This document shows, piece by piece, positions 1 to 64,000 of a DNA stretch of 64,000 nucleotides; positions within the stretch are counted from its first letter, which is position 1, and every line of letters begins with the position of its first letter. A model generated the notes under the pieces. The model made no database searches. It was not told the origin of the DNA and worked only from the letters and a program-made list of their open reading frames with translations. The translations under genes and the position numbers were made by a program. Source of the DNA: Patescibacteria group bacterium (GTDB lineage Bacteria > Patescibacteriota > Minisyncoccia > Phycocordibacterales > UBA2100); NCBI GenBank assembly GCA_038064835.1, contig JBBTSD010000006.1, forward strand, positions 7,669-71,668. The letters run 5' to 3'.

Positions 1-120
1 TTTGGCATCGCTGCGTTTTTGTTATTTGCGGCGGTAACACCGTCAGCGCATACCGTTATCGCTAATGGTCAGGCACAGATAGCAGCCGCTCAAGTAGCTG
101 CAGCTGGAATAACCTGGTAA
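1..120 (+). CDS. 3' end of an upstream gene that starts before the window. The in-frame tail ...AAQVAAAGITW runs to a stop at 118-120. Product unknown.
   Basis: Frame 1 is open from base 1 to TAA at 118-120 and encodes a hydrophobic Ala-rich tail. Confidence 0.3.
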   Translation, partial: FGIAAFLLFAAVTPSAHTVIANGQAQIAAAQVAAAGITW

Positions 121-172
121 TTTTTCTGTCAGATTTTACGACCTGGGGCCCAAGATATGTTACGGTTGGTAC

Positions 173-916
173 ATGAATGCTGTTGTTATTCTCGCGGCGG
201 GAAAAGGGTCGCGTATGGGGGGCGAGATTCCCAAGCCTTTGATCAAACTTCATGGCAAGGAGCTCGTCTTGCATGTGCTTGAGGCGGTACATGAATCAGG
301 AATTTCTACAGCAAAACCATGCGTCGTGGTGGGGAATGGCAAAGAAATGGTAACGCAACTTTTGGGGGAGTCATGTACCTATGTTACACAAGAAAAGCTT
401 TTGGGTACTGGGCATGCGGTTTTGTGTGCGTTGCCGTATATTCCTGCCCAAGCCGAAAGCATCTTGGTGCTTTATGCCGACCAGCCTTATGTCTCAGCCG
501 CAACTATGCAGGTGCTTGTAACGACGCGGGCGCTTGAGCACGCACCACTTGCGATGGCAACCGTGTCAGTGCCTGATTTTTTAGAATGGCGTTCAGCATT
601 TGAGCATTTCGGGCGCATACAGCGTCACAATGGAAAAGTGAGTGGTGTGGTGGAATGGAAAGATGCCACAGAAGCAGAACGGGCAACCACTGAAGTGAAC
701 CCAGCGTACTTTGTTTTTGATGCCCAGTGGCTTCGAGAAATACTTCCCAAGATTGGTAACAAAAATGCCCAAAGTGAATACTATTTGACGGATTGCGTGG
801 CGCGCGCCGCAAAGGAGGGGAAAGGGATACCCACGGTAGTTATTGATGCCAAAGAAGCATTAGGAATTAATACTCGAGCGCATCTTGATGTACTTGAGAG
901 AGAATTTGGAAACTGA
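173..916 (+). CDS. Sugar-phosphate nucleotidyltransferase (GlmU N-terminal / MobA-like NTP_transferase domain only)
   Basis: The N-terminal motif LAAGKGSRMGGEIPKPL matches the G-x-G-x-R-M NTP-transferase signature. At 247 aa it has no acetyltransferase hexapeptide domain. Confidence 0.6.
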   Translation: MNAVVILAAGKGSRMGGEIPKPLIKLHGKELVLHVLEAVHESGISTAKPCVVVGNGKEMVTQLLGESCTYVTQEKLLGTGHAVLCALPYIPAQAESILVLYADQPYVSAATMQVLVTTRALEHAPLAMATVSVPDFLEWRSAFEHFGRIQRHNGKVSGVVEWKDATEAERATTEVNPAYFVFDAQWLREILPKIGNKNAQSEYYLTDCVARAAKEGKGIPTVVIDAKEALGINTRAHLDVLEREFGN

Positions 917-923
917 AATAGGC

Positions 924-955
924 ATAAAAACCCCTGCATCAAAGATGCAGGGGTT
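924..955. terminator. Bidirectional intrinsic terminator between two convergent genes
   Basis: Hairpin aaaacccctgcatc/gatgcaggggttt with A/T runs on both sides. It lies between the stop at 916 (+) and the stop at 963 (-). Confidence 0.65.
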
Positions 956-962
956 TCGCTAG

Positions 963-2825
963 CTACGCGGCTTTGTTGCTGTGGTCGTCAGCAGTCAGAA
1001 TGCTTTCGACTTCGGTGCGATATCTGTCGACTTCGCTTCTGCCACGAAGATCGCGGAGCACCGTCCCGTGACCGAACACAAGGATGCGATCAAAATATGC
1101 AAGGCATGCAGGATCATGTGCAACAACGACGAGTGTTTTATTGCGGAGCTGTTTTAGCGCCTGGTAGAACCGTTGTCGTATCAGTGGGTCGCATTGCGAC
1201 ATCGGCTCGTCAAGGAACACATGATGGATTCGTGGATCTGTAGCACGATAGAGCGCGGCGGCTATTTTGATTCGCTGGCGCTGTCCGCCAGAGAGCCCGA
1301 CGCCACCTGGCCAGTCTTGGCCGATCTGTGTTTTGAGCCCCTGTGGGAAGATGTTGCAAAACTCCATAACCCCGACCATGTTTGCTGCTTCGGTAAGGCG
1401 AGCCTGATCGACAGTCTCGCCCAACTCTCCGGTGATTGCCTCTTCGACGGTAAAGTTTGGTACACCAGCATGCTGGGTCGACATGAGCGTGTGTCGCAAC
1501 CAGGATTCCTGGGTAACTGCGGATAGATCAATTCCGTCAGCGCAGACTTGTCCTTTGGACGGGAGATAAATGCGTGTCAGGAGAGAAAGAGCGGTAGTCT
1601 TTCCCGATCCATTCGCTCCGACAACAATGACCTGCTCGCCCGGACCGATGGCAAATGTACACCTGGTAAGTGCGGGGGTGCCATTTGGGTAGGAGAAATC
1701 TACGGCGCGCATTTCAATTCTGGCTGGCGAGAAAAAGACGCGATCACATGCGTCTGTCTCGGCAATCAGGGGTCTTGTTTCGAGGAACCGAGATAGATAC
1801 TGGAAGTCCCAGTAGCCGCTGTTGAACTCGGTCGAGACGCGTGAAATGCTCCAGAGCGCTGTTCCCAAAGACTGCATACTCCCGATAAATAGTAGGACAT
1901 GCGCAACTTCAATTTCCCCTCGCACTACACGCCATGCGAGATATGCAAAGGCGATGCTCACAAAGAAAAATTGAGTGCTACGGACTAGTATGTTCCACCG
2001 CGCAGTCAGCCAATCCAGAGATGCTTCTTCCTGCAAAAGAGTTTTGCTAAACTGCATGAATCGTTTATGCAGATAGGAGGTGAAGGAGAAGAGGCGGGTC
2101 TGCTCGACACGGTCTTCTGCGGTTAGCCAGTACTGATACTGTGCCCGTCGACGCCTCGTCATGAAAGTGCGCTCGCGCATCTCTCGACGGCGGGTGTCCA
2201 TGAGAAAGCTCTGCAGTGTTTGCGGGATAAGCGGCAGTATCGCCAAGAGCACCAAGACGGAGTCTAGAAATGCAAGGACACCAATCGCGGCGACAAGACC
2301 GGCAAGCGCCTGGACACTCGTATGTTGCGCGTGGGTCAGTTCACGAATCGAGTGTCGTCCGGATCGCTCGGCAAAGTCTTTTGTGTGAATGAACGCAGGG
2401 TCGTTGAGGCGACCCACATCGAGTGTGCGTATCTTCTCGACAAACAAAGAGTCGAGATGAAACTGTAGTCTGTCTGTTCTAAGAGAGTTTCGGTAATCTA
2501 GCCAGAGGGAAAATGCGCTTGTCGCCATAGTGTAGACGATGTAGATCCCCAAAAGGGGACCAATGAGACTCCAGCTTATGGAGTTTTTTGCGATCCCAGT
2601 GGCAAGAATATGTTGGAGCGTGAATCCGGCAACTGCAAAGGTTACTATTGATCTAAGACCGCCGAAGACTGATTCTGCCCATTGCGCTCGGAAGAGGGTG
2701 GAGTCGAGCGGACGCATGACCGCGTTTGCCTGTCGCACCGCGTGCGCGATTGCGCGTATTCGCCGAGGGATGAACTGTCGCGCGTAAAGTAAGTGCTTTA
2801 CACACTTATTATGCCAAAGAGACAT
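963..2825 (-). CDS. ABC exporter with fused permease and ATPase (MsbA-like)
   Basis: N-terminal TM region, then Walker A GANGSGKTT, signature LSGGQRQRIKIAAAL and Walker B HVFLDEP. Confidence 0.8.
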   Translation of the reverse strand: MSLWHNKCVKHLLYARQFIPRRIRAIAHAVRQANAVMRPLDSTLFRAQWAESVFGGLRSIVTFAVAGFTLQHILATGIAKNSISWSLIGPLLGIYIVYTMATSAFSLWLDYRNSLRTDRLQFHLDSLFVEKIRTLDVGRLNDPAFIHTKDFAERSGRHSIRELTHAQHTSVQALAGLVAAIGVLAFLDSVLVLLAILPLIPQTLQSFLMDTRRREMRERTFMTRRRRAQYQYWLTAEDRVEQTRLFSFTSYLHKRFMQFSKTLLQEEASLDWLTARWNILVRSTQFFFVSIAFAYLAWRVVRGEIEVAHVLLFIGSMQSLGTALWSISRVSTEFNSGYWDFQYLSRFLETRPLIAETDACDRVFFSPARIEMRAVDFSYPNGTPALTRCTFAIGPGEQVIVVGANGSGKTTALSLLTRIYLPSKGQVCADGIDLSAVTQESWLRHTLMSTQHAGVPNFTVEEAITGELGETVDQARLTEAANMVGVMEFCNIFPQGLKTQIGQDWPGGVGLSGGQRQRIKIAAALYRATDPRIHHVFLDEPMSQCDPLIRQRFYQALKQLRNKTLVVVAHDPACLAYFDRILVFGHGTVLRDLRGRSEVDRYRTEVESILTADDHSNKAA

Positions 2826-2934
2826 GTCGTTCCTCCGTGTCTGGAGCTCTGTTTCTCGGATATAACTATATCACACATATGTTTGCTGTCAATGAAATTC
2901 GTCCAATAATGCTTCCATGAGGTATACTTCTTAG

Positions 2935-3375
2935 ATGCGCAGTCAGGAAACTACATCTGGGTATTTGTTAGTGCTTGAGCGAGGAGAAGAACTCATAGAG
3001 GCACTCACTGGATTTTGTACAACGCAGGGTATACAACATGCAGTGTTCCAGGGAATCGGCGCGGTCGAACAAATCGAAATTGGCTACTACAATCGGGAGA
3101 GCCAGCACTACTCATTTCGAAAAGAGGAAGGTGTTTTTGAAGTGGCGTCGTTGCATGGCAATGTGGCACTCGTTGATGGTAAACCGTTTCTGCACGCACA
3201 TGCTGTTCTTTCGCGGTGCGACGAAACGCTCGAATGCATTGGTGCGCATATCCAGGCCGCGTCTGTTGCCGTCACGCTTGAAATACACATGACAGTATTC
3301 ACTACGCCAATCAGTCGAGAGCTCGACGAGTCCATTGGGCTAAAGCTTCTACGGGCAGATTCGTCGCACCTTTAA
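2935..3375 (+). CDS. PPC/DUF296-domain protein (AT-hook-associated DNA-binding fold family)
   Basis: 146 aa. The pattern GYLLVLERGEELIEALTGFCTTQGIQHAVFQGIGAV...NVALVDGKPFLHAHAVL is typical of the PPC domain. Confidence 0.45.
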   Translation: MRSQETTSGYLLVLERGEELIEALTGFCTTQGIQHAVFQGIGAVEQIEIGYYNRESQHYSFRKEEGVFEVASLHGNVALVDGKPFLHAHAVLSRCDETLECIGAHIQAASVAVTLEIHMTVFTTPISRELDESIGLKLLRADSSHL

Positions 3376-3404
3376 TTTTTACTCATTTTGTATATACTCC
3401 CCAC

Positions 3405-4220
3405 ATGGAGTTGGCCCCGCACGATATAATTGCGACAACCACCGCAGTGGGTGGTGAGGTTGCGCATACTGCACGCGAGGGGGGGATTCATGTTGCGCTA
3501 GCCGCTGAGCGGCTCGGCACTTTTATAGGGATCCCCATAACCAACACCCTGGTCACCAGCTGGGTGGTCATGGTGGTTCTTATTGGGCTCGCATTTTTTG
3601 TCCGTCGGTCTCTTTCAGTGCGGCCAGGAAATCTGCAACTTGTTTTTGAGGAACTAATTACTGCGGTACATACCTTCATCCGAGACACCCTTGAAAGTGA
3701 TTCACAGGCACGCAGATTCCTTCCACTTCTCCTTACGCTATTCTTGTTCATTTTTGTTTCGAATGCCCTCGAGTTTCTTCCAGGTATCGGTTCTTTAGGT
3801 TTTTATCGCGGAGAGGAATTCGTCCCGCTACTGCGCAGTGTCAACACTGATCTCAATGTGACGCTGGCACTGACGGTCATCGCTGTAGTGGTTATTGAAG
3901 TCTCTGGTGTCATGGCGCTTGGCTTTTTCAAATACACCAGCAAGTTTCTCAACTTCTCATCCCCGGTTAATTTTTTTGTAGGATTTGTCGAGCTGGTGAG
4001 TGAAGTTGCTCGGCTTGTTTCGTTTTCATTCCGTTTGTTTGGCAATATTTTTGCGGGTGAAGTCCTTATCGGAGTTGTTTCTTATTTTGTTCCCTATATC
4101 TTGCCTTCAGGCCTTATGGCATTCGAACTGTTTGTCGGATTTGTGCAGGCAGCAATATTTACACTTTTGACTTTGTTTTTTATAAAACTTGCAACAACCG
4201 ATGTAGAACACGCACATTAG
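3405..4220 (+). CDS. atpB: F0F1 ATP synthase subunit a
   Basis: Polytopic membrane protein with the conserved FRLFGNIFAGEVL motif (essential Arg region of subunit a). Confidence 0.85.
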   Translation: MELAPHDIIATTTAVGGEVAHTAREGGIHVALAAERLGTFIGIPITNTLVTSWVVMVVLIGLAFFVRRSLSVRPGNLQLVFEELITAVHTFIRDTLESDSQARRFLPLLLTLFLFIFVSNALEFLPGIGSLGFYRGEEFVPLLRSVNTDLNVTLALTVIAVVVIEVSGVMALGFFKYTSKFLNFSSPVNFFVGFVELVSEVARLVSFSFRLFGNIFAGEVLIGVVSYFVPYILPSGLMAFELFVGFVQAAIFTLLTLFFIKLATTDVEHAH

Positions 4221-4230
4221 TGAAAGGGAA

Positions 4231-4251
4231 AAGCCGGTCGAGGACCGGCTT
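4231..4251 (+). terminator. Hairpin immediately downstream of atpB; weak terminator candidate with no clean U-tract
   Basis: aagccggtc-gagg-accggctt stem-loop 10 nt after the atpB stop. Confidence 0.35.
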
Positions 4252-4753
4252 CACTAAGAGCTTTCTTTGAAGGATGCTTTTACTCGGTAAGCCCTGTGAC
4301 TGTGTGGGCGAGAGACATCTACTTTCTCTGGTTTTGGATGGTGCCGACATATGTCGGCTTTGTTATAGCCAGAAAGACGGGCTGTACATCCAGGAAAAGC
4401 ACAGTGCCGAACCGTAGTGTTGTGGCGAGGGCCACGGCCACTCATTTCACCAATCGAGAATACTTCCAGATAGATTCCTCGTTCCATGGTTGTCCTCTGT
4501 ATTGTTCTGTCGAAGACTGACAGTAATACAAAGTCTGCCAGAGGTCAATGGCTGTGGATGTAACTACTCACCCATTTCCAGTGGTTTACCGCGGATTCCC
4601 CGCATGCACGATGCGGCGGATCCCTGCGACGAAGTCGACTCCTTTGAGCGAAAGCGTTTGCATGATGGTCATATTGACTGCGTGAGTCGCAGCGCCATTG
4701 TCGCTTCATGGAGGGAACGGGGGACATTGTATTAAGCGTGCTACAATGGGCAG

Positions 4754-6586
4754 ATGAAAGAAGGCAGATCGAACCCGAAATTAGCCAAAGCATTAGCGGT
4801 GGCACTGGGAGCAGTGTCGGCGGCTGGTTGCGATGTGCCGCAAGGTGGTGTTGCTACCCCCCCCGCACAAGTAGCAGAAGCTCCGGGGAAGGGAGCAGCC
4901 GAGTCTTACACCGAGCTACTCTTGCTCAAGTTGGATACGGAACATGGCTGGGATCGATTTGACGCTGAGACGAAGGTCAAAGCGCAACTGACGAAGATCC
5001 TCAAAGGCGTTGCTAAAGAAGGGAGATTGGAGCTTGCGAGGCGTGTGGCGGAAGAGTTCCCGAAAAACAAGATCGGAGAGCTTGCGGCTGAAAGACTCTT
5101 GCAAGAATATAGTACATGGAAGGTCTCCGGCCAGGACTGGGGTGTCGTCGAGAAATTAGCCGAACGAGCGCCATTCTATTTCCTACTAATAGCTAATGAC
5201 GTGGCTGAGATGCCGAGCGCGCCGGCACTCGTAAGGAAGACACTTTCTCGATGGGCCGTTGCGATATCATACTTCGACAAATACAACAAAGTGCCGGGCG
5301 CGGTAGACATTCTGATTGAAAATACGCGTAAGCAGGCACTAACGGACTACAGCGAAGCCGACGCGCTACTGGCATCCAACATTCTTTCAGATGCTGAAAA
5401 ACAGAAAATACGTGAAGCCTTGCCGTCGCGCTCGCGGCAGTTATTCCTTACGCTACTATCGTTGCAAAACACGCGGGCGGTTGCGGTGAAAGAGACGCTG
5501 GTGGACAACCCCGCCTTCAATCAGATCGACGACAATGTACTTGCGACGGTCGCCAAGCATCTAAAGAAAGACGCCGTGCCGTTTGGCGATGCGGAGCTCG
5601 AGGAGTGGCGGAAGGAGATCATCCCCGGCTATTATTCCGTGAAAGATGGTCTGGAGAAGAAAAGCCGCGAGGCCAAGGTCGCCATGTTTCGCGAAGTCTA
5701 CGAAAAGTACGGTGTTCATCCGCTGCAGCTGATGTACCGCAGTGCACATGGTGCGCAATATCTTTTTAATAGGGGGCAGAAATTCAGCGACGAAACAGCT
5801 GCGAAGGCGCTCGCCGTGATCGAAGCACGGCGCGCAGAGAACGCTAACAAGCCGATACCAAAGCATGCGGTGGTGCTCACGCATAACGAAAAATACAAGG
5901 GGGTCTCCGCCATGGCGCAACCTGCGAAGCTCAAAGCCATCGAAGATCGCGTAAAGGGCGAGGGAGGCACCTACACCCACATACACGGCGATGAACCGGA
6001 TGTGGTGGAGCTTGCGACAAAAGCCATCATCAATGCGCCCGCAGGAATGGTGCTCTACGCATTTGCACACGGCTCTCCTGATGGCATCTTCCTTCGCGAC
6101 GGAGGGCAGGATTTAGGAGGTGGCAGTGTCGCAACAACACAAAAGAGCAGATACATTTCGCCGGCAGCTTTGGCAGAAGCACTTGCGGTTCGTTATCGAG
6201 ACAAGAGCAAAAAACCCGAAGACGATGTGATTCTTTCACATGCTTGTTATCAAAGCGATTATGTTGAGGGGTTTGCAATCGAGGCGGCGAAGCGAGGGGT
6301 GTATATTCCTTTGTTTGCTGCGCCGAGTGAGCAGGGCACTACCGCTACAGGGCACGCCTCAACTCCACTGGGGACGAAGATAGAGGAAAGCTGGATAAAG
6401 GCAAAAACACGCGGCGACCTCTTTAAGCAAGAATTTAAACCGGACACCGCATCACATCCATCAATCTTTGTTCCAGACAAGACCATGCCGTTCACCGGAG
6501 CTCGTAAGCACCCGGTGCGAGGTCACACTCCGGCTATGATGCAGATTTCTGGCATCTCGACATATCAAGGGGTTGCGATTGGGTAG
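4754..6586 (+). CDS. Predicted lipoprotein (610 aa) of unknown function; the C-terminal part carries a caspase-like His...Cys arrangement
   Basis: The signal peptide plus lipobox reads ...LGAVSAAGC. The C-terminal region has hydrophobic strand-HG (VLYAFAHGSPDG) and, about 60 aa later, hydrophobic strand-HAC (DDVILSHACYQS). A TGnTACAAT -10-like box lies 6 nt upstream of the ATG. Confidence 0.6.
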   Translation: MKEGRSNPKLAKALAVALGAVSAAGCDVPQGGVATPPAQVAEAPGKGAAESYTELLLLKLDTEHGWDRFDAETKVKAQLTKILKGVAKEGRLELARRVAEEFPKNKIGELAAERLLQEYSTWKVSGQDWGVVEKLAERAPFYFLLIANDVAEMPSAPALVRKTLSRWAVAISYFDKYNKVPGAVDILIENTRKQALTDYSEADALLASNILSDAEKQKIREALPSRSRQLFLTLLSLQNTRAVAVKETLVDNPAFNQIDDNVLATVAKHLKKDAVPFGDAELEEWRKEIIPGYYSVKDGLEKKSREAKVAMFREVYEKYGVHPLQLMYRSAHGAQYLFNRGQKFSDETAAKALAVIEARRAENANKPIPKHAVVLTHNEKYKGVSAMAQPAKLKAIEDRVKGEGGTYTHIHGDEPDVVELATKAIINAPAGMVLYAFAHGSPDGIFLRDGGQDLGGGSVATTQKSRYISPAALAEALAVRYRDKSKKPEDDVILSHACYQSDYVEGFAIEAAKRGVYIPLFAAPSEQGTTATGHASTPLGTKIEESWIKAKTRGDLFKQEFKPDTASHPSIFVPDKTMPFTGARKHPVRGHTPAMMQISGISTYQGVAIG

Positions 6587-6762
6587 GGGCGAGAAGTTCA
6601 AAAATCAATGCCTATCTATTTTGACAAGTCGGAAAACAAGCGCATTTTGTGGCATGAAAGCAGACCGCACTGCTAGATCCCGTGACAAAAGATCGTGTTA
6701 GTTTCAAAGCCCGTGTTTTTTCTGATTGCTGTGTTACAATCGCCGTACTTTAATCAGTTTAA

Positions 6763-6999
<237 letters not shown>

Positions 7000-7002
7000 T
7001 CG

Positions 7003-7458
7003 TTGAGTATGAGTGAGCTGTTTGCAACATTCGGCATCAATGGAAAATTGCTGCTTATGCAAGCGGTTAATTTCGGCGTGCTCCTTGGTGCGCTTTCTTA
7101 CTTTCTGTACACACCAGTGATGCGCGTGCTCGACGAGCGCAAACGAGTCGTCGAAAAAGGCGTCCGTGATGCCGAAGAGGCTGCCGCGCGCTTAGTACGC
7201 TCAGAAAGCGAGGGTACTCAAATCGTTCGTTCAGCAACCGTAGTAGGCGAGGGGATTGTCGCCACCGCACGAACACGAGCAGACGAAAAAGGTGCGCTGC
7301 TAGTCAAGGATGCAGAAGGGAAGGCAGAAGCCATCCTCAAAGAAGCCCACGAACGCGCCGCGGAAACCACGCGCAGGATGCGCCTCGAAGGTGAACAAGA
7401 GATTGCACGTGCAGCCATTTTGGCAGCCGAGAAAATTCTTATTAAAAAGTCTGTATGA
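7003..7458 (+). CDS. atpF: F0F1 ATP synthase subunit b
   Basis: Single N-terminal TM helix followed by a long charged coiled-coil helix. Position is between atpE and atpH. Confidence 0.75.
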   Translation: MSMSELFATFGINGKLLLMQAVNFGVLLGALSYFLYTPVMRVLDERKRVVEKGVRDAEEAAARLVRSESEGTQIVRSATVVGEGIVATARTRADEKGALLVKDAEGKAEAILKEAHERAAETTRRMRLEGEQEIARAAILAAEKILIKKSV

Positions 7459-7835
7459 AATCTTCCGATTACGCTCAGGCATTGTTGACGCTCGTTGAGC
7501 GAGGATCTACCCCCCGTGACGCAGTTCAAAAACTTGTGAACTATTGCGAGCGCAAAGGGATCCAGGCGGCACTTCCGCGGATTCGCGGACAAGTTGCTCG
7601 AGTCGCAACTAAAAGGACAACATCGCGTATTGAGATAGCACGCGAATCAGATGCGCCACTGGCGCGTAAGGCCGCTGAAGTCGCCTGCGCCGAACATCAC
7701 ATACCAATTACAGACCTACCGATTGTTATCGACGAGACATTGATCGGTGGATCGCGCGTTATTGCCCAAGATATGCTTATGGATACCAGCTACAAGCATC
7801 AGCTTTTGAAACTCTATCATTCACTCGCGCGTTAG
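7455..7835 (+). CDS. atpH: F0F1 ATP synthase subunit delta (OSCP), unusually short at 126 aa
   Basis: C-terminal LIGGSRVIAQDMLMDTSYKHQLLKL resembles the delta C-terminal domain. Position between atpF and atpA, with a 4-bp overlap with atpF. Confidence 0.65.
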   Translation: MKSSDYAQALLTLVERGSTPRDAVQKLVNYCERKGIQAALPRIRGQVARVATKRTTSRIEIARESDAPLARKAAEVACAEHHIPITDLPIVIDETLIGGSRVIAQDMLMDTSYKHQLLKLYHSLAR

Positions 7836-7844
7836 ATTTTATTT

Positions 7845-9407
7845 ATGACCCAAAACATAGTTGAAAAAATCATCAAGGAAATTGAAAACTTTGCGCCCAG
7901 CAAAGATGCCGAGCATATTGGGCAGGTGACTGCTGTCGGAGACGGAGTTGTTTCAATAGAAGGCTTGGGTAACGCAATCATGAGTGAGGTTTTGGTGTTT
8001 GAGCAGGCAAAAGGGAAAAAACTCGACGAAGCACTCAAGGATGCCGGCGAATTGTATGCGCTTGCATTGAACCTGGAGGAGGATGGAATCAAAGCGGTTG
8101 TTCTTGGAGATACGGCGCGTGTCACCGAAGGCACCATTGTAAAATCGACTGGGCGTGTGCTTTCAATCCCGGTCAACGACTCTATCGTTGGTCGTGTGGT
8201 GAATGCGTTGGGCGAACCTATCGACGGCAAGGGCACTCTTAAGGATCCTACATTTGTACCTATCGAGCGCGAGGCATACAGCGTTATTGAACGAAAGTCT
8301 GTAAATGTACCACTCCAGACCGGTATCAAATCGATTGATGCCATGATTCCAATCGGGCGTGGCCAGCGCGAACTTATTATCGGCGATCGCTTTACTGGCA
8401 AAACAACGGTTGCCATCGACACAATCATCGCCCAAAAAGCCGAAGCTAAGGAAACGCGCCCTATCTGTATCTATGTAGCAATCGGACAAAAAGAGTCCAA
8501 GACCGCGCGCATTGTTGAACAGCTTAAGGAGGCGGGTGCGATGGAATACACCATTGTTGTAGACGCCCCTGCTTCCGCTCCTGCCGCACTTCAATTCTTG
8601 GCGCCATTTGCAGGAGCGGCAATCGGTGAGTATTTTATGGACAAAGGCAAAGATGCGCTGGTCATCTACGACGACCTTTCAAAGCAAGCTGTTGCCTACC
8701 GTCAGCTTTCACTACTTTTGCGCAGGCCACCTGGTCGGGAAGCATACCCTGGTGACATTTTCTATCTCCATTCTCGCTTACTTGAACGCGCAGCAAAACT
8801 TTCCGATGCGAAAGGTGGTGGGTCACTTACCGCGCTTCCGATTATCGAAACACAAGAGGGGGATGTGTCCGCGTATATTCCTACAAATGTGATTTCCATT
8901 ACCGATGGCCAGATATTCCTTGACTCCAGTCTTTTCAATAAAGGAATCCGCCCGGCAATCGATGTGGGTATCTCAGTGTCTCGAGTAGGCTCGAGCGCGC
9001 AAACCAAGGCAATGAAAAGTGTTGCCGGTACTCTCCGTCTCTCACTTGCACAATTCCGAGAGCTTGAAGCCTTTGTCCAATTTGCACAGGATCTTGATCC
9101 AGAAACAGCCAAACGCATTGATAGTGGTCGCAGAATGGTTGAGGTGCTCAAACAGGGGCGTGGCGAGCCAATGCCTTTTGAAGCTCAAGTATCCGTACTC
9201 TATGCCGCAACCAATGGGCATTTCGACACTATCGCCATTCCTCGACTTCGGGAAGCCGAGAAAAGTTTCTTGTCGTATCTTGATGCACAACACAAAGCGG
9301 TTCTGAATGCGATTCGCACAGATAAGGCCATAAGCGATACCTCCAAAACAGGGTTAGAAAATGCACTGCAGATGTTTCTCAAAACACATACCGAATTGAC
9401 GAAATAA
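7845..9407 (+). CDS. atpA: F0F1 ATP synthase subunit alpha
   Basis: Walker A GDRFTGKT and [43 protein letters not shown], nearly identical to the alpha-subunit consensus. Confidence 0.95.
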
Positions 9408-9409
9408 CT

Positions 9410-9760
9410 ATGTCTGAAGGAAAAAAAAGCCCAGCCGGACAACCAGCGCACACAATGAATGTAACACCCGCCATTCTTGCTCAAGTGCAGCAACTAAAGG
9501 AAGAATATGGTGAACTGGCGCACATGGATGGCCCGCACACAAAAGCATTTCTTGCAGAGTGTAGCAGACTCCTCCCCAAGCTTGTGGCGCATCGTATCCT
9601 GCTCGAGCGAGACCTTGCGGCACACCCACATCAGCCAGCTATCGAGGATGCCTTGGCTGAAGTAGTGAGTGAAATACAGATGCTCAATGAAACGCGTATT
9701 GGGCTAGCCGGACAGGCCCTGGAAGAACGGGCCGAAATCCCACACAACAAACTTCACTAA
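9410..9760 (+). CDS. Hypothetical all-alpha 116-aa protein inserted between atpA and atpG
   Basis: The ORF is packed with 2-3 bp gaps between the atpA stop and the atpG start. No SD and no recognisable motif. The start could alternatively be M at 9455. Confidence 0.4.
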   Translation: MSEGKKSPAGQPAHTMNVTPAILAQVQQLKEEYGELAHMDGPHTKAFLAECSRLLPKLVAHRILLERDLAAHPHQPAIEDALAEVVSEIQMLNETRIGLAGQALEERAEIPHNKLH

Positions 9761-9763
9761 ATT

Positions 9764-10681
9764 ATGGCTGGTCTCAAAAACATAAAACTAAAAATTCAAT
9801 CAGTGGGGAAGACTCGCAAAGTCACTCGAGCGATGGAGGCTGTATCGGCAGTGAAAATGCGCAAGGCACAAGAGCGCGCACTGAATGCGCGTCCATACGC
9901 TGCTGCGGCACTTTCAATTCTTGAGCGCATTTCGCACGGGACTGATATCAAAGCACATTCTCTGATGCAGGCCCGTCCGGGGAAAACCGCGGTCGTTATT
10001 GTAACAAGTGACAAAGGTCTTGCGGGCGCACTCAACAGCGCGGCAATCAAACAGGCCGAGCGCGCGATATCAGATCGCAGGCTTACTCCCGCTAGTGCGG
10101 TTTTGTTTTGTATTGGCCGACGGGGTGCAGACTACTTTGCCACCCGAGGATTCGATGTGCGTGAACGGCGTGAAAATGTGAGTGATGCGGTTTCCGAAGC
10201 TGACATGCGCACTGTCACCGACGCTATTTTGGCTTTGCGCGAAGTTGGGGAAGTGGGCGATGCCGTTGTTATTTATACAAATTTTCTTTCCACCTTCGAG
10301 CAACGACCAGTCGTGCGACAGATACTACCAGTGACGAGTAATACTATTCGCGACATGGTTGAGGGTATTGCGCCTGTCAAAGGCAAATTCGCGCGAGTGC
10401 ATATCCCCATGATTGGCAGTAGTGTTGCCTACACTATCGAGCCATCGTCGCGAGAAATTTTAGATGCGGTGATGCCAAAAATTCTAGGCGTTGCCATTTT
10501 CCACGCACTTCTTGAGGCAAAGGCATCCGAACACAGTGCGCGCATGGTTGCCATGAAAAACGCGACCGATAAGGCGCGGGATGTAAGTAAAGAGCTAACG
10601 CTCAAGTACAACAAGGCGCGTCAAGCCGCTATTACCCGCGAAGTGTCAGAAATCACTAGTGGCATCGAAGCGATGCGCTAA
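9764..10681 (+). CDS. atpG: F0F1 ATP synthase subunit gamma
   Basis: N-terminal MAGLKNIKLKIQSVGKTRKVTRAMEAVSAVKMRKAQ and C-terminal ARMVAMKNATDKA...ITREVSEI are gamma-subunit hallmarks. Confidence 0.9.
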   Translation: MAGLKNIKLKIQSVGKTRKVTRAMEAVSAVKMRKAQERALNARPYAAAALSILERISHGTDIKAHSLMQARPGKTAVVIVTSDKGLAGALNSAAIKQAERAISDRRLTPASAVLFCIGRRGADYFATRGFDVRERRENVSDAVSEADMRTVTDAILALREVGEVGDAVVIYTNFLSTFEQRPVVRQILPVTSNTIRDMVEGIAPVKGKFARVHIPMIGSSVAYTIEPSSREILDAVMPKILGVAIFHALLEAKASEHSARMVAMKNATDKARDVSKELTLKYNKARQAAITREVSEITSGIEAMR

Positions 10682-10749
10682 CTTTCAGTAGTATATTATT
10701 CATGCATATACCCAACGAATCAATCTGAGCAAAAATTCGTGGTATATAA

Positions 10750-12195
<1,446 letters not shown>

Positions 12196-12197
12196 CT

Positions 12198-12446
12198 ATG
12201 AGCGCACAGACATTTCATCTCACTGTTGCTTCGGTGGGCGAGGCTGTATTCAACGATGATGCGATATCAGTGACACTCCCCGGAACAGAAGGTGTACTTA
12301 CTATACTCGCTCATCATGAGCCATTTGTGGCGGCCCTGAGAGATGGAAGTGCGCGCATTGTACAGGCAGACGGGGTGCACAAGGATATTGCTGTACATGG
12401 TGGAATTGTCGAGGTGTCAGATAACAAAGTTGCTATCTTGCTGTAA
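12198..12446 (+). CDS. atpC: F0F1 ATP synthase subunit epsilon, short 82-aa form (beta-sandwich domain only)
   Basis: Immediately follows atpD. The sequence ...LTVASVGEAVFNDDAISVTLPGTEGVLTILAHHEPFVAALRDG fits the epsilon N-terminal domain. The C-terminal helical hairpin is absent. Confidence 0.7.
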   Translation: MSAQTFHLTVASVGEAVFNDDAISVTLPGTEGVLTILAHHEPFVAALRDGSARIVQADGVHKDIAVHGGIVEVSDNKVAILL

Positions 12447-12478
12447 ATGACAATCGAAAACCTTGCTATACTTTCTGG

Positions 12479-14050
12479 ATGCTTTCGCGTGGCGGCGTGC
12501 TTTTGGTGATAACCACCTTTTTATTTCCTTTCTCAGTTACGGCTGTCGAGCCGATGCTTGAATGTATTCAAATTCAATCAAATGGCACTGTTCAGAAAAT
12601 TGAACGGGCGCTCACAGCAAATCCCGGACCACAGACATTTACCATAGAGTTGCGAGCTGGTGCAACCGAGCTCGTGAAAGCTTTGCAGATTAGCAGTTTG
12701 GTAACCAGCGAAGAGATACGCGTTCGAGGAGCCAGGCTTCAGATTGTATCGGAATGTGGCTTACAGGGAGGCTCGGTGGGATCGGTAACTATCTGTGTTG
12801 ATGTACCCGCAGGGCGAGGGCCGGTTTGTGGTGTAAAAATCCCTAAAGACAAAGCTGAGACACTTGCGACGGTCGCGGCTGCTGCGTCAGGACCGAATCC
12901 TGCAGATGCCATGCGGCGACTTTCCGGGGGGACGGCAAGTTCGTTGGCCGAACGAATCCGTACGATGGACCCACGGCTTCTTTCGACATTTCGATTTCCA
13001 CCTGAGATTCGGACTTTACTCGAACAATCCGGACTTCCAATAGAGCACATACCTACCCTTGAGCAAGAGCTTCGGCGGAATCCTCGCAAATTAAGCGACC
13101 TGCTTTCAGCGATTGCTGCGGGCAATACTACGGCTGTTCGTCGCGAAACTGATTCTTTGCGCGCAACGGTGAGTAATCGAAGTTGGGGGACGATCACGAT
13201 AAATTCCCGGGCTTTGGCTGAAGGTATGGTGCGTCTGTATGCGCCAGACCCAGGGAGACTTGAGAATGTACTACCACAAGTGGTGCGCACCGCTATCGCG
13301 GCACCTGTGGTGGACGCAGAAGTTAGTGGTTTTATATGCGGTGTCACTGCACCTTGTGCGGCTGATGTGGTTGGTAGAGTTACGGGGTTTGATCCACCAC
13401 CTTTACCAGATGATGCTGCGCGAAGGCTGCTTGCTCGTACTGGTGTGGCCTTGCCGGTCAATCCAGACGCCGTGCAGCCAGCGGCGCCTCCAAGTCTCGT
13501 CTCTGTATCGCCTCCGCCTTTGACGAGAGAATCTGCACCTACGGCAGGAGATATTGTAGGGCGCACTGCAGGTACGCCATCGTTTTCAGAAGCAAATCCG
13601 TTTCGCTCAATTTTTTCTGGACTGGGCTCGCTCACGCAAACAAATTATAGTGGTATTGGGTCTTCAGGACTCAGTGGTCTGTTTTCTTCGCTTTTTGCTC
13701 GGATAAACCCGGTGCCTCTCGTTGCATCAGCCCCTATGCCATCTGCAGTAATTTCACCACCACTTCCGCCGTCTATAGCCCTTTTTTCGCGACCAAGAGG
13801 AAGTGTTACGCGAGGTTCGCGCGTCGTAGTCACCTGGGCTGCGGCCGGGGTAAGTACCACAGAGCCTTGCGTCTTGTCTGAGGCGACTCGAGGTGACACG
13901 CTCCTTGCTCGTGGAAATTCTGGGTCATTCGCACTTGTTGTACCGCAAGACGCTATCACCGCGTTAGTCCCAGTCATCCGTTGCACTCCCGCGGACTCTC
14001 GCGTATCGTCTAAGGACGCTGAAAAATCAATAATCATCCGCATTCAATAA
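12479..14050 (+). CDS. Secreted hypothetical protein (523 aa), Pro/Ser/Ala-rich low complexity in the C-terminal half
   Basis: N-terminal signal-peptide-like LLVITTFLFPFSVTAVEP. Long open frame in a high-GC stretch, which lowers coding confidence. Confidence 0.45.
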   Translation: MLSRGGVLLVITTFLFPFSVTAVEPMLECIQIQSNGTVQKIERALTANPGPQTFTIELRAGATELVKALQISSLVTSEEIRVRGARLQIVSECGLQGGSVGSVTICVDVPAGRGPVCGVKIPKDKAETLATVAAAASGPNPADAMRRLSGGTASSLAERIRTMDPRLLSTFRFPPEIRTLLEQSGLPIEHIPTLEQELRRNPRKLSDLLSAIAAGNTTAVRRETDSLRATVSNRSWGTITINSRALAEGMVRLYAPDPGRLENVLPQVVRTAIAAPVVDAEVSGFICGVTAPCAADVVGRVTGFDPPPLPDDAARRLLARTGVALPVNPDAVQPAAPPSLVSVSPPPLTRESAPTAGDIVGRTAGTPSFSEANPFRSIFSGLGSLTQTNYSGIGSSGLSGLFSSLFARINPVPLVASAPMPSAVISPPLPPSIALFSRPRGSVTRGSRVVVTWAAAGVSTTEPCVLSEATRGDTLLARGNSGSFALVVPQDAITALVPVIRCTPADSRVSSKDAEKSIIIRIQ

Positions 14051-14052
14051 CT

Positions 14053-14334
14053 ATGAGTTTCACACGGACAATTGAAGACTTCACCTGTGCGCAGTGTGGT
14101 CTGCTAGTGCTTGGCGACGGCTACACGAATCACTGCACTGCATGTTTATGGAGCAAGCATGTAGATGTCGAACCTGGAGACCGAGCTGCGACATGTGGCG
14201 GCATGATGAAGCCGATTGCGGGCATCCGAAAAGGAGATTTGTGGGTAGTTCGCCAGAAATGTGAGCAATGCGGCCATGAACGAGAGAACCGCCTTTCCGC
14301 GCGGGATAGTTTTGGAGTGCTCGTGATGTTGTAG
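14053..14334 (+). CDS. Small zinc-ribbon protein, probable RNHCP-domain family
   Basis: CAQCG...YTNHCTACLWSKHVD...CEQCG gives two CxxC pairs plus an NHC motif resembling the RNHCP signature. Confidence 0.45.
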   Translation: MSFTRTIEDFTCAQCGLLVLGDGYTNHCTACLWSKHVDVEPGDRAATCGGMMKPIAGIRKGDLWVVRQKCEQCGHERENRLSARDSFGVLVML

Positions 14335-14389
14335 GATATTGCAAACCAGTGCGACCGTGGTATAATTTTTTTAGAAAAAGGAAAGGGAG

Positions 14390-14848
14390 ATGCCAATGTT
14401 GGATTTGGCTCGCATCGACTACATCGTGCTTACGAAATATGTTGAACCAACCGTTTGGCTAGTGGAAAAACAACGAGGGATCACACGATTTGGATTGGCC
14501 CGCGCCGCCCTGGCTGCCGCCACACTTTCAATTCTGATGTCCTTGTATGTGTCGGAAAATCACTCGTTCCTCTCGCTACTCTTGCTTGCGGCACTATGGT
14601 ACTTTAATGACCTCAGTCTTGATGCGCAAGAAATTGCCGATGCGGCAAAAGGGCATCCATACAACGAGTGGCGAGAACGCTGGGGTGTGCGTATCCTCGG
14701 CGCCGTTTTGATGCCAGGTGCGATTATCGCGCTTTCAGTGATTCGACCAGTCCCCGTGGGTGCAATCGAAGCGCTCTTTCTCATAGGAGCGCTCGTAATT
14801 TTCATGGGGTATCAATACATCATTTCATGTAACCCTCCGCCCTACTGA
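14390..14848 (+). CDS. Small integral membrane protein (paralog of the convergent gene 14901-15455)
   Basis: Four predicted TM segments. The C-terminal motif GYQYIISCNPPPY is shared with the paralog (SQYLMACNRMPPRY). Confidence 0.5.
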   Translation: MPMLDLARIDYIVLTKYVEPTVWLVEKQRGITRFGLARAALAAATLSILMSLYVSENHSFLSLLLLAALWYFNDLSLDAQEIADAAKGHPYNEWRERWGVRILGAVLMPGAIIALSVIRPVPVGAIEALFLIGALVIFMGYQYIISCNPPPY

Positions 14849-14855
14849 TATGAGA

Positions 14856-14886
14856 AGACCCTGCAATGCAGGGTCTTGTTTTTTTA
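14856..14886 (+). terminator. Intrinsic terminator between convergent paralogous membrane-protein genes
   Basis: agaccctgca-at-tgcagggtct followed by tgttttttt. Confidence 0.7.
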
Positions 14887-14900
14887 CGACAGTCCAATCT

Positions 14901-15455
14901 TCATCGGGGAACGCGAATTGGCATTTGCGTGAGCGATTCGCGGGGACTCGGGTGGTATCGTGGCGGCATCCGATTGCACGCCATGAGATACTGCGATGCC
15001 ACAAAGAACGCGAGCATTAGGCTTATCACTACCAAATTGAAAACACGATCAGGGTCGGCACTTGAGACCAACCACAACAGTCGGACCACTGTACCCATAG
15101 CAATAATCGCTGTTGTAGAGCGGATAACTGCCGGCTTTGGTTCTTGGAGTGGATTGACCGTGCCAGTTTTGCCAAGTGATTGCTCAACTACCCGCAGAAA
15201 ACGGTCTTCCAAAAATCCTACGAACGGACAAAATGCGACCCCAATCCATGCAATAGGCATAGCCAGCAAGGCGGTTTTCCCCAAAAGAACAGTAGCGCAT
15301 AGCCACACAAGGCTTGTGCACAAGCGCCCAAGAGCATACGAGTTCCAACCGCTATGGTACTCGAGGCGCCAGGCAAGTGGCTCTACTTTGCCAAGTATCC
15401 ATCGGTCGAGTGCAACGACACTTTCCATGAGAGGCTCCCACGCACTGTACTGCAA
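14901..15455 (-). CDS. Integral membrane protein (paralog of 14390-14848)
   Basis: TM-rich with the shared C-terminal QY(I/L)xxCNxxPP(R)Y motif. Preferred over the overlapping + strand ORF 14866-16134, whose first ~230 aa have no coding features. Confidence 0.5.
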   Translation of the reverse strand: MQYSAWEPLMESVVALDRWILGKVEPLAWRLEYHSGWNSYALGRLCTSLVWLCATVLLGKTALLAMPIAWIGVAFCPFVGFLEDRFLRVVEQSLGKTGTVNPLQEPKPAVIRSTTAIIAMGTVVRLLWLVSSADPDRVFNLVVISLMLAFFVASQYLMACNRMPPRYHPSPRESLTQMPIRVPR

Positions 15456-15552
15456 CTATAATACAACAAATATTCTGATTGTAAATAGTTTCGGAGTCTG
15501 TCACACCTGGGGATTTTGCATCGCGTCGATTTTTCTCGTGTATCATGGGTAT

Positions 15553-16134
15553 ATGGAAAAGCGAAAAATTTTCGTTCTGTTGGGAAACCCTGACAAAGAG
15601 TCTTTTACTGCATCACTCGCTCAAACATACGAAGATGCCGCTAAGGGCGCAGGGCACGAAATTAGGCGTATGAATATTGGTGACATGCAATTCGATCCCG
15701 TTTTGCAAAAAGGGTACAAAGAAATCCAAGAGCTTGAAGGACATTTAAAGGAGATGCAGGAGAATATCCGGTGGGCCGAGCACTTCGTAGTGGTATATCC
15801 AAATTGGTGGTGTTCCATGCCGGCAAAACTCAAGGGAATGTTTGACCGCGCATGGCTTCCTGGATTTGCCTTTAATTTCGACAAAGAGACACATGAGGTC
15901 ATTCAGCGTCTCAAAGGAAAGACGGCTCGAGTTATTGTGGTTGCTGGCACACAGAGTCCTTTTATGACCTGGTGGAAGTATGGCGACTTCACTAATGAGA
16001 TTTCACGAGGCATCCTCGGTTTTGCCGGATTCGATGTTGCTGTAACGACTTTTGGGCCTGCAGATTGCTGTCAGCCGTGCGACCGTGATGGCTGGGTAGC
16101 TTGCACCAAGTCACTTGGCGCGGCAGCTTCCTAA
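15553..16134 (+). CDS. Flavodoxin-like fold NAD(P)H:quinone oxidoreductase family protein (Flavodoxin_2; KefF/MdaB/YwrO-like)
   Basis: MEKRKIFVLLGNPDKESFTASLAQTYEDAAKGAGHEIRRMNIGDMQFDPVL and HFVVVYPNWWCSMPAKLKGMFDRAW match the family. Start chosen at the in-frame ATG 15553 inside the long ORF-track frame. Confidence 0.7.
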   Translation: MEKRKIFVLLGNPDKESFTASLAQTYEDAAKGAGHEIRRMNIGDMQFDPVLQKGYKEIQELEGHLKEMQENIRWAEHFVVVYPNWWCSMPAKLKGMFDRAWLPGFAFNFDKETHEVIQRLKGKTARVIVVAGTQSPFMTWWKYGDFTNEISRGILGFAGFDVAVTTFGPADCCQPCDRDGWVACTKSLGAAAS

Positions 16135-16211
16135 GCAAGTTGAATACGCTATACTTCTGACAGCTACCGGCATCTGAAAGGGTGCTTTGTTCGCTACAAA
16201 CGGAGAAGAGA

Positions 16212-17765
16212 ATGTCCGTGCCAGAAGTGGTCATAATCGAGCTTGGTTCCCAGTACACGCTACTTATCCAGCGCTCCTTGCGCGAACTTGGTGTTCGTTC
16301 GGTCGTTTTTGACCCTGTGGGTGCCCAAAAATGGCTGGGTAAGCATATACCCAGTGCCGTAATTCTTTCTGGGGGGGCCGCAAGTGTTTGTGATAAGGAC
16401 GCACCGCAACCTCCTAAAAGCATCTTGTCGCTCAAGCGGATTGATGGTAGGCCAGTGCCAATCCTCGGCATTTGCTACGGAATGCAGTGGTTGGCGCAAA
16501 AGCTTGGTGGGGAAGTACACTCATCGTTGGGGCATAAGGAATATGGCAGTGCCAAAATTCAATTCATTGGACCATCCAACGATCCGGTGTTTGCGGGCCC
16601 ACTTGTGCAAGAAGTATGGATGAGTCATGGCGACACGGTCACGAAAGTACCACCTGGCTTTCAAGTACTTGCCGTTGGCAGGTGGTCCTCAAAAGAACGG
16701 CTATGTCCGCCTGTCATGATGACCGACGGTAGCAGGTGGGGCGTACAGTTTCATCCCGAGGTCACCCACACAGTGCACGGCAAGGAAATGTTAGAAAACT
16801 TCTTGCATAGTGCAGGGTGTAAGAAGGATTGGGTCCCTAGGTCGCTCATTGCTCAAATCCAAGACCATGCGCAGCGAGAAATTGGGAATCGTCGTGCAAT
16901 CTTCGGGTTCAGTGGCGGTGTTGATTCGACAACAATGTTGGCGATACTCGCACCCATCCTCAAAGATCGGCTACTTGCGCTCACTGTTGATGCAGGGCAA
17001 TTGCGCGAGGGTGAAGTTGAAGAGATTCGTGTCCATGCACAAGCGGTTGGCGCGACATTACGCGTCATGGATGTGCGACAAGAATTCCAAGAGGCTCTTT
17101 CTGGGGCTGTAGATGCTGAAGAAAAGCGCAATCTTTTCAAGCAGGCCTACTCACATTGCTTTGTGCGCGCTGCGAAAGAATTTGGAGCTGCAGTGGTGTT
17201 ACAAGGCACACTTGCGCCAGACCGCATTGAATCAGGTGTGACCGGTGGGGTTCTCATAAAATCACACCATAACATTGGCTTGGATATGGGGGACTTGACA
17301 CAAATTCACCCGATAGATCACTTGTTCAAATACGAGATCCGCGCACTTGCACAAGAAATTGGGCTACCGGAAAGTGTGTCGAAGCGACAGCCATTTCCGG
17401 GGCCAGGTTTGTTTGTGCGCATCATCGGAGTTCCCGCGACTCTTGAAAAACTTGCCGTGGTGCGCTGGGCAGATGCTCGCGTCCGCGAGATACTCATCCG
17501 GCACGGAAAGTATAATCAGTTGTCGCAGCTGGTGGTTGCCTATGTTGGGGTAAACACCGTTGGCGTAAAGGGGGATGCCCGAGTTTACGGGGGTGCTATC
17601 GTTGTGAGGGCTGTTGATACGGTCGACTTTATGACCGCAGAGGGGGTCCATTTCTCAGATGAGGTTGAGAAGGATATTTCCAGCGAACTCACTCGCCATC
17701 CAGATATTGTCCGTGTGTGGTACGACCCAACAAAAAAGCCACCGGCGACAACTGAGCTGGAGTGA
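16212..17765 (+). CDS. guaA: GMP synthase (glutamine-hydrolysing)
   Basis: N-terminal class I glutamine amidotransferase (ICYGMQWL...H) then ATP-pyrophosphatase P-loop FSGGVDSTT and a C-terminal dimerisation domain. Confidence 0.9.
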   Translation: MSVPEVVIIELGSQYTLLIQRSLRELGVRSVVFDPVGAQKWLGKHIPSAVILSGGAASVCDKDAPQPPKSILSLKRIDGRPVPILGICYGMQWLAQKLGGEVHSSLGHKEYGSAKIQFIGPSNDPVFAGPLVQEVWMSHGDTVTKVPPGFQVLAVGRWSSKERLCPPVMMTDGSRWGVQFHPEVTHTVHGKEMLENFLHSAGCKKDWVPRSLIAQIQDHAQREIGNRRAIFGFSGGVDSTTMLAILAPILKDRLLALTVDAGQLREGEVEEIRVHAQAVGATLRVMDVRQEFQEALSGAVDAEEKRNLFKQAYSHCFVRAAKEFGAAVVLQGTLAPDRIESGVTGGVLIKSHHNIGLDMGDLTQIHPIDHLFKYEIRALAQEIGLPESVSKRQPFPGPGLFVRIIGVPATLEKLAVVRWADARVREILIRHGKYNQLSQLVVAYVGVNTVGVKGDARVYGGAIVVRAVDTVDFMTAEGVHFSDEVEKDISSELTRHPDIVRVWYDPTKKPPATTELE

Positions 17766-17775
17766 CTAACGATTT

Positions 17776-17810
17776 TCGCGCCTTGTGTCTTAACACGAGG
17801 CGCGTTTTCT
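17776..17810 (+). terminator. Probable terminator after guaA
   Basis: cgcgcc...ggcgcg stem followed by ttttcttgttt. Confidence 0.45.
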
Positions 17811-17870
17811 TGTTTGCCAAGGTCCTCGCGTTTTTAGCAAAGTGTGTGAGATAATCTGCAGGCTACATCT

Positions 17871-19067
17871 ATGCTGGATTCTCAGGGACATCTTGTGACT
17901 GGAGCAACAGGCTTTATTGGGAGGCATCTTGTCAGAGAGCTGTTGGCGCGCAATGAGCGCGTGTGGATTTTGGTGCGCTCCACCACAACCCAGACGGCAC
18001 ATGATCGGGCACGCGCTGTTTTTAGCACAGCGTTAGATTCTGGATTTTTGATTGTTTTGGAAGGTGATATTGTCAAACCTGACATGGGTCTTGATGGAAA
18101 AAGTCTTGCCGAGCTTTCCAAAGAAAAAATCACACTGTGGCACTTGGCTGCAGATCTATCGTTTTCACCAAAAAAAAGTGCCGTGGCGGAGCGCACGAAT
18201 CGAGAGGGAACCGCGCAAGTTGTTACTTTTGCCAATCGTTACGCCACTCGTCTTATACACATGAGTACGGCCTATGTCTGCGGGGATACGACAAGGCTTT
18301 TTACAGAAAGCGATTTTGATGTGGGCCAGCGATTTCGTAATCACTACGAGCGGTCAAAATTTGCCGCAGAGAAAATAGTGCAGGATCAGTGCGTTGTGCC
18401 TCATCTCATTTTCCGCCCCTCTATCGTGATTGGCGATGCCTACGAGGGTAAAGCAGAGGGGTGTACATTTGGATATTATCGCTTCGCGTTCATGTTACAT
18501 GTCTTTCAGGTATGGCTTTTGACAACACTAAACCGAGGCTCCGTAGGTGCGTTGGTTTTGCGTACACTCGGTACGCGTACTTCATCCAAAGACGATGTGG
18601 TACGAGCACCTTGGCTTCTGGTGCCCTATCCTACAGACGGTTTTGTCGATATGGTGCCGATCGATTATGTGGTCCAGTCTCTTATCCAGACGATGTTGCG
18701 GGCAGAGGCATGGCGCCTAAAAACATTTCATTTGACACAAAGGACTCCTCTTGAATCGCGCGTGGTGATGGATCAAACGATGCAAGACATGGGCATTACG
18801 GGAGTGCATTATCTACAGGTGCCCTCGTGGGTTTTTTTCTCTCTGGTACAGATTCTCTATACAATTTTATGGCCACTACGACCTTACACAAAATCGGTTC
18901 TCTGGTATTTGCCCTATGTTGCGCGACCGTATCATTTTGACCATGCACATATGGACGCACTGGGATTACCTGCTCCTTCTCAGCTATCTCGCGGGTTTCT
19001 ACAACGAATTAATCGTCATGCGAAAGATACGGTTTTCTCAACAATCAGTCTCGATAAGCTTTTTTGA
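17871..19067 (+). CDS. NAD(P)-binding thioester-reductase / fatty-acyl-CoA-reductase-like SDR (NAD_binding_4 family)
   Basis: VTGATGFIGRHLVRELL Rossmann motif, then GDIVKPDMGLDGKSLAELSKEKITLWHLAADLSF, typical of the male-sterility / thioester-reductase family. Extended C-terminus. Confidence 0.6.
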   Translation: MLDSQGHLVTGATGFIGRHLVRELLARNERVWILVRSTTTQTAHDRARAVFSTALDSGFLIVLEGDIVKPDMGLDGKSLAELSKEKITLWHLAADLSFSPKKSAVAERTNREGTAQVVTFANRYATRLIHMSTAYVCGDTTRLFTESDFDVGQRFRNHYERSKFAAEKIVQDQCVVPHLIFRPSIVIGDAYEGKAEGCTFGYYRFAFMLHVFQVWLLTTLNRGSVGALVLRTLGTRTSSKDDVVRAPWLLVPYPTDGFVDMVPIDYVVQSLIQTMLRAEAWRLKTFHLTQRTPLESRVVMDQTMQDMGITGVHYLQVPSWVFFSLVQILYTILWPLRPYTKSVLWYLPYVARPYHFDHAHMDALGLPAPSQLSRGFLQRINRHAKDTVFSTISLDKLF

Positions 19068-19070
19068 TGT

Positions 19071-19838
19071 ATGTATACCATCTCATTAGACAAAATGCGA
19101 AGCAGTAACAAAGATCGTGCGGGAGCCAAAGGAGCGACACTGGGCGAAATAATATCTCTCGGGCTACCTGTTCCGCCGGGATTTGTGGTGACTACCGAAG
19201 TGTGGGAAGAATGGCGTGAAGGTGGTGTCAGTGCTGAAGTGGCGCACGCTATCGAAACAGCAAGCGATCTTCTCAAAACCGAGCGATTTGCCGTGCGATC
19301 GAGCGCGACCGTTGAAGACGGATCTGACTCTGCATGGGCAGGACAATTTCGTACATTTCTTGATGTCGATCAGGAACATCTTGTTGCAAAAGTTTGTGAG
19401 TGCATGGCATCCGCACTACTACCTGGTGCGCGTGCCTATGGAGAGCAGAAGAGTGTTCGTGCCGAGAATGTCCCGGTCGCAGTAGTGGTGCAAGCCATGA
19501 TTCACCCCGCAACGGCAGGAGTCGCATTTTCGATGAATCCGGTCACCGGCAATCGTGACCAAGCACTTATCGAAGCGGTGAGCGGGTTGGGTCTAGGTGT
19601 CGTTGATGGGACACAGACACCGGATACATATATTTTTTCCAAACTAGATAGGTCGGTAGTGTCTATCCAATCGGGTGTGGACTCTTCACCGGGGGTTCTA
19701 CAAGGAGCACACGCGCAAGATATTTTGCAACATGTGCTTACACTCGAAGCGCATTTTGGTTGTCCGCAAGATATGGAATGGGCGTATGCGCACGAAGTGT
19801 GTTGGGTACTTCAAAGTCGACCTGTAACAACTCTTTAG
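19071..19838 (+). CDS. PEP-synthase/PPDK N-terminal nucleotide-binding (PPDK_N) domain protein; N-terminal half of a split PEP-utilising phosphotransferase
   Basis: DRAGAKGATLGEIISLGLPVPPGFVVTTEVWEEW matches the start of the PEP synthase/PPDK and rifampin-phosphotransferase ATP-grasp-like domain. The protein is only 255 aa. Confidence 0.65.
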   Translation: MYTISLDKMRSSNKDRAGAKGATLGEIISLGLPVPPGFVVTTEVWEEWREGGVSAEVAHAIETASDLLKTERFAVRSSATVEDGSDSAWAGQFRTFLDVDQEHLVAKVCECMASALLPGARAYGEQKSVRAENVPVAVVVQAMIHPATAGVAFSMNPVTGNRDQALIEAVSGLGLGVVDGTQTPDTYIFSKLDRSVVSIQSGVDSSPGVLQGAHAQDILQHVLTLEAHFGCPQDMEWAYAHEVCWVLQSRPVTTL

Positions 19839-19841
19839 TCT

Positions 19842-20735
19842 ATGCAAAGATTTCTTTTGTACATCAACGAACGCTTCTCTCCTGTCCAGCTTGTACCCCT
19901 CGCGGTGTTGTTTGGTTGTGCGATTGGTACTCTAGGGCCTACCCTTGCGGGGGTACCAATTGAGAGTTATAGGATCGTCGCGATTATTAGTGCGCTTTTT
20001 CTTTTTTTATTTCGGCTACGAGTCTTGGACGACATTAAAGATCATGGACACGACAGTGTGCACCATCGTGACCGCCCGGGCGCGCGCGGTATTATCGGGC
20101 AACGCGAGCTTGCTTGGACGGCAGGTGCGACAATCGTGCTCGAGGCCGTCATTGCCTATTTGTTTGGCCTCGTGCCTTTTATCGCCTTCCTTGTGATGAG
20201 TGTGTATGCTGGTGTTTTGTTTATAGAAGCTCTTGCTCGTGACCGAATACGGGATTTTTTTACACCGTACATTGTCCTTCATGAACTTTTGCTAGTACCT
20301 TTACTTGTCTATCTGTGTCTACTGGCGGCCGTGCCGATTGTTGCACTCGCCACATTTCCCCTTCTAGCGCTACTCGCTTTTCTCGGCGCCCTCTTTTTTG
20401 CGATCGAGGTTGCGCGTAAACTACGCGCACCGCAAGAAGAGGGGACTGGGAAGGATACTTACACGGCGCAGTACGGGGTACGAGGTGCCACGCTACTATT
20501 GTGTAGTACGGTCTTTGTTGCCTATGGTGCAATGGCCATAATTGCCTCTCAAACTACGCAAAAATCTGTAATTGCGTACCTACTGGGATTTCTTGTCTTT
20601 TTTGCGCTTTGTTATAACGCATTTTATTTTGCCTCTGTTCCAGTGCCAAGAAATGCCCGAGTATTGTTTGTAACTACTGTCGGATCTGTCGCCTTCTTTC
20701 TTGCGCTGTTACCCGGTATGCTATGGCTCTTATGA
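19842..20735 (+). CDS. UbiA-family polyprenyltransferase-like integral membrane protein
   Basis: About 8 TM segments and an Asp-rich motif LDDIKDHGHD (DxxDxxxD) after TM2, as in UbiA-superfamily prenyltransferases. Confidence 0.55.
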   Translation: MQRFLLYINERFSPVQLVPLAVLFGCAIGTLGPTLAGVPIESYRIVAIISALFLFLFRLRVLDDIKDHGHDSVHHRDRPGARGIIGQRELAWTAGATIVLEAVIAYLFGLVPFIAFLVMSVYAGVLFIEALARDRIRDFFTPYIVLHELLLVPLLVYLCLLAAVPIVALATFPLLALLAFLGALFFAIEVARKLRAPQEEGTGKDTYTAQYGVRGATLLLCSTVFVAYGAMAIIASQTTQKSVIAYLLGFLVFFALCYNAFYFASVPVPRNARVLFVTTVGSVAFFLALLPGMLWLL

Positions 20736-22486
20736 TCGAGTCTAAGACTGCAGTGCGCATATACGATAATTCAAATCTCGCTGAAAGTTATGCTGGGGCG
20801 GTCGCACCACTCACGACCTCGTTTGCCAACAGCCTGTATGAAGGAGTGTATCGCCACTTTACAAGTTTTATGGGCGTCAGCACTGCAGATCAGCATCGGC
20901 ATGAAGCTATGTTTTCTCAGATGGTTGTGAGTATTGGTTATCATTTGTACTACGATCTACAAAACTGGTATACCCTGGTTTCATTGCTCCCTGGATACGC
21001 ATACAACAAATCCTTTTTTGAACATATGTTGGGAATTCCTCCAGGAGCAGGCGTAGTCGTTCCAAGTCACGCAAAAAGAAAGAAAGTGCGGAAAGCGCTT
21101 TCCTCGACGCGACTGGTAGTGCAACTTGCAAAAATTGCCCTTGTTTTTTGTGCCATGCCGATTCTCGTCGCGCGCTTTAATCGGCGCTTCGATCAAGTTT
21201 TTAAACAATTGAGTGGAATGAAATTAGCTGAATTGGATTATAAAGAACTATGCAACCACTACCAGAACATGCGCAGAGATTTAGTGCGCCTGTGGCGTGT
21301 ACCCATCGCAAATGACTTTGCAGTAATGGTGAGTACAGGGATCGCTCGTTCGCTTTACAAAAAATGGGCGCTCGATGATGAGTTTGTAACGCGACTGACT
21401 CTCCTGTCGCGGGCCAGTCTCTCAACTCTTGATCCAGGTCGTCTTTTGGTCAAGATGAAAAAACAAAGCGCGACTGATGCGACTATTTCGGCGCTCTTGG
21501 AGAGTCAGACAACAGCGAAAGAAGTCTATAAACGCTTGTGTCGTGAACATGCGGATACGGTGTGTGTAAAAAGTATCATTGCATACATAGCCCAATACGG
21601 TAGCCGTGTTCCAAACGAACTGAAGCTTGAAGCTGCCACATTACACGAGGAGCCAGAGCATATTGTCACCATGCTTCGCGCAATAGGAAATACCGACAGT
21701 GATCTTTTTCAAAACCGGGTTGCGGGTGGGGTTGGGTATGTGCCGTTGCGCATACCTGTGCAAGGGTTTTGGAAACAAAAGTTGCTGGCGTGGATGCTTG
21801 GTTGGGCTAGAGCCTCTATCCGTCGTCGAGAAGAAACACGATTACGGCGCACACAAATTTTTGGACATGCGCGTCAGGTTTTTCTAGCAACGGGGCAGCA
21901 TTTAATGAATGAGGGGATCATTGCATCAACAGCAGATGTGATGTTCCTTACGGCTCAAGAATTGTGCGCCGCGGACGCCACTTTCTTGTGGCGCACCCGT
22001 ATCGACGAGCGAAAAAAGAACATGTCTCGATGGGAGCAAATTTCGATGCCGACACGCATAGAGTCTGCAGATTCAATTCAGGAAATTGAGAAGAAAATTT
22101 TCTCGACTAGTGTCGCATCTGTATCAGCAACAACACCGCACCTCCTTCGTGGCGTTGTTGCTTCGCGGGCAGGGCGTACGACTGTTAGCGGTAAGGTGCT
22201 GGTTCTGCGCGAATTCGATCATAACGCAGACTTTCGCGATCGGATTTTGGTAACACGACATACCGATCCTGGGTGGACAGTGGTGTTTCCTTTGGTACGC
22301 GCCATCGTTGTCGAACGCGGAGGTATTCTTTCACACGCCTCCATTGTGGCGCGTGAGATGGGCATTCCGTGCCTCATAGGTGTGTCTACAGCAACCACGG
22401 ATATTCCGCAGAATGCAGAGATTGATATTAACCTTATCGATGGCCTTCTTTCTATTAGGGATGCTTCAAGGGTAACCATCACATAA
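20723..22486 (+). CDS. PEP-utilising enzyme mobile (His swivel) domain protein with a large alpha-helical central domain; C-terminal half of the split phosphotransferase, with rifampin-phosphotransferase-like architecture
   Basis: The C-terminus ...TDPGWTVVFPLVRAIVVERGGILSHASIVAREMGIPCLIGV is the PEP-utilizers swivel domain with the catalytic His. Confidence 0.65.
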   Translation: MALMIESKTAVRIYDNSNLAESYAGAVAPLTTSFANSLYEGVYRHFTSFMGVSTADQHRHEAMFSQMVVSIGYHLYYDLQNWYTLVSLLPGYAYNKSFFEHMLGIPPGAGVVVPSHAKRKKVRKALSSTRLVVQLAKIALVFCAMPILVARFNRRFDQVFKQLSGMKLAELDYKELCNHYQNMRRDLVRLWRVPIANDFAVMVSTGIARSLYKKWALDDEFVTRLTLLSRASLSTLDPGRLLVKMKKQSATDATISALLESQTTAKEVYKRLCREHADTVCVKSIIAYIAQYGSRVPNELKLEAATLHEEPEHIVTMLRAIGNTDSDLFQNRVAGGVGYVPLRIPVQGFWKQKLLAWMLGWARASIRRREETRLRRTQIFGHARQVFLATGQHLMNEGIIASTADVMFLTAQELCAADATFLWRTRIDERKKNMSRWEQISMPTRIESADSIQEIEKKIFSTSVASVSATTPHLLRGVVASRAGRTTVSGKVLVLREFDHNADFRDRILVTRHTDPGWTVVFPLVRAIVVERGGILSHASIVAREMGIPCLIGVSTATTDIPQNAEIDINLIDGLLSIRDASRVTIT

Positions 22487-22488
22487 CT

Positions 22489-23088
22489 ATGAGAATTCCC
22501 TTACTGGTGTATCCACTTGCTTTGACCGGCTTAGCCTTCAGCCTTTCAGTGACGGCAATTTTTACTGTGGTGCGTGGTCATTTTTTTCTTTCATTTGGGT
22601 TTTTGCTTCTGGCATTTACCTGCGATGTATTGGATGGTTTTCTCGCACGGAGACTTACTGTCGTATCGGTGTTTGGCCGCGTGGCAGACAGTGTCGCAGA
22701 TGTTCCATTATATTTGATTTACCCCGTGTGCGTGATACTGACTATGTACGGCTTTAGCGCAGTCGCATTAGTCGGGTCGGTTATTTTTGTATGTGCAGGG
22801 ATATTTCGGCTCATTAGATTTTCTTACAAAGGATTTATAGGTCATGACGGCACATTTATGTACCAAGGGCTTCCCGTATTCGCCTCACTGCCGTGCATGG
22901 GCATGCTCTTGGCGAGCTATGGATACGCACTGCAGCCGTCTGGTTTTGTAGTTCAATTTGTCGGCGTGTGCGTAAGTCTTCTGATGGTAAGTACTATTCC
23001 TGTACCAAAACCCACCCATCCAACCCAGATTGCGGTGATTGTTAGTGTAGCCTTCAGTGGAGGTCTGATACTCTTATGGATTGGTTAG
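22489..23088 (+). CDS. CDP-alcohol phosphatidyltransferase family protein
   Basis: The signature D-x2-DG-x2-AR-x8-G-x3-D-x3-D appears as CDVLDGFLARRLTVVSVFGRVADSVAD. Multi-TM. Confidence 0.8.
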   Translation: MRIPLLVYPLALTGLAFSLSVTAIFTVVRGHFFLSFGFLLLAFTCDVLDGFLARRLTVVSVFGRVADSVADVPLYLIYPVCVILTMYGFSAVALVGSVIFVCAGIFRLIRFSYKGFIGHDGTFMYQGLPVFASLPCMGMLLASYGYALQPSGFVVQFVGVCVSLLMVSTIPVPKPTHPTQIAVIVSVAFSGGLILLWIG

Positions 23089-24074
23089 CGTATCTTGACG
23101 AGCAACGCCACACCGCTCAGTACGAAAGTCTGTTGTTACGCACTTACAATGATCACCCTGCGTTTGGTCATGCGCGGCTATCCTCTTTCCGACGCTTTCT
23201 TTCTTTGGAAAACCCTGCGCGAGAGTTTGTTAGGTGGAAAAATGTACTGGTAGTGCGCGCAGACGCAATTCACGCTCACGCCTGCATTTCTGTCGATTCG
23301 CGAGACACCGGCGTTGCTCATGTGGGTTTTGTAGACTTTGATTCCGGGCAATCGTGCGAGCGTCTCTTTGAAGCAATTGACATTGCTGCTCGCGACTTAG
23401 GAGCCCACACACTTCGCGGACCAATCAACTTCAATTCCTGGCAAGAATTTCGGTGTATTACACGCGACTCTGGAGCCCCGCCTTTTTTCCTTGAACCGGC
23501 TTTACATGAAAGAAGCGAAATTTGGCGCGGGCATGGATTCATGCCAAAAGTTTCCTACCTTTCTCTTGGGCAAAGTGTTCAGCAGGCGCCTTTTGGAGAC
23601 AGGGAGACACCGGGTATAACCATCGAGCGACTTACCCCAAGCATGGCATTTCAAGCTGTTCCTGGGCTTCATTCGGTGGCGCTGGACGCGTTCGGAAGTA
23701 CCTGGGATTTTATCCCCATCTCGTTGGCAGAATTTTCGTATCTCTACCAACCTGCTCTTGCGCAGAGTGGTACCTTTCTGATTCTTGTTGCTCGAGACGA
23801 GCAACAGAAGATTGTGGGTTTTTTTGTCGGAGCGCCTGATGTATACGACAAGGGACAAAAAACACTGGTACTGAAATCAGTAGCAGTTCTTCGTAGTCAC
23901 AAACGGCAAGGAGTCGGCACCGCACTTTTCTTGGCTGTGCACCGCTTTGCTCTCGCACAAGGGTTTGATCGCTATATTTACTCTACAATGCAGGATGAAA
24001 ATATGGCTATACAGAATCTGGTGGGAGCTGGTGAATTTATACGCGCGTACGAAGTGGGTGAGAAAGCACTATGA
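23076..24074 (+). CDS. GNAT-fold acyltransferase family protein (possibly double GNAT)
   Basis: C-terminal LVLKSVAVLRSHKRQGVGTALFLAVHRFALAQGFDRYIY matches the acetyl-CoA-binding motif (Q/R-x-x-G-x-G/A). Confidence 0.5.
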   Translation: MDWLAYLDEQRHTAQYESLLLRTYNDHPAFGHARLSSFRRFLSLENPAREFVRWKNVLVVRADAIHAHACISVDSRDTGVAHVGFVDFDSGQSCERLFEAIDIAARDLGAHTLRGPINFNSWQEFRCITRDSGAPPFFLEPALHERSEIWRGHGFMPKVSYLSLGQSVQQAPFGDRETPGITIERLTPSMAFQAVPGLHSVALDAFGSTWDFIPISLAEFSYLYQPALAQSGTFLILVARDEQQKIVGFFVGAPDVYDKGQKTLVLKSVAVLRSHKRQGVGTALFLAVHRFALAQGFDRYIYSTMQDENMAIQNLVGAGEFIRAYEVGEKAL

Positions 24075-24739
24075 TTTTTGACATAGCGATTATCCTGGCA
24101 GTGTATGGCGGTATTGTCTGTGTTACCGAGATTTTAGGGCGACATGGTGTACTCATACTACTTACCCGAAAGTATGCGCACGCACTTTCCGGCGTTGCGG
24201 CGGCGCTTCTCCCGTTTGCAGTCGAAAAAAATAGTGCGCTGGCATGTGGCATTGTTGGTGCAATTATCTTAGGATTTCTTGTACTGAAAGGATATCTGCC
24301 AGCAATTGGATCTCACGGCGTCTTTGATGTGGGCGTTGTTATGTTTCCGTTAGGGTTATCGCTCTGCGCCTTCTTGTTTTGGAGCGACACCAATTTTCTT
24401 GCCTATCAGTATGCCGCTCTCATGCTGGGATTACCCGATGCGGTAGCTGGTATCGTGGGAACGCGGTATGGGGGGAACTTTTTCAAACGCTACAGTACGA
24501 AATCATTTGAAGGAAGCGCCGCTTTTTTTGCCACGGCTTTTTTTCTCTCCATCTTCTTTCTTACTACCGGAGTGGGAATTTCTTTAGGCATTGCGGTCGC
24601 TTATGCGGCGCTTGCAGGGCTAATTCTTGCTGTCATTGAGGGGGTGTCCCGATGGGGGACAGACAACCTCACTGTGCCGCTTGCCGCAGGTACTCTCGTC
24701 TTTTCATTGTTAAAAACTTTTGTAACCGTAGTGTTGTAG
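24071..24739 (+). CDS. CTP-dependent lipid cytidylyltransferase/kinase family membrane protein (CdsA / dolichol-kinase / phytol-kinase-like)
   Basis: 222 aa, TM-rich. The C-terminal DAVAGIVGTRYGGNFFKRYSTKSFEGSAAFF resembles the CdsA signature (K-R-x4-K-[DS]-x-G). Confidence 0.5.
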   Translation: MIFDIAIILAVYGGIVCVTEILGRHGVLILLTRKYAHALSGVAAALLPFAVEKNSALACGIVGAIILGFLVLKGYLPAIGSHGVFDVGVVMFPLGLSLCAFLFWSDTNFLAYQYAALMLGLPDAVAGIVGTRYGGNFFKRYSTKSFEGSAAFFATAFFLSIFFLTTGVGISLGIAVAYAALAGLILAVIEGVSRWGTDNLTVPLAAGTLVFSLLKTFVTVVL

Positions 24740-25258
24740 AAAAATATTGACCGCACTATGCGCTAAAATTCCGGCGCAAAAAAACAGGAGCAATTGCTGG
24801 ACAGGTGGGTGCTCAATAAAATAAATTGCAACAGTTGCCACAAGCACGGAATCAATGTGATCTACACCCAAGAAAAAGAAGCCCAAAAGCCCGCTACCTC
24901 GCCCGCTTTCGGGAATTCCGATTCGTCGTTTCAGAAAACTGTTTGGGAGCTCCCCAAGCATATATACTGCGCCAACAAGAAACCCAGTTAAAACAAAATA
25001 AATTCCTGGGCCAGTGGCAAAAAGTGCACAGAAAGGCGTGAAAACTGCAGATAAGAAAGCAACTGACAGTACGCCGCGAATAGTTTTGCGAGATCCAAAA
25101 ATTGAACTAGACCCAATTTTCCACCCAGCATCAATAGGTATTGTAAATGTAGAAAAAAGGTTGTTGGGTATAATTAGGACTTGATGTACTAGGTTAGCTA
25201 AAAAAAGAGGAATGCCATACACGACAAGTATTTCCATAGGCGTAGTATATATCCACAA
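24710..25258 (-). CDS. CarS-like / DUF46 family protein (CDP-archaeol synthase-like CTP transferase)
   Basis: IPLFLANLVHQVLI...PIDAGWKIGSSSIFGSRKTIRGVLSVAF...LGELPNSFLKRRIGIP...HSAVNIFLQHYGY aligns block by block with archaeal CarS as recalled from memory (PIDGG...GDGKTIRG...SFIKRR). Confidence 0.55.
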   Translation of the reverse strand: MWIYTTPMEILVVYGIPLFLANLVHQVLIIPNNLFSTFTIPIDAGWKIGSSSIFGSRKTIRGVLSVAFLSAVFTPFCALFATGPGIYFVLTGFLVGAVYMLGELPNSFLKRRIGIPESGRGSGLLGFFFLGVDHIDSVLVATVAIYFIEHPPVQQLLLFFCAGILAHSAVNIFLQHYGYKSF

Positions 25259-25308
25259 CTCAAGCGTTTTACTGTTGCAACTTAATCGCTCGGGTCCATA
25301 CTACACTT

Positions 25309-26358
25309 ATGGACCGTATCATGGAGATTTTGCGTGCGGGGCCACCTATTTTAGCCGACAAAACTCTCACTGGTGGCGGGCTCCTTATGGTAGCAATCGT
25401 GGTTTTGGCGACCGCTATTTTTTTACTGATTTTTGCGCATCACGAAAAAAATTGGTTCAAGCATTACTTGGCGATCGCTGTTGGAGTGTTTATTTTTGAA
25501 ATTTTCACCTCACCTATGTGGATAAATAACCATTTAGGAGAGTTTGGCTACGCCTACCAAGATGTCAGCTGGGTACTTACCCTTGGTTGGTCTACGCTTA
25601 TGCTCAGTATTGTATTTGCCGTCGATTATGTCTGGGGTCACCTGCATGCCTGGAAGAGGTTCCTTGGCTACATCGCAGGCATGAGCGTATTTGGCTTTTT
25701 GGCTGAAATGTTGGTGATGAATCTTGGACTGCGTAGCTATTCACCTGAAATAGCACAGGCAATTTCCGGTCTGTATTTTGTAAACACTCCCGTCGATGCG
25801 CTCTATTACATTCCCGTCTTTAGCGCACTTGTCCTCGGCCTGTACAAGTACTGGACGCTCATCATAGACAATCGCGCTGTTGTGCCGATGCGTGGCGGTT
25901 GGGGACGGAGGTTTGCGCTCACTGCCATCGCAGTGTTTCTTTTCGAATTTATGATTGAACCCATGGTAATAAATACGAATTTTCCTGCGTGGTCATACAT
26001 TTTCCACGACATTTCAATCCTACTCACTTTTGGCTGGACTGCCCTGGTGTGGTTCTCAATCTATGTCGTCGAAGCGCTGTGGCCCAATTTTGACCTTAAG
26101 GAGAAATTTTTTCTGTATCTTGGCGTTATAGGTATTTTTGCACTGCCATTCGAAACTTACCTTCTTACGGCAGGGTATCGCATTTACGAAGGTACCTCAG
26201 CCGGTGATGCCTTTAGTGGCATCTTTTTACCATTACTACACACGCCGATTGAAGTCGCGATGGCGATACCACTTTACTTTGCGCTGGTACTGGGATTCAT
26301 TGGTGCTTGGGACATCATGCTGGTCAACCCGCTTATAAGGAGACAAAAAACCCTCTAG
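25309..26358 (+). CDS. Integral membrane protein built from two homologous halves (internal tandem duplication)
   Basis: FEIFTSPMWINNHLGEFGYAYQDVSWVLTLGWSTLMLSIVFAVDYVWGHL in the first half parallels FEFMIEPMVINTNFPAWSYIFHDISILLTFGWTALVWFSIYVVEALWPNF in the second. Confidence 0.5.
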   Translation: MDRIMEILRAGPPILADKTLTGGGLLMVAIVVLATAIFLLIFAHHEKNWFKHYLAIAVGVFIFEIFTSPMWINNHLGEFGYAYQDVSWVLTLGWSTLMLSIVFAVDYVWGHLHAWKRFLGYIAGMSVFGFLAEMLVMNLGLRSYSPEIAQAISGLYFVNTPVDALYYIPVFSALVLGLYKYWTLIIDNRAVVPMRGGWGRRFALTAIAVFLFEFMIEPMVINTNFPAWSYIFHDISILLTFGWTALVWFSIYVVEALWPNFDLKEKFFLYLGVIGIFALPFETYLLTAGYRIYEGTSAGDAFSGIFLPLLHTPIEVAMAIPLYFALVLGFIGAWDIMLVNPLIRRQKTL

Positions 26359-26361
26359 TAT

Positions 26362-26775
26362 ATGCACAGAGCACTAAAATGGCTGGTAATTTTAGGACTT
26401 GTTGCTGCTGGACTTGCGATGGCTATGCCATTTATAGCTGGCTTTTTGATGGAAATTTTATGCGGTGGTGTAGTCGCAATTGTTGGGCCCGCAGCGTACA
26501 TCGGTAATTTTCTGGGCCCTGTTGCTGGCGGAGGTACTGTTGCATTTCTGGTTGGTCTAGTAATCTGGATCGGCTATCTAGTGATTAGGTATGTGCGGAA
26601 GCGCAAAAAAGATGCGACGATTATTAACACTGTTGAAAACGCGCTACACAAGAATATTGCCTATGTTAAATCTGCGCGCGCAGAGGGTATGTCTGATGTC
26701 CAGATACGCACTGTTTTCCATAATGGCGGTTGGAGTGCTGAAGAAACCGATAAGGTTTTCGCACTAGCCGCCTGA
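26362..26775 (+). CDS. Small membrane protein, hypothetical
   Basis: Three hydrophobic helices and a soluble C-terminal tail. Abuts the previous gene. Confidence 0.4.
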   Translation: MHRALKWLVILGLVAAGLAMAMPFIAGFLMEILCGGVVAIVGPAAYIGNFLGPVAGGGTVAFLVGLVIWIGYLVIRYVRKRKKDATIINTVENALHKNIAYVKSARAEGMSDVQIRTVFHNGGWSAEETDKVFALAA

Positions 26776-26782
26776 TAATCCT

Positions 26783-28123
26783 ATGTCGCCCCGTACACAG
26801 ATTCTCTGTTTCGGGGCATTATTTGCTTTTCCTGCACTCGGCTTTTTTTTTCTGAATCTCGTCGATGATAAGCCTCTGCCAAATAGCGACGGTAGTGCTG
26901 TCGTACAGGAGTGGCTTGGAATGTTTACTCTTCTTACGCAAAAAACTTTTGGCTTCACTCCGCCCGTTGCCGCGCGTGCTTTTGGCTATGCCGGAATCAG
27001 TCTGTATGAAAGCGTGCGCTTCGCCACGCCCGGTTCAAAAAGTCTGGCAGGACAGCTGAATGGGCTCGATGCAACTTTTCTTACGGATCTTGATAGTTCA
27101 AAAACATATAACTGGAATATTGTTGCGAACGCAAATTTGGCAACCATGGCACGAGCATTATACCCAAATGCAACCCCTGTGTACCAGAAAAAAGTTGCGA
27201 AGCTTGAGAGAGATTTGCTTGCGATCTATGCGCGCGGGGTTGATTTTCATGTTGCCGCCGACTCCATCGCGCTCGGGGTTACAATTGCAAATGCGGTGAT
27301 CGTATACGCAGAAACTGACGGACAAAGTCTGGCGTACATGAAAAATTTTCCTACAACCTATACGCTGCCAGTGGGCGATGGTATGTGGGTGCCAACTCCG
27401 CGTGCACACAAAGGCGCGCTTCAGCCCAAATGGGGAGATGTCAGGCCATTTTTGCTAAAAAATGTCTCAGAAACCATGCCTCCACCTCCACCTACATACT
27501 CCACAAACCCACTATCTCCATTCTTTCTTGAAGTACAAGAAGTTTATGATGTTGGAAAAAATCTGACCATTGAACAGCGTGCCATTGCTGAATTTTGGAA
27601 CGATGAACCCATGAAAACACCAACACCACCTGGTCACTCAGTTGCGCTATTGCGGCAAGTGCTTGATGAACAGGATGCGACACTTCACACTGCGGCGATT
27701 GCGTTTGCAAAAATAGGTATTGGTCTGCATGACTCTTTCGTCGCTTGCTGGCGGGCAAAATATACCTACAACCTAATCAGACCCATTACTGTCATTCGGG
27801 AGCACATTGATTCGTCGTTCGATATCCCTTTGGACACGCCACCGTTTCCGGAATATCCATCGGGGCACTCTGTGCAATCCGCCGCATCGGCTCGGATTCT
27901 CTCTAATCTTTTCGGCGAGAAGTATCATTTTGTCGACAGAACGCATAATGGGCGCACGGATATGCATGCGGACACTCGCACATTCGCTTCCTTTGACGCC
28001 TTCGCTCGTGAAGCAGCTGAAAGCCGGCTTTATGGCGGTATTCATTTCCGTTCGGCCATAGAACGCGGCTTGGAACAAGGAAGGCTCATAGGAGAAAATG
28101 TGAACAAGTTGGTATTCCAATAG
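26783..28123 (+). CDS. Secreted PAP2-superfamily protein, vanadium-haloperoxidase / acid-phosphatase-like
   Basis: Signal peptide. PAP2 motifs KYTYNLIRP (K-x6-RP), YPSGHS (PSGH) and SRLYGGIHFRSA (SR-x5-H). Confidence 0.65.
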   Translation: MSPRTQILCFGALFAFPALGFFFLNLVDDKPLPNSDGSAVVQEWLGMFTLLTQKTFGFTPPVAARAFGYAGISLYESVRFATPGSKSLAGQLNGLDATFLTDLDSSKTYNWNIVANANLATMARALYPNATPVYQKKVAKLERDLLAIYARGVDFHVAADSIALGVTIANAVIVYAETDGQSLAYMKNFPTTYTLPVGDGMWVPTPRAHKGALQPKWGDVRPFLLKNVSETMPPPPPTYSTNPLSPFFLEVQEVYDVGKNLTIEQRAIAEFWNDEPMKTPTPPGHSVALLRQVLDEQDATLHTAAIAFAKIGIGLHDSFVACWRAKYTYNLIRPITVIREHIDSSFDIPLDTPPFPEYPSGHSVQSAASARILSNLFGEKYHFVDRTHNGRTDMHADTRTFASFDAFAREAAESRLYGGIHFRSAIERGLEQGRLIGENVNKLVFQ

Positions 28124-28184
28124 GCGACTAGTCTAGCCGATCTAGTCCATTGTAAAAAACAAGAAACCATGGCATGATTTCGCG

Positions 28185-29288
28185 ATGTCACTTTCTATTG
28201 GCATTGTCGGTCTGCCGAATGTCGGAAAATCCACCTTGTTTACTGCGCTCACCAAAAAGAGTGTTTTGATTGCAAATTATCCTTTTGCGACCATCGACCC
28301 TTCAGTGGGAGTTGTCGCGGTTCCAGATGAACGATTACAAAATCTCAGTCGCATGAGTAATTCAACAAAAATAGTTCCTGCGGCCGTCGAGTTTGTTGAT
28401 ATTGCCGGATTGGTGCGTGGTGCATCCGAAGGCGAAGGGCTCGGCAATCAATTCCTTTCGAATATCCGCGAAGTGGACGCCATTGCCGAAGTGGTACGCC
28501 TTTTCGATGATCCAGACATTACCCATGTGCACGGCAGTATCGATCCACTTCACGATGTTGAAGTTATTAATCTCGAGTTGGTCTTGGCAGATTTGCAGGC
28601 AGTCAGCAAACGCCTTGATCGTGTGGTGCGCGAGGCGCGCTCAGGCGACAAAGAGGCACAACTCGAGGCTGATGCACTCAAAAAACTGAGCGATGTGCTA
28701 GAAAAAGGAAAGTTGGCGAGTACAGCGGTGTTGACCGAGATGGAAGCAAAATTAGTACCTTCTTTTCATTTGCTTTCAAACAAGCCGATTTTGTATGTGC
28801 TGAATAAAAAGAGCGGAGCGATTAATGTTGATGCTGAAAATGCAGAGCGCTGGCGAGTGCTCCAGCGATTCTTTGAGGAAAGCGGGGGCAAGTTTGTCAC
28901 TGTGGATGCAGCCTCGGAACATGAATTGAGTGAGGTGCATGATGACGAGCGTGCGCAATTCCGTCGCGATTTGGGCATACACGACGGGGGAGTAGACGGG
29001 CTTATTCGCGCAGGATACGAACTTCTCGATCTTATTTCATACTTCACAACTGGGGAAAAAGAAACCCGCGCATGGACCATTCGTCGCGGGATGACCGCGC
29101 CGGAGGCCGCGGGGGTAATCCATACTGATTTCAAAGACAAATTTATCCGTGCGGATGTCATTCGGTGGGATGATCTGGTACGCGAAGGTTCGTGGGCTGC
29201 TGCGCGCGAAAAGGGGATGGTGCGCACCGAAGGCAAGGACTATGTCGTGCAAGACGGAGATGTTATGGAGTTTCGGCACGGAGCATAG
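28185..29288 (+). CDS. ychF: Ribosome-binding ATPase YchF (Obg-family GTPase)
   Basis: GIVGLPNVGKSTLFTALT P-loop and the YchF C-terminal TGS domain (DFIRADVIRWDDL...). Confidence 0.9.
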   Translation: MSLSIGIVGLPNVGKSTLFTALTKKSVLIANYPFATIDPSVGVVAVPDERLQNLSRMSNSTKIVPAAVEFVDIAGLVRGASEGEGLGNQFLSNIREVDAIAEVVRLFDDPDITHVHGSIDPLHDVEVINLELVLADLQAVSKRLDRVVREARSGDKEAQLEADALKKLSDVLEKGKLASTAVLTEMEAKLVPSFHLLSNKPILYVLNKKSGAINVDAENAERWRVLQRFFEESGGKFVTVDAASEHELSEVHDDERAQFRRDLGIHDGGVDGLIRAGYELLDLISYFTTGEKETRAWTIRRGMTAPEAAGVIHTDFKDKFIRADVIRWDDLVREGSWAAAREKGMVRTEGKDYVVQDGDVMEFRHGA

Positions 29289-29360
29289 CCAGCCTGCCTG
29301 CAACCTTGCGGAAAAGTGGCGTGGCGTCTAGGATGTGATTAGAACACGAAAGGACGGATT

Positions 29361-30176
29361 GTGGCATACACGCGCGGACGGAAAGAGTACGAGGGAAAGA
29401 CGCAAATTGTGTGGGAGGTCGTTGAAGACCCTGCGCTTGTCATTCTCGAGCAAAAAGATGTTGTCACCGCACACAATATCCATTCAGAAGAGGCGCTCCA
29501 CAAAGGAATCTTTGTTGCGACTATCGCCGAAAGCTGTGCGCGTTTCCTCGGTATCTATAATGTGCCGACGGCATTTCTGCGGCGGCACGACGAGCGCTCG
29601 CTGGTCATGTTTCGGTGCAAAATGCTCGACCTGGAGATTGTCATTCGCAAGCGCGCATTTGGGCAGATTCTCAAACGCATGCCGGTTCTCACAAAAGGCG
29701 AAAAGTTTGAGGTACCTCTTACTGAGTTGTATCTCAAGACCACAGGTGGACGATGGCGCGATCGCAAGTTTCCGGTCGAAGACCCGTTACTGGTTTTGCC
29801 TGAAGAGGGCGATGCGACAGTACATCTGCCCAATGCCGAACTAAACGGCCGCAGTCTGGACAAGATCTCCTTCACTGCTCACGAGCGCCAAGCAATCGAC
29901 GAAGCAGTGGTACTTTCTCAAATCGCGTTCTCACTTTTGACTGACGCCTGGAAGGGTCTGGGACTTGATTTGGTTGATGCCAAAATGGAATGTGGCTGGA
30001 CCTCACACGGTACGCTGATGGTCGCTGATGTGATCGGCCCTGACTCGTGGCGGATGCTCAGTCGTACCGGCAGGCATTTCGACAAACAGCCCTATCGAGA
30101 TGGAGGCACCAAGGCGCTGCCGGATATGATGCGCCAATATCGAGCGCTCGCAGACCTTTCTCAGCGTCTGGTCTGA
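29361..30176 (+). CDS. purC: Phosphoribosylaminoimidazole-succinocarboxamide synthase (SAICAR synthetase)
   Basis: EYEGKTQIVWEV...VVTAHNIHSEEALHKGIF is the PurC family N-terminus. GTG start with an AGGA SD. Confidence 0.75.
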   Translation: MAYTRGRKEYEGKTQIVWEVVEDPALVILEQKDVVTAHNIHSEEALHKGIFVATIAESCARFLGIYNVPTAFLRRHDERSLVMFRCKMLDLEIVIRKRAFGQILKRMPVLTKGEKFEVPLTELYLKTTGGRWRDRKFPVEDPLLVLPEEGDATVHLPNAELNGRSLDKISFTAHERQAIDEAVVLSQIAFSLLTDAWKGLGLDLVDAKMECGWTSHGTLMVADVIGPDSWRMLSRTGRHFDKQPYRDGGTKALPDMMRQYRALADLSQRLV

Positions 30177-30182
30177 ACAAAG

Positions 30183-30207
30183 CCCCTATCTTAGGGGCTT
30201 TTTCTAT
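30183..30207 (+). terminator. Intrinsic terminator after purC
   Basis: aaagcccctatcttaggggcttttt. Confidence 0.7.
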
Positions 30208-30221
30208 GGTATACTCACAAT

Positions 30222-31202
30222 ATGGCTGATAAAATTGCAGTAACACCGAAAGACTTCTTTTTATGGGTTGGTGCGACCATCGCTCTGTATGTAAGCACAG
30301 TGAGCTTGCTCGCGCTCTGGTTTGCATATATAGACCGACTCCTCGGTGCGGTGCCGCGCTATGCCGACCCGTTTTCGACAGGTATTCGCATTGCCGTGGC
30401 TTCGCTTGTGGTTATCTTCCCTTTGTTTATCCTACTTACGCGCATGGTGCACACCGACATCCGTAAGCACGCGGCCAAAAGTGAACTGTGGATTCGGAAG
30501 TGGCTTTTGATGCTTACTATTTTTGGAGCCGGCATCACAATGGTCATCGATCTTATCGTTCTGCTCAATACATTCCTTGGGGGCGAGGAACTCACCCCAG
30601 CGTTCCTGACAAAGGTCTTCGCGGTACTACTCGTGATTGGTGGCGCTTTTCTTTACTACCTATATGAAGTCCGTGGAGAATGGGAAAAGAACGAAATGGT
30701 GTCAAAGATAATCGCGGGTATTGTATCTGTAATTGTGCTCACATCGGTTGTTTCAGCGTTCTTTGTTATTGGCACTCCGCGCGAACTGCGCCTACTGCGC
30801 TACGACCAAGAGAAAGTGAATGCTTTGGAAAATATGCAATGGCAGATTATCAACCACTGGCAACAGAAAGCGCGGTTGCCAGAAAATCTCGACGCACTAC
30901 AAGACCCAATCAGTGGGTTTTCAGTGCCCGTAGACCCACAGACTACTGAGGGGATGGCTGGGTATGCCTATCGCATTCTTGCTCCGTTATCGTTCGAGCT
31001 TTGTGCCACATTTAACCACGCAAGTCTGGGCACTACTGGTGGTATATCAGAACCTTACGCCGTGCGCCCGCAAAAATACTCAGGTGCAGAAAAAGCTTTT
31101 TGGGAGCATTCCGCGGGAGAAGTTTGTTTTGCACGCGCTATCGATCCTGAAGCATACCCGCCGCTCCAAAAAGCCCCGACACCAACAAGGGTATTGCCAT
31201 AA
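30222..31202 (+). CDS. Membrane protein with four N-terminal TM helices and a soluble C-terminal domain (DUF5671-like, common in CPR)
   Basis: TM-rich N-terminal half. No catalytic motifs. Confidence 0.45.
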   Translation: MADKIAVTPKDFFLWVGATIALYVSTVSLLALWFAYIDRLLGAVPRYADPFSTGIRIAVASLVVIFPLFILLTRMVHTDIRKHAAKSELWIRKWLLMLTIFGAGITMVIDLIVLLNTFLGGEELTPAFLTKVFAVLLVIGGAFLYYLYEVRGEWEKNEMVSKIIAGIVSVIVLTSVVSAFFVIGTPRELRLLRYDQEKVNALENMQWQIINHWQQKARLPENLDALQDPISGFSVPVDPQTTEGMAGYAYRILAPLSFELCATFNHASLGTTGGISEPYAVRPQKYSGAEKAFWEHSAGEVCFARAIDPEAYPPLQKAPTPTRVLP

Positions 31203-31242
31203 CAAGACACTTGTTGTATATTGTTGTTTGATAGGAGGACCA

Positions 31243-31476
31243 ATGAGCAACAAAGAAACTGTAGATCTCGAGCGAGATGTGTTCCACCTGTTGGGAGAAA
31301 GGATTCGCACCGAGGCGTCGACACTTCCATCCAGATGCTTTCCAGAGCTCGTTGCAGTAATCGCGCCGCATTTCCGGCTGCCATACCGTTGTGTCGAAAG
31401 CCGACTGGCCGCAATGCTGCATGATGGTCAACTAGCCTACAACAGCGATTGCAAGATCGTGCTCGAGTCTTGCTAA
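31243..31476 (+). CDS. Small hypothetical protein (77 aa)
   Basis: Strong SD ataggaggacca before the ATG, followed by the terminator at 31482-31508. It is an internal start of ORF-track frame 30964-31476. Confidence 0.45.
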   Translation: MSNKETVDLERDVFHLLGERIRTEASTLPSRCFPELVAVIAPHFRLPYRCVESRLAAMLHDGQLAYNSDCKIVLESC

Positions 31477-31481
31477 CCTAA

Positions 31482-31508
31482 ACCGGTGGAATTTCCACCG
31501 GTTTTTGC
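31482..31508 (+). terminator. Intrinsic terminator upstream of leuS
   Basis: aaccggtgg-aattt-ccaccggtttttgc. Confidence 0.65.
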
Positions 31509-31520
31509 TACCCTACACAG

Positions 31521-34364
31521 ATGAAGTATGACCACAGGCGCATTGAAAAGAAATGGCAACGCGAATGGGACGCGCAGGGCCTGTATCGTACCCGAGAAGA
31601 CGCCTCGAAAAAGAAATGCTTCGTACTGGATATGTTTCCCTATCCGTCAGGCGACGGTTTGCATGTGGGACATCCCAAGGGCTATATCGCCACCGATATC
31701 TACTCACGCATGAAGCGAATGCAGGGGTATACCGTTCTTCACCCGATGGGATGGGATGCCTTTGGTTTACCGGCTGAAAATTTTGCCATAAAAAACAAAG
31801 TACACCCACGCAAGGCCGTCGAGCAAAACATTGCACGCTTTAAAGAGCAGCTTTCAAAAATTGGTTTTAATTACGACTGGGGCAGGGAAGTAAACACTAC
31901 TGACCCCGAGTACTACCGATGGACTCAGTGGATTTTTATTAAGTTGTTTGAGAAGGGGCTCGCGTATCAATCATACGAGCCAATCAACTGGTGTCCGTCT
32001 TGTCAGACGGGCCTTGCCAACGAAGATTTAGACGGCGGTGTCTGCGAACGGTGTGGCAGCATCGTTGAGAAACGCCCGATGCGTCAATGGGTGCTTAGAA
32101 TCACCGAGTATGCCGACCGGCTACTTGCTGACCTGCAAGACCTGCCCCAGTGGCCAGAACATATCAAAGAAAGCCAGCGCAATTGGATTGGCAGAAGTGA
32201 AGGTGCGCTTATAAAATTCCCACTTTTTGGAATTTCAGGACAGACTGATGGGAAGCATGCCGTAGAAGTCTTTACGACGCGACCCGATACGATGTTTGGT
32301 GCTACCTTCATCGCAATTTCTCCCGAGCTGGCACAGAAGTGGATTTCGATCGGCTGGAAGGCACCTTCTGGCGTAGCAACCCTTGCAACTCAAATGATAG
32401 AAGAGCGTAAAAAAGCAGGTGTCAAAGGCATTACCGAAAAGAAAGGTAGCGACACAGGGTTGTTTGCTGAGAACCCAATCAATCACGAAAAGATACCAGT
32501 GTGGCTTGCCAACTATGTACTTGGCGATATTGGTACAGGGGCAATCATGGCGGTGCCCGCGCACGACGAACGCGATTTTGAGTTTGCAAAAAAGTACAAT
32601 CTTCCCATGCGACGAGTTGTCGAGCCGAAATTCACTGCAACCAGCGGAGACTCGATGGTCAAAGAAGGTGAAGATTTTGTAAAGCGTGATGCGATTTGCG
32701 CCGTGGTGCGTAATCCCAAAGATGACACCTATCTGTGCGTCAGCTGGAAGCAGGCATCCATGAAAGGGCTGGTGACCGGCGGTGTCGAACCCGAAGAGGA
32801 TATAGTGCAAGCGGCGCGCAGAGAGATTCTTGAAGAAACAGGCTACAAAAATCTACGACTCGTACGCAATACAGGGTTCGCATTGCACAGCCTTTTCTAT
32901 CATCGTCTGAAAAAACAGAATCGATGGGCACGGTTCCAATATCTCTTCTTCGAATTAGAGGACGAGTCGCGCAATTCTATCGACGAGCACGAAGAAGCCC
33001 TGCATGACATAGTTTGGCAACCCGCGAGCAAATTAAAAGATTTTTTCTCGGTCATTGAAGGTACTTTTTCCGTACACCTGATTGAGAATCCGGACTACAT
33101 TTTCACCGGCGATGGCGTACTCCACGCTTCCAACGAATTTGACGACATGGACTCTGTCGTAGCGCGTCGTAAAATGACCGACGCTGTCGGTGGAACATGG
33201 ACCACCACCTATCGTCTCAAGGATTGGGTGTTTTCTCGGCAACGCTACTGGGGCGAGCCAATTCCTATTATTCACTGTGAACAGTGCGGGCCAGTGGCTG
33301 TTCCCGAAAAAGACTTACCTGTCTTATTGCCCGATGTTGAAAAATATGAGCCAACAGGGACTGGTGAGTCGCCACTTGCCGGTATCACTGACTGGGTGAA
33401 TACCACCTGTCCAGTCTGCAGTGGTCCCGGGAAACGAGAGACCAACACCATGCCACAGTGGGCTGGGTCGTGCTGGTACTATCTGCGCTACATGGATCCA
33501 CAGAATTCCGAATCGCTCGTTGCTTCTGAGAGAGAAAAATATTGGGCGCCAGTCGATGTGTATGTGGGGGGTGCCGAGCATGCCACGCGTCACTTAATCT
33601 ATGCGCGATTCTGGCATAAATTTCTGCTCGACCATGGCTTCGTGAGTACCGCAGAGCCATTCAGTCGGTTGATTTCTGTGGGCCTCATCATGGCCGAGGA
33701 TGGACGCAAAATGAGCAAACGCTATGGCAATGTCATAAACCCTGACGATGTGGTGGAAACATGGGGTGCTGACACGCTTCGTTTGTACGAGATGTTCATG
33801 GGTCCATTTACCGATGCAATTGCCTGGAGCACCGACAACATGATCGGAGTTCGTCGATTTCTTGAGCGAGTGTGGCGTCTTCAAGACAGTGTCTCTGATG
33901 CAACAACACCAAACGCAACTGCTGAATTGCACCGAACCATTAAGAAAGTCGGCGAGGATATCGAGCATTTCAAATTCAACACTGCCATTAGCCAAATGAT
34001 GATATTTCTCAATTGTGTTGAGAAAGAGTCCTTAAGTAGGGAAGACTACCTAACATTCATCCGCCTTTTAGCACCATTTGCACCGCATGTTTCTGAGGAG
34101 ATTTGGAGTATGCATGGGGGACAAGGCTCAATTCATATCAATCCCTGGCCAATCGCGGACGAAGGTAAAATTGTCATGGGTGATGTTGTGGTAGTCGTGC
34201 AGATTAATGGGAAAATCCGGGCACAGATACCTGTCGATCTGGGAATGACCGATACTGAGATAATTAAAAAAGCGCGACTTGCAGTCGAAAAGTGGTTGGA
34301 AGGCAAGGAAGTGATGCGCGAGGTCATTGTCCCTAAAAAATTGATCAACTTTGTCATCCGCTAA
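31521..34364 (+). CDS. leuS: Leucyl-tRNA synthetase carrying an inserted Nudix hydrolase domain
   Basis: The class I HIGH motif here reads PYPSGDGLHVGH and KMSKS reads KMSKR. The CP1 editing domain is present (TTRPDTMFGATFIAI...AVPAHDERDFEFAKKY). About 130 aa after it contain a perfect Nudix box GGVEPEEDIVQAARREILEETGY. Confidence 0.9.
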   Translation: MKYDHRRIEKKWQREWDAQGLYRTREDASKKKCFVLDMFPYPSGDGLHVGHPKGYIATDIYSRMKRMQGYTVLHPMGWDAFGLPAENFAIKNKVHPRKAVEQNIARFKEQLSKIGFNYDWGREVNTTDPEYYRWTQWIFIKLFEKGLAYQSYEPINWCPSCQTGLANEDLDGGVCERCGSIVEKRPMRQWVLRITEYADRLLADLQDLPQWPEHIKESQRNWIGRSEGALIKFPLFGISGQTDGKHAVEVFTTRPDTMFGATFIAISPELAQKWISIGWKAPSGVATLATQMIEERKKAGVKGITEKKGSDTGLFAENPINHEKIPVWLANYVLGDIGTGAIMAVPAHDERDFEFAKKYNLPMRRVVEPKFTATSGDSMVKEGEDFVKRDAICAVVRNPKDDTYLCVSWKQASMKGLVTGGVEPEEDIVQAARREILEETGYKNLRLVRNTGFALHSLFYHRLKKQNRWARFQYLFFELEDESRNSIDEHEEALHDIVWQPASKLKDFFSVIEGTFSVHLIENPDYIFTGDGVLHASNEFDDMDSVVARRKMTDAVGGTWTTTYRLKDWVFSRQRYWGEPIPIIHCEQCGPVAVPEKDLPVLLPDVEKYEPTGTGESPLAGITDWVNTTCPVCSGPGKRETNTMPQWAGSCWYYLRYMDPQNSESLVASEREKYWAPVDVYVGGAEHATRHLIYARFWHKFLLDHGFVSTAEPFSRLISVGLIMAEDGRKMSKRYGNVINPDDVVETWGADTLRLYEMFMGPFTDAIAWSTDNMIGVRRFLERVWRLQDSVSDATTPNATAELHRTIKKVGEDIEHFKFNTAISQMMIFLNCVEKESLSREDYLTFIRLLAPFAPHVSEEIWSMHGGQGSIHINPWPIADEGKIVMGDVVVVVQINGKIRAQIPVDLGMTDTEIIKKARLAVEKWLEGKEVMREVIVPKKLINFVIR

Positions 34365-34401
34365 ATTTGTGGTATTTTGTTGTTTGGCTGAGGAGTGACC
34401 A

Positions 34402-34704
34402 ATGCAACAACCTAAGGACCTGGATGTCCCACCATCCCCGGGTGGCGGGGGCAGGCTTCCGGGGATGATGATGCTAATTGCAGTTTGCATCACGCTCTAT
34501 ACTGCCCTACCTCTGTACACGCATACGCCTGCTCCGGCACGAAAAGTGTGGGTTGAGGGAAAACCGGCCTGGGTAGTCCCTGCCTACAACGATGCGGAAT
34601 TGTGCGTAGTATACAATCCGCCCACACGAAAGCCTGAAACGGGGCCTGGATTGCATAGCGGTCGTGGGATGATTTCCTGTGTACAAACCACTCCGCGCGA
34701 GTGA
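34402..34704 (+). CDS. Small hypothetical protein with one TM segment
   Basis: Good SD (gaggagtgaccaATG). Pro/Gly-rich. Confidence 0.35.
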   Translation: MQQPKDLDVPPSPGGGGRLPGMMMLIAVCITLYTALPLYTHTPAPARKVWVEGKPAWVVPAYNDAELCVVYNPPTRKPETGPGLHSGRGMISCVQTTPRE

Positions 34705-34732
34705 CAACTAGCGACCGACAGGGTCGCTTCTT

Positions 34733-36211
34733 TCATGGGTACTTCTTTTGTAATTTCGCACCGCTCGCTGTGTCCACGAGCAAGAATCCTTTTTCCTCAA
34801 TTTGCGCGCGAATTACATCGGCCTTTGTCCAATCCTTCGCAGACCGAGCAGCGTCTCTTTCATCAAGAAGCGTCTGGAGCTGGGCAGGAATGTTTGCTGC
34901 GTCAACTGCCGTAGGTACCGATTTTTTTACAAATGCCACTATTTCATCGGGAGGGGATTCGAGACCGATGCCAAGTACACGATCTGCATCGCACAGTAGG
35001 GCAGCTTTATCTGCATTACTGACCGCTGTGTCTTTAAGCATCTCCCACAGTAAAGCAATGGCCTTGGGGGTGTCGAGATTGTCGTTTATATACATTTGGA
35101 ACCGTTCCTTCCAGTGCAAAGGTACAGCCCCATCGTTGGTGCGATGCATTGCAACAAATTGGTGCAATTCGAAGAATGCTTTCGTTGCTCCATCAAGTGC
35201 CTCCCAGACAAAATTGGCCGGGGTGCTGTAGTGGCTGGTTAGGAACCAGTAGCGGAGGGCGAGTGGGTGGAAGTGGCGTGACACAATGTCCTCCAAGAAA
35301 ATAGAATTCCCTTCGGACTTTGCTATCTTGTGGCCGTCGATTTGGATATGTGCACGATGCATCCAATATTTGACAAACGGAGCGCGCCCAGTTGCCGCTT
35401 CCGATTGAGCGATTTCGTTGTTGTGGTGGATAGGCACATGTTCAATCCCACCAGTATGAATGTCTATCTGCTCACCGAGTGTTGCGCGGATCATGGCAGA
35501 GCATTCAATGTGCCAGCCAGGGAAACCCATACCCCACGGGCTCTGCCAGCCGCATAAAAGATCCTTTTTCCACAAAACAAAATCTGTGGAACTTCTTTTA
35601 CTTGTATTTGTTGCGACCCGGGCACCTTCTTGCAATTTTTGGGCACGCACATTCCCAAGGGCGCCATAGGAAGGGAAACGACTTGTTTCAAAATACAAAC
35701 CATCAGGTGTATCGTAGGTGTATCCTTTTTCAGTAAGTGTTTTTATGAGTGCGATCTGGGCACCTACATACTCGCTTGCACGAGGGAAAACGATGCGCTC
35801 AGTGTCAACGCCGAGCGCGCGAATATCCCCTAAGTACTGCTCGGTGTAACGGTCAGCAAGTATCTTCATATTTGCCATGGTGATAGGAAGTTTTTCGCGT
35901 CGCAGTGCTTTGGTCATTTTGTCTTCCCCCTCATCAGCATCAGACACAAGGTGTCCGAAGTCGGTAATGTTGATTGCTTGTTTCACCTTGAAGCCGTTGT
36001 AGATAAGCATGCGCCCGATGACATCTGCGAAAACAGCCGCCGAAAGATTGCCAATGTGCTGGCGGTCATACACAGTTGGCCCGCAGTTGTACATGCGCAC
36101 AGTGCGTCCCAAGGGCTTGAAAGCCTCCTTGGTGCCAGTCAAAGTGTTATACAGAAAAACGGGCTTTTCAAGAGAATGTTGCACCTGTGGTTTTTTGAAC
36201 CATCCAAACAT
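34733..36211 (-). CDS. cysS: Cysteinyl-tRNA synthetase
   Basis: CGPTVYDRQHIGN (HIGH region) and KIAKSEGN (KMSKS), plus the DALR anticodon-binding tail. Confidence 0.9.
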   Translation of the reverse strand: MFGWFKKPQVQHSLEKPVFLYNTLTGTKEAFKPLGRTVRMYNCGPTVYDRQHIGNLSAAVFADVIGRMLIYNGFKVKQAINITDFGHLVSDADEGEDKMTKALRREKLPITMANMKILADRYTEQYLGDIRALGVDTERIVFPRASEYVGAQIALIKTLTEKGYTYDTPDGLYFETSRFPSYGALGNVRAQKLQEGARVATNTSKRSSTDFVLWKKDLLCGWQSPWGMGFPGWHIECSAMIRATLGEQIDIHTGGIEHVPIHHNNEIAQSEAATGRAPFVKYWMHRAHIQIDGHKIAKSEGNSIFLEDIVSRHFHPLALRYWFLTSHYSTPANFVWEALDGATKAFFELHQFVAMHRTNDGAVPLHWKERFQMYINDNLDTPKAIALLWEMLKDTAVSNADKAALLCDADRVLGIGLESPPDEIVAFVKKSVPTAVDAANIPAQLQTLLDERDAARSAKDWTKADVIRAQIEEKGFLLVDTASGAKLQKKYP

Positions 36212-36264
36212 ACCACCATGCTAACAGGAAATAGGGGTTATACCACAAGAATCTAGTAGACCTT

Positions 36265-37239
36265 CTACCACCATTTTTGAGAGCGAAAATACGCAAACAT
36301 ACACACAGCAGCAACACCCATTATTGCAATGACTGCCCAGAAATCATAGGCGTGTCCAACAAGTGGCGTATGCGCGGTATTCATACCGAATAGCGTTGCA
36401 ATCAAAGAAAGTGGCAGGGTAGCAAATGCCATAATCGTCAGGGTTTTCATAATATCGTTCTGCTTGGCAGTAAGCAGAGAATTGTTTGTCTCGCGCAATT
36501 CGCGGAGCGTTTCCGTAAGGCGTGTAATATGGCTGTAAACACGGTGGTTTTCGTTTGTCAGGCCACGCAAAAACGGCGCAAATGCGTCTCCAAAAAAGAG
36601 TGACCCTTCTCGTTCGAGTTCGTGGAGGATGTCTCGATGTGGTTCGACTGCTTGGCGCAAGTCTACTAGATCTCGCCCGGCTCCTGAAAGAGCTGTCACC
36701 ATGGCCCGTTCATGTCCAGAAAATATCTGTTGCTCAATTTCGTCGAGTGCGCCGCGTACCACTACATGCTCATGCTCTGTGGCTTTGTACATGCGTTTCA
36801 TCATGTAGTAGAAAATAAATCCTGGATGGTCGCCCAAGCTTGCTTTGTCAGTGTGCGAATTTACCTCAAACACACGGGAAAATAGGTGTAGTGGATCGAC
36901 GATGTCGTAGCGAGTCGTAATTATGAAATCGCGCCCGACGACAAAATCGACTTCCTGGTCTTTTGTCTTGTGCGTGTGTCTTGTGGTTGGAAAATGGAGG
37001 ACAATGTACAGGTAGTGACTATGGCGCTCCAAACGAGGCTTTACCGTAGGAAATAAAAGCTCTTCCGCGATGAAACGGTCAAGACGGAATTCCTCCATCA
37101 CCAACATCGCTTCAGCGTGTGTCGGGGATTCGAGATCAACCCATGTAATACCTGCGTGGCTAAATCGCGTTAGCATGTATCTAGTATACCTGTCCCACGC
37201 ACAGCAGGGTATGTTTGTGTCAGAAGTGTGAATATACAC
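36265..37239 (-). CDS. corA: CorA-family Mg2+/Co2+ transporter
   Basis: C-terminal two TM helices with the GMN motif (LFGMNTAH). Confidence 0.8.
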   Translation of the reverse strand: MYIHTSDTNIPCCAWDRYTRYMLTRFSHAGITWVDLESPTHAEAMLVMEEFRLDRFIAEELLFPTVKPRLERHSHYLYIVLHFPTTRHTHKTKDQEVDFVVGRDFIITTRYDIVDPLHLFSRVFEVNSHTDKASLGDHPGFIFYYMMKRMYKATEHEHVVVRGALDEIEQQIFSGHERAMVTALSGAGRDLVDLRQAVEPHRDILHELEREGSLFFGDAFAPFLRGLTNENHRVYSHITRLTETLRELRETNNSLLTAKQNDIMKTLTIMAFATLPLSLIATLFGMNTAHTPLVGHAYDFWAVIAIMGVAAVCMFAYFRSQKWW

Positions 37240-37243
37240 AGTT

Positions 37244-38554
37244 GTGGGTGTTGTACGCCCATGCGATACTCACTCGATGCAACCTGAAAATACGAATTCA
37301 TTTCTTAGTGTGCGTACAGTTGCGGGATGGGCTGTTGTCCTCGTCACATTTTCTTTCAGTGTCGGTGCGGTTGTTGGCGCCTACAAGAACGCCCAAGTCG
37401 CAAGTGTGGCTTCAGCTATCGGGCTCGCGCAATTTTCTCCTCCACCTGGTGTTGATTTTTCTCCCGTTTGGAAAGCCTGGACGGTAATCGACGAACGATT
37501 TGTTCCCGCGAGGATCTCGACCAGTACCGCTACCAGCACCGAAGCTACAGGCGCTACTGATCCTCAGGAGCGTGTGTGGGGGATGATAGAAGGTCTCGCC
37601 TCCTCACTAGGAGATCCATACACACTCTTCCTGCCCCCAACCGATGCAAAGATTTTTGAAGAAGATATCAGCGGCAATTTCGAAGGGGTAGGTATGGAGA
37701 TTGCTATTCGTGAGAATATTCTCACCGTCGTTTCGCCGCTTAAAGATTCTCCCGCTGCCAAGGCTGGTCTCAAGGCAGCCGATAAAATTTTGAAGATCGA
37801 CGACGCTGATACACGCAGTATGTCTGTCGAGGCCGCAGTCAAGCGTATCCGAGGGACCAAAGGCACGACAGTAACCTTTAAAGTACTACGCGAGGGTGAG
37901 GCTGATTTCCTTACGATTCCTGTCGTTCGTGATGTCATCAATATTCCCACCATCAAGACCGAGCTCCGCAAGGACGGTGTCTTCCTGATCCAGCTGTATA
38001 ACTTCTCGGCGTTATCGGCGGGCCTTTTCCGCGATGCACTGCGCGAATTCAAAGATAGTGGATCACATAGGTTGATACTCGACCTCCGTGGGAACCCTGG
38101 CGGTTACCTTGAAGCGTCAGTAGATATGGCGAGCTGGTTTTTGCCACTCGGTAGTGTGGTTGTGACCGAGGACTACGGTGATCGTGGCGAGGATATTGTG
38201 CACCGTAGTCGTGGCTACAATATTTTTGACGACTCACTCGACATGGTAATCCTTGTTGATCGCGGTTCAGCCTCCGCTTCCGAGATACTTTCCGGTGCAT
38301 TGCAACATTATAAGATTGCCCAGCTAGTCGGAACCAATACCTTTGGCAAAGGATCGGTCCAAGAGCTTGTCCCGATTACCACTGGCACCTCGCTCAAGAT
38401 TACCGTTGCTCGCTGGCTGATGCCTTCCGGGTTCCAGATTCCAAACGATGGAATACCGCCAGACACCGAGGTAAAAATCGAAAAAAAGGATGTCGAGGCC
38501 GGCAAGGACCCGCAACTCGATAAGGCAGTTGAATTATTACTGAAAGGCGAGTAG
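37244..38554 (+). CDS. ctpA: Carboxyl-terminal processing peptidase (S41) with PDZ domain
   Basis: PDZ region GVGMEIAIRENILTVVSPLKDSPAAKAGLKAADKILKIDD and the S41 catalytic core (LILDLRGNPGG...SASASE). Start uncertain; it may be the downstream M at 37277. Confidence 0.8.
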   Translation: MGVVRPCDTHSMQPENTNSFLSVRTVAGWAVVLVTFSFSVGAVVGAYKNAQVASVASAIGLAQFSPPPGVDFSPVWKAWTVIDERFVPARISTSTATSTEATGATDPQERVWGMIEGLASSLGDPYTLFLPPTDAKIFEEDISGNFEGVGMEIAIRENILTVVSPLKDSPAAKAGLKAADKILKIDDADTRSMSVEAAVKRIRGTKGTTVTFKVLREGEADFLTIPVVRDVINIPTIKTELRKDGVFLIQLYNFSALSAGLFRDALREFKDSGSHRLILDLRGNPGGYLEASVDMASWFLPLGSVVVTEDYGDRGEDIVHRSRGYNIFDDSLDMVILVDRGSASASEILSGALQHYKIAQLVGTNTFGKGSVQELVPITTGTSLKITVARWLMPSGFQIPNDGIPPDTEVKIEKKDVEAGKDPQLDKAVELLLKGE

Positions 38555-38555
38555 A

Positions 38556-39017
38556 ATGCCCTCTACTCGTATGAAAGTCATATTACTTAAAGATGTACCC
38601 AAAGTAGGGCGTCAGTTTGATGTAAAGGTGGTGGCAGACGGCTATGCCCTCAACTTCCTTTTCCCCAAGCGTTTCGCCGAGCTTGCCACGAAGGAACGGT
38701 TGGCCACTATTGCAGCTCGACAGGGTGAAATAGACGCTACACGCGCTCGGAACGCAGTGAGCCTTGCAGATACCATCAAAAAACTTGATGGTGCACACAT
38801 TGTCATGCCAGTAGGCAAGGCGAATGCTCAGGGCAATCTTTACAAAAAGATCGATGCCAAAGACATCGCCCGTCACCTGAGTAAGGAGATTGAGCAAACT
38901 GTCACCGAGGACGCCATCGTGCTCGACGAGCCCATTCGCACGACTGGAGAACGCCCCATCACCATCTCGATGGGCGGTGCTGAGGCAACATTCTCATTGA
39001 TTATCGAGGCTGCGTAG
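38556..39017 (+). CDS. rplI: 50S ribosomal protein L9
   Basis: MKVILLKDVPKVGRQFDVKVVADGYALNFLFPKRFA matches the L9 N-domain consensus. Confidence 0.9.
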   Translation: MPSTRMKVILLKDVPKVGRQFDVKVVADGYALNFLFPKRFAELATKERLATIAARQGEIDATRARNAVSLADTIKKLDGAHIVMPVGKANAQGNLYKKIDAKDIARHLSKEIEQTVTEDAIVLDEPIRTTGERPITISMGGAEATFSLIIEAA

Positions 39018-39080
39018 TCTTGGGGTAGACGACAAAAAGCGAGGAATTTCCTCGCTTTTTTGTATGCGTCACACCATCTG

Positions 39081-39353
39081 CTAGACTACATGAACAATTG
39101 ATCGTGTCTTAGTTCGGCCATTGAAATTCCGCTTACGCATAGTGCGAAAACTTACAACGCCGTCCTTGAGTGCAAATATGGTGTGATCGCTACCGAGACC
39201 AACATTCTTTCCGGGGACAATACTGGTGCCTCGTTGACGCACGATAATCATGCCCGTACGGGCTGATTGGCCATCGCCAATTTTAACCCCCAAAAATTGT
39301 GGGCCTGAATCAGTCAGGTTTTTCGCGGTACCTGCGCCTTTTTTAGTTGCCAT
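39081..39353 (-). CDS. rpmA: 50S ribosomal protein L27
   Basis: [61 protein letters not shown] matches the L27 consensus. Confidence 0.9.
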
Positions 39354-39374
39354 ACGATATTATGCTATATTCCT

Positions 39375-39740
39375 GTGGTGACAACTATACGGCATTGGCT
39401 GGGTAAAATCAAGGGGGAGGGGGGTGCGCAATTTATAACACCCCTGCTCGTTATTTTGGTCGGTCTGGGAGGATACGCCATTGGGCGAATTCAAACAGTT
39501 CCCAATAATACTCTCTCTGCAACAGCCATCCAGGCATTATCCAGGGAACCCGTTGCCCCTCACCAGGCCCCGAAAACTAACGGGAAGGTAGTCGCCTCAA
39601 AAACAGGTAAAAAGTATCATCTACCTTGGTGCGGGGGCGCACGAACTATTGCAGAAGACAAGAAAGTGTGGTTTGAAACTTCCACGGAAGCGCGTGCGGC
39701 TGGCTACCTGCCTGCCCAGAACTGCCAAGGGATTGAGTGA
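39375..39740 (+). CDS. Membrane-anchored protein with a C-terminal Ada-N-terminal-like (Ada_Zn_binding-like) domain that lacks two of the four Zn Cys
   Basis: KKYHLPWCGGARTIAEDKKVWFETSTEARAAGYLPAQNC parallels the Ada N-terminal segment IFCRPSCRARHALRENVSFYANASEALAAGFRPCKRC. Confidence 0.45.
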   Translation: MVTTIRHWLGKIKGEGGAQFITPLLVILVGLGGYAIGRIQTVPNNTLSATAIQALSREPVAPHQAPKTNGKVVASKTGKKYHLPWCGGARTIAEDKKVWFETSTEARAAGYLPAQNCQGIE

Positions 39741-39814
39741 TTGATACGAAAGAGCCCCCGCAGAGATGCGGGGGCTAGATTGACTACGCTGTCACGATGG
39801 CAAAAACGGCGCCT

Positions 39815-40417
39815 TTATTTGACACCGCGAAGGTGTCGTTCCGCCTGCCAGTCCATAATATTGCCGACCAGATGATAGGTATAGTTGATGAGCTCGCGGA
39901 CCATGTCCGAGAACACAAAGACCATGCCGTCCCAGGGCCACAGGAACCACCAACGCTTGAATTGCTTCTCGTTGTAGGCGGCGCTGGGCCTGGGGCCGAT
40001 TCGAACTGTATAGACGCTCTTCCATTCTTTGACCTTATCTTCAGGAAGAACCGTCAGGGTACGCTCTTTCAAATAGATCACCTGGAGCGCATCGTGCTTG
40101 CGGCGCCACTCGGGGACATAGAGCTCCCAGCGCAACAGCGCGTAGAGCAGGCCGACCGAAACATAGATGGCAACAAGCACGAGTGCTCGCAACCATCGAC
40201 TCCGCAAATAGGCGATGAGGGTGACGCCAGGGATTATATGGAGCAGGAAGCCGCCTGCCACCATAATCGCGAGCGCACCGGCGCCGACATACCAGTCGGA
40301 ATCGAAGCTCAGGAGAGGGAAGAAGAGGGCGAACCCTCCTGCCAAGATGATCCAAACCCATGTCCCTTCGGAAAGACCGAAAGGGGTGTTGTGGGCTGGG
40401 CTGCGCGTCTGGGCCAT
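39815..40417 (-). CDS. Hypothetical membrane protein (200 aa)
   Basis: Two to three TM helices. SD aagagga 8 nt upstream of the ATG. Preferred over the overlapping + strand ORF 39797-40438, which is acidic, low-complexity and has no SD. Confidence 0.45.
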   Translation of the reverse strand: MAQTRSPAHNTPFGLSEGTWVWIILAGGFALFFPLLSFDSDWYVGAGALAIMVAGGFLLHIIPGVTLIAYLRSRWLRALVLVAIYVSVGLLYALLRWELYVPEWRRKHDALQVIYLKERTLTVLPEDKVKEWKSVYTVRIGPRPSAAYNEKQFKRWWFLWPWDGMVFVFSDMVRELINYTYHLVGNIMDWQAERHLRGVK

Positions 40418-40521
40418 GAGAAATCCTCTTTTGTTTAAAGCTGCCGGCGAACGAGCTGGGATGCATAGTATGCCACGCTTTTTATGTTGTCAAGTTCTAA
40501 AAGAGCGAGTACAATAATCCG

Positions 40522-41133
40522 ATGATTGTTATTGATGTCGAGGCCTCGGGAACTGAGTATCACCAGCATTCAATTGTGTCCCTAGGTGCGCTCGATTTAG
40601 ACAATCCCACCAATCAGTTTTATGACGAATGTCGCGTGTGGGATGGAGCGCATATCATGGAAGGGGCGCTTGCGGTAAATGGCTTTACTGAAGCAGAGAT
40701 CACTGATCCAAAACGAAAACCAGAGAGCGAGCTCATCACCGCATTTTTGGCCTGGAGTGAGGAAATTGCCGATCGTACATTCGTGGGGCAAAATGTTTCG
40801 TTTGACAGGGATTTTGTTCGTGCCGCATGTGCAAGGGCCCATCTGGATTACGACTTTGCATACCGCACTATCGATACACATACACTTGGATGGATGCATA
40901 TGACCTTACGCGGGTTGCCACGCCCCGTTGATAGCGTAAAACGGCGATCTGCACTCGACCTAGACGCAGTCTTAAACTATGTCGGTATACCAGCAGAACC
41001 AACACCACACAATGCACTTACCGGGGCACTCTCGCATGCTGAAGTCGCCTCCAGATTGTTGTACAATAAGCCCCTCCTTCCTGAATTTGCGGCATTTCCC
41101 ATTCCATGGACCGGTCACCTTGGTCCGATATGA
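40522..41133 (+). CDS. DEDDh 3'-5' exonuclease domain protein (DnaQ/RNase T-like)
   Basis: Exo I IVIDVEASG, Exo II GQNVSFDRDFV and Exo III DTHTL. Confidence 0.7.
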   Translation: MIVIDVEASGTEYHQHSIVSLGALDLDNPTNQFYDECRVWDGAHIMEGALAVNGFTEAEITDPKRKPESELITAFLAWSEEIADRTFVGQNVSFDRDFVRAACARAHLDYDFAYRTIDTHTLGWMHMTLRGLPRPVDSVKRRSALDLDAVLNYVGIPAEPTPHNALTGALSHAEVASRLLYNKPLLPEFAAFPIPWTGHLGPI

Positions 41134-41567
41134 ATAAGGCGGGAGAGGGAAGAGAAGTGAAGCGTGGTTTTACCGCCGGTAGCTTTGATCTCTGTCATGC
41201 CGGGCATATACGCATGTTTCGCGATTGCAAATCCGTGTGCGATTACTTGGTAGTCGCTGTACAAGAAGATCCAAGTATCGATCGCCCTGAAAAAAACAAG
41301 CCGGTCATGTCGCTTGCTGAGCGGCTTGAAATTGTGAGTGCGTTAAAGTATGTAGACGAAGTAATTACTTACCGCACTGAAAAAGACTTGTTCGAACTGT
41401 TGTCGCTCATTCCGTTTGATGTGCGTATCCTCGGGTCAGATTGGGAAGGTAAGCCGTTTACCGGACACGAACTACCGCACACTTTTTATTTTCATCGTCG
41501 CAACCATACATTCTCATCAAGTGAACTTCGCAAACGCATTTATGAAGCAGAAAAAAATAGCATCTAA
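41130..41567 (+). CDS. Cytidylyltransferase-like protein (TagD / RfaE domain II / nucleotidyl-transferase superfamily)
   Basis: GFTAGSFDLCHAGHIRMF matches the G-x-F-D-x-x-H-x-G-H signature. The ATG overlaps the upstream stop (ATGA). Confidence 0.65.
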   Translation: MNKAGEGREVKRGFTAGSFDLCHAGHIRMFRDCKSVCDYLVVAVQEDPSIDRPEKNKPVMSLAERLEIVSALKYVDEVITYRTEKDLFELLSLIPFDVRILGSDWEGKPFTGHELPHTFYFHRRNHTFSSSELRKRIYEAEKNSI

Positions 41568-42396
41568 AAAGTTTCCTAGCCGGCGCGTTAGCGCTCGGGT
41601 CACTTCGGCTGCACTTGCACGCACTACAACATCGTGGGATGCAGTTGCCGATTGGTATGATGCGCACCTCGCTACAGGCGATACTTATCACGATCGTGTT
41701 ATTTTGCCAAACATTGCTCGCTTACTTGCCCCAACTCGCGGTCGTCCTATTTTGGAAATCGGGTGCGGTGAAGGACGCATTGCACGATCGCTTGAAAAGG
41801 ATGGTCATCGTTTGGTCGCGTGTGATATTTCTGCCGAACTTATTAAAAAAGCACGAGCATATGAAGATGCCATTTCATATCATGTTGCGCCAGCTGAGAA
41901 ACTTACCTTTGCGGCAAATGGCATTTTTCATACTGCTCTTGCGGTGATGACTCTGCAAAACATGGAACGGCTGGAGCCGGTTTTTGCAGAGGTTGCGCGC
42001 GTCCTCTCTCCTCGTGGACGGTTAATCGCCGTCATTAATCATCCAGCTTTTCGGGTGCCGCGGAATTCATCATGGGGCTTTGACGCAAAAAACAACCTGC
42101 AATATCGCCGCATTGATAAATATCTCTCGGCACAAACAGTTTCAATCAACATGCATCCTGGTGGCAGACAGGGAATCGAGGCACAAACTACTAAATCGTA
42201 CCACCGTTCATTGCAGGATTATATTAAAGCATTACGCGCGCAAGGATTTGCGCTTCTCCGACTCGAAGAGTGGATATCGGATAAAGTAAGTGAACCCGGG
42301 AAGCGAGCTGATGCGGAAAATACGGCACGAAAGGAATTTCCGCTTTTCATGGCCTTCGAAGCTATTAAAATTGCACATCCCGGTTCGTTGCTCTAG
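41542..42396 (+). CDS. Class I SAM-dependent methyltransferase
   Basis: Motif I ILEIGCGEGRIA and motif II-III region. Start taken at ATG 41542 (MKQKKIAS...) inside the longer ORF-track frame. Confidence 0.65.
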   Translation: MKQKKIASKKFPSRRVSARVTSAALARTTTSWDAVADWYDAHLATGDTYHDRVILPNIARLLAPTRGRPILEIGCGEGRIARSLEKDGHRLVACDISAELIKKARAYEDAISYHVAPAEKLTFAANGIFHTALAVMTLQNMERLEPVFAEVARVLSPRGRLIAVINHPAFRVPRNSSWGFDAKNNLQYRRIDKYLSAQTVSINMHPGGRQGIEAQTTKSYHRSLQDYIKALRAQGFALLRLEEWISDKVSEPGKRADAENTARKEFPLFMAFEAIKIAHPGSLL

Positions 42397-42503
42397 TGCG
42401 CAGTTTTCTTATCCCCAACAAATCCGACTGTATCTTGACAGCACTAGTGGCAAGCAGACACTGAGTCTAGTACTGATGGCCTAGGCCAAAAAGGAAAGGA
42501 AAT

Positions 42504-42944
42504 GTGATGCAACGGAATACCGTGCGCCTTTCGATGTTGGCCTTCCTTGTCGGGGCCGGACTCTTTACACTGACTACAACTGCACGAAGCGCCGGAAGTC
42601 AGTGGCTCCCAGGCACAATTCTTGCAGAAGCTAGTGCAATGTTGTGCGACACACAGAGACAAATTGAGACCCTTTTGAGTCGCGTCTTGAACGGTGTCCC
42701 GGGCCCTCAAGCGCTTACCGAAATAAATCGAGAAGCGCTGAAAATGAACGCATGTGGGCATGCACCAAGAGTCAACCTAAAAATTGTTCGGGTTGTACGC
42801 ACAAAGGCATTCCAGAAAAAAAACGGCCTTTTCTATCACTTCGACATCCTTGAGGTCCAGGTCATCGACTTTGGGGGAGTGGTGCAGTTTCTCGCCGCGC
42901 ATGATCCTTCTGTACATCCATACTACGAAGTTCAGTACCGATGA
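42504..42944 (+). CDS. Secreted hypothetical protein with signal peptide
   Basis: SD aaaggaaaggaa. Signal peptide LSMLAFLVGAGLFTLTTTARSA. Confidence 0.45.
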   Translation: MMQRNTVRLSMLAFLVGAGLFTLTTTARSAGSQWLPGTILAEASAMLCDTQRQIETLLSRVLNGVPGPQALTEINREALKMNACGHAPRVNLKIVRVVRTKAFQKKNGLFYHFDILEVQVIDFGGVVQFLAAHDPSVHPYYEVQYR

Positions 42945-42997
42945 GAAGAGAACTGTATCGGCTCAAAAGAGCGTGCGTAAACTCTCTCGCGCACAGT

Positions 42998-43029
42998 AAA
43001 CGGTCGTCAGCATCTGACGACCGTTTTTG
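42998..43029 (+). terminator. Intrinsic terminator
   Basis: aaacggtcgtcag-cat-ctgacgaccgttttt. Confidence 0.75.
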
Positions 43030-43155
43030 AGTTAAAAAATCTACCTAGGGAGGGGAAGTAGCACAATCCTCAAGTGGGACAAACCTAGAATCTGGCGGCC
43101 TCCAAGCGTGTCGCACAATATATCTTTTGCGACATGGGATGGGGCAACCTGGTGG

Positions 43156-44430
43156 CTAAAGATACTCCAGAGGATCCAGATATGCATTGAGTGGTGCGAT
43201 TGGTATCACTGCATCCGCACAGTTTGTCTTACTCTTCGCATCGCCTAGGCGCTTAAGCTGTACAGCCTCGCTCGCGTATACGGTAAAATGCAAATGCGGA
43301 CCCGTCGAATATCCTGTGTTGCCGCTATATCCAATAATCTCTCGGGCATTCACTTTTTGACCCTCCCCTACTTGGATATCCGAGAGGTGGGCATAGAGAG
43401 TGGAGAGCCCATTTTCATGCTTGATAAGGACCCATTTTCCGTATGAGTAACATCCTTTGTAGACATCAGTATTTCCGACACCGATAATTTTTCCGTCGAG
43501 CGCACTTTTAATCGGCGTGCCTATCGACGCACGCAAATCAATTCCGTTATGGCCTTTACCTGCATAAGCACCTGATTTAGCGAAGGCTGTGTTGCCAAAT
43601 TTCTGTGTGACCTTTACCTGGTCCAGCGGCCATGAGAGCACGCCACTACCTGCAGACGGTAGGCGTGTTGGGTCGAGAGTAAATGCAAGCTGTGACTCGA
43701 GAGCGTTCATCTGTGCCTCGAATTCAACCTTCGCTGCTTTTTTTGCGGCGAGTATCTTTTGGTACTCTGACTCACGGGAGTTGGTATCAGAGAGAAGTTT
43801 TTTAGTCTCGCTACGAGTGACCTCAAGTGCTCGCTTTTGCGTTTCAAAGTCTTTCTTCTGTCCTAACAAAATCTTCTTTTGTTCAGATTCCTTTGTGCGA
43901 ACCTCTTCAGTACTTCGTTTATCCTTTTGTAGAGACTGTACGCGAGCTTGTATGGCCTCCCGAGCCTTCAAGGCAGAGTCAATTGTCGTCCACGCCTGGC
44001 TTGCAGAATCTGACCCAAGGAGGAGTTCCACGAGTGATTGATCTTCCTGTTCGTTGACTTGTCGAAAAAGAGACGCCAGCCCAGCAACACCGCGCTCAAT
44101 AGACGCTGTGGCAGTAGCAATCGAAGCCTCAAGCTCACTAATTTTTTGTTCCGTCCTGACGATCTTGCTTTGCTCGACAGTGATTTGACTAGTAATTTTC
44201 TTGCGAGACAGGTCAATAATGTTAACTGCCCCCTGGAGAGTCTGTTTTTCTTTGCCGACAGCATCCAATTGTTTTTCAAACTGCAGGATCTCCTTTTCAA
44301 TCTGCTCTATAGTACTGCTTTGTACCTCAATGCGCTGTTTCAGCTCTTCGGCCGTTTGAGCAAGTAGTAACGAGCTAGGTACAGTACCCATGAGGCCAAG
44401 CACCAAAAAAAGCAGTCTGCCTGAAATCAT
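43156..44430 (-). CDS. M23 peptidoglycan DD-metalloendopeptidase with N-terminal coiled-coil (EnvC-like)
   Basis: Signal peptide, about 250 aa of coiled-coil, then M23 motifs HNGIDL...YAHLSDIQVGEGQKV...GNTGYSTGPHLHF. Confidence 0.85.
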   Translation of the reverse strand: MISGRLLFLVLGLMGTVPSSLLLAQTAEELKQRIEVQSSTIEQIEKEILQFEKQLDAVGKEKQTLQGAVNIIDLSRKKITSQITVEQSKIVRTEQKISELEASIATATASIERGVAGLASLFRQVNEQEDQSLVELLLGSDSASQAWTTIDSALKAREAIQARVQSLQKDKRSTEEVRTKESEQKKILLGQKKDFETQKRALEVTRSETKKLLSDTNSRESEYQKILAAKKAAKVEFEAQMNALESQLAFTLDPTRLPSAGSGVLSWPLDQVKVTQKFGNTAFAKSGAYAGKGHNGIDLRASIGTPIKSALDGKIIGVGNTDVYKGCYSYGKWVLIKHENGLSTLYAHLSDIQVGEGQKVNAREIIGYSGNTGYSTGPHLHFTVYASEAVQLKRLGDAKSKTNCADAVIPIAPLNAYLDPLEYL

Positions 44431-44476
44431 GGCATTATTCTAACATCCTGGAGGAAAGTTCTTCCTGTAAACCTTC

Positions 44477-45808
44477 TTATTGTAGCGCTGTGATAGCGGT
44501 TTTAATGCGTGCCAAAGCCGTTGCTTTCCCAAGTAGAACCAGCACGGTAAAAGGATCCGGTGACCGCTCCTGTCCAGTCAGAGCGAAGCGCAGTGGCCAC
44601 AACACATTGCCGCGGCCATTCTCCTCAGCGTAAGGCATAATAAGAGCTTTTATAGCGTCAGTATCTGCAAATACTGGTACCGGGGCATCGTTAAGAATTG
44701 TTGCGAGGTGAGTCAGGTGTTGAGCCGCGATGCTTGGCGCATCCTTTTTCCAGGGGATTTGAACAGGGTTTGGGGCAGGATCGTGAATCAAAAAGTGAAG
44801 CTCTCCGCCTTCAGCAAACATCTGGTCAAGCTCACTCCAGGTGGCTATTCTCTCGCGAATCAGAGGAATAATTCGAGGCATCTCGGATACCGAGATAGCA
44901 TACCGAGATAGCCGAGAAGTGGCTTCTTTGTTGAATTCCTCAGCAGGAAGCCGCTGTATATATTCGCGGTTAAACCAATTAAGTTTTTGAACATCGAAGA
45001 TCGCTCCACTCTTCTGAATTTGAGACAAGTCGAAAATGGAAACCAGCTCGTCCATACTAAAAATCTCTTGCGGAGTCCCGGGATTCCAGCCAAGAAGCGC
45101 GAGGTAATTGATGATGGCTTGCGCAGAGTAGCCTTGCGCGCGGTAGTTCTCGATAGAGGCACCGTGCTTACGCTTGGAAAGCTTGGTTCTATCGGGTGCT
45201 AATATAAGAGGGAGATGCCCGTAAATCGGTCTCGGCAACCCGAGAGCCTCCTGGATAAGTATTTGACGCGGTGTGTTAGAGATATGTTCTTCGGCACGCA
45301 ACACATGCGTCACCTGGGCGTCACCATCATCCGCAACCACTGCAAAGTGATAGAGAGGATCATCAATTGACCGTGCAATAACAAAATCACCCAGTTCCTT
45401 TGTATCAAACGAGACTTCGCCGCGAATAGCGTCATCAAAAGTGACACGAGTGCCTGGATTCTTGAGGCGGACAACTTCAACTTTTCGGCCAGAACCATCC
45501 TTAGCTTCCTCTTTCGAAATATACGCTACTCCCCTGTCGACCAGTTTTTTGAGCAATTCGCGGTGCCTATCCAAATGCTGTGACTGAATAAAGCGCTCAT
45601 CGGTAGGGATGCCGCACCAACTGAAGTCATCCCAAATTGCAGTTACCCATTCATCTTTATTTCGCTCTTTGTCGGTATCCTCGACACGCACAAAAAAAGT
45701 TCCGCCATGACGCTTGGCAAAGAGATAGTTAAACAAAGCAGTCCGAACAGTCCCTATATGCATCCGGCCTGTAGGGCTTGGGGCAATTCGTGTGCGGGGT
45801 ATCATCAC
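44477..45808 (-). CDS. gltX: Glutamyl-tRNA synthetase
   Basis: RIAPSPTGRMHIGTVRTALFNYLFAKRHGGTFFVRVEDTD (HIGH region) and KLSKRKHG (KMSKS). Confidence 0.9.
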   Translation of the reverse strand: MMIPRTRIAPSPTGRMHIGTVRTALFNYLFAKRHGGTFFVRVEDTDKERNKDEWVTAIWDDFSWCGIPTDERFIQSQHLDRHRELLKKLVDRGVAYISKEEAKDGSGRKVEVVRLKNPGTRVTFDDAIRGEVSFDTKELGDFVIARSIDDPLYHFAVVADDGDAQVTHVLRAEEHISNTPRQILIQEALGLPRPIYGHLPLILAPDRTKLSKRKHGASIENYRAQGYSAQAIINYLALLGWNPGTPQEIFSMDELVSIFDLSQIQKSGAIFDVQKLNWFNREYIQRLPAEEFNKEATSRLSRYAISVSEMPRIIPLIRERIATWSELDQMFAEGGELHFLIHDPAPNPVQIPWKKDAPSIAAQHLTHLATILNDAPVPVFADTDAIKALIMPYAEENGRGNVLWPLRFALTGQERSPDPFTVLVLLGKATALARIKTAITALQ

Positions 45809-45814
45809 TACACT

Positions 45815-46270
45815 CTACCCTTTTGTATGAAATACGAAAGACCCCCGTGAGCTAGGCTCAACGGGGGTCTCGATAACCGAAAACAAAGTGACTCCAGAAG
45901 CCGTTTGGGTTCGGTCTTGCGGACCTACTTGGTTCCATTTTTGGAACCTGGAGGGCTGCTTGCCCTCCACCACGCGGTTTTCGCAAATCCCCTGTCCCTT
46001 CCTACTAGGACACAACTTGGGGCTTGCTATCTGGCATGCTGGTCGCGAGAACGGGTTGCAAGCCGCTCGCTCGCCTGGTGCTCGTATCTACGAACCCCAG
46101 ACTAAACTGAAAGGACAGTTCGCTACAGGAGGTTTTCCACATCTCCTGTCCCCTGGTTGTCAGGGGGATCCCCTCAAATTTTTGTCAGCACGGGTGGTCA
46201 CCCAAGAAGCCAAAAGGCTACTTTCGAACTCTTGGGTGACCACTCAATCTCTGTGTATATAATATCACCT
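45815..46270. ncRNA. About 450-bp non-coding stretch with multiple stable hairpins between murG and gltX. Candidate structured RNA or long gltX leader; identity unresolved.
   Basis: No credible ORF. The minus strand holds perfect stems such as ggtcacccaaga/tcttgggtgacc, ggagggc-aagca-gccctcc and ggttcca-aaaa-tggaacc. One segment, GGGGAUUUGCGAAAACC, resembles the tmRNA 5' region GGGAUUUGCGAAACC. Confidence 0.3.
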
Positions 46271-46296
46271 ACCTACAGTCTTGTCAAGTACTTTCG

Positions 46297-46326
46297 TAGA
46301 GAGTCCGAAAAAACCCTTGTTTTCCA
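46297..46326 (-). terminator. Probable terminator downstream of murG
   Basis: Imperfect hairpin aaaacccttg-tttt-ccagggttttt with U-runs on both strands, next to the murG stop. Confidence 0.4.
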
Positions 46327-46366
46327 GGGTTTTTAGTCCGTCTAAAATTCATGCATTTTCGTATCA

Positions 46367-47506
46367 CTACTCAACATGGCCGAGGGCAATCTGCACAACT
46401 GCGCTGGCAATTGTGCGGGCGGCATCCCGTTTCGCAAAAGTGAGCGCCGCTTTTTTCATAGTCTCTATACCAGCTGAATCGTTGATTATACGGTCGATTT
46501 CTGCCACGAGCAGATGAGGCGAGAGGTTTTCTTGTTCAATGACAATTGCGGCGCCGGTGCGCGCATAAGAAAATGCATTGCGCACCTGGTCATGAGAAAC
46601 ATCAATAGGTATAGGGATTAAAATAGCAGGAATACCCCACGATCCAACTTCAAAAATAGTTCCGGATCCAGCACGACAAATGACCAGATTTGAAACTCCC
46701 GCTGCCATGCGCAAGGCAAGTGTGTTTAGAAGGCCAAATGCGCGATAGCGGTTGTCATATCGCGTTTTTGCAATAATGGCTGAAGTCATTCCTTTGATTT
46801 CTTCAAGATGCTCACGCCCTGTTTGGTGGATGATGTTGTACCGTTCAATGAGTGTCGGAATTGTATCGAGGAGGGCGTTATTCACGGCCTGTGCTCCTTG
46901 CGAACCTCCTAACACAAAAATGGTAGGGACCGTAGGATCAATCTGCAAAAATTCGTGGCCACCTTCGGTGGCAGGGTGTTCTATTGCCCTGCGGATAGGG
47001 TGTCCAGTATTGGCAATCCTGTCGCGTGTTGCTTCTGGAAAATTACTTGCGGCATCTGGATGGGCGACAGCAATATATTCCGCAAATTTCGACGACCACA
47101 AGGAAACAATTCCTGGCTCGGCATCTGCGTCGTATATAACAACAGGGATGCGAAGTATCCGCGCCGCCACTAAGGTTGGAAACGCTGCGTAGCCTCCTGT
47201 ACTGACCACAACATCCGGATAGATTGAGTAAAGTTGCCCAATCGACTGGACAATCCCCCATGCAGTTTTGAAGAAGTCGAAGAGATTAAGTGCTGATGCA
47301 AATCGCCGCAACTTCCCTGCTGGCGCCCATCGGTGCTCGATATCAAGTTCGATCAGCGAATCACGGTCAAATGGATTTGGACCAAGATGAATGAGTTTTG
47401 GAGTAATGAGACGGCGTTCAGCGGCAATTTCATATATGCGCTCCGCAATCGCCATTAGCGGGTAAAAATGTCCACCACTCCCCCCACCAGTCAAAACGAT
47501 ACGCAT
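46367..47506 (-). CDS. murG: UDP-GlcNAc:undecaprenyl-PP-MurNAc-pentapeptide GlcNAc transferase
   Basis: MRIVLTGGGSGGHFYPLMAIAERI N-terminus plus the GT28 C-terminal domain. Confidence 0.9.
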   Translation of the reverse strand: MRIVLTGGGSGGHFYPLMAIAERIYEIAAERRLITPKLIHLGPNPFDRDSLIELDIEHRWAPAGKLRRFASALNLFDFFKTAWGIVQSIGQLYSIYPDVVVSTGGYAAFPTLVAARILRIPVVIYDADAEPGIVSLWSSKFAEYIAVAHPDAASNFPEATRDRIANTGHPIRRAIEHPATEGGHEFLQIDPTVPTIFVLGGSQGAQAVNNALLDTIPTLIERYNIIHQTGREHLEEIKGMTSAIIAKTRYDNRYRAFGLLNTLALRMAAGVSNLVICRAGSGTIFEVGSWGIPAILIPIPIDVSHDQVRNAFSYARTGAAIVIEQENLSPHLLVAEIDRIINDSAGIETMKKAALTFAKRDAARTIASAVVQIALGHVE

Positions 47507-47520
47507 AGATACAGTATAGC

Positions 47521-48642
47521 CTACCCAGAAAAATTAAAGCGCGCGTGGCGAGACACATTGAGCACTATCCCTGATGCCCCCAAAGCAACTAAAAGCGCAG
47601 TACCCCCTTGACTGACAAAAATAAGCGGGATTCCTGTGAGTGGCGCGACCCCTAGCAGTGCGGCAATGTTTAAAAAGGATTGGACAACAATATAGGTCAC
47701 AATCCCGACAACCAAAAGAGCGCCAAAACGGTCGGGAGCGTGAGCGGCAATCGAAAGACCGCGGACAAGGAAGAGCACAAAGGTGCTAATCAGTAGTAGC
47801 CCACCAATGAAACCAAACTCTTCCGCAATAATCGCAAAGATTGAGTCTCCGGCCGGCTCGGGCAAGTGCTCAAATTTTTGGAGACTATTTCCGTAACCAC
47901 GCCCGTACATACCGCCGGCACCAATTGCAATAAACGATTGCTCAATCTGATAGCCAGAGGTCTGATGATTTTCAACTGGATGAAACAAAAAAGTCATGAC
48001 GCGCTCTCGTGCGTAATCATGCACCACCAAAAGCATGGCAAAAAGACAGACACCCGCCAAAATAAGTGCACCAATGTGTTTCCCTGGCGCACCAGAAGCT
48101 AGGAACATCGCACCACCTGTTGCAGCCATAATCCCGAAAGTGCCATTGTCGGGCTGTAAGAGCACCACGACAGCAGCTGCAGAAAGTATCGCTAAAAACC
48201 CTCCCAGGCCATAACGGAGATCTTCAATTTTTTCTTTGATACTGCTCAGATAGGCAGCTAGAGCTATGATTAAAGCGACTTTAAGAGGTTCGCTCGGTTG
48301 TAGAGAAAAACCAAAGATATCTATCCATCGGTACGCTCCGCCATGCTTGAATCCGATTCCAGGGACGAACACAAGCCCCGTGAGGATGATTGCTCCCAAA
48401 AAAATGAATGGGGCTGCATTTCTCCAAAACTTGTAGGGTAACGAAGTGGTAATGAACAGAGCGACAAGTCCTAGGCCTAGGCCTAGGCCAATGTGCCCCG
48501 CAATAACACTTGCTACAGGTGTCCCCTCGCGAGCAACAAGGCCGAGTATAGCCGAGCTAAATACAAAAATTCCAAAAATGACAAGAGCACCAAGAATAAC
48601 GCTGAAAACTACATCGACTCGTTTTCCTTTGGTCGAATGCAT
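47521..48642 (-). CDS. ftsW: SEDS-family peptidoglycan glycosyltransferase (FtsW/RodA)
   Basis: 10-TM protein with the conserved loop MYGRGYGNSLQKFEHLPEPAGDSIFAIIAEEFGFIGG. Confidence 0.85.
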   Translation of the reverse strand: MHSTKGKRVDVVFSVILGALVIFGIFVFSSAILGLVAREGTPVASVIAGHIGLGLGLGLVALFITTSLPYKFWRNAAPFIFLGAIILTGLVFVPGIGFKHGGAYRWIDIFGFSLQPSEPLKVALIIALAAYLSSIKEKIEDLRYGLGGFLAILSAAAVVVLLQPDNGTFGIMAATGGAMFLASGAPGKHIGALILAGVCLFAMLLVVHDYARERVMTFLFHPVENHQTSGYQIEQSFIAIGAGGMYGRGYGNSLQKFEHLPEPAGDSIFAIIAEEFGFIGGLLLISTFVLFLVRGLSIAAHAPDRFGALLVVGIVTYIVVQSFLNIAALLGVAPLTGIPLIFVSQGGTALLVALGASGIVLNVSRHARFNFSG

Positions 48643-48646
48643 GGTT

Positions 48647-49708
48647 TCAAGAGCCGCTAAAAGCTATGATGACGCCGGCGAAGGCGAACATGACCGAGAG
48701 AACCCAGTAACGCATGGTGACTTTGTGACTTGGCCAGCCGAGAGCTTCGAAATGGTGGTGCAGCGGTGCGATGCGAAGCAATTTTCGCCCATACACTTTT
48801 TTCCAAAAAATTTGCAAAATATTCGAACTAACTGTCGCAACCAAGAGAAATCCGATGACGGGGAGTACGGCAATACCAACACCATCCCCGAGCTGGTCGG
48901 TGGTAAACGCGATCACTGCGATAGTAAGCGTAAGCGCCATGGTGCCTGTTTCGGTCATATAAAAACGCGCAGGCGGTATGTTGTACCAAAGAAATGCAAG
49001 TATCCCTCCGACAATGGCGGCGCAAAATGCTGCGAGGTTAATTTGGGCTTGAACGAACGCTATGATTGCATATGATGCGAATATCGACGCGAAAACGCCA
49101 CCTGAAAGACCATCGATACCGTCAATCACACCACTTGCGTAGAGTGAGAGTGATATAGCCACGAAAAGCGGAATTATGAGCCATCCAATATACACAGGAT
49201 CACCAAAAGGAATACCCACAGAGATAACTTCAAGCTTTGCCCAGAACCACCACCCGAGCACTGTTGCAAGGACAAGAATAATGGGTAGGCGTGTTCGGAG
49301 ACGCATACCCTGACCACTCCAGCGCACATCGAGAAGATCGCTCACAAAACCTACACCGGCGCCGATGACCAATGTGACGAGAGGAATCCAGGTCTGGTCG
49401 CGAGACAAAAAATCCAGCTTGATTGTTGCGGCACTAGGAACTAGTTTGGCAATTATGCCGATACTTACGATGGTAATAAGAACACTGGCCCATATAATTA
49501 TTCCTCCCATACGCGGCGTGTGTGTCTCGAGCGATCCATGCAGACGATTAAATTCAGTCGCTTCGGCACCGTCTAGTGTCTGCTTGCCTCCGCGAATTTT
49601 CCATACACGAAATCTGTATAAGTAGTGGGTTACCAGTGGTGTTATGCCAATACCAACTGAAAAAGCGGTAATGGCAGGGACAAGTACTTTTATGATGTCG
49701 GTCGGCAT
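48647..49708 (-). CDS. mraY: Phospho-N-acetylmuramoyl-pentapeptide transferase
   Basis: DGIDGLSGG motif and polytopic topology characteristic of MraY. Confidence 0.9.
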   Translation of the reverse strand: MPTDIIKVLVPAITAFSVGIGITPLVTHYLYRFRVWKIRGGKQTLDGAEATEFNRLHGSLETHTPRMGGIIIWASVLITIVSIGIIAKLVPSAATIKLDFLSRDQTWIPLVTLVIGAGVGFVSDLLDVRWSGQGMRLRTRLPIILVLATVLGWWFWAKLEVISVGIPFGDPVYIGWLIIPLFVAISLSLYASGVIDGIDGLSGGVFASIFASYAIIAFVQAQINLAAFCAAIVGGILAFLWYNIPPARFYMTETGTMALTLTIAVIAFTTDQLGDGVGIAVLPVIGFLLVATVSSNILQIFWKKVYGRKLLRIAPLHHHFEALGWPSHKVTMRYWVLSVMFAFAGVIIAFSGS

Positions 49709-49900
49709 AGGCGACGGTGCAACCAGTATACCCTACAATATACAAACGGTCTTGACAGAGTATTCTGGATTTATATAGTGGTTTTATGCACGGTCTGGAA
49801 CATAGTGGCACACAGCATTCCCACCACTGTTGGGGTATGCGTGGTATGTGTTTCTCCTCTCACGGGGGCGTTGCATAGTGTGCCTGTGGCCACTTGCAAA

Positions 49901-49923
49901 AAGCCCCTTTTTAGGGGCTTTTT
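49901..49923. terminator. Terminator-like hairpin inside the mraY/pepA divergent intergenic region
   Basis: aagcccct-tttt-aggggcttttt with T-runs on both strands. Confidence 0.4.
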
Positions 49924-50312
49924 GGGCTGTGCAGATGTCTGATCTTTAGTGGATAAAGGATAGCAGATGGCAAATGAGGCTGCGCGCGATCCCTGGCTAT
50001 TTCCTGGGCGAGCATCGAGACCACTCCCGTATAGGGAGACTTATGAAGTAGAAACGGGTGTGTCTGCAGGACCACAGCTTGAGACCTATGAGGCATCTGT
50101 GCCTCGTGATAGCACAATGGACAGTGCAGATGGTGCTGGATATGCGGGAATAGGCCCTGATCGTCTACCGAGAAGAGATCGGTCCGACAGTCAGGATACC
50201 TGAAAAAGAGGGGGCGCGCCGTATGGTGCGTCTCCCCCTTCTGTATGATATGGTCAAAAAACAAGGCCCCCTTCTGTATCACGACTTACCATAACAATGG
50301 AATTAAAAATAT

Positions 50313-51701
50313 ATGAAAATACAATTTGGAGAAAAAAATACCGGAGTTCGCGTTGTCTTTAATGAACACGCAGGTGTTCGCTTTGAAAAAAACGAGAATG
50401 TATCTCGGATTTCATTAGGCATCAGAAAACTGACACCACTCGGTAATCGCGAGTACACTGTGCTGATTCGCCGAGTAGTGCGCGAAGCTCGTAGTCATCG
50501 TATTGCTGCGTTACTAATTTCAGTAAATGACCTCCGCAAGCTTTCCCCTGCACTGTCTGACGAGCAAATTGTCGAACACGCAGTGCAGAATTGGATTCTT
50601 GCAGATTTTGAATTTAACCAGCACAAAACACCCCCGAAAGAGGGGTGGCCAACCATTGAGTCAATCTCATTTTCGGACTGTGCGCCAAACTCCTCCATGA
50701 AAAGCGCCGTGTCGCGTGGTGAAATTGTTGCGCAGGAAGTAAATCAGTGCCGAATTCTCGCCAATATGTCAGCAGGAGAAATTACACCACGCACACTTGC
50801 ACAATGGGCTAAAAATGCAGTCAAGGGAGTCTCTCGCACTACGGTAACTATTCACGACAAAAAAGCTTTGATTCGCATGAAAGCCGGCGCAATCCTCGGG
50901 GTTGCAAAGGGATCTGCTGAAGAGCCTCGGCTCATTGTTTTGGAGTACAAAGGTGGTGGAAAGGAGGCACCAATTGCTTTTGTAGGAAAAGGAGTCACCT
51001 TTGACTCTGGTGGGATAAATATAAAACCTTCCGCGGGAGGAAGCCTGGAAGAAATGCATCTTGACATGTCAGGTGGAGCAGCTGCAATCCATGCATTTGT
51101 CGCGCTCGCTCGGCTAAAAGTCAAAAAGAATATTGTGGCAATAATCCCTTCAGTTGAAAATATGGTTGACGGTGCGTCGTATCGTCCCGGAGACATTCTC
51201 ACCTCGATGTCAGGCAAGACGATTGAAGTCATCAATACTGACGCAGAAGGTAGATTGATTCTCGCGGACGCGCTTACCTATGTCCAAAAAGAATTTTCAC
51301 CCAGGCTTATTGTGGACATCGCTACCCTTACTGGTGCGGCTCTTGTCGCGCTTGGTCAAGGTGCATCGGCGATTATGACGAAAAATCCCGAGCTGCAAGC
51401 ACTGTTCGTAAAATTAGGCGAAGAATCTGGTGATTTTGTTTGGCCACTCCCCCTATGGGATGTGTACAAAGAAAATCTTGAAAGTCGGCGCGCGGATCTT
51501 GCAAACATACCCATATCACAGAGTCGCTATGGTGGTGCCATCAACGGCGGTATGTTTCTTTCAGCTTTTGTCGACCCAAAACAACTGTGGGTCCATATCG
51601 ATATGGCTCCACGCATGACGAGTATTCCCAGTGATCAACTTGCGCATGGTGCAACCGGCGAACCCGTGCGCCTTTTGATAGCACTCGCCCAGAATTACTA
51701 A
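50313..51701 (+). CDS. pepA: Leucyl aminopeptidase (M17)
   Basis: NTDAEGRLILADALTY is the M17 signature; metal ligands are present. Confidence 0.9.
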   Translation: MKIQFGEKNTGVRVVFNEHAGVRFEKNENVSRISLGIRKLTPLGNREYTVLIRRVVREARSHRIAALLISVNDLRKLSPALSDEQIVEHAVQNWILADFEFNQHKTPPKEGWPTIESISFSDCAPNSSMKSAVSRGEIVAQEVNQCRILANMSAGEITPRTLAQWAKNAVKGVSRTTVTIHDKKALIRMKAGAILGVAKGSAEEPRLIVLEYKGGGKEAPIAFVGKGVTFDSGGINIKPSAGGSLEEMHLDMSGGAAAIHAFVALARLKVKKNIVAIIPSVENMVDGASYRPGDILTSMSGKTIEVINTDAEGRLILADALTYVQKEFSPRLIVDIATLTGAALVALGQGASAIMTKNPELQALFVKLGEESGDFVWPLPLWDVYKENLESRRADLANIPISQSRYGGAINGGMFLSAFVDPKQLWVHIDMAPRMTSIPSDQLAHGATGEPVRLLIALAQNY

Positions 51702-51710
51702 GGACTACAC

Positions 51711-52631
51711 CTACAGGTTATCTCGCGCAAGCTGGACCAATCGTTCGACATCTTGAAACCTTCCTTCGTGTGTTGAGCCAAGCACAACAACAAAGATTGG
51801 CCGCCCAATACTTGCGTCGAACACAACTGCCAGGTTCCCTCCTGCCAAATCGGTAAAACCTGTTTTCCCCGCCAAAAGGCCAGGGATTTCAGGAATTGAC
51901 ACATTGGTGTTGTGTGTCACATGCTCAATACCACTGAGCGACATCAAGAGGGTGCCATCTCTTGCGGTCCCTTGGAGTGCTTCGGGGCGTTCTCTAATGG
52001 CGTAGTGAAGAAGAGCCGCTATATCACGGGCTGATCCATACGCACCCGCTGTAGTAAGACTTTCGTCGAGTCCTGTGGGATTAAGAAAGTATGTTTGTGC
52101 TAATCCAAGGGCGCGCGCTTTTCGATTCATTGCTTCAACGGTCTTTTTTACAGGGTCTTCATCTCCAGGCAAGCGATTCCCTGTCTCGTAGGCCAATGCT
52201 AAAGCACCATCGTTCGATGAGGGAACCAGCGTCGCATCAATAAGGTCTTGTAGTTGCCATTCTTCTCCGGCATGTAGGCCGGTGTCGCCTTCGGATCCAA
52301 GCGCAGTCGCACGAATATGCACAACTGCATCCAGAGGGATTGTCTCGTGCGCGACAAGCGCTAACATAACTTTGGTGATAGAGGCAAGCGGCAATTGTGC
52401 GTTAGCATTCTTTTCAAACAAAACGCGTCCAGTAGAGGCGTCATAGACATACGCTGCATGCGCGGTGACAGGAAAATCGGCAGTACTAGGGAGGGAAGTA
52501 GCTTGTGATACAGCGGCGGGTAATGCATTTTTCTGAAACGACATTGTCGCGGAAAATACCAGTACAAACAGCGCAGAAACGGCGCATGATGTGAGGAATG
52601 CTGTCCCCACATGCTTTCTAAAAGGGTTCAT
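51711..52631 (-). CDS. D-alanyl-D-alanine carboxypeptidase (S11, low-MW PBP)
   Basis: Signal peptide, SITKVM (SxxK), SSN and KTG motifs. Confidence 0.8.
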   Translation of the reverse strand: MNPFRKHVGTAFLTSCAVSALFVLVFSATMSFQKNALPAAVSQATSLPSTADFPVTAHAAYVYDASTGRVLFEKNANAQLPLASITKVMLALVAHETIPLDAVVHIRATALGSEGDTGLHAGEEWQLQDLIDATLVPSSNDGALALAYETGNRLPGDEDPVKKTVEAMNRKARALGLAQTYFLNPTGLDESLTTAGAYGSARDIAALLHYAIRERPEALQGTARDGTLLMSLSGIEHVTHNTNVSIPEIPGLLAGKTGFTDLAGGNLAVVFDASIGRPIFVVVLGSTHEGRFQDVERLVQLARDNL

Positions 52632-53194
52632 AGAGAGGTGGGGGTGACGGATTCTTGACGGTTGCTAAAAGCCGCAAGCTTGTCGCGTAGTACAGTGAAA
52701 TCGGGAAGCTGTTCCGGTTCTTGAGTTCCCAAATGGTACATGAGTTCGATGGTGGGACGATACACCATTTCCCGCCCACCCGATTCTGGTACGCGTTCAA
52801 TGAGTCCTCGCAACAAAAGTGTTTTAATCGACGATGTTGAATTAACTCCCCGAATATAATCAATGGTAGACCGGCTGGTAGGTCCTTGGTAAAGAAGAAT
52901 GGCAAGGACTTCTAGCCCTGCCTGACCAACTTCCCTGTCCTCAGGATCACCCAACAGCTTTGCCACTGTCTCCGCTGTGTCTGGGGGTGTTGCCAACGAC
53001 ACTTGTGTTCCATTGTGGACCAGAATAATACCCTGGTTTAGGTGGCTAGAAAGTAGCGAAAGTGATGCTTGCACCTCTTCGATGCGTACCGACAAAATTT
53101 CTGCGAGTCGCGCAAGTTGCACAGGCTCCCCTGTTGCAAACAAGAGAGCTTCAATATGTTTTGATAGTTCGCTTTGATTCATTAGCTCTGTCAT
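52628..53194 (-). CDS. scpB: Segregation and condensation protein B
   Basis: HIEALLFATGEPVQLARLAEIL matches the ScpB winged-helix consensus. Overlaps scpA by 4 bp. Confidence 0.85.
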   Translation of the reverse strand: MTELMNQSELSKHIEALLFATGEPVQLARLAEILSVRIEEVQASLSLLSSHLNQGIILVHNGTQVSLATPPDTAETVAKLLGDPEDREVGQAGLEVLAILLYQGPTSRSTIDYIRGVNSTSSIKTLLLRGLIERVPESGGREMVYRPTIELMYHLGTQEPEQLPDFTVLRDKLAAFSNRQESVTPTSL

Positions 53195-53916
53195 ACGCCA
53201 TAGCGGGGGGTTGACACCCCCTCTGTTTCAAAGAGTATATCATCAAACGGCATCTGTTGCTCGGCAACAACAAATCCTCCCTTCACCAACTCCAAAAGCG
53301 CTAAAAATTGGACGATAACCTCAATACGCTCAGAACTCTTAATTTCAGAGAAGCGTAGCCGCACTGAAGACAGTACGCGGTGTTTGAGGCGATCTATCAT
53401 CTCCTCAAGCGACACTAAGGGTGTTACTGTCGCAGTCTCTCGGAAAGATTCCGTCGGCAACAGGGTCACCAAGGCTCTCAAGGAGTCGACCAGTGCTTGC
53501 AGTTGGATTCCGTATGGGGTAAATACCGGAATACGAACGATGCGTGCTCGTGCAGGAAGCCGTAAGGGCTTTGTCCCCCACTGCCTTTCAAGTAGTCGAG
53601 CGCCTTGCTTTACTAATTGATACCGGCGCAAACGGTCTTCGAGTTCTTTGATAGCACCGGCTTCTTCCGGCGATATTTCAAGGGTTGGAAGAAGCGAGCG
53701 CGATTTAATAAGTAACAGCGTAGCGGCAACAAGCACAAATTGTGCTGTTTCCCCCAAGGGGACGACTTGTTCTTGTGAGGATATGTGTGTGAGGTAGGAG
53801 TCGGTTACGGAGCCAAGTGATATCTCGTTGATGTACAGCTTTCTCTCTTCAATCAAAGACAGTAACAAATCGAGAGGGCCATCAAATGTCCCTACACGCA
53901 CCATGAACTCGGGCAT
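53191..53916 (-). CDS. scpA: Segregation and condensation protein A
   Basis: FDGPLDLLLSLIEERKLYINEISLGSVTDSYL matches the ScpA N-terminal consensus. Confidence 0.85.
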   Translation of the reverse strand: MPEFMVRVGTFDGPLDLLLSLIEERKLYINEISLGSVTDSYLTHISSQEQVVPLGETAQFVLVAATLLLIKSRSLLPTLEISPEEAGAIKELEDRLRRYQLVKQGARLLERQWGTKPLRLPARARIVRIPVFTPYGIQLQALVDSLRALVTLLPTESFRETATVTPLVSLEEMIDRLKHRVLSSVRLRFSEIKSSERIEVIVQFLALLELVKGGFVVAEQQMPFDDILFETEGVSTPRYGV

Positions 53917-53970
53917 ACGAAGAGTATAGCAAGAAAGGTTGTCCCGAAAAGAGAAAGTTCTCTCTGTACT

Positions 53971-55326
53971 CTACTCTTCCTTGGTTAGGCGGTTATCAAT
54001 ACGGGTCATGTCTCGCGGGAACGATGAAGCTTCTTTTACATTTGCGAGATTGAGCATGCGCGCGGTGATTCGTTCGAGCCCGGTAGAACACCCTCCATGT
54101 GGAGGCATCCCGTATTTGAATGCTTGCAGGTAGAACGAAAACTTTTCTGGGTCCATGCCGCGTTCGGTCATTACCGCAACTAGTTCGTCGTAATCGTGGA
54201 TGCGTTGTGCGCCGCTGTTTATTTCCAGTCCCTTAAAAAGCAAATCGAAACTTCGCGAAAACCCAGGCATCGCTGGATCAGGGTGTGTGTAGAACGCTCG
54301 CTTGCGCGTTGGGAAATGTGTAATGAATACAAAATCTGAGCCATGCTCTTTCCGTGCCCATTCGCAAATCTGTCGTTCGTGCTCGGGTTCAAGATCAAGT
54401 TCACCCACTGCTTTTTCACCAAATTCGCGTTCGATAATTTCCTGTGCTTCAGTCAGTGTAAAGGCCGGGAATTTAACAGCTGGCAAAAGAGGAGCGGCGA
54501 CACCCAGGCGAACAAGGGCGCCTGAATGCTTCTCGATAACCCTCGTTGCAATGTGTCGCATTACATCTTCGAGGACCGACATAACCTCTCGATGATCATG
54601 CACAAATCCCATTTCAAACTCCATCTGCGTAATTTCACTCAAATGGCGTGTAGTTGCGCTCTTCTCTCCGCGAAAAGTTTTGGCGATAGTCATCACCCGC
54701 TCAAAAGGCCCGACCATAATTTGCTTGTATAGCTGACCGCTCGTTGCAAGGAACGCGGTCTTCCCGTAATAGTCGTCAATTTTAAAAGCTGCTGCGCCCC
54801 CTTCTGCATCGCCGCCAACAAGCACGGGCGCCTGAAACTCTACAAAATCCCAAGAAACAAGTGAGTCACGAAACGCTTGAAGAATGGTTGCTTGCACGCG
54901 AAAGATATCGCGAGTGCGCTCGCGTCGCAAAGTAAGTGGCAGGTAATCAAAGTGTGTATCGATGTTGAGATCAGCATCCTTCTCGAAAGGAAGTTCTTTC
55001 GCCTTGGAAAGAACAGAGATTGATTCAACGCCAAGCTCGATAGATCCATTAAACTCATCTTTTCGCATTTTCTCTGGTCGCTCTTTTACCTCACCAACTA
55101 CCTCCACGCACCATTCGGTCCGCAAATCAGGTGCAACTTGGAAAACACCTTCGTCTTTTCCGTTTGCGACAGCTTGCACAGTGCCACTTCCATCACGAAG
55201 TACCAAAAAGATAAGCTTTCCGTGATTACGGCGCACATCGACCCATCCAGACACAGAGACTTTCTGGCCAATTTTTCCTGTGAGGTCTTTAATGTGTGTA
55301 CGATCCATAAAATTATAATGTACCAA
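53971..55326 (-). CDS. aspS: Class IIb aminoacyl-tRNA synthetase, archaeal/eukaryotic-type AspRS (possibly non-discriminating) or AsnRS
   Basis: N-terminal OB-fold anticodon domain, motif 2 FRGEKSATTRHLSEITQMEFEMGF and motif 3 GMPPHGGCSTGLERITARML. AspRS and AsnRS cannot be separated by eye. Confidence 0.75.
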   Translation of the reverse strand: MVHYNFMDRTHIKDLTGKIGQKVSVSGWVDVRRNHGKLIFLVLRDGSGTVQAVANGKDEGVFQVAPDLRTEWCVEVVGEVKERPEKMRKDEFNGSIELGVESISVLSKAKELPFEKDADLNIDTHFDYLPLTLRRERTRDIFRVQATILQAFRDSLVSWDFVEFQAPVLVGGDAEGGAAAFKIDDYYGKTAFLATSGQLYKQIMVGPFERVMTIAKTFRGEKSATTRHLSEITQMEFEMGFVHDHREVMSVLEDVMRHIATRVIEKHSGALVRLGVAAPLLPAVKFPAFTLTEAQEIIEREFGEKAVGELDLEPEHERQICEWARKEHGSDFVFITHFPTRKRAFYTHPDPAMPGFSRSFDLLFKGLEINSGAQRIHDYDELVAVMTERGMDPEKFSFYLQAFKYGMPPHGGCSTGLERITARMLNLANVKEASSFPRDMTRIDNRLTKEE

Positions 55327-55329
55327 CGA

Positions 55330-56265
55330 TTACAGTACTACGCCAATTCGTTCACGCACGGTGGCCATTTTGATAGAAGCAACGGCGCGCGCCTTGTCGC
55401 TCCCCTCTCTCAGAATCGCACGCACCTCGTCATCTGTTATTTCCGAACGGCGCTCGCGCATGGGCGCAACCACCGATTCGATGTCTTGAATCAAAGCCTC
55501 TTTCAATGCCTTGTAGTTGTTTTGATTGGCATCATACAGCATCTCAAGAGAGGCACTGTCTTTGAAATGCGAGTGAATGGCGTATACATGTTCAGGACGC
55601 CCCCCAGCAGAATCAGTTACAATCGACATAACCGCCTTGGCGATCTCGTCCTTGGTTCCAAAAAGCGGAATTGTGTTCCCGTAACTTTTGCTCATCTTTT
55701 TGCCATCCGTCCCAGGTAAAATCGCTGTCGCTTCTTGGATAAATTCCTTAGGTTCTTTGAAAGTGTCTCCGTACGCTTTGTTAAATTTTGCCGCCGCCTC
55801 GCGCGCATATTCGATATGCTGGCGCTGGTCGGCGCCCACAGGCACGACATCCGTATCGTAAAGCAAGATATCTGCCGCCATAAGCATGGGGTAGTTAAAA
55901 AGACCGGCGTTTGCCTCGAGTCCTTTCGCAATTTTATCTTTGTAGGCGTGCGAGAGCTCTAAAAACGGCACAGTGACCAGGCATTCAAAAATCCAGGCCA
56001 ACTCGGTATGTTCTTGCACTTGTGATTGCTGAAAAATAACTGCCTTCTGTGGATCAATGCCCGCAGCAACATAATCTCGCACAACACTTGCAATATTCTG
56101 AGAAAGCAACTTTGAGTCTTTGAGCGAAGTGAGTGCGTGGTAGTCGACGACCATGAGAAAACTCTCGTACTGGCTATACATGTCAGCAAAGGGCTTCAGG
56201 GCACCCAGATAGTTCCCAATATGAAGGTTGCCTGATGGCTGAAGACCCGTGAGTAATCTCTTCAT
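55330..56265 (-). CDS. trpS: Tryptophanyl-tRNA synthetase
   Basis: LTGLQPSGNLHIGNYLGAL (HIGH) and KMSKS. Confidence 0.9.
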   Translation of the reverse strand: MKRLLTGLQPSGNLHIGNYLGALKPFADMYSQYESFLMVVDYHALTSLKDSKLLSQNIASVVRDYVAAGIDPQKAVIFQQSQVQEHTELAWIFECLVTVPFLELSHAYKDKIAKGLEANAGLFNYPMLMAADILLYDTDVVPVGADQRQHIEYAREAAAKFNKAYGDTFKEPKEFIQEATAILPGTDGKKMSKSYGNTIPLFGTKDEIAKAVMSIVTDSAGGRPEHVYAIHSHFKDSASLEMLYDANQNNYKALKEALIQDIESVVAPMRERRSEITDDEVRAILREGSDKARAVASIKMATVRERIGVVL

Positions 56266-56289
56266 CTCGTCATGGTAGCAGAAAACTCT

Positions 56290-57945
56290 TTAATTTCCAG
56301 CGCGAGTTTCCGGAGAAGACGCCTGGTCAAAGTCTATAAGGTAGAGTCTGGGCACTCGTGTGAAATCTGGCTCTCCATTTTCTTTTCGAAAAAACCGAAG
56401 GACAAAATTATGACGGTGGGCGTGACCGTGATTTATGGTCTGCGATCTCAGGACTTTCAATATTTTATCCTCCTGTTCGTAAAGGTCAGCTCGAAAAGTT
56501 CCGTTCATGTCGAGCCATTGCTGGAGGTTTATATCCAGAACCCCCGCATACACATCCACCAAACCTTTGCGATTGAGGCGGTATGACTGGATTGGCTCGA
56601 TTGGAACATAGTCAAAGCCCGCCGCACGCCATAAAATATGTCCTTCAAAAAGTTTTTTCCATGCCAAGAACGCGTCCGCCGGAATGTGTCGCACAATCAA
56701 GTGATTTTTGAGTGGGCCTCCGACAAGAGTTGTTTCAGAGCCAGTTTTTGCAAACGGTCTCCGAGCAATCTGTTTTGAATTTAGTGTTGTGTCTTTGTCG
56801 TACAGTGGTGGTTCTACCAGCTCGGTGGCACAGTGTTTCATCGCTAAGGCTAACAATGCATTCTTGGAATTTTCAGGGGCATGCGCAATGAGGCGAAGGG
56901 CCGCGCGCCGCTCTAACTCATTGGTACCCATAATAGAGGCTTCTATTCGCTTGGCCGCGATTGGTGAAAGTGTCTCGCGCTCTTTAGTCGATCCCAAGCT
57001 GAGTAGTGCCAAAAGTACTGGTCGCATTACTTCGGGCGATACACGTTCGAGAGCCACCCGAATGAGATCTAGCACTTCTGAAGCGCGGGCGTACTTAATG
57101 AGGTCGACCGCCACTTTCTGCTGTCCTCTATCATTACTCAATAACCGCGTTTTGATACCCTGCTCAAAAAGTGCTTGTATTTTTCTATTGTTTGCATGAT
57201 CAGGAATCAGTCTGCCGACAATTGCAAAAGTGCCTGGAGTAGGAAGTGCCAAAGCTATGCGAAGCAGAGTTGGCGCCACTTTCGAAGAGGTGAATCTGAT
57301 TAGTTTGGTTGCGTCCTCTTGTCTTGCATTGTCCGAGACATCACTTAGATTTTCCTGAATTTTTTGAGTTAATAGTTTCTCCAGCCGTACCAGCTTATCA
57401 CCTATAAAAAAATTCATATTCTTAGCCGCTAGCAGTCTTTGTTCAGGAGTCCCTGTCGTAATCCACTGTTCCAGGCGGTCAGCTAGCGGTGTGTATAGAT
57501 TCTTTAAATGAGGACCTTGCACCAACATTGTCAGAATACTTAGCGCGGCAGTAATAACCGTATGATCGGTGTCGTTGAGCCCAATTTCCAGGAACACTGC
57601 TACTTCACTTTCCGGAACTCGGGTGAGCATTTTCACAGCCCGTACTCGTACTGTTGGGTCGGGACTTGCAAGCATTTCCCGCACGAGCCGCGTGACGGTC
57701 TCGCCATCCATGGTGGACAAGGAGCGCTCGATAATTTCGTGCGGGCTGAGGAGAGGCACTCCACCCGCGTTTTGGCGCATGGCGAGCTCCCGAATGGCCT
57801 GGTCTTGGGTTCGGTCGCGTTCGTACCGTGCTATGTCACTGGCAGTAATTTTCGCATGACCCGAAATTTCATACATGGAAAGTGGCGCATTCCCCAAACC
57901 TTCAGCAGGTCTCCTGTTTGTCTGGGACGGCTGATTTTCAGGCAT
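56290..57945 (-). CDS. HEAT/ARM-like alpha-solenoid protein with a C-terminal atypical protein-kinase-like domain
   Basis: Repetitive helical N-terminus. The C-terminus has a catalytic-loop-like INHGHAHRHNFVL (HGD-x-H-x-x-N with Asp replaced by His) and a DFG-like LIDFDQAS. Confidence 0.5.
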   Translation of the reverse strand: MPENQPSQTNRRPAEGLGNAPLSMYEISGHAKITASDIARYERDRTQDQAIRELAMRQNAGGVPLLSPHEIIERSLSTMDGETVTRLVREMLASPDPTVRVRAVKMLTRVPESEVAVFLEIGLNDTDHTVITAALSILTMLVQGPHLKNLYTPLADRLEQWITTGTPEQRLLAAKNMNFFIGDKLVRLEKLLTQKIQENLSDVSDNARQEDATKLIRFTSSKVAPTLLRIALALPTPGTFAIVGRLIPDHANNRKIQALFEQGIKTRLLSNDRGQQKVAVDLIKYARASEVLDLIRVALERVSPEVMRPVLLALLSLGSTKERETLSPIAAKRIEASIMGTNELERRAALRLIAHAPENSKNALLALAMKHCATELVEPPLYDKDTTLNSKQIARRPFAKTGSETTLVGGPLKNHLIVRHIPADAFLAWKKLFEGHILWRAAGFDYVPIEPIQSYRLNRKGLVDVYAGVLDINLQQWLDMNGTFRADLYEQEDKILKVLRSQTINHGHAHRHNFVLRFFRKENGEPDFTRVPRLYLIDFDQASSPETRAGN

Positions 57946-57959
57946 GGCACAGTATAGCC

Positions 57960-59597
57960 CTAAATAGTTGGCAGAGAAATCACGAATGTTGAGCCCTTCC
58001 CTTCTCCGTCTGAAAATACACTAATTACTCCACGATGAGCCTGGATCATTTCTTTGGCGACATACAAACCCAGGCCGCTACCGGTAACATTTATATCTTT
58101 CGCATTGCGGGCTCGCACAAACTTATCAAAAAGCTTATTGAGCGATTCTTTTGGTATGCCAATGCCAGTGTCCTTGATTTGTATGCTCGCAGTTTTTCGT
58201 TTTACATCACAGGAAAGACCGACGGTAATCGATCCTTGTGCAGTGTATTTTATTGAATTGTCGACTAAATTACTGATAACATGCTGTAATTTACCAGCGT
58301 CTGCTTGCACCATACATTGCGCTGTCATTTGTGGGACATACGAGAGATCGAGGCCTTTGTTTCTGGCGCTCATCGTGAGCTCGGTAATAGAAGCTTGCAC
58401 CAATTTCTGCAGGTCGGTTGGCGTCAGTCGGTACTCCAGCCGACCCTGCTCTATTTTCGAGACATTCAAGAAATCTTCAACAATCTGGGCCATACGCGAG
58501 CTCGAAGTGAAAATATTTTCGACTACTTCTTTTGGTTCAGGATTTAAGATCCCGTACGACCCTTCAATGAGAAGTGAAGCGTATCCACGAATTGCGGCCA
58601 GTGGCGTACGCAACTGATGGGAGGCAATGGATAAAAACTCTGATTTCTGGCGATCCAGTTCGCGCAGTCGCCCGTTCGCCTTGGTGAGCTGTGTGGCAAG
58701 TGCCTGGACCTGCTCGCGCAAACGCACTTCACGAATGACGCTTTGAATCAATAGAAAGCCAAATCCTAGTACCGACACAAAAACAGCTGTGCGGAAAATC
58801 ATTTCAGAAAGATCCGATGCCGCGACCAACTCGACGAGCGCGATACCTGCAAGCACACTGGCAAATATTTCTGTAGAAAGAATGCGAACATTCAACAGGT
58901 GGTGCTTGATAATCGCATAGGTCGTCAGCACTATGTATGGAAATGTAAAGAGACCGGCGTACGGAGCATAGGTTGCATTGCCTAGAATGGCAGGCCCGAC
59001 AAAATTAAACAGGATGATAAGGAGATAAGTAATACTCGCACCAAGAAGAACTAGCCAAAATTGTGGACGCTTCTGGCGGTCCTGCTTCAGTGCGTGTAAG
59101 AATAGAAATAGTAATCCTGCCCCATGGAATCCAACCGTTGCTAGGCCAAAGAGCGGTATTGCCGGACCGTTCGTTACATTTGCAACACCCGCTGTAAATC
59201 CTGAAACACTTTCGAATATTAGTGGCGTTAGTGTTAGGAACGAAACAATGCCAGCAAATGGCAAAACACCAGCATAAAACCATAAGGGGAGCCTCACCTT
59301 TTCTTGAGGAAAAACGAAAAAGAGCAAGAATGAAAAAAAAGCGTGCCAGACTGCCAAAAACACAGCCCCGCGCAGGGTCCATAATGCGACTTCCGTATTC
59401 TCCAATCGAAACACTGCCAGGTTAAAGACACCCCAACCGATGACCGAAAAGGCCGCGGCAAGAAATGCCTGGTTAGTGATACTCCGTGTATCGCTAAAGT
59501 AAGCCACTATACCAAGTGTGCCGATTCCGATTGCCATAAGGCCAATCAAAAGAATGTCGATGTTGCCTCCCGATGTAATCGAGCTAAGTATATTCAT
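57960..59597 (-). CDS. Sensor histidine kinase with a polytopic (about 10 TM) N-terminal sensor region
   Basis: HisKA H-box SIASHQLRTPLAAIRGYASLL and HATPase_c GSGLGLYVAKEMIQAHRGVISVFSDGEGKGSTFVISLP. No response regulator gene adjacent. Confidence 0.85.
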   Translation of the reverse strand: MNILSSITSGGNIDILLIGLMAIGIGTLGIVAYFSDTRSITNQAFLAAAFSVIGWGVFNLAVFRLENTEVALWTLRGAVFLAVWHAFFSFLLFFVFPQEKVRLPLWFYAGVLPFAGIVSFLTLTPLIFESVSGFTAGVANVTNGPAIPLFGLATVGFHGAGLLFLFLHALKQDRQKRPQFWLVLLGASITYLLIILFNFVGPAILGNATYAPYAGLFTFPYIVLTTYAIIKHHLLNVRILSTEIFASVLAGIALVELVAASDLSEMIFRTAVFVSVLGFGFLLIQSVIREVRLREQVQALATQLTKANGRLRELDRQKSEFLSIASHQLRTPLAAIRGYASLLIEGSYGILNPEPKEVVENIFTSSSRMAQIVEDFLNVSKIEQGRLEYRLTPTDLQKLVQASITELTMSARNKGLDLSYVPQMTAQCMVQADAGKLQHVISNLVDNSIKYTAQGSITVGLSCDVKRKTASIQIKDTGIGIPKESLNKLFDKFVRARNAKDINVTGSGLGLYVAKEMIQAHRGVISVFSDGEGKGSTFVISLPTI

Positions 59598-60682
59598 GAT
59601 AAGGTGCCACGCTTTGCATATTCGACAATTGGGGATTTTTTGGACGACCGGGCACTCGGTGCATCGGCGTAGCCACAGCGGAACAGCAAACCGGGGCGCA
59701 TGCCGTCGGGAATTTTAAATAAGGCCCCAAGTGAGTCATCTGCAACAATGAAGCTCTGGGCGATCTTTTGTGAAAAAAGAGACGGGACTTCCTCGCGTGC
59801 TCTCGCAGCAAGGAAAATAACACCGCCGATTGGTTGTAGTGCAAGACCATGTTCAGTGGCAGTTATCCATACCCGTAAAAGAGAACGACCAAGTTCGAAG
59901 AGTGTTCTCTCGGTCATATCTGAGATGGCAATAAGACCGCACGCACCCGCCGATGCGTAGCGCATTGCGTTTTCTGCCGCTATACGCGAGCCCATACCTA
60001 AAAAACCAGCAAGTGTGGCCACGAACGGCATGTGCGTGAACGCTTTAAAGGCGGCAAACGCAGGCGGTGTCAATTCAAGAGTTTTGACAAACATACCTTC
60101 TCGAACACGCGCCTCCTCTGCATCGTCCCATACCACATGGGTAAACATAGCTTCTCGCAACGCAGGCACCTTTAGCATGAAAGTTTCCATTTGCGTACTG
60201 GCCCGCGCGACAAGTTTCATCTGCACAGGACTGTCAATAAAGACCAGTTCAGTATGCCCTGCAAAAAGTGCAGCCTGTTGCAAATGATCTTTTATATCTT
60301 CAGCTACTTCTTTTTTTGCGTACTGCTTTCTATTGGTAGTACGCGCGAAGAGAGCATCCACGCGCGCGGAATTTTTTTCAGGCGTAGTTGGTGAGAATGT
60401 GATTTCGGCAATAGTAGGTCCTCGACGGGGATCATACACATAGCGCACCGATGATTTGAATCCAATTGTGGGCGCAAAGATACCAATCGACTCGACAACT
60501 CCTCCAACCGCAAGAACCGTTCCTCGTTCAAGGTAGTTAAAAACACTGCGGTCCTTGCCATATACAGCGCGCACAAACAGTGTCATTCCATCCCATCCAA
60601 AATCCCACGGCTGTGCATTGTGCCCTGACGGTGCTTGCACCGCCGCGTGTAGAATTTGAGCGAGCTCTTCATTGCTCAGCAT
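59594..60682 (-). CDS. Tandem nitroreductase-fold protein (Acg / SagB-type dehydrogenase-like)
   Basis: First domain SGHNAQPW; a second nitroreductase-like repeat begins near RTTNRKQY. 4-bp overlap with the histidine kinase gene. Confidence 0.6.
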   Translation of the reverse strand: MLSNEELAQILHAAVQAPSGHNAQPWDFGWDGMTLFVRAVYGKDRSVFNYLERGTVLAVGGVVESIGIFAPTIGFKSSVRYVYDPRRGPTIAEITFSPTTPEKNSARVDALFARTTNRKQYAKKEVAEDIKDHLQQAALFAGHTELVFIDSPVQMKLVARASTQMETFMLKVPALREAMFTHVVWDDAEEARVREGMFVKTLELTPPAFAAFKAFTHMPFVATLAGFLGMGSRIAAENAMRYASAGACGLIAISDMTERTLFELGRSLLRVWITATEHGLALQPIGGVIFLAARAREEVPSLFSQKIAQSFIVADDSLGALFKIPDGMRPGLLFRCGYADAPSARSSKKSPIVEYAKRGTLS

Positions 60683-60705
60683 CAGTACAGTATAACAGGA
60701 TGAAA

Positions 60706-62103
60706 TTAGGCAAAAACAATTCGAGGTTTTTTCCCGTGAATACAGAGCAATGCCCGGTCTTTCCCCTTTTGGGGCAACTCACCGTATGGAAATAGTTCTA
60801 TCGCCGGCTCAGATATAGTGCCAAGGTCGCCGTGCAGTTTTCGGTACTCGCTGTTGTGTAGTAATAAGCGAGCGACGACAGCTTCTCGGATTCCTTCCGT
60901 ATCGTACGTGCTGGGAGTCGCTCCTTGTTTTAATTCAACAGCGAATACCAGGCGTTCGGATACAGGCCCTGGTTCTGTCCGAGTAAAAGCAAGATACGAG
61001 CCCGTGAAGTGCTCGGGGAGTGTTATCGCAAGATGCTCGGGGTACATATTCAGCGCATAAAGCGTCAGTGCCACATCAGTACGGCCGCTTACGGCAACTA
61101 GCGGAAGTTGTTCCCAGGAAAATCGACCCTTTTTTCGTTTAAAGTCTTCCCCAACATGCAAAACGCCGCGATCGTGAGTATTGTAGCGAACAAGGGGAAC
61201 GGGCATTACTTTAGTAATCAGCAACTCCTCTCCGGCACACTCAAAGTAAACTTGCTTCGGGAGGTAGTTAAAAAGGCCACCGAGCCCACCCTGACCGGCA
61301 AAGATCTGCTCGCGCACCGATGCATCGCGCAATGCTTTTCGACGTAAGGAAATTGTTTTCGGCGTCTCAAATGCCATGGGGCCCGCTTCCGCAGATCCGT
61401 ACAGGTTAATTACACGGTTATCTGCGCCAGGTCGCCCAATAAGCGTTTGCATCTCGGCACGCCACTCTTCTGAATGTTTGTCTCCTGCGGTAAGTATAAA
61501 AAGCGAGGGGTGCGTAATCACATCGTCCGTGTCCATAGTAAACCGACGCACAATGTCCAACAGAAAAGGCGGGTAACCTGCTATGACTATGTGCCTGTAT
61601 GCTGGCCCTAGTGTACGCAAAACAGAGCGAATATCTTTTTCTTCAATACCGGGCGTTGCAACACTCACCACAAAACCTACTCGGCGAAGTGCACGGCATA
61701 CATCGGCAGTAAAAGATCCTGCAATCCAAAGACCCATACCGAAAGTGACAATGACCAACGTTGGTTCTCCTCGCTTAATACCAAAAACCTGTTCAAACAA
61801 AAATCGGTGAAGGTCTGCACCATCTTGAACAGTTTTTTCGTCGCGAAACCAGAAGGTAGAGCTTCCTGATGATCCTGAGCTCGCGTATACCACCTCAGGA
61901 TTACTGAAAGCGACAATTTTTTTAAGAGAAAGGGGTTTTATATAGCTTTCCTTACTTGTGACGGGTAGCGACTCAAACCACGCCTGCGAGGGCGCGCGCG
62001 GAACCTTGATTTTGGCGCGGGCAAGTAATTGCGCGTACGGGCTAAAGCTTTTTGCGACACTATGCGCATATTTCAAAATGAAACGGGGTACCTGTTTCTT
62101 CAT
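60706..62103 (-). CDS. ANL-superfamily adenylate-forming enzyme, PaaK / coenzyme-F390-synthetase / LuxE-like
   Basis: Core motifs YASSGSSGSSTFW (S/T-S-G-T-T-G-x-P-like) and NLYGSAEAG (YG[ST]TE). Confidence 0.6.
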   Translation of the reverse strand: MKKQVPRFILKYAHSVAKSFSPYAQLLARAKIKVPRAPSQAWFESLPVTSKESYIKPLSLKKIVAFSNPEVVYASSGSSGSSTFWFRDEKTVQDGADLHRFLFEQVFGIKRGEPTLVIVTFGMGLWIAGSFTADVCRALRRVGFVVSVATPGIEEKDIRSVLRTLGPAYRHIVIAGYPPFLLDIVRRFTMDTDDVITHPSLFILTAGDKHSEEWRAEMQTLIGRPGADNRVINLYGSAEAGPMAFETPKTISLRRKALRDASVREQIFAGQGGLGGLFNYLPKQVYFECAGEELLITKVMPVPLVRYNTHDRGVLHVGEDFKRKKGRFSWEQLPLVAVSGRTDVALTLYALNMYPEHLAITLPEHFTGSYLAFTRTEPGPVSERLVFAVELKQGATPSTYDTEGIREAVVARLLLHNSEYRKLHGDLGTISEPAIELFPYGELPQKGKDRALLCIHGKKPRIVFA

Positions 62104-63203
62104 AGTGATGGCGGGTTGCGAAGCGCCTTTAAGAACTGTTGAGAGGATGCCAATCGTTCCTTTTCGTGTTCAGGAGAACGGTATGAGGCGTCAAACATTT
62201 CCTCGAGTGTGAAGTGATAGCGACCGGACGGCATAGGTACTTTTGTCAAAATATGCCGGACGGCATAGGTGACGGCTGCTCCCGCAAACGCCGCTGAGGC
62301 ACCCAGTTGAGGCACTGAAGGTATTGTTTTGCCAATGCGTAGTAGTGAATTGCGCATGCGTTCACCAAGGTATTCTGGGCCAACAACACGCGTCGCTAGC
62401 TCGAGCCACTCGCGATAAGAAATTTTTTCAAGGTCTCCAGGACGGATGTCGTCAATTAGCCCATGGAATAACGGACGATTACGATCTTCGTCAAATCGCT
62501 CAATGTCGAGGATAATGCCATTCCCGTTGTCGGTGGCCATTACCACCGGAATTCTTTCCCGCCGGGCAACCTCGCGAAGACGAATTTTAAATGGGATGGA
62601 CTCTATTTCGTCAACACATACTGACAAGCGAGGCTTGCATAGAAAAGTTTCTATGTTGGCCATAGTAATTCCCTCAGGGAAAATTTCAATGTGCGCAAAT
62701 GGGTCTATCTCCCAAGTAGCACGTGCTGCAACTTCAACTTTCTCCGAACCGACATCCAGCACTGTCGCTCGCAGACGATTGAGATTCGTGATTTCAACCA
62801 CATCGAGGTCTGCGATTTTTAACTCTTTCGGTCCGCCACTCATGACGAGTGTCTGGAGCACTGCAGAGCCGACTGATAACCCCGCAATGCCCACTCTTCC
62901 CTTTCTAAATTCCTGCTGCTCAGTGGCAAGGATAACTTCTCGATTTCGTGCCGTACGAAGTGTAAAGTAATCTTGTTCATTCAGGGTGTGCACTACTGTG
63001 TTGCGCCACGGGAAGTAGATATAGACACCCCGGTCAGCATAAGTGCCCATGAACTTTTCTTCTTGCTGAGCCCTTTCCGGGCCTTGCTTAGGTAGTGTCG
63101 GATTTACCACGGCGCACAATTCGAGTACTGCCGATGTGTATGCGTCAACAATACACACTTGTGCTGGTAGTGCATCTCTATCGATAATGCGAGGGCGCTC
63201 CAT
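62100..63203 (-). CDS. ThiF/MoeB/HesA-family E1-like adenylyltransferase with an extra N-terminal region of about 100 aa
   Basis: Rossmann motif IAGLSVGSAVLQTLVMSGG and downstream E1-like core. 4-bp overlap with the ANL gene. Confidence 0.6.
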   Translation of the reverse strand: MERPRIIDRDALPAQVCIVDAYTSAVLELCAVVNPTLPKQGPERAQQEEKFMGTYADRGVYIYFPWRNTVVHTLNEQDYFTLRTARNREVILATEQQEFRKGRVGIAGLSVGSAVLQTLVMSGGPKELKIADLDVVEITNLNRLRATVLDVGSEKVEVAARATWEIDPFAHIEIFPEGITMANIETFLCKPRLSVCVDEIESIPFKIRLREVARRERIPVVMATDNGNGIILDIERFDEDRNRPLFHGLIDDIRPGDLEKISYREWLELATRVVGPEYLGERMRNSLLRIGKTIPSVPQLGASAAFAGAAVTYAVRHILTKVPMPSGRYHFTLEEMFDASYRSPEHEKERLASSQQFLKALRNPPSL

Positions 63204-63208
63204 AGTAC

Positions 63209-64000
63209 TTAAAGAGGTCGCAAAGAATCAGCGAGGTTGTTGAGTTCGGTAGTCAGCGTGCGGTCGGCAATCACAGCTTTTATTTGTGCTCGCGTATCAC
63301 GATAGAGCTCTCGACCACTGGTTGACAACATTTTTTCTATACCAAGCAAATCAACCGCCTGCGCAAGCGTTACCATTTCTATTGCAAGTACGGTATAGGC
63401 GTTTTCAGTGACCTTGGCCGTAATGAGCGCGGCGTCAGTGCCCATGCTCACTACATCTTGATTGTCCCCATTAGTAGGAATGGAGTGGAGAGAATGCGGA
63501 TATCCGAGTGACTGATTCAGTGCGGTTGTTGAAGTCGCAACAAACTGAAGACCTTGCAAGCCCATAGAAAGGCCGGGTGTCTGCATATTTAAAAATGGCG
63601 CAAATGAATGATTCACATTTTTGTTAAGGAAGTAGTTCACGCGTCTTTCGGACAACATTGTTATCTTGGCCAGACCAACTTTCATGTGATCAACTGCGGT
63701 GGCAACATAATCGCCATGGAAATTTCCTCCATGCAAAAATCGTGTCGTTTTTTTGTCGAGAATCGGGTTATCGGTCACTGAGTTCATTTCAATCTCAACA
63801 ACTCGTTTTGCATTCTGTATCGTCTCATACGCAGGCCCAAGAATTTGCGGAATACAGCGCATTGAATATACCTCTTGCAACACTATGTCAGTCGCGTAGG
63901 TTTCTTTTTGAATTTGCACATACTTCTTCATGTGCTCGCGAGCCCGCATTCGTTTTGAATCTGCTGTTGCTTTGCGCATCAATTCTGCGATGTATATTTG
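63209..64000 (-). CDS. Aromatic amino acid ammonia-lyase (HAL/PAL/TAL family); C-terminal half only, gene continues past the window edge
   Basis: YSMRCIPQILGP, GGNFHGD, SERR, HPHSLHSIPTNGDNQDVVSMG and LAIEMV blocks match histidine/phenylalanine ammonia-lyases. The frame stays open upstream to base 64000, so the MIO-forming N-terminus is outside the window. Confidence 0.75.
   Translation of the reverse strand, partial: QIYIAELMRKATADSKRMRAREHMKKYVQIQKETYATDIVLQEVYSMRCIPQILGPAYETIQNAKRVVEIEMNSVTDNPILDKKTTRFLHGGNFHGDYVATAVDHMKVGLAKITMLSERRVNYFLNKNVNHSFAPFLNMQTPGLSMGLQGLQFVATSTTALNQSLGYPHSLHSIPTNGDNQDVVSMGTDAALITAKVTENAYTVLAIEMVTLAQAVDLLGIEKMLSTSGRELYRDTRAQIKAVIADRTLTTELNNLADSLRPL

Follow-up and report, generated by a model that had tools for sequence, protein, structure and literature searches.

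A Patescibacteria gene cluster as a possible variant of a widespread bacterial membrane-lipid cassette

A compact run of predicted membrane-lipid enzyme genes in a Patescibacteria (CPR) genome of groundwater origin has, in our estimate, about an even chance (0.5) of being the Patescibacteria form of a membrane-lipid cassette that is widespread among bacteria, here combining alcohol activation, UbiA-type alkyl or prenyl transfer and CDP-dependent headgroup attachment. The near-constant core of this cassette comprises a UbiA-superfamily transferase, a rifampin-phosphotransferase (Rph)-type ATP/His-swivel phosphotransferase and a GNAT-fold acyltransferase, accompanied in most versions by a lipid kinase and by a reductase of acyl thioesters; the product, which we infer together with every step of the pathway, is probably an undescribed ether-type phospholipid. 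A CPR lineage thought incapable of its own lipid synthesis nevertheless carries a conserved lipid-type cassette. An earlier reading made from the sequence alone had proposed a lipid-type cluster in a reduced lineage that matched no textbook pathway, and these proposals are borne out: the UbiA, CarS-like, CDP-alcohol transferase, thioester-reductase and split phosphotransferase genes occur together and are conserved across genomes, the source is a CPR/Patescibacteria genome, and no textbook pathway fits, nor did we find a paper describing the cluster or the cassette. The window, meaning the whole 64,000-nt stretch of DNA analysed, contains the following features:

16182-17765: guaA, upstream of the hairpin
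17777..17804, plus strand: terminator-like hairpin with a T-tail and 12 pairs (8 GC), separating guaA from the first gene of the cluster
17871..19067, plus strand: thioester-reductase-type extended SDR, 398 aa (Pfam NAD_binding_4, 1e-39)
19071..19838, plus strand: ATP-grasp half (PPDK_N), 255 aa, of a split rifampin-phosphotransferase-type enzyme (Pfam PPDK_N, 8e-57)
19842..20735, plus strand: divergent UbiA-superfamily membrane transferase, 297 aa, about 7-8 TM (NCBIfam PRK13592, 2e-14)
20723..22486, plus strand: Rph_4th substrate-binding and swivelling phospho-histidine domain protein, 587 aa (Pfam PEP-utilizers, 3e-20)
22489..23088, plus strand: CDP-alcohol phosphatidyltransferase, 199 aa, about 5-6 TM (Pfam CDP-OH_P_transf, 3e-14, 54 bits vs cut-off 22)
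23076..24074, plus strand: GNAT-fold acyltransferase, 332 aa (Pfam Acetyltransf_1, 1e-9, residues 221-313)
24071..24739, plus strand: M222, an 8-helix membrane protein of 222 aa, putative remote member of the SEC59/DGK1/VTE5–CdsA superfamily
24710..25258, minus strand: CarS-like CTP:lipid-phosphate cytidylyltransferase, 182 aa from TTG 25258 (Pfam CarS-like 2e-6, CTP_transf_1 5e-6)
25309..26358, plus strand: M349, an internally duplicated polytopic membrane protein of 349 aa, remote lycopene-cyclase-domain relative
26362..26775, plus strand: S137, a 137-aa protein with N-terminal TM hairpin(s) and a small C-terminal domain
26783..28123, plus strand: PAP2/vanadium-haloperoxidase-like phosphatase, 446 aa (Pfam PAP2, 1.8e-9)

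All nine open reading frames described earlier (17871-26358) were found, packed as claimed with short overlaps (13 nt UbiA/Rph, 13 nt CDP-alcohol transferase/GNAT, 4 nt GNAT/M222) or gaps of 2-3 nt, and the convergent M222 and CarS-like genes overlap by a further 30 nt. The conserved unit is one gene longer, including the 137-aa gene and ending at 26775, and six of its ten proteins, with the 137-aa protein included in the six, are polytopic membrane proteins. The hairpin is likely the upstream operon boundary. The PAP2-like gene, which starts 7 nt downstream of the 137-aa gene, is possibly co-transcribed with the cluster, and its membership is uncertain; it has no counterpart among the conserved flank families of other cluster loci. 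Pfam and NCBIfam profile searches uphold the earlier domain calls for seven of the nine reading frames, the exceptions being the CdsA-like 222-aa protein and the PEP-dependent enzyme.

The gene order UbiA, Rph-type enzyme, CDP-alcohol transferase, GNAT, M222, CarS (minus strand), M349 is found again in Parcubacteria, Paceibacterota, Woykebacteria and Microgenomates, so that adjacency lies far beyond chance. Extended by an optional radical-SAM gene before M349 and by S137 after it, this order is found in eight non-redundant CPR-type loci (a count that includes the window and L010, labelled Gammaproteobacteria), and Elusimicrobia share it minus CarS. The cluster is not CPR-specific: a reduced core of UbiA, Rph-type enzyme and GNAT, with or without M222, is present with another headgroup module in some 70 more species, among them Ruegeria, Chelativorans, Desulfosarcina, cyanobacteria and Bdellovibrionota. 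Across 82 loci, which span Alphaproteobacteria, Desulfobacterota, Cyanobacteria/Melainabacteria, Bdellovibrionota, Kiritimatiellota, Planctomycetota, Verrucomicrobiota, Chloroflexota and Spirochaetota, UbiA and Rph are adjacent in 74, GNAT is present in 68 and M222 in 50. These reduced-core versions carry a BtaA-like DUF3419 gene for the CDP module, an HMG-CoA-reductase-like gene for the SDR and a DAGK_cat kinase gene for M222; fatty-acid-ligase and AMP-ligase genes are among the partners outside the CPR, and in Oligoflexia the cluster further includes LolA-like, MacB/FtsX and MMPL/sterol-sensing exporter genes, as expected if the product is a membrane lipid.

These replacements are mutually exclusive. 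CDP-alcohol transferase (12 loci) and DUF3419 (48 loci) never co-occur (hypergeometric P(0) = 7e-6), nor do M222 (50 loci) and DAGK_cat (8 loci; P(0) = 3e-4) or the SDR (8 loci) and the HMG-CoA-reductase-like gene (28 loci; P(0) = 0.03), all three values ignoring phylogenetic non-independence. Pairs of this kind look like non-orthologous replacements and give a pointer to function: a head-group step for the first, a lipid-kinase step for the second and conversion of a CoA-thioester to an alcohol for the third. Fusions of AMP-ligase to UbiA and, in one cyanobacterial contig, of DUF3419 to GNAT tie the enzymes to one pathway.

The same distribution bears on whether the cluster is instead two independent modules, in which M222, the CarS-like enzyme and the CDP-alcohol transferase form a CTP-driven salvage route from scavenged host diacylglycerol or lipid alcohols while UbiA, Rph and GNAT make another product. 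Kinase, cytidylyltransferase and CDP-alcohol transferase would be a complete chain alone, the family to which M222 is remotely linked includes DGK1, a CTP-dependent diacylglycerol kinase, and the CDP module is limited to CPR and Elusimicrobia whereas the UbiA/Rph/GNAT module is cosmopolitan. CPR bacteria are also believed to rely on lipids from outside the cell (PMC7242380). We nonetheless consider this division quite unlikely, as in every CPR and Elusimicrobia locus the CDP-alcohol transferase lies between Rph and GNAT with the genes interleaved and overlapping (by 13 and 4 nt), M222 is found with the core in 38 loci without the CDP module, and the CDP module and DUF3419 exclude each other exactly, which argues that both serve one shared core.

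Under the single-cassette reading, an acyl or prenoyl thioester would be reduced to a lipid alcohol by the SDR, or the alcohol would be scavenged; M222, as a SEC59/DGK1/VTE5-like enzyme, would phosphorylate it with CTP; and the split Rph-type enzyme would add a second phosphate or otherwise activate a hydroxyl to give a diphosphate donor. The UbiA-like enzyme could then move the hydrocarbon chain onto a glycerol-phosphate-type acceptor, yielding an ether-type lipid phosphate that the CarS-like enzyme would convert to a CDP-lipid and the CDP-alcohol phosphatidyltransferase would join to a polar alcohol, with serine or a related amino alcohol the likeliest choice. GNAT might acylate the product, most economically at the head-group amine, and M349 with its 137-aa partner might modify the chain. 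In other phyla the same core is paired with a BtaA-like SAM-dependent head-group enzyme in place of the CDP module.

The SDR, correctly assigned earlier to NAD_binding_4, would turn an acyl thioester into an aldehyde or alcohol by reduction. It scores below the cut-off of NCBIfam thioester reductase TIGR01746 (1e-31), carries no 19-residue hydrophobic window in its sequence and is predicted to be soluble; its presence in only three of the eight CPR-type loci counts against our preferred reading. Its nearest relatives of solved structure are the MxaA reductase (1e-15), a PKS reductase, the AusA reductase domain and the Mtb Nrp R domain, and these PKS/NRPS terminal reductases, together with NCBIfam PigC/RedH matches in both halves of the split enzyme and AMP-ligases in non-CPR versions, could indicate a meroterpenoid or prodiginine-like secondary metabolite made by ATP-driven condensation, reductive release and UbiA prenylation of a small aromatic. 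We judge this highly improbable: the cluster has no PKS, NRPS or aromatic-precursor genes, its partners are mostly phospholipid-type membrane enzymes, lipid-export genes lie beside it, and its carriers include very small CPR genomes and the obligate intracellular Chlamydiae and Rickettsiales.

The sequence-only reading had described a PEP-synthase-like phosphotransferase split in two, of which the split stands and the PEP-dependence does not. Neither half has a PEP/pyruvate-binding domain, and the likeness to rifampin phosphotransferase makes the enzyme ATP-dependent. Matches of the ATP-grasp half to NCBIfam PRK06241-type, PigC and Rph models span only their N-terminal third, and in non-CPR relatives this domain is fused to the remaining Rph domains. 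The 587-aa protein, whose Rph_4th assignment is a precomputed domain annotation, covers positions 321-889 of the 898 in NCBIfam PRK06241.2-2 (3e-101), has its best solved relatives in 5fbs/5hv1 (1e-38), which we take to be Listeria rifampin phosphotransferase, and carries GG-x-LSH538A, invariant in the family alignment columns. Rph-type enzymes are known to move one phosphate onto a hydroxyl; phosphorylating a phosphate monoester would be no more than analogous to the half-reaction in which pyruvate phosphate dikinase turns Pi into PPi. This, and the absence of the ATP-grasp half within 10 kb in several CPR loci, weighs against our reading.

The UbiA assignment holds for the family and less directly for the window protein, which falls below the Pfam UbiA cut-off (0.018; 14.8 vs 34.2 bits) while its orthologues carry PF01040 above it. 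The first Asp-rich motif is kept (D63-[DE]-x-K-D67-x3-D71, R78-P, R82-G), followed by a second acidic patch (E189…E200…D205), and among solved structures the family profile best matches DGGGP synthase 6m31 (4e-6, 251 of 301 profile positions), with chlorophyll synthase next. UbiA enzymes normally require allylic prenyl diphosphates, and the lack of a polyprenyl synthase gene within the cluster counts against the proposed pathway. UbiA superfamily membership, the DGGGP synthase match, the kinase names of M222 relatives and the lycopene-cyclase-domain similarity of M349 hint at an isoprenoid chain.

The CDP-alcohol phosphatidyltransferase matches its signature D-x2-D-G-x2-A-R-x8-G-x3-D-x3-D exactly, as claimed earlier (CDVLDGFLARRLTVVSVFGRVADSVAD), and its closest named families, both matched below cut-off, are serine-transferring: NCBIfam archaetidylserine synthase TIGR04217 (4e-18, 65.9 vs 200 bits) and PssA (4e-15, 56.2 vs 107 bits). 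The CarS/DUF46-like call also holds, with the correction that the gene lies on the minus strand; the protein, annotated in public records from ATG 25237 (175 aa), passes Pfam CarS-like (28.4 bits, cut-off 22) and matches NCBIfam PRK04032 below cut-off (3e-12), and its family profile aligns with solved CarS 5guf (4e-6) at the K-T-x-x-G, S-F-x-K-R-R and D-x-x-D blocks.

DGGGP synthase, CDP-archaeol synthase and archaetidylserine synthase are three consecutive archaeal steps, and these best named or solved matches could mean that an archaeal-type pathway was acquired from archaea and makes archaetidylserine-like lipids with geranylgeranyl chains; one Parcubacteria genome has been reported to encode GGGPS and DGGGPS homologues (PMC7852524). 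We regard this as unlikely and set aside a bona fide archaeal pathway because all three proteins score far below the equivalog cut-offs (46.9 vs 148 and 65.9 vs 200 bits; the window's UbiA-like protein matches no DGGGPS model). Of the genes that the sequence-only reading had proposed to search for, G1P dehydrogenase, GGGP synthase (PcrB) and GGPP synthase are absent from the cluster and from the annotated window reading frames. Moreover, the UbiA-like family is bacteria-wide and invariably has an Rph-type enzyme as partner, joined outside the CPR by BtaA-like, HMGR-like and fatty-acid-ligase genes. In Elusimicrobia the CDP-alcohol transferase occurs with no CarS-like gene, which counts against both this pathway and the one we prefer.

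The GNAT-fold call is likewise sustained; a conserved N-terminal region of unknown type precedes the C-terminal GNAT core, and PDB matches are to generic GNAT proteins only. The CdsA/dolichol-kinase-like call for M222 survives as a remote, family-level resemblance to the SEC59/DGK1/VTE5–CdsA superfamily. M222 itself matches no Pfam or NCBIfam model; PF01148 is matched in 3 of 15 and in 4 of 30 members of its family (best 2.6e-5). The M222 profile fails to align with that of CarS, and the AF2 model of M222 (pLDDT 90.5) has no significant neighbour in the PDB, with no CdsA, CarS or kinase found; both results count against our reading. It carries the motif D123-A-x-A…G130…K144-S-x-E-G148-S…E190…D198-N-L-x-x-P203. 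Because relatives are named phytol kinase, dolichol kinase or SEC59/DGK1/VTE5 in source annotations and DAGK_cat occurs only in clusters without M222, M222 is more likely a lipid kinase, predicted to use CTP, than CdsA, which modifies the earlier idea of two CTP-dependent lipid activators.

The dolichol-kinase names would also suit a polyprenyl-phosphate carrier or envelope-polymer pathway, in which the UbiA-like enzyme loads an Rph-made, diphosphate-activated small molecule onto polyprenyl phosphate made by M222, the CDP-alcohol transferase and cytidylyltransferase build a polyol-phosphate unit, and the product passes to GT-C-type transferases. The UbiA-like protein would then resemble mycobacterial decaprenyl-phosphate phosphoribosyltransferase, a type of enzyme that the UbiA superfamily includes; the cluster has PMT_2 (GT-C) genes at its flanks in Ruegeria and Microseira, and MraY, MurG and FtsW genes elsewhere in the window imply a polyprenyl-phosphate cycle in the cell. 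This too we find unlikely. Sugar-nucleotide, PRPP-type and glycosyltransferase genes are all missing from the CPR cluster, PMT_2 does not belong to the flank families that are widely conserved, the CDP-alcohol transferase is nearest to phosphatidylserine-type enzymes, and the thioester reductase or HMGR-like, fatty-acid ligase, PlsC, BtaA-like, LolA and MMPL partners better suit a lipid.

M349 and the 137-aa gene are elsewhere almost always beside a radical-SAM enzyme gene, which is absent from this window. The 137-aa protein shows weak, recurring similarity and keeps its fixed place after M349 in other loci. Self-comparison of M349 confirms the internal duplication noted earlier (residues 48-188 vs 197-340, 29% identity, E 6e-22), and each repeat carries F-E-x4-P-M and then a later invariant E.

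The cluster at 17871-26775 is built from members of lipid-enzyme superfamilies, and the set is conserved. Most of its products are embedded in the membrane, six of the ten being polytopic. We put at about one in two the general model that this conserved cluster encodes an undescribed membrane-lipid pathway. Each component has a known fold, whereas their combination and its likely product are new, and we found no description of the cluster in the literature, including Villanueva et al. (PMC7852524) and the Lipocone paper. The features of the region are as follows:

17777-17804: strong terminator-like hairpin between guaA and the first cluster gene
17871-19067, plus strand: thioester-reductase-like SDR
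19071-19838, plus strand: ATP-grasp half of a rifampin-phosphotransferase (Rph)-type enzyme
19842-20735, plus strand: UbiA-like transferase
20723-22486, plus strand: 587-aa half of the Rph-type enzyme
22489-23088, plus strand: CDP-alcohol transferase
23076-24074, plus strand: GNAT protein
24071-24739, plus strand: 222-aa protein
24710-25258, minus strand: CarS-like protein
25309-26358, plus strand: 349-aa protein
26362-26775, plus strand: 137-aa protein

All nine ORFs that the sequence-only reading had placed at 17871-26358 are present in the window, and they are packed as tightly as it described, with neighbors spaced 2-3 nt apart or else overlapping by 13, 13 and 4 nt. The one minus-strand gene, encoding the CarS-like protein, converges on the 222-aa gene, their 3' ends overlapping by 30 nt (24710-24739), and the convergent layout is retained in 8 of 8 loci of the Patescibacteria (CPR) type (the window, L006-L010, L017 and L019). 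It implies that CarS has a promoter of its own, located within the 349-aa gene or immediately ahead of it (intergenic region 25259-25308). A scan for sigma-70 promoters returned 7 sites against 13.3 in shuffled sequence, and we therefore claim no promoter; scans of the window for tRNAs and Rfam families gave no matches. The cluster has a GC content of 0.46-0.49, which differs little from the mean of the window (~0.50), so we make no claim of horizontal transfer in either direction. Because the genes are interleaved and overlapping, we consider it unlikely that two unrelated modules simply lie side by side here. A PAP2/vanadium-haloperoxidase-like phosphatase gene (446 aa, 26783-28123, plus strand) starts 7 nt past the last cluster gene and could belong to the operon as a lipid-phosphate phosphatase; it has no conserved counterpart beside the cluster in other genomes.

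The CarS/DUF46-like gene proposed from sequence is borne out at the family level. Its product scores 28.4 bits against Pfam PF01864 (cut-off 22), is also above the Pfam threshold for CTP_transf_1, and reaches 46.9 bits against NCBIfam PRK04032, for which the cut-off is 148, so we regard it as a superfamily or family member and not as an equivalog. When a profile of eight orthologues is aligned to the solved CarS structure 5guf (4e-6), the K-T-x-x-G, S-F-x-K-R-R and D-x-x-D blocks fall in register (orthologue profile/5guf: sKTlRG/GKTIEG, in which E becomes R; SFlKRRL/SFVKRRL; LDQIDS/LDQLDF). In CarS, the blocks K-T-x-E-G, S-F-x-K-R-R and D-x-x-D bind CTP and Mg. The CDP-alcohol transferase scores 54 bits against PF01066 (cut-off 22), and its signature D-x2-D-G-x2-A-R-x8-G-x3-D-x3-D, which the sequence-only reading had called perfect, is indeed exact at residues 45-71 of the translation; the serine-specific equivalogs TIGR04217 (65.9 bits, cut-off 200), NF038087 (57.9, 240) and TIGR00473 (56.2, 107) are not reached.

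The assignment of the third enzyme as a UbiA prenyltransferase holds for the superfamily, as its orthologues pass PF01040 (14 of 19 other matches carry the domain, with 63.7 bits in Ruegeria, for example) and the first Asp-rich motif is kept, but the window protein itself falls below the Pfam cut-off (14.8 against 34.2 bits). The expected first motif, N-D-x-x-D-x-x-x-D and then R-P-x-x-x-G, corresponds here to D63-[D/E]64-x-K66-D67-x3-D71 … R78-P79 … R82-G83, which is invariant in 25 sequences, and the second motif reads E189-x-x-R-K … E200 … D205-T-Y instead of D-x-x-x-D, retaining acidic residues at non-canonical spacing. The best solved match of the family profile is DGGGP synthase (4e-6), followed by chlorophyll synthase; the window protein has no match to the DGGGP synthase equivalogs PRK12882/12883, and the matches of its orthologues to these models, whose cut-offs lie at about 300-350 bits, are weak (1.5e-3 to 7e-6).

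Each of these three proteins finds its best named or solved match in the superfamilies of the archaeal end-pathway, DGGGPS–CarS–archaetidylserine synthase, and the two systems could share an order of membrane prenyl/alkyl transfer, CTP activation of a lipid phosphate and CDP-alcohol head-group transfer. A true archaeal pathway, to which the three matches point, is nevertheless contradicted by their scores, far below the equivalog cut-offs, by the genes that are missing and by the bacterial, cosmopolitan spread of the core. The cluster and the annotated ORFs of the window contain no GGGPS, DGGGPS, G1PDH or GGPPS, the UbiA-like enzyme is obligately paired with an Rph-type enzyme and a GNAT protein, and Elusimicrobia carry the set without CarS.

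The gene pair that had been described as a split, PEP-synthase-like and PEP-dependent phosphotransferase encodes two parts of one enzyme of the rifampin-phosphotransferase type, an ATP-grasp protein and a 587-aa protein comprising the Rph_4th and swivelling His domains. PPDK_N and PEP-utilizers are above the Pfam thresholds on the two halves; all three Rph-type domains, including the swivel with its catalytic His, are present across the two genes; LSH538A is invariant in the family alignment; and the solved Rph-type chains 5fbs/5hv1 match the 587-aa protein at 1e-38. Only PPDK_N, Rph_4th and PEP-utilizers were found in the split enzyme, with no PEP/pyruvate-binding TIM-barrel domain, which makes the phosphotransferase ATP-dependent, and the claim of PEP dependence does not survive. 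Scores against PEP-synthase equivalogs are far under their cut-offs, and the rifampin-specific equivalog is not reached either (88.5 bits against 999). The enzyme shares its ATP-grasp, middle substrate (Rph_4th) and swivelling His domains, and the lack of the TIM barrel, with the Rph/PigC-RedH branch of the PEP-synthase-like family, but differs in being split in CPR and Elusimicrobia, with UbiA between the halves or the ATP-grasp gene displaced, and in always neighboring a membrane UbiA protein. It presumably acts on a lipid or a precursor of one and not on an antibiotic.

Among the remaining proteins, the thioester-reductase-like SDR is as the sequence-only reading named it, at 136.6 bits against a cut-off of 20.1 for NAD_binding_4; it falls below the TIGR01746 subfamily threshold (110 against 213 bits), and its nearest solved relatives are the PKS/NRPS terminal thioester reductases MxaA (1e-15), AusA-R and Nrp-R. 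The GNAT domain is above its Pfam threshold, and a profile search with it returned generic acetyltransferases only. For the 222-aa protein, the proposed CdsA/dolichol-kinase-like identity amounts to a remote, family-level link, in that PF01148 is matched by 3 of 15 and 4 of 30 relatives (best 2.6e-5, with no rival family) and JGI and NCBI names for relatives include phytol kinase, dolichol kinase and SEC59/DGK1/VTE5; the protein has no direct family match of its own, however, and its AF2 model (pLDDT 90.5) has no significant neighbor in the PDB, including CdsA and CarS. Its family profile gave only a spurious LRR match in the PDB and aligned with the CarS profile at a probability of 2.9% (hhalign), and by the same method the C-terminal extension of long non-CPR homologues showed no relation to the CDP-alcohol transferase, CarS, 349-aa, UbiA and GNAT profiles.

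The dolichol-kinase-like names, together with occasional GT-C neighbors elsewhere, are compatible with a polyprenyl-phosphate carrier pathway, against which stands the lack of sugar-activating genes. A CTP-dependent membrane kinase of the SEC59/DGK1/VTE5 type upstream of UbiA, with a second kinase needed for the diphosphate, would recall phytol salvage in plants and cyanobacteria, in which VTE5 and VTE6 feed UbiA-type prenyltransferases, except that the second kinase here would be Rph-type and not VTE6/DUF92, and that the 222-aa assignment is remote. Similarity of the 349-aa family to the lycopene cyclase domain PF18916 is remote (18 of 58 members match). Its pairing with a UbiA-family enzyme resembles the C50-carotenoid module, in which a UbiA-type elongase (CrtEb/LyeJ) occurs with a membrane protein that has two lycopene-cyclase-domain repeats (CrtYe/Yf), but phytoene synthase and desaturase genes are absent and the 349-aa family elsewhere accompanies a radical-SAM/SPASM enzyme. 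This radical-SAM partner is a generic SPASM/twitch protein; it matches the tetraether synthase GDGT-MAS at just 3.6e-9, and its matches to MoaA and SkfB are at least as good.

Gene order around UbiA-like relatives matches the window on four further contigs, of which one is from Paceibacterota, one from Woykebacteria and two carry no taxon label. To survey one genome per GTDB species we used an alignment of the Rph-type protein, which gave 167 relatives, 80 of whose loci were kept and annotated with HMMs from four orthologue sets; a scan with the single 587-aa protein had returned none. Synteny does recur in related genomes: the full CPR-type order, UbiA–Rph–CDP-OH–GNAT–222aa–CarS(−)–radical SAM–349aa–137aa, is seen in Parcubacteria, Paceibacterota, Woykebacteria, Microgenomates and one bin labelled 'uncultured Gammaproteobacteria' (L010, CAZXZY010000031.1), which holds a complete cluster with 40% identity to the window and is probably a mis-binned CPR contig. 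The window differs from the other CPR-type loci in missing the radical-SAM gene (tblastn); Woykebacteria add the SDR, adjoining a PlsC-type acyltransferase; and Elusimicrobia have the CPR-type set minus CarS. In CPR-type and Elusimicrobia loci the ATP-grasp gene is always separate and variable in location, and in several CPR loci no ATP-grasp half was found within 10 kb.

A wider core of UbiA, a fused full-length Rph-type enzyme and GNAT occurs in about 70 other species, among them Ruegeria, Chelativorans, Hyphomicrobium, Dongia, Desulfosarcina variabilis, Microcoleus, Microseira, Melainabacteria, Bdellovibrionota/Oligoflexia, Kiritimatiellales, Planctomycetota, Verrucomicrobiales, Caldilineaceae, Spirochaetes, one Chlamydiae MAG and one Rickettsiales MAG. 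These hosts, like the enzyme types, make a secondary-metabolite cluster an unlikely explanation. The usual partners of the core are the long form of the 222-aa protein, BtaA-like DUF3419 (48 loci), a fatty-acid-CoA-ligase-like protein (47) and an HMG-CoA-reductase-like protein (28). Across 82 non-redundant loci, with probabilities uncorrected for phylogeny, three pairs of genes have an overlap of 0: CDP-alcohol transferase and DUF3419 (12 and 48 loci, P(0) 7e-6), the 222-aa protein and a DAGK_cat lipid kinase (50 and 8, P(0) 3e-4), and the thioester-reductase SDR and the HMGR-like protein (8 and 28, P(0) 0.03). The HMGR-like gene (locus L041, 7042-8334, and 27 other loci) belongs to the cassette; its Ruegeria copy matches PF00368 at 1e-109 and stays under the equivalog cut-off of NCBIfam. 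Alphaproteobacteria such as Ruegeria are expected to use the MEP pathway. That the HMGR-like gene and the SDR never co-occur suggests that the former reduces a different CoA thioester in the cassette.

The accessory genes are of lipid type as well, namely ligase, reductase, kinase, acyltransferase and exporters. Oligoflexia versions carry LolA-like, MacB/FtsX and MMPL/sterol-sensing transporters, a Bdellovibrionales MAG encodes an 828-aa AMP-ligase–UbiA fusion (locus L020, 6539-9025), the Microseira (Cyanobacteria) locus reads radical SAM–349aa–small protein–UbiA–Rph–DUF3419–GNAT, and a taxon-unlabelled metagenomic contig (JGI/ENA, P0138), presumably from a picocyanobacterium, encodes a 671-aa DUF3419–GNAT fusion. 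Betaine-lipid synthesis (BtaA, DUF3419) and N-acyl aminolipids offer a parallel. In non-CPR loci the DUF3419/BtaA-like gene adjoins or is fused to GNAT, which points to acylation of a head group of amino-acid type; a comparable head group would come from the PssA-like CDP-alcohol module in CPR. Differences from the BtaA route are the lack of DUF3419 in the window, no sign of a BtaB methyltransferase and, if the UbiA/Rph core makes it, an anchor other than ordinary diacylglycerol.

From the mutually exclusive replacements we infer that the cassette reduces a thioester to an alcohol, phosphorylates a lipid alcohol and attaches an amino-acid-like head group. Attachment would follow a CDP route in CPR and Elusimicrobia, and in the other lineages a SAM/BtaA route; GNAT would then probably act beside the enzyme that adds the head group. 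That UbiA and Rph are constantly paired points to the Rph-type enzyme as the source of the phosphorylated (diphosphate) donor that the UbiA transferase would use. In the window, the most economical order would be SDR, 222-aa kinase, split Rph-type enzyme, UbiA-like transferase, CarS-like protein, CDP-alcohol transferase and GNAT, with the 349-aa/137-aa pair possibly modifying the chain.

More specifically, and a good deal less probably than the general model, the product may be a new class of ether-type membrane lipid, made by a new activation route in CPR and Elusimicrobia and, with another head-group module, in dozens of further bacterial lineages. A lipid alcohol, scavenged or made by the thioester reductase, would be phosphorylated by a VTE5-like CTP-dependent kinase and a second time by the rifampin-phosphotransferase-type enzyme; a UbiA-family enzyme would then attach it through an ether bond, and a CarS-like cytidylyltransferase and PssA-like transferase would provide an archaeal-style finish. 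Fatty-alcohol ether-lipid routes (FAR/ElbD with an acyltransferase) offer parallels in the thioester-reductase SDR, the Woykebacteria SDR with its PlsC-type neighbor and the fatty-acid CoA ligases of non-CPR loci, but here there is no alkyl-DHAP synthase, PlsA or PlsR, and ether formation would fall to the UbiA-like enzyme acting on an activated alcohol. To our knowledge, UbiA-type ether formation on saturated chains is unprecedented.

CPR bacteria are generally portrayed as incapable of making membrane lipids, and their lipid source as elusive (Probst et al., PMC7242380). A conserved operon of predicted lipid-phosphate cytidylyltransferase, CDP-alcohol transferase, UbiA-type membrane transferase and lipid-alcohol activators would mean that at least some CPR lineages build or rebuild polar lipids, and, if the ether-lipid route is true, supposedly lipid-auxotrophic CPR would make their own by a bacterial analogue of DGGGPS–CarS–ASS. 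In another aquifer, lyso-betaine lipids (DGTS/DGTA/DGCC) showed a statistical association with Parcubacteria and Kaiserbacteria (PMC7242380); the non-CPR form of the cassette has the BtaA-like gene, which the CPR form here lacks. Knowing the product would also bear on the debate over archaeal-style lipid enzymes in bacteria, where GGGPS/DGGGPS homologues have been noted in one Parcubacteria genome and CarS is absent in Cloacimonetes (Villanueva et al., PMC7852524). At stake are functions for the 349-aa, 222-aa and 137-aa families and for an Rph-type lipid enzyme, and with the latter a new role for a fold related to antibiotic resistance. As the core is present in cultured, genetically tractable Ruegeria, Chelativorans and Desulfosarcina, we anticipate that its product can be found there by knockout combined with lipidomics.

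Hainich groundwater metagenome contigs (ENA ERZ1292643, Hain_H51) are identical to the window, and the UbiA-like protein carries the NCBI tag AAB421_03025, labelled 'Patescibacteria group bacterium'. Outside the cluster the window encodes housekeeping functions (ATP synthase, GuaA, YchF, PurC, several aminoacyl-tRNA synthetases, MraY, MurG and FtsW) and the CPR-typical DUF5671. Two ORFs, 12479-14050 (plus strand, 523 aa) and 4754-6586 (plus strand, 610 aa), match no Pfam family at E ≤ 0.001. The 422-aa ORF at 14866-16134 (plus strand) is an over-extension: in public gene calls, its 3' part holds a 193-aa flavodoxin-like (Flavodoxin_2/FMN_red) gene, and a 184-aa gene lies on the opposite strand (14901-15455). 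The leucyl-tRNA synthetase (31521-34364, plus strand) has an unusual architecture, in which the editing domain is followed directly by an inserted NUDIX hydrolase domain (residues 388-505, about 32682-33035, Pfam 8e-15).

Follow-up and report, generated by a model that had tools for sequence, protein, structure and literature searches.

Positions 19071–22486 of the window (the whole stretch of 64,000 nucleotides that was analysed) raise the question of why a dikinase should be encoded by two genes with a membrane protein gene lying between them, and what such an enzyme would phosphorylate. A preliminary description of this DNA had taken the arrangement to be a native split and the interposed gene to be a clue to the substrate.

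The two halves of the dikinase

Three tightly packed genes on the forward strand make up the locus: the N-half of the split dikinase, a stand-alone PPDK_N ATP-grasp (nucleotide-binding) subunit of 255 residues (19071–19838); a UbiA-fold integral membrane transferase of 297 residues, DGGGP-synthase-like and with a non-canonical second motif (19842–20735); and the C-half of 587 residues, which carries an Rph-type helical substrate-binding domain and a phospho-histidine swivel domain (20723–22486). The ATG of the N-half lies 3 nt after the stop codon (TGA) of a reductase gene, the spacer to the UbiA-like gene is also 3 nt, and the latter overlaps the C-half by 13 nt or, should translation begin at the alternative second in-frame ATG (20732), by a 4-nt ATGA. 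The three genes are translationally coupled members of an operon with a terminator upstream: a terminator-like hairpin on the forward strand (17777–17804; 12-bp stem containing 8 GC pairs, then a T-tail) stands between the end of guaA at 17765 and the start of the next gene at 17871, and marks the upstream boundary of the operon.

The three reading frames are as originally described. The N-half matches Pfam PPDK_N (8e-57) and, in the PDB, PEP synthases and residues 113–316 of RPH-Lm. The C-half matches PEP-utilizers (3e-20, residues 506–569) and has a precomputed match to Rph_4th, and positions 321–889 of the 898 in NCBIfam NF004881 cover its residues 11–578. Its AF2 model (pLDDT 88) finds RPH-Lm as the top Foldseek match (PDB IDs: 5fbu; 5fbt; 5hv1; E 4e-19 over roughly 610 columns) at an identity of only about 19%.

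The preliminary description had called for alignment to full-length enzymes, and we aligned both halves with nine fused homologues using MAFFT. The N-half ends in LQSRPVTTL, the last ATP-grasp motif, which matches RP(I/V)TTL of the fused proteins, and the C-half begins about ten residues ahead of a conserved DNSN(L/I)AESY motif; the two tile exactly at the linker, with no segment missing at the junction relative to these nine homologues. Together with the domain coverage, this bears out the earlier remark that no frameshift remnants are visible. The N-half is short, lacking the PPDK_N helical insert, a shortness common to fused relatives. Its residues K20, R76, E82, D83, Q141, E236, Q248 and R250 are near-invariant, and among these the catalytic K20, R76, E236, Q248 and R250 are kept; the catalytic H538 of the C-half, in the motif GGxLSHAxIVARE, is invariant in 57 sequences. 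The best explanation of these sequence features is that the two reading frames encode what are predicted to be two subunits of one functional dikinase of the Rph/PEP-synthase superfamily.

The split cannot be a matter of chance: 8 contigs, originating in several samples, carry identical genes, and dozens of loci have homologous split genes. The split form comprises more than 80 protein clusters at 36–56% identity, and a tree of the C-domain places all split forms in one clade, mostly Patescibacteria. Among the best 150 library matches about 30 look split, being 550–600 residues long and matching from near residue 1, and the others are fused proteins of 800–950 residues. The split is thus a native and old gene fission at the interdomain linker, which happened once and has persisted in Patescibacteria and in a small number of other lineages. 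That the pair is no pseudogene, as first suggested, agrees with the retained catalytic residues and with conservation of the split within one clade down to 36% identity.

Two simpler accounts of the locus can be weighed against these results. A single Rph/PEP-synthase gene that was pseudogenised or mis-assembled, with an unrelated membrane gene inserted, would fit an N-half of 255 residues, compared to about 315 in RPH, and a middle gene that has no Pfam match; yet the same arrangement on 8 independent contigs, the exact tiling, the catalytic residues and the conservation across the clade effectively refute such a decaying or mis-assembled gene, fused relatives share the short N-domain, and the middle gene is one of a conserved UbiA subfamily, so that we give this account almost no credence. 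Scarcely more probable is a housekeeping PEP synthase or PPDK, or a rifamycin-resistance phosphotransferase, that is merely split. The names in the source database ("pyruvate, water dikinase" and "rifampicin phosphotransferase") and the top structural match to RPH-Lm point that way, but domain searches found no PEP_utilizers_C TIM barrel (PF02896) in the split dikinase, the RIF_Ptrans_rph scores are 140 and 88 bits compared to a cutoff of 999, and across phyla the gene keeps strictly to a lipid operon. PEP synthase and pyruvate phosphate dikinase share with the split enzyme the ATP-grasp and phospho-histidine swivel domains, and presumably the phospho-relay, but where they have the PF02896 barrel it has an Rph-type helical domain. 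Similarly, RPH (RPH-Lm; PDB IDs: 5FBS; 5FBT; 5FBU; 5HV1) is built from the same PPDK_N ATP-grasp, large helical substrate-binding and C-terminal His swivel modules, but it is a single polypeptide in a resistance context and the split dikinase falls far under the NCBIfam Rph cutoffs. The split enzyme almost certainly acts on something other than a rifamycin.

The UbiA-fold protein and its position

The middle protein has no Pfam match of its own; it matches the NCBIfam prenyltransferase model PRK13592 (2e-14), and its homologues carry PF01040 (UbiA) and form a conserved UbiA subfamily. The best PDB match of the family profile is DGGGP synthase (PDB ID: 6m31; 9e-6), and an AF2 model (pLDDT 90) has 7bpu/6m31, 4od4 and 8j8j as its top Foldseek matches, the nearest solved relatives being the O-alkylating DGGGP synthase and chlorophyll synthase. 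Conserved in the family are D63, D67, D71, R78, R82 and G83, while the second motif reads E189xxR192K193xR195...E200 (ExxRKxR...E) in place of the Asp-rich motif. The earlier reading of a UbiA-like membrane prenyltransferase therefore stands as to fold, but with this non-canonical second motif the word "prenyltransferase" should be read as a putative, fold-based assignment.

The interposed position proved uninformative, contrary to what had been proposed. Though the split itself recurs in homologous loci, UbiA lies between the halves only in the window and in three other loci (L090, L134 and L014, the last with its N-half on the opposite strand). Elsewhere the N-half lies 2–4 kb downstream, on the other strand, or unlinked, and in four split loci, each with about 10 kb of sequence per side, no N-half gene is present, the partner there being unlinked or possibly shared. 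The UbiA-in-the-middle order is lineage-specific and carries no special information. The most conserved feature is instead the adjacency of UbiA and Rph: in 58 of 79 loci, fused forms included, UbiA immediately precedes the Rph gene, as it does in 35 of the 45 loci with a fused kinase, which upholds the functional coupling of kinase and UbiA-like gene claimed at the outset.

A conserved lipid gene cluster

Upstream of the N-half lies a FAR/AcrB-like fatty-acyl (thioester) reductase of 398 residues (17871–19067, forward strand; Pfam NAD_binding_4, 1e-39; NCBIfam PRK07201, 1e-48, and Thioester-redct, 1e-31). Downstream, also on the forward strand, follow a CDP-alcohol phosphatidyltransferase of 199 residues (22489–23088; CDP-OH_P_transf, 3e-14), nearest to archaetidylserine and phosphatidylserine synthases (archae_ser_T, 4e-18, and pssA, 4e-15, both below the NCBIfam cutoff), and a GNAT-like acyltransferase of 332 residues (23076–24074; Acetyltransf_1, 1e-9, residues 221–313) with an N-terminal extension of about 220 residues, which is kept in CPR-type and 7-gene-type clusters. 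The next gene (24071–24739, forward strand) encodes K222, a 222-residue membrane protein of the CTP_transf_1 superfamily that has no Pfam match of its own and was placed by phmmer homology to PF01148 proteins (via L007); a profile search of the PDB found nothing. K222 carries the motifs TRKxxH, LxDxxAGxxGxxYG, K(T/S)xEGS and GxDNLx(I/V)P, and in one locus (L016) it is fused to a UbiA domain. It is a candidate CTP-dependent lipid-alcohol kinase or cytidylyltransferase, and its motifs tentatively favour a kinase.

Convergent with the operon is a gene for a CarS-like cytidylyltransferase of the CDP-archaeol-synthase family (182 residues; 24710–25258, reverse strand; Pfam CarS-like, 2e-6, 28.4 bits compared to a cutoff of 22; NCBIfam PRK04032, 2.7e-12, below cutoff). 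Beyond it, on the forward strand, lie M349, a conserved multi-pass membrane protein of 349 residues with an internal duplication and no Pfam match (25309–26358), whose homologues in about 20 split-type loci often follow a radical SAM/SPASM gene; a weakly conserved small membrane protein of 137 residues (26362–26775; L090 homologue at 2e-27, and only a sub-threshold match to DUF7327); and a PAP2/VCPO-type phosphatase-like protein of 446 residues (26783–28123; PAP2, 1.8e-9). The last is possibly a lipid-phosphate phosphatase and an uncertain member of the system; it is adjacent in the window and in L001 and L003, but does not figure among the recurrent partners scored elsewhere. Genes for a FadD-like ligase, for DUF3419 and for a radical SAM protein are all absent from the 64-kb window.

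The neighbourhood recurs across phyla, among others in Acidobacteriota, Gammaproteobacteria, Gemmatimonadota, Bdellovibrio-like bacteria and a cultured Microcoleus, and partners were counted in 104 related loci. Beside UbiA–Rph the cluster contains an acyl-thioester reductase, proteins of the K222 and GNAT-like types and a head-group module, and frequently a fatty-acid ligase as well. An HMGR-like (FcrA-like) reductase is present in 32 loci and FAR in 22, and no locus has the two together; likewise 42 loci have a DUF3419/BtaA-like head-group module and 22 a CDP-OH transferase, which also exclude each other; and a CarS-like gene occurs in 11, each time with CDP-OH_P_transf. K222 is found in 52 of the 59 loci that have at least 5 kb of downstream sequence. 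The ligase is closest to the fatty-acid CoA ligase PRK09274 (5e-105). Compared to a human HMGR reference, the HMGR-like proteins keep the catalytic E/D/K residues and show S684E and a change of K735 to M, V or I. FcrA is by experiment a fatty acyl-CoA reductase with an alcohol as product (PMC11948995), and two of its three reported pocket substitutions recur in the cluster, S684 to Glu and loss of the conserved Lys, the latter to a hydrophobic residue and not to a small one; the third, a bulky residue in place of Leu862, was not seen in the cluster proteins, which mostly have Leu. This conserved context shows that the dikinase belongs to a conserved lipid operon, of which we found no description in the literature searched.

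The proposed pathway and its competitors

The partners of the kinase, a fatty-acyl reductase, a fatty-acid ligase and a CTP_transf_1-like protein, suggest that its substrate derives from a fatty alcohol and is not a classical prenylated aromatic. They would suit a kinase that precedes UbiA at least as well as one that follows it. With little better than even confidence, we favour a scheme in which the two-subunit dikinase phosphorylates a fatty-alcohol-derived lipid in a UbiA-coupled ether- or phospho-lipid pathway, the substrate being one that gene context suggests. By the mechanism of the family, the ATP-grasp subunit would bind ATP, the swivel domain with His538 would take up the phosphoryl group there, and it would hand it to a hydrophobic substrate in the helical Rph-type domain of its own subunit. 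The reductase, which is FAR here and in other phyla a homologue of HMG-CoA reductase resembling FcrA, mostly accompanied by a FadD-like ligase, would supply the fatty alcohol; K222 and the dikinase would convert it to an alkyl phosphate, possibly an alkyl diphosphate; and the DGGGP-synthase-like enzyme would attach the alkyl group to an acceptor in an O-alkyl (ether) linkage. A phospho-amino-alcohol head group would then be added in this organism by the CarS-like cytidylyltransferase together with the CDP-alcohol transferase that resembles archaetidylserine synthase, and the GNAT-like protein may go on to N-acylate it; other lineages would use a DUF3419/BtaA-like enzyme where the CarS and CDP-alcohol-transferase module stands here.

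The kinase steps would parallel phytol salvage in plants and cyanobacteria, where VTE5, a CTP-dependent phytol kinase related to CTP_transf_1, and VTE6, a phytyl-phosphate kinase, precede the UbiA-family enzymes VTE2/ChlG. The proposed course from lipid alcohol through monophosphate and diphosphate to UbiA-family transfer would be the same, with K222 akin to VTE5, but the second kinase would be Rph-type and unrelated to VTE6, and the alcohol probably fatty. Several points count against the scheme: saturated alkyl diphosphates are poor substrates for canonical UbiA carbocation chemistry, no Rph-family enzyme is known to phosphorylate a phosphate monoester, and the window lacks the FadD-like ligase, DUF3419 and radical SAM genes of other loci. 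The operon also contains the closest bacterial look-alikes of DGGGP synthase, CarS and archaetidylserine synthase from the archaeal ether-phospholipid line. However, those in the window all fall under equivalog cutoffs, the UbiA enzyme has a different motif where the second Asp-rich one would stand, GGGP synthase, G1P dehydrogenase and GGPP synthase are missing from the cluster, and its hydrocarbon source is apparently the fatty-acyl reductase rather than isoprenoid synthesis. A fatty-alcohol-producing reductase is likewise the entry step to wax-ester or ether-lipid synthesis (FcrA/FAR, PMC11948995; ElbD in myxobacteria), but an Rph-type dikinase, UbiA, K222 and DUF3419 or CarS/CDP-OH transferase follow here in place of WS/DGAT or of AGPS, PlsC-like and ElbB-E enzymes.

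The reverse order, with UbiA ahead of the kinase as in the preliminary description, in which UbiA first makes an alkylated or prenylated lipid alcohol that the dikinase phosphorylates and a CarS-like enzyme turns into the CDP-lipid for the CDP-alcohol transferase, is a tentative possibility to which we give perhaps one chance in a few. It matches the gene order of the window and of type-B loci (UbiA, Rph-C, CDP-OH transferase), the need of CarS-type enzymes for a lipid phosphomonoester, the conserved UbiA–Rph adjacency, and the general habit of the Rph family, echoed in the RPH-Lm structural match, of phosphorylating hydroxyls of bulky hydrophobic molecules. But genes need not lie in the order of the reactions, the phosphomonoester already has a candidate maker in K222, and the 42 DUF3419/BtaA-like loci, which lack CarS and CDP-OH transferase, keep both Rph and K222, leaving a final phosphomonoester with no obvious user. 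Considerably less likely is an ATP-dependent ligase resembling PigC/RedH, where the reductase would release a fatty aldehyde and the dikinase phosphorylate its carbonyl (enol) oxygen for condensation with a nucleophile, giving no stable phosphate ester. These prodigiosin ligases share superfamily and domain order, a fused homologue scores 286 bits with RedH and 270 with PigC compared to 268 with Rph, and NAD_binding_4/thioester-reductase domains (TIGR01746 match) are known as a family often to stop at the aldehyde. All these scores, however, are far under the family cutoffs of 1300–1350; PigC and RedH are single-chain enzymes of pigment pathways, whose genes, like those for a pyrrole or another obvious nucleophile, are not present here; every one of the partners UbiA, CarS and CDP-alcohol transferase works on phosphate esters; and FcrA-type reductases, which replace FAR elsewhere, give alcohols (PMC11948995). 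PigC/RedH and other small-molecule dikinases of the Rph family do show that the family accepts hydrophobic substrates other than antibiotics. Returning to the favoured fatty-alcohol scheme, the operon is widely conserved, and its probable role in this bacterium of the Patescibacteria (CPR) is to turn fatty alcohols into a membrane lipid.

A dikinase divided between two genes

Three co-directional genes occupy 19071–22486 of the window, exactly as the preliminary description had them: ORF 1, the N-half of an Rph-type dikinase (19071–19838, + strand, 255 aa), ORF 2, a UbiA-like protein (19842–20735, + strand, 297 aa), and ORF 3, the C-half (20723–22486, + strand, 587 aa). The stop codon of a fatty-acyl reductase gene (FAR, 17871–19067) lies 3 nt before the ATG of ORF 1, the spacer between ORFs 1 and 2 is 3 nt, and the overlap of ORFs 2 and 3 is 13 nt, shrinking to a 4-nt ATGA should translation start at the second in-frame ATG (20732). 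A strong terminator-like hairpin at 17777–17804 lies 3′ of guaA, and we therefore place the start of the transcription unit at 17871; the unit probably begins with the reductase gene, comprises seven tightly packed genes and ends at 24739. When scanned for internal promoters by consensus, the real sequence gave fewer sites than shuffled versions. The operon is flanked by housekeeping genes (ATP synthase, guaA, tRNA synthetases and a mur/ftsW cluster), and the window derives from a Patescibacteria MAG from Hainich groundwater, with eight contigs from several samples carrying identical genes.

Several other genes of the window are recorded here in passing. Two large ORFs of 610 and 523 aa (4754–6586 and 12479–14050, both + strand) lack a Pfam match, and one lies inside and one just past the F-type ATP synthase gene cluster. 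An apparent 422-aa ORF (14866–16134, + strand) is an over-extension, the gene calls of the source contig placing a 193-aa Flavodoxin_2/FMN_red protein at its 3′ end and, upstream of this, a 184-aa gene on the opposite strand. The leucyl-tRNA synthetase (31521–34364, + strand, 947 aa) carries a NUDIX hydrolase domain (PF00293, 8e-15, residues 388–505) inserted directly after its editing domain.

ORF 1 belongs, as proposed, to the PPDK_N ATP-grasp family (Pfam, 8e-57) and not to an unrelated one. It can be aligned with PEP synthases and with residues 113–316 of the Listeria rifampin phosphotransferase (RPH-Lm), and its ATP-grasp residues K20, R76, E82, D83, Q141, E236, Q248 and R250 are near-invariant, those at K20, R76, E236, Q248 and R250 answering to the ATP-Mg ligands of the superfamily. 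ORF 3 contains the phospho-histidine swivel domain of PEP-utilizers (PF00391, 3e-20, residues 506–569), in which the catalytic H538 within ERGGILSHASIVARE, a GGxxSHAAIVARE-type motif, and its surroundings are invariant in 57 sequences. It also contains the Rph-type helical domain (a precomputed match to PF27448, Rph_4th), and its residues 11–578 correspond to positions 321–889 of the 898 in the NCBIfam profile NF004881. An AlphaFold model of ORF 3 built from the 57 sequences (pLDDT 88) matches RPH-Lm structures (PDB IDs: 5fbu; 5hv1) with a Foldseek E-value of 4e-19 and a TMq of 0.66 over approximately 610 columns. Instead of the single polypeptide of the dikinase superfamily there are two ORFs with another gene between them, and fused relatives exist. 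Judged from these sequence and model comparisons, ORFs 1 and 3 encode a two-subunit Rph-type dikinase whose predicted catalytic machinery is intact.

By analogy with the family mechanism, this dikinase would work as do RPH, PigC and the PEP-synthase-type dikinases: the N subunit would bind ATP, and the swivel domain, phosphorylated there on His538, would hand this group on to a hydrophobic molecule bound by the helical domain. Scores for the two halves place the enzyme outside the RPH equivalogs, at 140 and 88 bits for NF041857 (cutoff 999) and 98 and 57 bits for NF000283 (cutoff 1700); the gene context also argues against rifamycin as the substrate. Assignment as a PEP synthase or PPDK fails too, as scores fall below the PEP_synth cutoffs and a Pfam search found the PEP/pyruvate-binding TIM barrel (PF02896) neither in the two halves nor in the fused homologues. 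The split kinase is a variant of a known enzyme type, and it is the pathway around it that appears to be uncharacterised.

The division could in principle reflect decay of a once intact gene, and several observations decide against this. When the two halves were concatenated and aligned with nine fused homologues they tiled them without a gap: the N-half ends at LQSRPVTTL, the last ATP-grasp motif, the C-half begins some ten residues before the conserved DNSN(L/I)AESY motif, and no segment is missing. Fused relatives share the short form of the N-half, in which a helical insert is absent. More than 80 clusters of split C-halves were found (approximately 560–590 aa, 36–56% identity), and neighbour-joining on the C-domain places every true split form in a single clade, whose nearest neighbours are fused enzymes from a Daviesbacteria MAG of the CPR and from Bdellovibrio-like bacteria. 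Since the nearest non-identical relatives are only about 50–56% identical and synonymous sites are saturated, selection was judged by residue conservation rather than by dN/dS. The exact tiling, the near-invariant catalytic residues and the occurrence of more than 80 split clusters, with the split forms in one clade, lead us to reject a pseudogene, and the split, taken to be native in the preliminary description, is upheld. We conclude that the gene was probably divided only once, long ago, at the interdomain linker, and that selection has kept it so.

Used alone as a query, the substrate domain retrieves 582 representative clusters (E≤1e-30), and of the top 150 roughly 30 look split, the others being fused (800–950 aa). 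Two further candidates for splitting were set aside: a locus that looked like an independent split within the fused clade (L144) has its ORF cut by the contig end, and one flagged as split at 801 aa (L025) is probably a fused protein whose N-domain has diverged. Patescibacteria have very many stand-alone PPDK_N proteins, including a second, very abundant family of approximately 311–330 aa (protein matches P0119–P0233), distinct from the 255–290-aa partners of this system. The fission alone is of modest interest; it would be a natural example of the ATP-grasp module of a swivelling-domain enzyme working in trans.

The UbiA-like protein and gene order across related loci

Our survey took in 104 related loci, made non-redundant and drawn from GTDB genomes and JGI metagenomes. 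In the GTDB genome scan the generic SHAAIVARE motif dominated, and most of the 80 loci found were unrelated PEP-utilizers; the scan was repeated on metagenomes with the substrate domain as sole query. The N-half, UbiA, C-half order is restricted to the window, to L090 (49% identity), to the fragment L134 and to L014, a Lloydbacteria MAG where the N-half is on the opposite strand. Other split loci follow the order UbiA, C-half, CDP-alcohol transferase, GNAT-like gene, K222 (a membrane protein of the CTP_transf_1 superfamily), CarS on the minus strand, N-half and M349 (a multi-pass membrane protein), or the order C-half, K222, FAR, N-half, DUF3419, formyltransferase, ligase and UbiA. At four loci (L098, L107, L124 and L132) there is no PPDK_N gene within approximately 10 kb on either side of the C-half gene, so that the ATP-grasp partner must come from a gene elsewhere or be a shared one.

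The gene immediately upstream of Rph is UbiA in 58 of 79 loci (35 of 45 where the kinase is fused), and a functional link between the two predicted enzymes is therefore robust. This much of the earlier proposal stands, but the special meaning it gave to the interposed gene does not, the order being confined to four loci: interposition of UbiA between the halves is a local gene-order variant.

Pfam gives no match for the ORF 2 protein itself, which matches the NCBIfam model PRK13592 (“prenyltransferase”), and PF01040 is present in most of its homologues at 30–45% identity, for instance at 41 bits against a cutoff of 34.2 in the UbiA protein of L020. The family profile finds DGGGP synthase (PDB ID: 6m31) at 9e-6, followed by chlorophyll synthase. 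An AF2 model (pLDDT 90) has the UbiA fold with approximately nine transmembrane helices, and its Foldseek matches are DGGGPS (7bpu; 6m31), ApUbiA (4od4), a mycobacterial membrane PRTase (8j8j) and AfUbiA (4tq4). The first Asp-rich motif is canonical (D63-D64-IK-D67-HGH-D71...R78P79..R82G83) and conserved in 19 sequences. In place of the second, DxxxD, there is an invariant E189xxR192K193xR195...E200 with D205 beyond it; this stretch aligns with the EIVKDFEDMEGD motif of DGGGPS, and the replacement suggests a non-canonical chemistry. The resemblance to DGGGP synthase stays below equivalog level, the homologue from L150 scoring 24–26 bits against PRK12882/PRK12883 cutoffs of 296–353.

A conserved cluster with alternating reductases and head-group genes

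In non-CPR phyla the UbiA and kinase pair lies within a strikingly constant seven-gene cluster, which runs in the order HMG-CoA-reductase-like gene, UbiA, fused Rph-like kinase, DUF3419 (BtaA family), a protein of approximately 445 aa with the K222 domain as its N-terminal half, GNAT-like protein and fatty-acid CoA ligase (PRK09274, 5e-105). Its hosts include Acidobacteriota, the cultured cyanobacterium Microcoleus sp. FACHB-1515, Gammaproteobacteria, Gemmatimonadota, Salinivenus and Bdellovibrio-like bacteria. Head-group genes alternate, with DUF3419 in 42 loci, a CDP-alcohol phosphatidyltransferase in 22 and the two together in none; a CarS-like gene is present in 11 loci, each time with the CDP-alcohol transferase. 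A tblastn search of the window found no ligase, DUF3419, formyltransferase or radical SAM gene. The best-scoring family for its CDP-alcohol transferase is archaetidylserine synthase, and its CarS-like gene, on the minus strand, reaches 28.4 bits for PF01864 (cutoff 22) and 46.9 bits for NF003114 (cutoff 148). The window thus has look-alikes of three consecutive enzymes of archaeal ether-phospholipid synthesis (DGGGPS, CarS and archaetidylserine synthase), all below equivalog cutoffs.

K222 (24071–24739 in the window) is found in 52 of the 59 loci with sufficient downstream sequence. In a Gammaproteobacteria MAG (L016, 12825–14516) a single protein of 563 aa joins the K222 and UbiA domains, and there the kinase has no separate UbiA gene upstream. 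M349 (25309–26358, + strand) has an internal duplication (FEIFTSPMWINN... and FEFMIEPMVINT...) and lacks a Pfam match; it is kept beside the lipid operon in approximately 20 loci. The K222 family profile found no match in the PDB, and Pfam at E≤5 gave none for K222, M349 or the 447-aa protein K222-X. In the seven-gene clusters (L150, 12837–14180; L020, 12831–14204; and similar) the approximately 445-aa protein has a C-terminal membrane domain of about 220 aa behind K222, for which Pfam at E≤5 found no relatives and hhalign gave probabilities all below 2% against the CarS, CDP-alcohol transferase, M349, UbiA and K222 families. A radical SAM and SPASM protein of approximately 385 aa occurs in 19 CPR-type lipid loci, usually just upstream of M349 (for instance L100, 9781–10932, and L117, 6569–7804), and is absent from the window; it might modify the lipid chain.

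A similar alternation is seen for the reductase. CPR clusters have a FAR/AcrB-like NAD_binding_4 reductase instead of the HMGR-like gene: among the 104 loci HMGR-like genes occur in 32 and FAR in 22, and both together in none. The reductase of the window has the NAD_binding_4 Rossmann domain (PF07993, 1e-39) and matches PRK07201 at 1e-48, a match that is limited to the N-terminal domain and does not reach the full-length cutoff. We compared 31 HMGR-like proteins from the sister clusters with a human reference sequence. The catalytic E559, D690, K691 and D767 are kept, with a gap at E559 in L169 and L146; S684 is Glu in all 31, and K735 is hydrophobic (M/V/I/L/F/A) in 28 and Arg in L142, L033 and L026. 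FcrA is an HMGR-derived fatty acyl-CoA reductase in which the HMG-carboxylate ligands S684 and K735 are replaced; its three pocket substitutions are Ser684 to Glu, the conserved Lys to a small residue and Leu862 to a bulky residue (PMC11948995). The cluster proteins share two of the three, Ser684 to Glu and loss of the Lys (mostly to a hydrophobic rather than a small residue), whereas the change at Leu862 was not seen. Many bacterial fcrA genes lack linkage to wax-ester synthesis (PMC11948995). The finding of two unrelated four-electron thioester reductases in the same slot points to a pathway that starts from fatty alcohol, and this alternation is our strongest clue to the entry point.

A candidate route to membrane lipids

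What these comparisons establish, at the level of genes, is a conserved coupling of the predicted dikinase with a UbiA-fold enzyme, an acyl-thioester reductase, a CTP_transf_1-like protein and a head-group module. From this context the substrate of the dikinase may be a fatty alcohol or its monophosphate, and K222 and the dikinase together would supply an alkyl phosphate or diphosphate for transfer by the UbiA enzyme. A head group of the amino-acid type would come next, from the CarS-like enzyme and the CDP-alcohol transferase or, in other lineages, from DUF3419; the GNAT-like enzyme may N-acylate it.

The order of these steps could also be reversed, with the kinase acting on the product of the UbiA enzyme, as the preliminary description had suggested. 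Saturated alkyl diphosphates are poor UbiA donors, which is a chemical caveat for placing the kinase upstream. Against the reversed order, the 42 DUF3419-type loci keep both phosphorylating enzymes and have no enzyme to use the terminal phosphomonoester that would result. On this argument from parsimony we favour the kinase upstream of UbiA. Salvage of phytol in plants proceeds by VTE5, VTE6 and then a UbiA-family transferase, the same logic as that proposed here for K222, the dikinase and UbiA.

The usual description of Patescibacteria (CPR) is that they cannot make membrane lipids of their own. In the operon of the window a fatty-acyl reductase and a predicted two-subunit Rph-type kinase occur together with a DGGGP-synthase-like transferase and with CarS-like and archaetidylserine-synthase-like enzymes; Acidobacteriota, cyanobacteria, Proteobacteria, Gemmatimonadota and others keep this core with the kinase fused and the reductase FcrA-like. 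As a tentative reading, more doubtful than probable, this operon and its seven-gene counterpart in many phyla might constitute an undescribed route to membrane lipids, in which scavenged or endogenous fatty acids would be reduced to fatty alcohols, activated by phosphorylation with the Rph-type dikinase taking part, and transferred by the DGGGP-synthase-like UbiA enzyme. In bacteria and without isoprenoids, the route would match the assembly of ether lipids in archaea, with a phospho-serine-type or homoserine-type head group, and would give CPR bacteria membrane lipids of their own. We found no description of the cluster in the literature searched, which covered some but not all subscription journals, and the UbiA and HMGR neighbourhoods in the Lipocone paper differ from it.

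A conserved lipid operon, particularly in CPR bacteria, carries more interest than the gene fission itself. If the route is real, it would define a new lipid class and its pathway, give a function to the “orphan” bacterial class-I HMGR/FcrA genes that lack wax-ester linkage, and extend the substrate range of Rph kinases to membrane lipids. Membrane building by CPR bacteria would become directly testable, for instance through heterologous expression or with Microcoleus sp. FACHB-1515, which is in culture, and the Patescibacteria would have a dedicated way to build their own membrane lipids.

Follow-up and report, generated by a model that had tools for sequence, protein, structure and literature searches.

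The leucyl-tRNA synthetase (LeuRS) encoded in the window (the whole 64,000-nt stretch of DNA analyzed here) very probably carries, in frame and inside its CP1 editing domain, a Nudix domain that recurs in this setting throughout Patescibacteria, has LeuRS as its partner and moves by cassette exchange. As a whole, the arrangement is probably best explained as a bifunctional LeuRS to which a Nudix hydrolase is tethered.

Results

A LeuRS interrupted within its editing domain

Scanned whole, the protein scores 965.4 bits with the NCBIfam model TIGR00396 (leuS_bact; cut-off 548.4), the match falling into two stretches split by the insert, and Pfam recovers the LeuRS-type domains PF00133, PF13603 and PF08264 besides PF00293, the NUDIX family (Table 1). 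The full-length AF2 model (pLDDT 89.9, pTM 0.80) matches LeuRS of E. coli, T. thermophilus and N. gonorrhoeae in Foldseek searches (TMq up to 0.77). Editing-site residues G338, G340, H348, D349 and D352 are invariant across 87 homologues, as are W569, S572, R573, Q574, R575, Y576, W577 and G578 of YRLKDWVFSRQRYWG; the string AHDERD (aa 347-352) is likewise invariant in homologues. At the level of sequence, both the synthetic and the editing motifs are intact.

Table 1. Features of leuS and of its nested Nudix module, in window coordinates (Tt, T. thermophilus LeuRS).
Feature	Position (nt)	Strand	Residues (aa)	Basis
leuS, bacterial-type LeuRS with nested Nudix domain	31521..34364 (including stop codon)	+	947 in total	single stop-free ORF
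HIGH signature HVGH, synthetic site	31662..31673	+	48-51	H48, G50, H51 invariant in 87 homologues
CP1 editing domain, N-terminal to insert	32178..32624	+	220-368	PF13603; aligned with Tt through residue 363
Thr-rich editing motif TTRPDT	32274..32291	+	252-257	T252, T253, T257 invariant in 87 homologues
Editing-site motif GTGAIMAVPAHDERD, with conserved Asp349 and Asp352	32532..32576	+	338-352	motif search
Whole inserted module: N-terminal strand and linker, Nudix fold, C-terminal helix	32625..33101	+	369-527	Tt alignment; AF2; Foldseek
Pfam NUDIX PF00293	32682..33035	+	388-505	55.5 bits in full protein (cut-off 21.1), E=8e-15
Nudix box GGVEPEEDIVQAARREILEETGY, with metal-binding/catalytic Glu435, Glu438, Glu439	32778..32846	+	420-442	motif match
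Family-specific conserved positions 3' of box	32895..33017	+	F459/Y460, K464, N467, R468, E491, H495, W499	insert alignment
CP1 editing domain, C-terminal to insert	33102..33209	+	528-563	Tt alignment resumes at residue 377
YRLKDWVFSRQRYWG, return from CP1 to catalytic core	33210..33254	+	564-578	Tt alignment and motif location
KMSKS-type loop KMSKR (last residue R, not S)	33708..33722	+	730-734	motif location
Anticodon-binding domain	33921..34241	+	801-907	PF08264, 74.3 bits

Alignment to T. thermophilus LeuRS sets the edges of the insert at query 368 (Tt 363) and query 528 (Tt 377): 159 residues stand for 13 (Tt 364-376), a net gain of ~146 where the initial annotation had counted about 130. 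The flanking strings that it quoted are present (AVPAHDERDFEFAKKY at aa 344-359, VLHASNEFDDMD at aa 533-544 and YRLKDWVFSRQRYWG), and its interval, 32650-33170, overlaps the insert but extends ~70 nt too far 3'. The insertion had also been placed after the end of CP1; it lies within CP1, which in Tt LeuRS reportedly comprises residues 224-417 (Cusack 2000; Tukalo 2005), and the PF13603 match (168 bits, aa 220-375) covers profile positions 1-148 of 185 before it is broken. Past the insert, the AF2 model continues CP1 with a strand (532-534) and a helix (545-555). Equation of the site with the leucine-specific insertion is rejected by the same alignment: there is no counterpart of Tt 581-636 before KMSKR (query 726 aligns with Tt 580 and query 730 with Tt 637). 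The leucine-specific domain precedes KMSKS in the E. coli and T. thermophilus enzymes and is not universal; all related loci have the short form too.

The insert is a Nudix domain

Fusion of a Nudix domain within LeuRS in one frame, as first proposed, is borne out by the single ORF and by the PF00293 match, which on the insert alone reaches 59.4 bits (E=4.7e-16). Modeled by itself (AF2; pLDDT 96.1, pTM 0.89), the insert adopts an alpha/beta/alpha Nudix fold that Foldseek pairs with Nudix structures at probability 1.0. Its top matches are 2AZW, NudI, M. smegmatis MutT1, RppH, Ap4A/Ap6A hydrolases and Rv2985 (TMq 0.6-0.77). A profile of the insert family searched against the PDB gives as best match lupin Ap4A hydrolase 1F3Y (E=2.8e-8), a match that covers mainly the Nudix box, followed by 2AZW, NudI, MutT and DIPP. 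In the Foldseek alignments identity to any characterized Nudix enzyme is only 16-22%, and the insert misses the NCBIfam equivalog cut-offs for RppH (23.8 vs 116), NudI (22.2 vs 95), NudB (20.8 vs 103) and NudE (19.2 vs 169). With such identities and no equivalog near its cut-off, homology does not assign a substrate: whether searched by sequence or profile against the PDB, against NCBIfam or with Foldseek, the insert finds generic, low-identity Nudix matches only.

The junctions read ...VVE/PKFT... and ...PDYI/FTGD... (residues P369/K370 and I527/F528). They bear no intein or homing-endonuclease signature: Cys, Ser or Thr nucleophiles are missing at both, and NUDIX is the only Pfam family in the insert. 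Recent foreign DNA as a source was rejected on GC and GC3, which run on without discontinuity (0.48/0.52 in the insert vs 0.50/0.52 in the rest of leuS). Matches to PADLOC and PHROGs models are weak and generic, and origin as a defense-system or phage Nudix was set aside.

The box GGVEPEEDIVQAARREILEETGY, rightly called textbook in the initial annotation, fits GX5EX7REUXEEXGU at every position and is the sole Nudix box in the window. In family alignments conservation of G420, G421, E435, E438 and E439 is complete or at least 90%. The box is canonical in 96 of 120 relatives and all three Glu are kept in 16 more; a subset of the family lacks the first Glu and the Arg, and degenerate boxes occur in 21 of 117 related inserts. 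Beyond the box (insert numbering), K96 never varies, and conservation is 90% or higher at N99, E123, H127 and W131. R389, in protein numbering, is also among the conserved basic/polar positions. Mean pairwise identity is 41% in the Nudix part and 44% in the anticodon-binding and C-terminal region, values that we treat as equal. Ap(n)A hydrolases are reportedly marked by an aromatic residue (Tyr) 16-18 residues after the Nudix box (Dunn et al. 1999). In the window protein F459 and Y460 stand at +17 and +18, and an aromatic pair is common in the family.

Distribution among Patescibacteria

The initial annotation treated the architecture as a one-off; a search of relatives for the same insertion, which it had suggested, finds PF00293 in 117 of the 120 closest LeuRS homologues. 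Three contigs, deposited independently, encode the identical protein, which is found in NCBI (MEK7628377.1), ENA and Logan. Among GTDB species genomes there are 124 relatives, and ~70 reference-genome loci across Patescibacteria have the architecture: in most of these (L001-L072) the Nudix box lies in an ORF free of stops whose two LeuRS anchor motifs are separated by 213-231 aa, while loci outside this count include some that are cut by contig ends or do not match one anchor pattern. The profile used for the reference genomes was built from a close alignment of 12 inserts; an alignment of diverse inserts had no conserved stretch. At E<=1e-30, 170 clusters were recovered among 1.84 billion representatives. 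Judged from these comparisons, the Nudix-in-CP1 arrangement is a lineage-wide feature of Patescibacteria and not an artefact. The domain is gone entirely from some close relatives whose synteny is unchanged, and it is thus dispensable in some backgrounds.

That a separate Nudix gene was joined to leuS by misassembly, frameshift or gene calling is practically excluded: nothing was found for it, the ORF is continuous, LeuRS resumes in frame exactly where the Tt alignment resumes, and the architecture is common to more than 100 independent assemblies besides the three deposits of the identical protein.

Other sites, separate genes and exchange

Homologous Nudix modules also occur at other sites of the CP1 region (reference positions ~205 and ~235-247), which makes three or more sites in all. 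Their number per LeuRS varies from one to three; where there are several, one of them is often degenerate (as in P0012). Separate genes are found as well. A 163-aa paralogue lies 1 nt upstream of an insert-bearing leuS, a 161-aa member precedes by 2 nt a leuS that has no insert, and the gene for a CP1+Nudix protein overlaps a leuS start. That members of the same Nudix clade appear at several CP1-region sites, in multiple copies and as separate genes upstream of leuS makes the pairing with LeuRS look functional.

The editing residues are gone from most CP1-Nudix proteins (PAHI or PAHN instead of PAHD, TTRPDT absent), with the degenerate CP1 scaffold retained in the free-standing forms. Translation with alternative genetic codes (tables 4 and 25) lengthens the short CP1-Nudix ORFs by at most six residues. 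A split LeuRS, with CP1-Nudix serving in trans a CP1-less LeuRS, finds no support at L087, a locus whose CP1-Nudix gene is itself truncated: the neighboring leuS fragment is nearest to Firmicutes LeuRS, whose fragments have the editing-domain Pfam.

Plain members of 155-190 aa without CP1 adjoin MutM, another Nudix gene or unrelated genes; one (P0182) lies 4 nt downstream of Fpg/MutM. Another family member (P0244) neighbors a CYTH gene and a cytidylate-kinase-like gene, and one adjoins a thrS-like gene whose product starts with an HxxxH editing-type motif. Other hydrolases – alpha/beta, HAD and Ham1 – are also grafted on LeuRS. A Ham1/ITPase domain is inserted in one LeuRS (P0028) and a Ham1 gene abuts a CP1-Nudix gene elsewhere (L042); the HAD insert and one alpha/beta-hydrolase insert sit in the catalytic core rather than in CP1.

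Backbones that are 86% identical may carry inserts that are 30% identical, and insert subtypes are many. The histories of insert and backbone are thus decoupled, implying cassette-like exchange between LeuRS lineages.

Discussion

A probable tethered Nudix hydrolase

We favor a complete bacterial LeuRS joined to what would be a monomeric Nudix pyrophosphohydrolase, self-contained and structurally of the MutT / RppH / Ap(n)A-hydrolase type, predicted to sit on a CP1 surface loop ~17 residues past the editing-site aspartates. The domain probably works independently, with an active site of its own that is tethered to LeuRS and takes no part in leucylation or editing chemistry. It would be catalytically active, hydrolyzing a nucleoside polyphosphate in a Mg2+-dependent manner; this substrate class is offered tentatively. 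Its most likely role would be 'house-cleaning', directed at NTPs that are non-canonical or oxidized or at Ap4A and other dinucleoside polyphosphates; we give NTP sanitation and Ap(n)A hydrolysis about equal weight.

Synthetases make Ap4A from aminoacyl-adenylate plus ATP, and Ap4A-type chemistry, raised in the initial annotation, would be compatible with the fold and profile matches; the aminoacyl-adenylate itself, raised there too beside a regulatory role, is chemically atypical for Nudix enzymes. Support for a MutT-type 8-oxo-(d)GTPase is indirect, coming from the fold matches to MutT1/MutT and the one member beside Fpg/MutM. The Ham1, MutM and CYTH contexts of family members point to nucleoside-polyphosphate 'house-cleaning'. 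House-cleaning alone leaves unexplained why LeuRS and CP1 are the partner, why degenerate CP1 scaffolds are kept and why modules are swapped so frequently.

Alternative explanations

An extended proofreading or repair function, centered on the tRNA or on LeuRS, we consider unlikely. The Nudix domain would cooperate with CP1, the domain to which the tRNA CCA end binds, against a pyrophosphate lesion or adduct at the 3' end of tRNALeu (such as a toxin-installed 3'-pyrophosphate) or against adenylate-mimicking LeuRS inhibitors, and an arms race would account for the frequency of cassette exchange. The module is always in or bordering CP1 at its three different insertion sites, the CP1 scaffold outlasts the editing residues in free-standing versions, some of these abut leuS, and one family member abuts the thrS-like gene with its editing-type motif; the decoupled histories, the many subtypes and the grafting of other hydrolases on LeuRS would fit as well. 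However, plain members do without CP1 beside MutM, Nudix or unrelated genes, two of the other hydrolases are inserted in the catalytic core, and no specific match to defense-system models was found. A broader form of the proposal is quite unlikely: that in Patescibacteria, and by way of separate CP1-Nudix genes in some Firmicutes-like genomes, CP1 of LeuRS has become a docking platform for swappable hydrolases (Nudix subtypes, Ham1, alpha/beta, HAD) extending proofreading beyond mis-acylation. The CP1-positioned Nudix would then act on the 3' end of the tRNA or on nucleotide conjugates bound to LeuRS (toxin-installed 3'-pyrophosphate, adenylate-mimic antibiotics), its cassette-like turnover being the product of an arms race.

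The domain could instead be a pseudo-enzyme, a silent structural or regulatory element that stabilizes CP1, senses nucleotides or offers an interaction surface. Against this, the box of the window protein is perfect, those of relatives are mostly canonical with the three Glu at least 90% conserved family-wide, and R389, K464, N467, E491, H495 and W499 are conserved as expected of an active substrate pocket. We regard a pseudo-enzyme as improbable, even though a minority of related inserts have degenerate boxes, multi-copy LeuRS often include one such copy, and close relatives in the same gene neighborhood can lose the domain.

A selfish or neutral insertion, spreading among leuS genes by recombination with no benefit to the host, is very improbable. 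In its favor are a history separate from that of the backbone, insertion sites and copy numbers that vary, and occasional loss; yet the junctions lack any sign of an intein or homing endonuclease, composition is that of the host gene, unfused members are kept in operon with leuS, and catalytic residues are conserved over the whole radiation, a pattern in the sequences that suggests purifying selection on these residues across independent transfers.

Significance

On the tethered-hydrolase interpretation, a second, predicted active site is found time and again on an essential enzyme in a very large bacterial radiation whose members are mostly uncultured; unfused forms in operons, other insertion sites and multiple copies strengthen the pairing. 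The pairing offers a testable link between translation quality control and hydrolysis of the nucleotide pool or of nucleotide signals in organisms with minimal genomes. The decoupled histories provide a natural system for in-frame domain exchange at a fixed loop; the CP1 site, as a permissive insertion point, could serve protein engineering, and the insert could be a lineage marker for Patescibacteria LeuRS.

Comparison with known systems

Acquisition of whole catalytic domains by synthetases is well known in eukaryotes and rare in bacteria, and nesting inside the editing domain is unusual. The literature searched on LeuRS or other synthetases with Nudix, or on CPR, holds no published description of a Nudix-LeuRS nesting, in keeping with the initial view of the architecture as undescribed; nor did the literature searched yield anything relevant on free-standing CP1 editing proteins. 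The NCBIfam scan of the window protein finds no curated LeuRS-Nudix model. NCBI's pipeline labels it only 'class I tRNA ligase family protein', the LeuRS name being missed by annotation pipelines because of the insert.

With canonical LeuRS (T. thermophilus 1H3N/2BYT, E. coli 4AQ7/4ARC, N. gonorrhoeae 6Q89) the window protein shares domain order and motifs: the Rossmann core (HIGH, KMSKS-type), CP1 (Thr-rich and Asp motifs) and the anticodon-binding and C-terminal domains (phmmer E ~1e-200; 32-36% identity in Foldseek alignments). It differs in having the Nudix domain for a 13-residue CP1 loop, in missing the leucine-specific domain and in reading KMSKR rather than KMSKS. Like small monomeric Nudix enzymes (MutT/MutT1, NudI, RppH, E. 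faecalis 2AZW and, among Ap4A/Ap6A hydrolases, NUDT2, lupin 1F3Y, Aquifex 3I7U and T. thermophilus Ndx1), the insert has an alpha/beta/alpha fold of ~140 aa and a canonical box, with no dimerization or accessory domain; unlike them, it has its own conserved positions (K464, N467, E491, H495, W499) and is nested rather than free-standing.

The free-standing CP1(+Nudix) proteins of related loci, as distinct from the window gene, resemble the trans-editing proteins AlaX, YbaK/ProX, ThrRS-ed and DTD (reviewed in PMC11295145) in being editing-domain homologues apart from a synthetase, but most of them lack the editing residues; in that review's figure of free-standing editing enzymes, CP1 is shown solely as part of LeuRS, ValRS and IleRS. 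NadM-Nudix fusions join a HIGH-motif nucleotidyltransferase to a Nudix domain (PMC7824862): there, too, an adenylate-forming enzyme of the HIGH superfamily is covalently joined to a Nudix domain able to destroy a nucleotide product, but end to end and in NAD metabolism, whereas the Nudix domain of LeuRS is nested in an editing domain and a product-substrate relation would be hypothetical. IleRS with an N-acetyltransferase (NCBIfam NF040702, 'ileS_w_GNAT'), a curators' exception model, is likewise a bacterial class Ia synthetase with an extra catalytic domain, and differs from the window gene in both the synthetase and the added enzyme.

Identity and position of the inserted domain

The product of leuS is matched by TIGR00396 at 965 bits (cut-off 548) in an NCBIfam scan and contains four Pfam domains: tRNA-synt_1, the LeuRS editing domain (PF13603), the anticodon-binding domain and PF00293 (NUDIX). 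The PF00293 match covers aa 388-505 with a score of 55.5 bits in the full protein, rising to 59.4 bits for the isolated insert (cut-off 21.1), and it bears out the claim of the initial annotation that a Nudix domain lies inside LeuRS. The textbook Nudix box quoted there is likewise found, and fits the consensus throughout. The host is a bacterial LeuRS and the insert belongs to the Nudix superfamily; apart from the leucine-specific domain, which is not universal, every defining feature open to testing is present. With its synthetic and editing motifs both present and invariant, the host LeuRS looks fully functional.

Features of the LeuRS-Nudix protein and its relatives (coordinates are those of the window or of loci from the reference-genome scan, L-numbers; P-numbers are homologous proteins from protein searches)
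Feature	Position or members	Strand	Description
leuS	31521-34364	+	single stop-free ORF, 947 aa
Insert	aa 369-527, nt 32625-33101	+	substitutes for 13-residue loop Tt 364-376
Nudix box GGVEPEEDIVQAARREILEETGY	aa 420-442, nt 32778-32846	+	GX5EX7REUXEEXGU matched at every position
HVGH synthetic motif	aa 48-51	+	invariant in 87 homologues
KMSKR synthetic motif	aa 730-734	+	invariant in 87 homologues
TTRPDT editing motif	aa 252-257	+	invariant in 87 homologues
GTGAIMAVPAHDERD editing motif	aa 338-352	+	invariant in 87 homologues
Free-standing Nudix, 160-170 aa	L082:3451-3936, L083:492-977, L086:661-1146, L091:5001-5513, P0138 JGI contig
Free-standing CP1 fragment + Nudix, 270-335 aa	L042:3635-4522, L043:3686-, L023:3689-, L087:4713-5717, L093:8001-8864
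Free-standing CP1 fragment + Nudix, further proteins	P0172, P0222, P0223, P0233, P0244, P0253, P0261
Hydrolase-decorated LeuRS, further members	P0063, P0095, P0105, P0028

Alignment to the T. thermophilus LeuRS (Tt; 1H3N) pairs residues 2-368 of the query with Tt 3-363, and residues 528-726 with Tt 377-580: because the aligned blocks end at Tt 363 and resume at Tt 377, the insert is seen to replace the intervening loop. The insert breaks the Pfam editing-domain profile at position 148 of 185, and the replaced loop is placed by the alignment within the CP1 editing domain, which in the published structures spans approximately Tt 224-417. The initial annotation had located the insert at the leucine-specific insertion; since the replaced loop sits inside CP1 and the editing profile is interrupted, this location was rejected. 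The leucine-specific domain precedes KMSKS in the LeuRS of E. coli and T. thermophilus and is not found in all LeuRS; the corresponding segment (Tt ~581-636) has no counterpart in the query, where residue 726 pairs with Tt 580 and residue 730 with Tt 637. The domain is also absent from all relatives examined. At this point in the window (33696-33722, aa 726-734) the gene encodes KMSKR instead of KMSKS.

Fold and conservation of the insert

The AF2 model of the full-length protein has a pLDDT of 89.9 (92-97 in the Nudix region) and a pTM of 0.80; a model of the insert alone reaches pLDDT 96.1. Compared to the PDB with Foldseek, the insert matches Nudix enzymes and nothing else, the best being small, mostly monomeric proteins of 16-22% identity: E. 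faecalis 2AZW (TMq 0.77), NudI, M. smegmatis MutT1, RppH, Ap4A/Ap6A hydrolases and Rv2985. Sequence search of the PDB gave DIPP/NUDT3 (E about 5e-5), and profile search gave lupin Ap4A hydrolase (E=2.8e-8) followed by 2AZW, NudI, MutT and others. The predicted fold class is thus clear; no equivalog was approached in the NCBIfam scan, and homology – by Foldseek, PDB searches and NCBIfam – yields no substrate assignment.

Within this family of related inserts G420, G421, E435, E438, E439 and K464 are invariant, and R389, G441, N467, L479, E491, H495 and W499 are conserved in at least 90% of members. The box is canonical in 96 of 120 relatives; a further 16 lack the first Glu and/or the Arg while keeping the three Glu of REx2EE, five are more degenerate and three lack the domain. 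Mean pairwise identity of the Nudix part, at 41%, is similar to the 44% of the anticodon-binding plus C-terminal region; conservation is low in both linkers (27% and 20%). From this pattern of conservation we infer that the insert is an active enzyme module carried on flexible or lineage-specific linkers.

Authenticity and distribution

The insert is not an artefact, nor is LeuRS-Nudix a one-off. ENA, Logan and NCBI all contain an identical protein (MEK7628377.1 at NCBI, named 'MAG: class I tRNA ligase family protein [Patescibacteria group bacterium]'), and in GC and GC3 the insert matches the remainder of leuS. A collection of 5.8 billion proteins was searched for LeuRS, and 117 of the 120 closest have PF00293; in the 87 proteins where both anchor patterns were found, the spacing of the flanking LeuRS motifs hardly varies (205-218 residues). 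When 1.84 billion representatives were searched exhaustively with a profile, 170 clusters passed E<=1e-30 and 544 passed E<=1e-10.

A scan in which each GTDB species was represented by a single genome detected 124 relatives. The MAGs of loci L001-L072 are labelled Paceibacterota, Moraniibacteriota, Taylor-, Adler-, Uhr- and Komeilibacteria, Saccharibacteria, Peribacteria and Gracilibacteria; at most of these loci the Nudix box stands in a stop-free ORF with both LeuRS anchors 213-231 residues apart, some of the others being cut by contig ends or having one anchor pattern missed, and the clear exceptions being treated further on. For many MAGs the taxonomic label cannot be trusted: genomes named as Bacilli, Gammaproteobacteria and so on encode LeuRS that share 40-52% backbone identity with the window protein and have its short KMSKS region, and they probably belong to the same clade.

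Around leuS, a terminator-like hairpin (ACCGGTGG-AATTT-CCACCGGT, then TTTTT; about 31480-31506) falls between the stop of a small ORF (31246-31476; no Pfam match) and the leuS start at 31521, leaving ~15 nt before the ATG. Further upstream, between YchF and DUF5671, is a SAICAR-synthetase-like gene (29361-30176, +; PF01259, 119 bits); purine-biosynthesis genes are usually sparse in Patescibacteria. ARAGORN found no tRNA or tmRNA genes in the whole window (1-64000).

Exchange and loss of the module

Across 84 insert-bearing LeuRS compared pairwise, backbone identity has no predictive value for insert identity (Spearman -0.03), and the two halves of the backbone do predict one another (Spearman +0.46). 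These values could be distorted, since proteins similar to the window protein were selected for the sample (from alignment A1, P0001-P0119); pairwise BLAST figures are unaffected by this choice. P0040 and P0106 are 86% identical in the N part, 84% in the C part and 30% in the insert; for P0021 and P0065 the figures are 89%, 84% and 38%, and for the window protein and its nearest relative, P0002, 77%, 68% and 37%. The window protein and P0114 show 56% (N), 50% (C) and 66% (insert). The window insert is of the subtype 'MKGLVTGG...FYHRLKKQNRWARF'; others are 'PWTTF...YFAAHKDENR' and the degenerate 'AWGTFITGG..GQT..AE', and P0012 has two different subtypes together at the 205 site. Judged by these comparisons, distinct Nudix subtypes are evidently swapped at one loop between closely related LeuRS genes, and the discordant histories of insert and backbone suggest cassette-like replacement, for which homologous recombination via the very conserved flanks would be the obvious candidate route.

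Three close relatives of 767-781 aa (L081:4542-6851 (P0042), P0055 and P0072) are without the Nudix domain: the same deletion takes the adjacent CP1 strand (GDGVLxNSxxFDG), and the remaining CP1 is shorter than canonical. Gene order in L081 is that of the window (YchF, DUF5671, leuS, cysS on the opposite strand, CorA, S41 peptidase, L9), which points to secondary loss there; the module can thus be dispensed with in some backgrounds.

A Nudix clade tied to LeuRS

The link between this Nudix clade and LeuRS rests on five independent observations, which mark the clade as an apparently dedicated partner. In Saccharibacteria (L025:3263-, L032:3185-, L040:3227-) a homologous Nudix precedes TTRPDT (reference position ~235-247), and the C-loop – the CP1 loop that carries the window insert – is normal, with an anchor spacing of 78. 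In L015:1123- and several long LeuRS the homologous domain is at ~205, the C-terminal CP1 loop of L015 being uninterrupted. Multiple Nudix copies, two or three per protein, occur in LeuRS of 1130-1530 aa, and hydrolase-decorated relatives have one or two extra copies at ~205.

Free-standing members of 160-170 aa lie directly upstream of leuS, insert-bearing and insert-less alike, and another precedes a thrS-like gene. Three of the free-standing members whose context was examined abut leuS. P0138 (163 aa) stops 1 nt upstream of an insert-bearing 951-aa leuS, in the YchF-DUF5671 synteny of the window; P0168 (161 aa, L083) stops 2 nt upstream of a leuS with an insert-less CP1 loop; and P0253 (334-aa CP1+Nudix, L087) overlaps the leuS start. 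With leuS being one gene in about 1000, this is far more than expected by chance. In the free-standing CP1+Nudix proteins the Nudix occupies the same CP1 loop as in the window protein; most have lost editing residues (PAHI/PAHN for PAHD, no TTRPDT), and the genomes that encode several of them are low in GC and apparently of Firmicutes type. A search of the literature turned up no account of free-standing CP1 homologues.

Copies outside the C-loop and free-standing copies are 36-58% identical to their best C-loop insert, higher than the C-loop/C-loop median of 38%, and all form one clade. P0127 (379 aa), from the representative search, consists of tandem repeats of this module (three matched stretches) and has no LeuRS sequence.

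Functional clues from genomic context

Related LeuRS carry other hydrolases: alpha/beta-hydrolase inserts at ~240, a PF06821 serine hydrolase at ~589, HAD_2 at ~635 and, in P0028, a Ham1/ITPase domain at ~240. Such additions, extra Nudix copies included, extend LeuRS up to 1530 aa; decorated members include P0010, P0099 and P0120 (about 1520-1530 aa), P0012, P0017 and P0025 (about 1300 aa), and P0024, P0026, P0038 and others (about 1120-1160 aa). In L042 a free-standing degenerate-CP1+Nudix gene is followed by Ham1, which overlaps it by 1 nt, and then by Nudix, GNAT and Nudix; P0182 lies 4 nt downstream of Fpg/MutM; and P0244, whose genome seems to be of an ordinary Firmicutes type, has as neighbours a gene of the CYTH triphosphatase family and one resembling cytidylate kinase. 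Ham1, MutM and CYTH proteins act on aberrant or polyphosphorylated nucleotides. Because of these contexts, a fold of the MutT/RppH/ApnA type and a number of conserved basic residues, we favor nucleoside-polyphosphate 'house-cleaning' as the putative activity, though this leaves the choice of CP1 as attachment site unaccounted for.

Comparison with known systems

No LeuRS-Nudix description was found in literature on LeuRS or aaRS with Nudix or CPR, or on free-standing CP1 proteins, which is absence of evidence, most subscription journals being outside coverage. The insert fits into no characterised Nudix subfamily. LeuRS-Nudix is real, widespread and unannotated as such; its evolution is unexpectedly modular, and its function is one that we infer. 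The nearest architectural analogues are the NadM-Nudix fusions, in which a HIGH-motif nucleotidyltransferase is joined to a Nudix domain (PMC7824862), and the curated NCBIfam exception 'IleRS with GNAT': in neither case, unlike LeuRS-Nudix, is the added domain nested within an editing domain.
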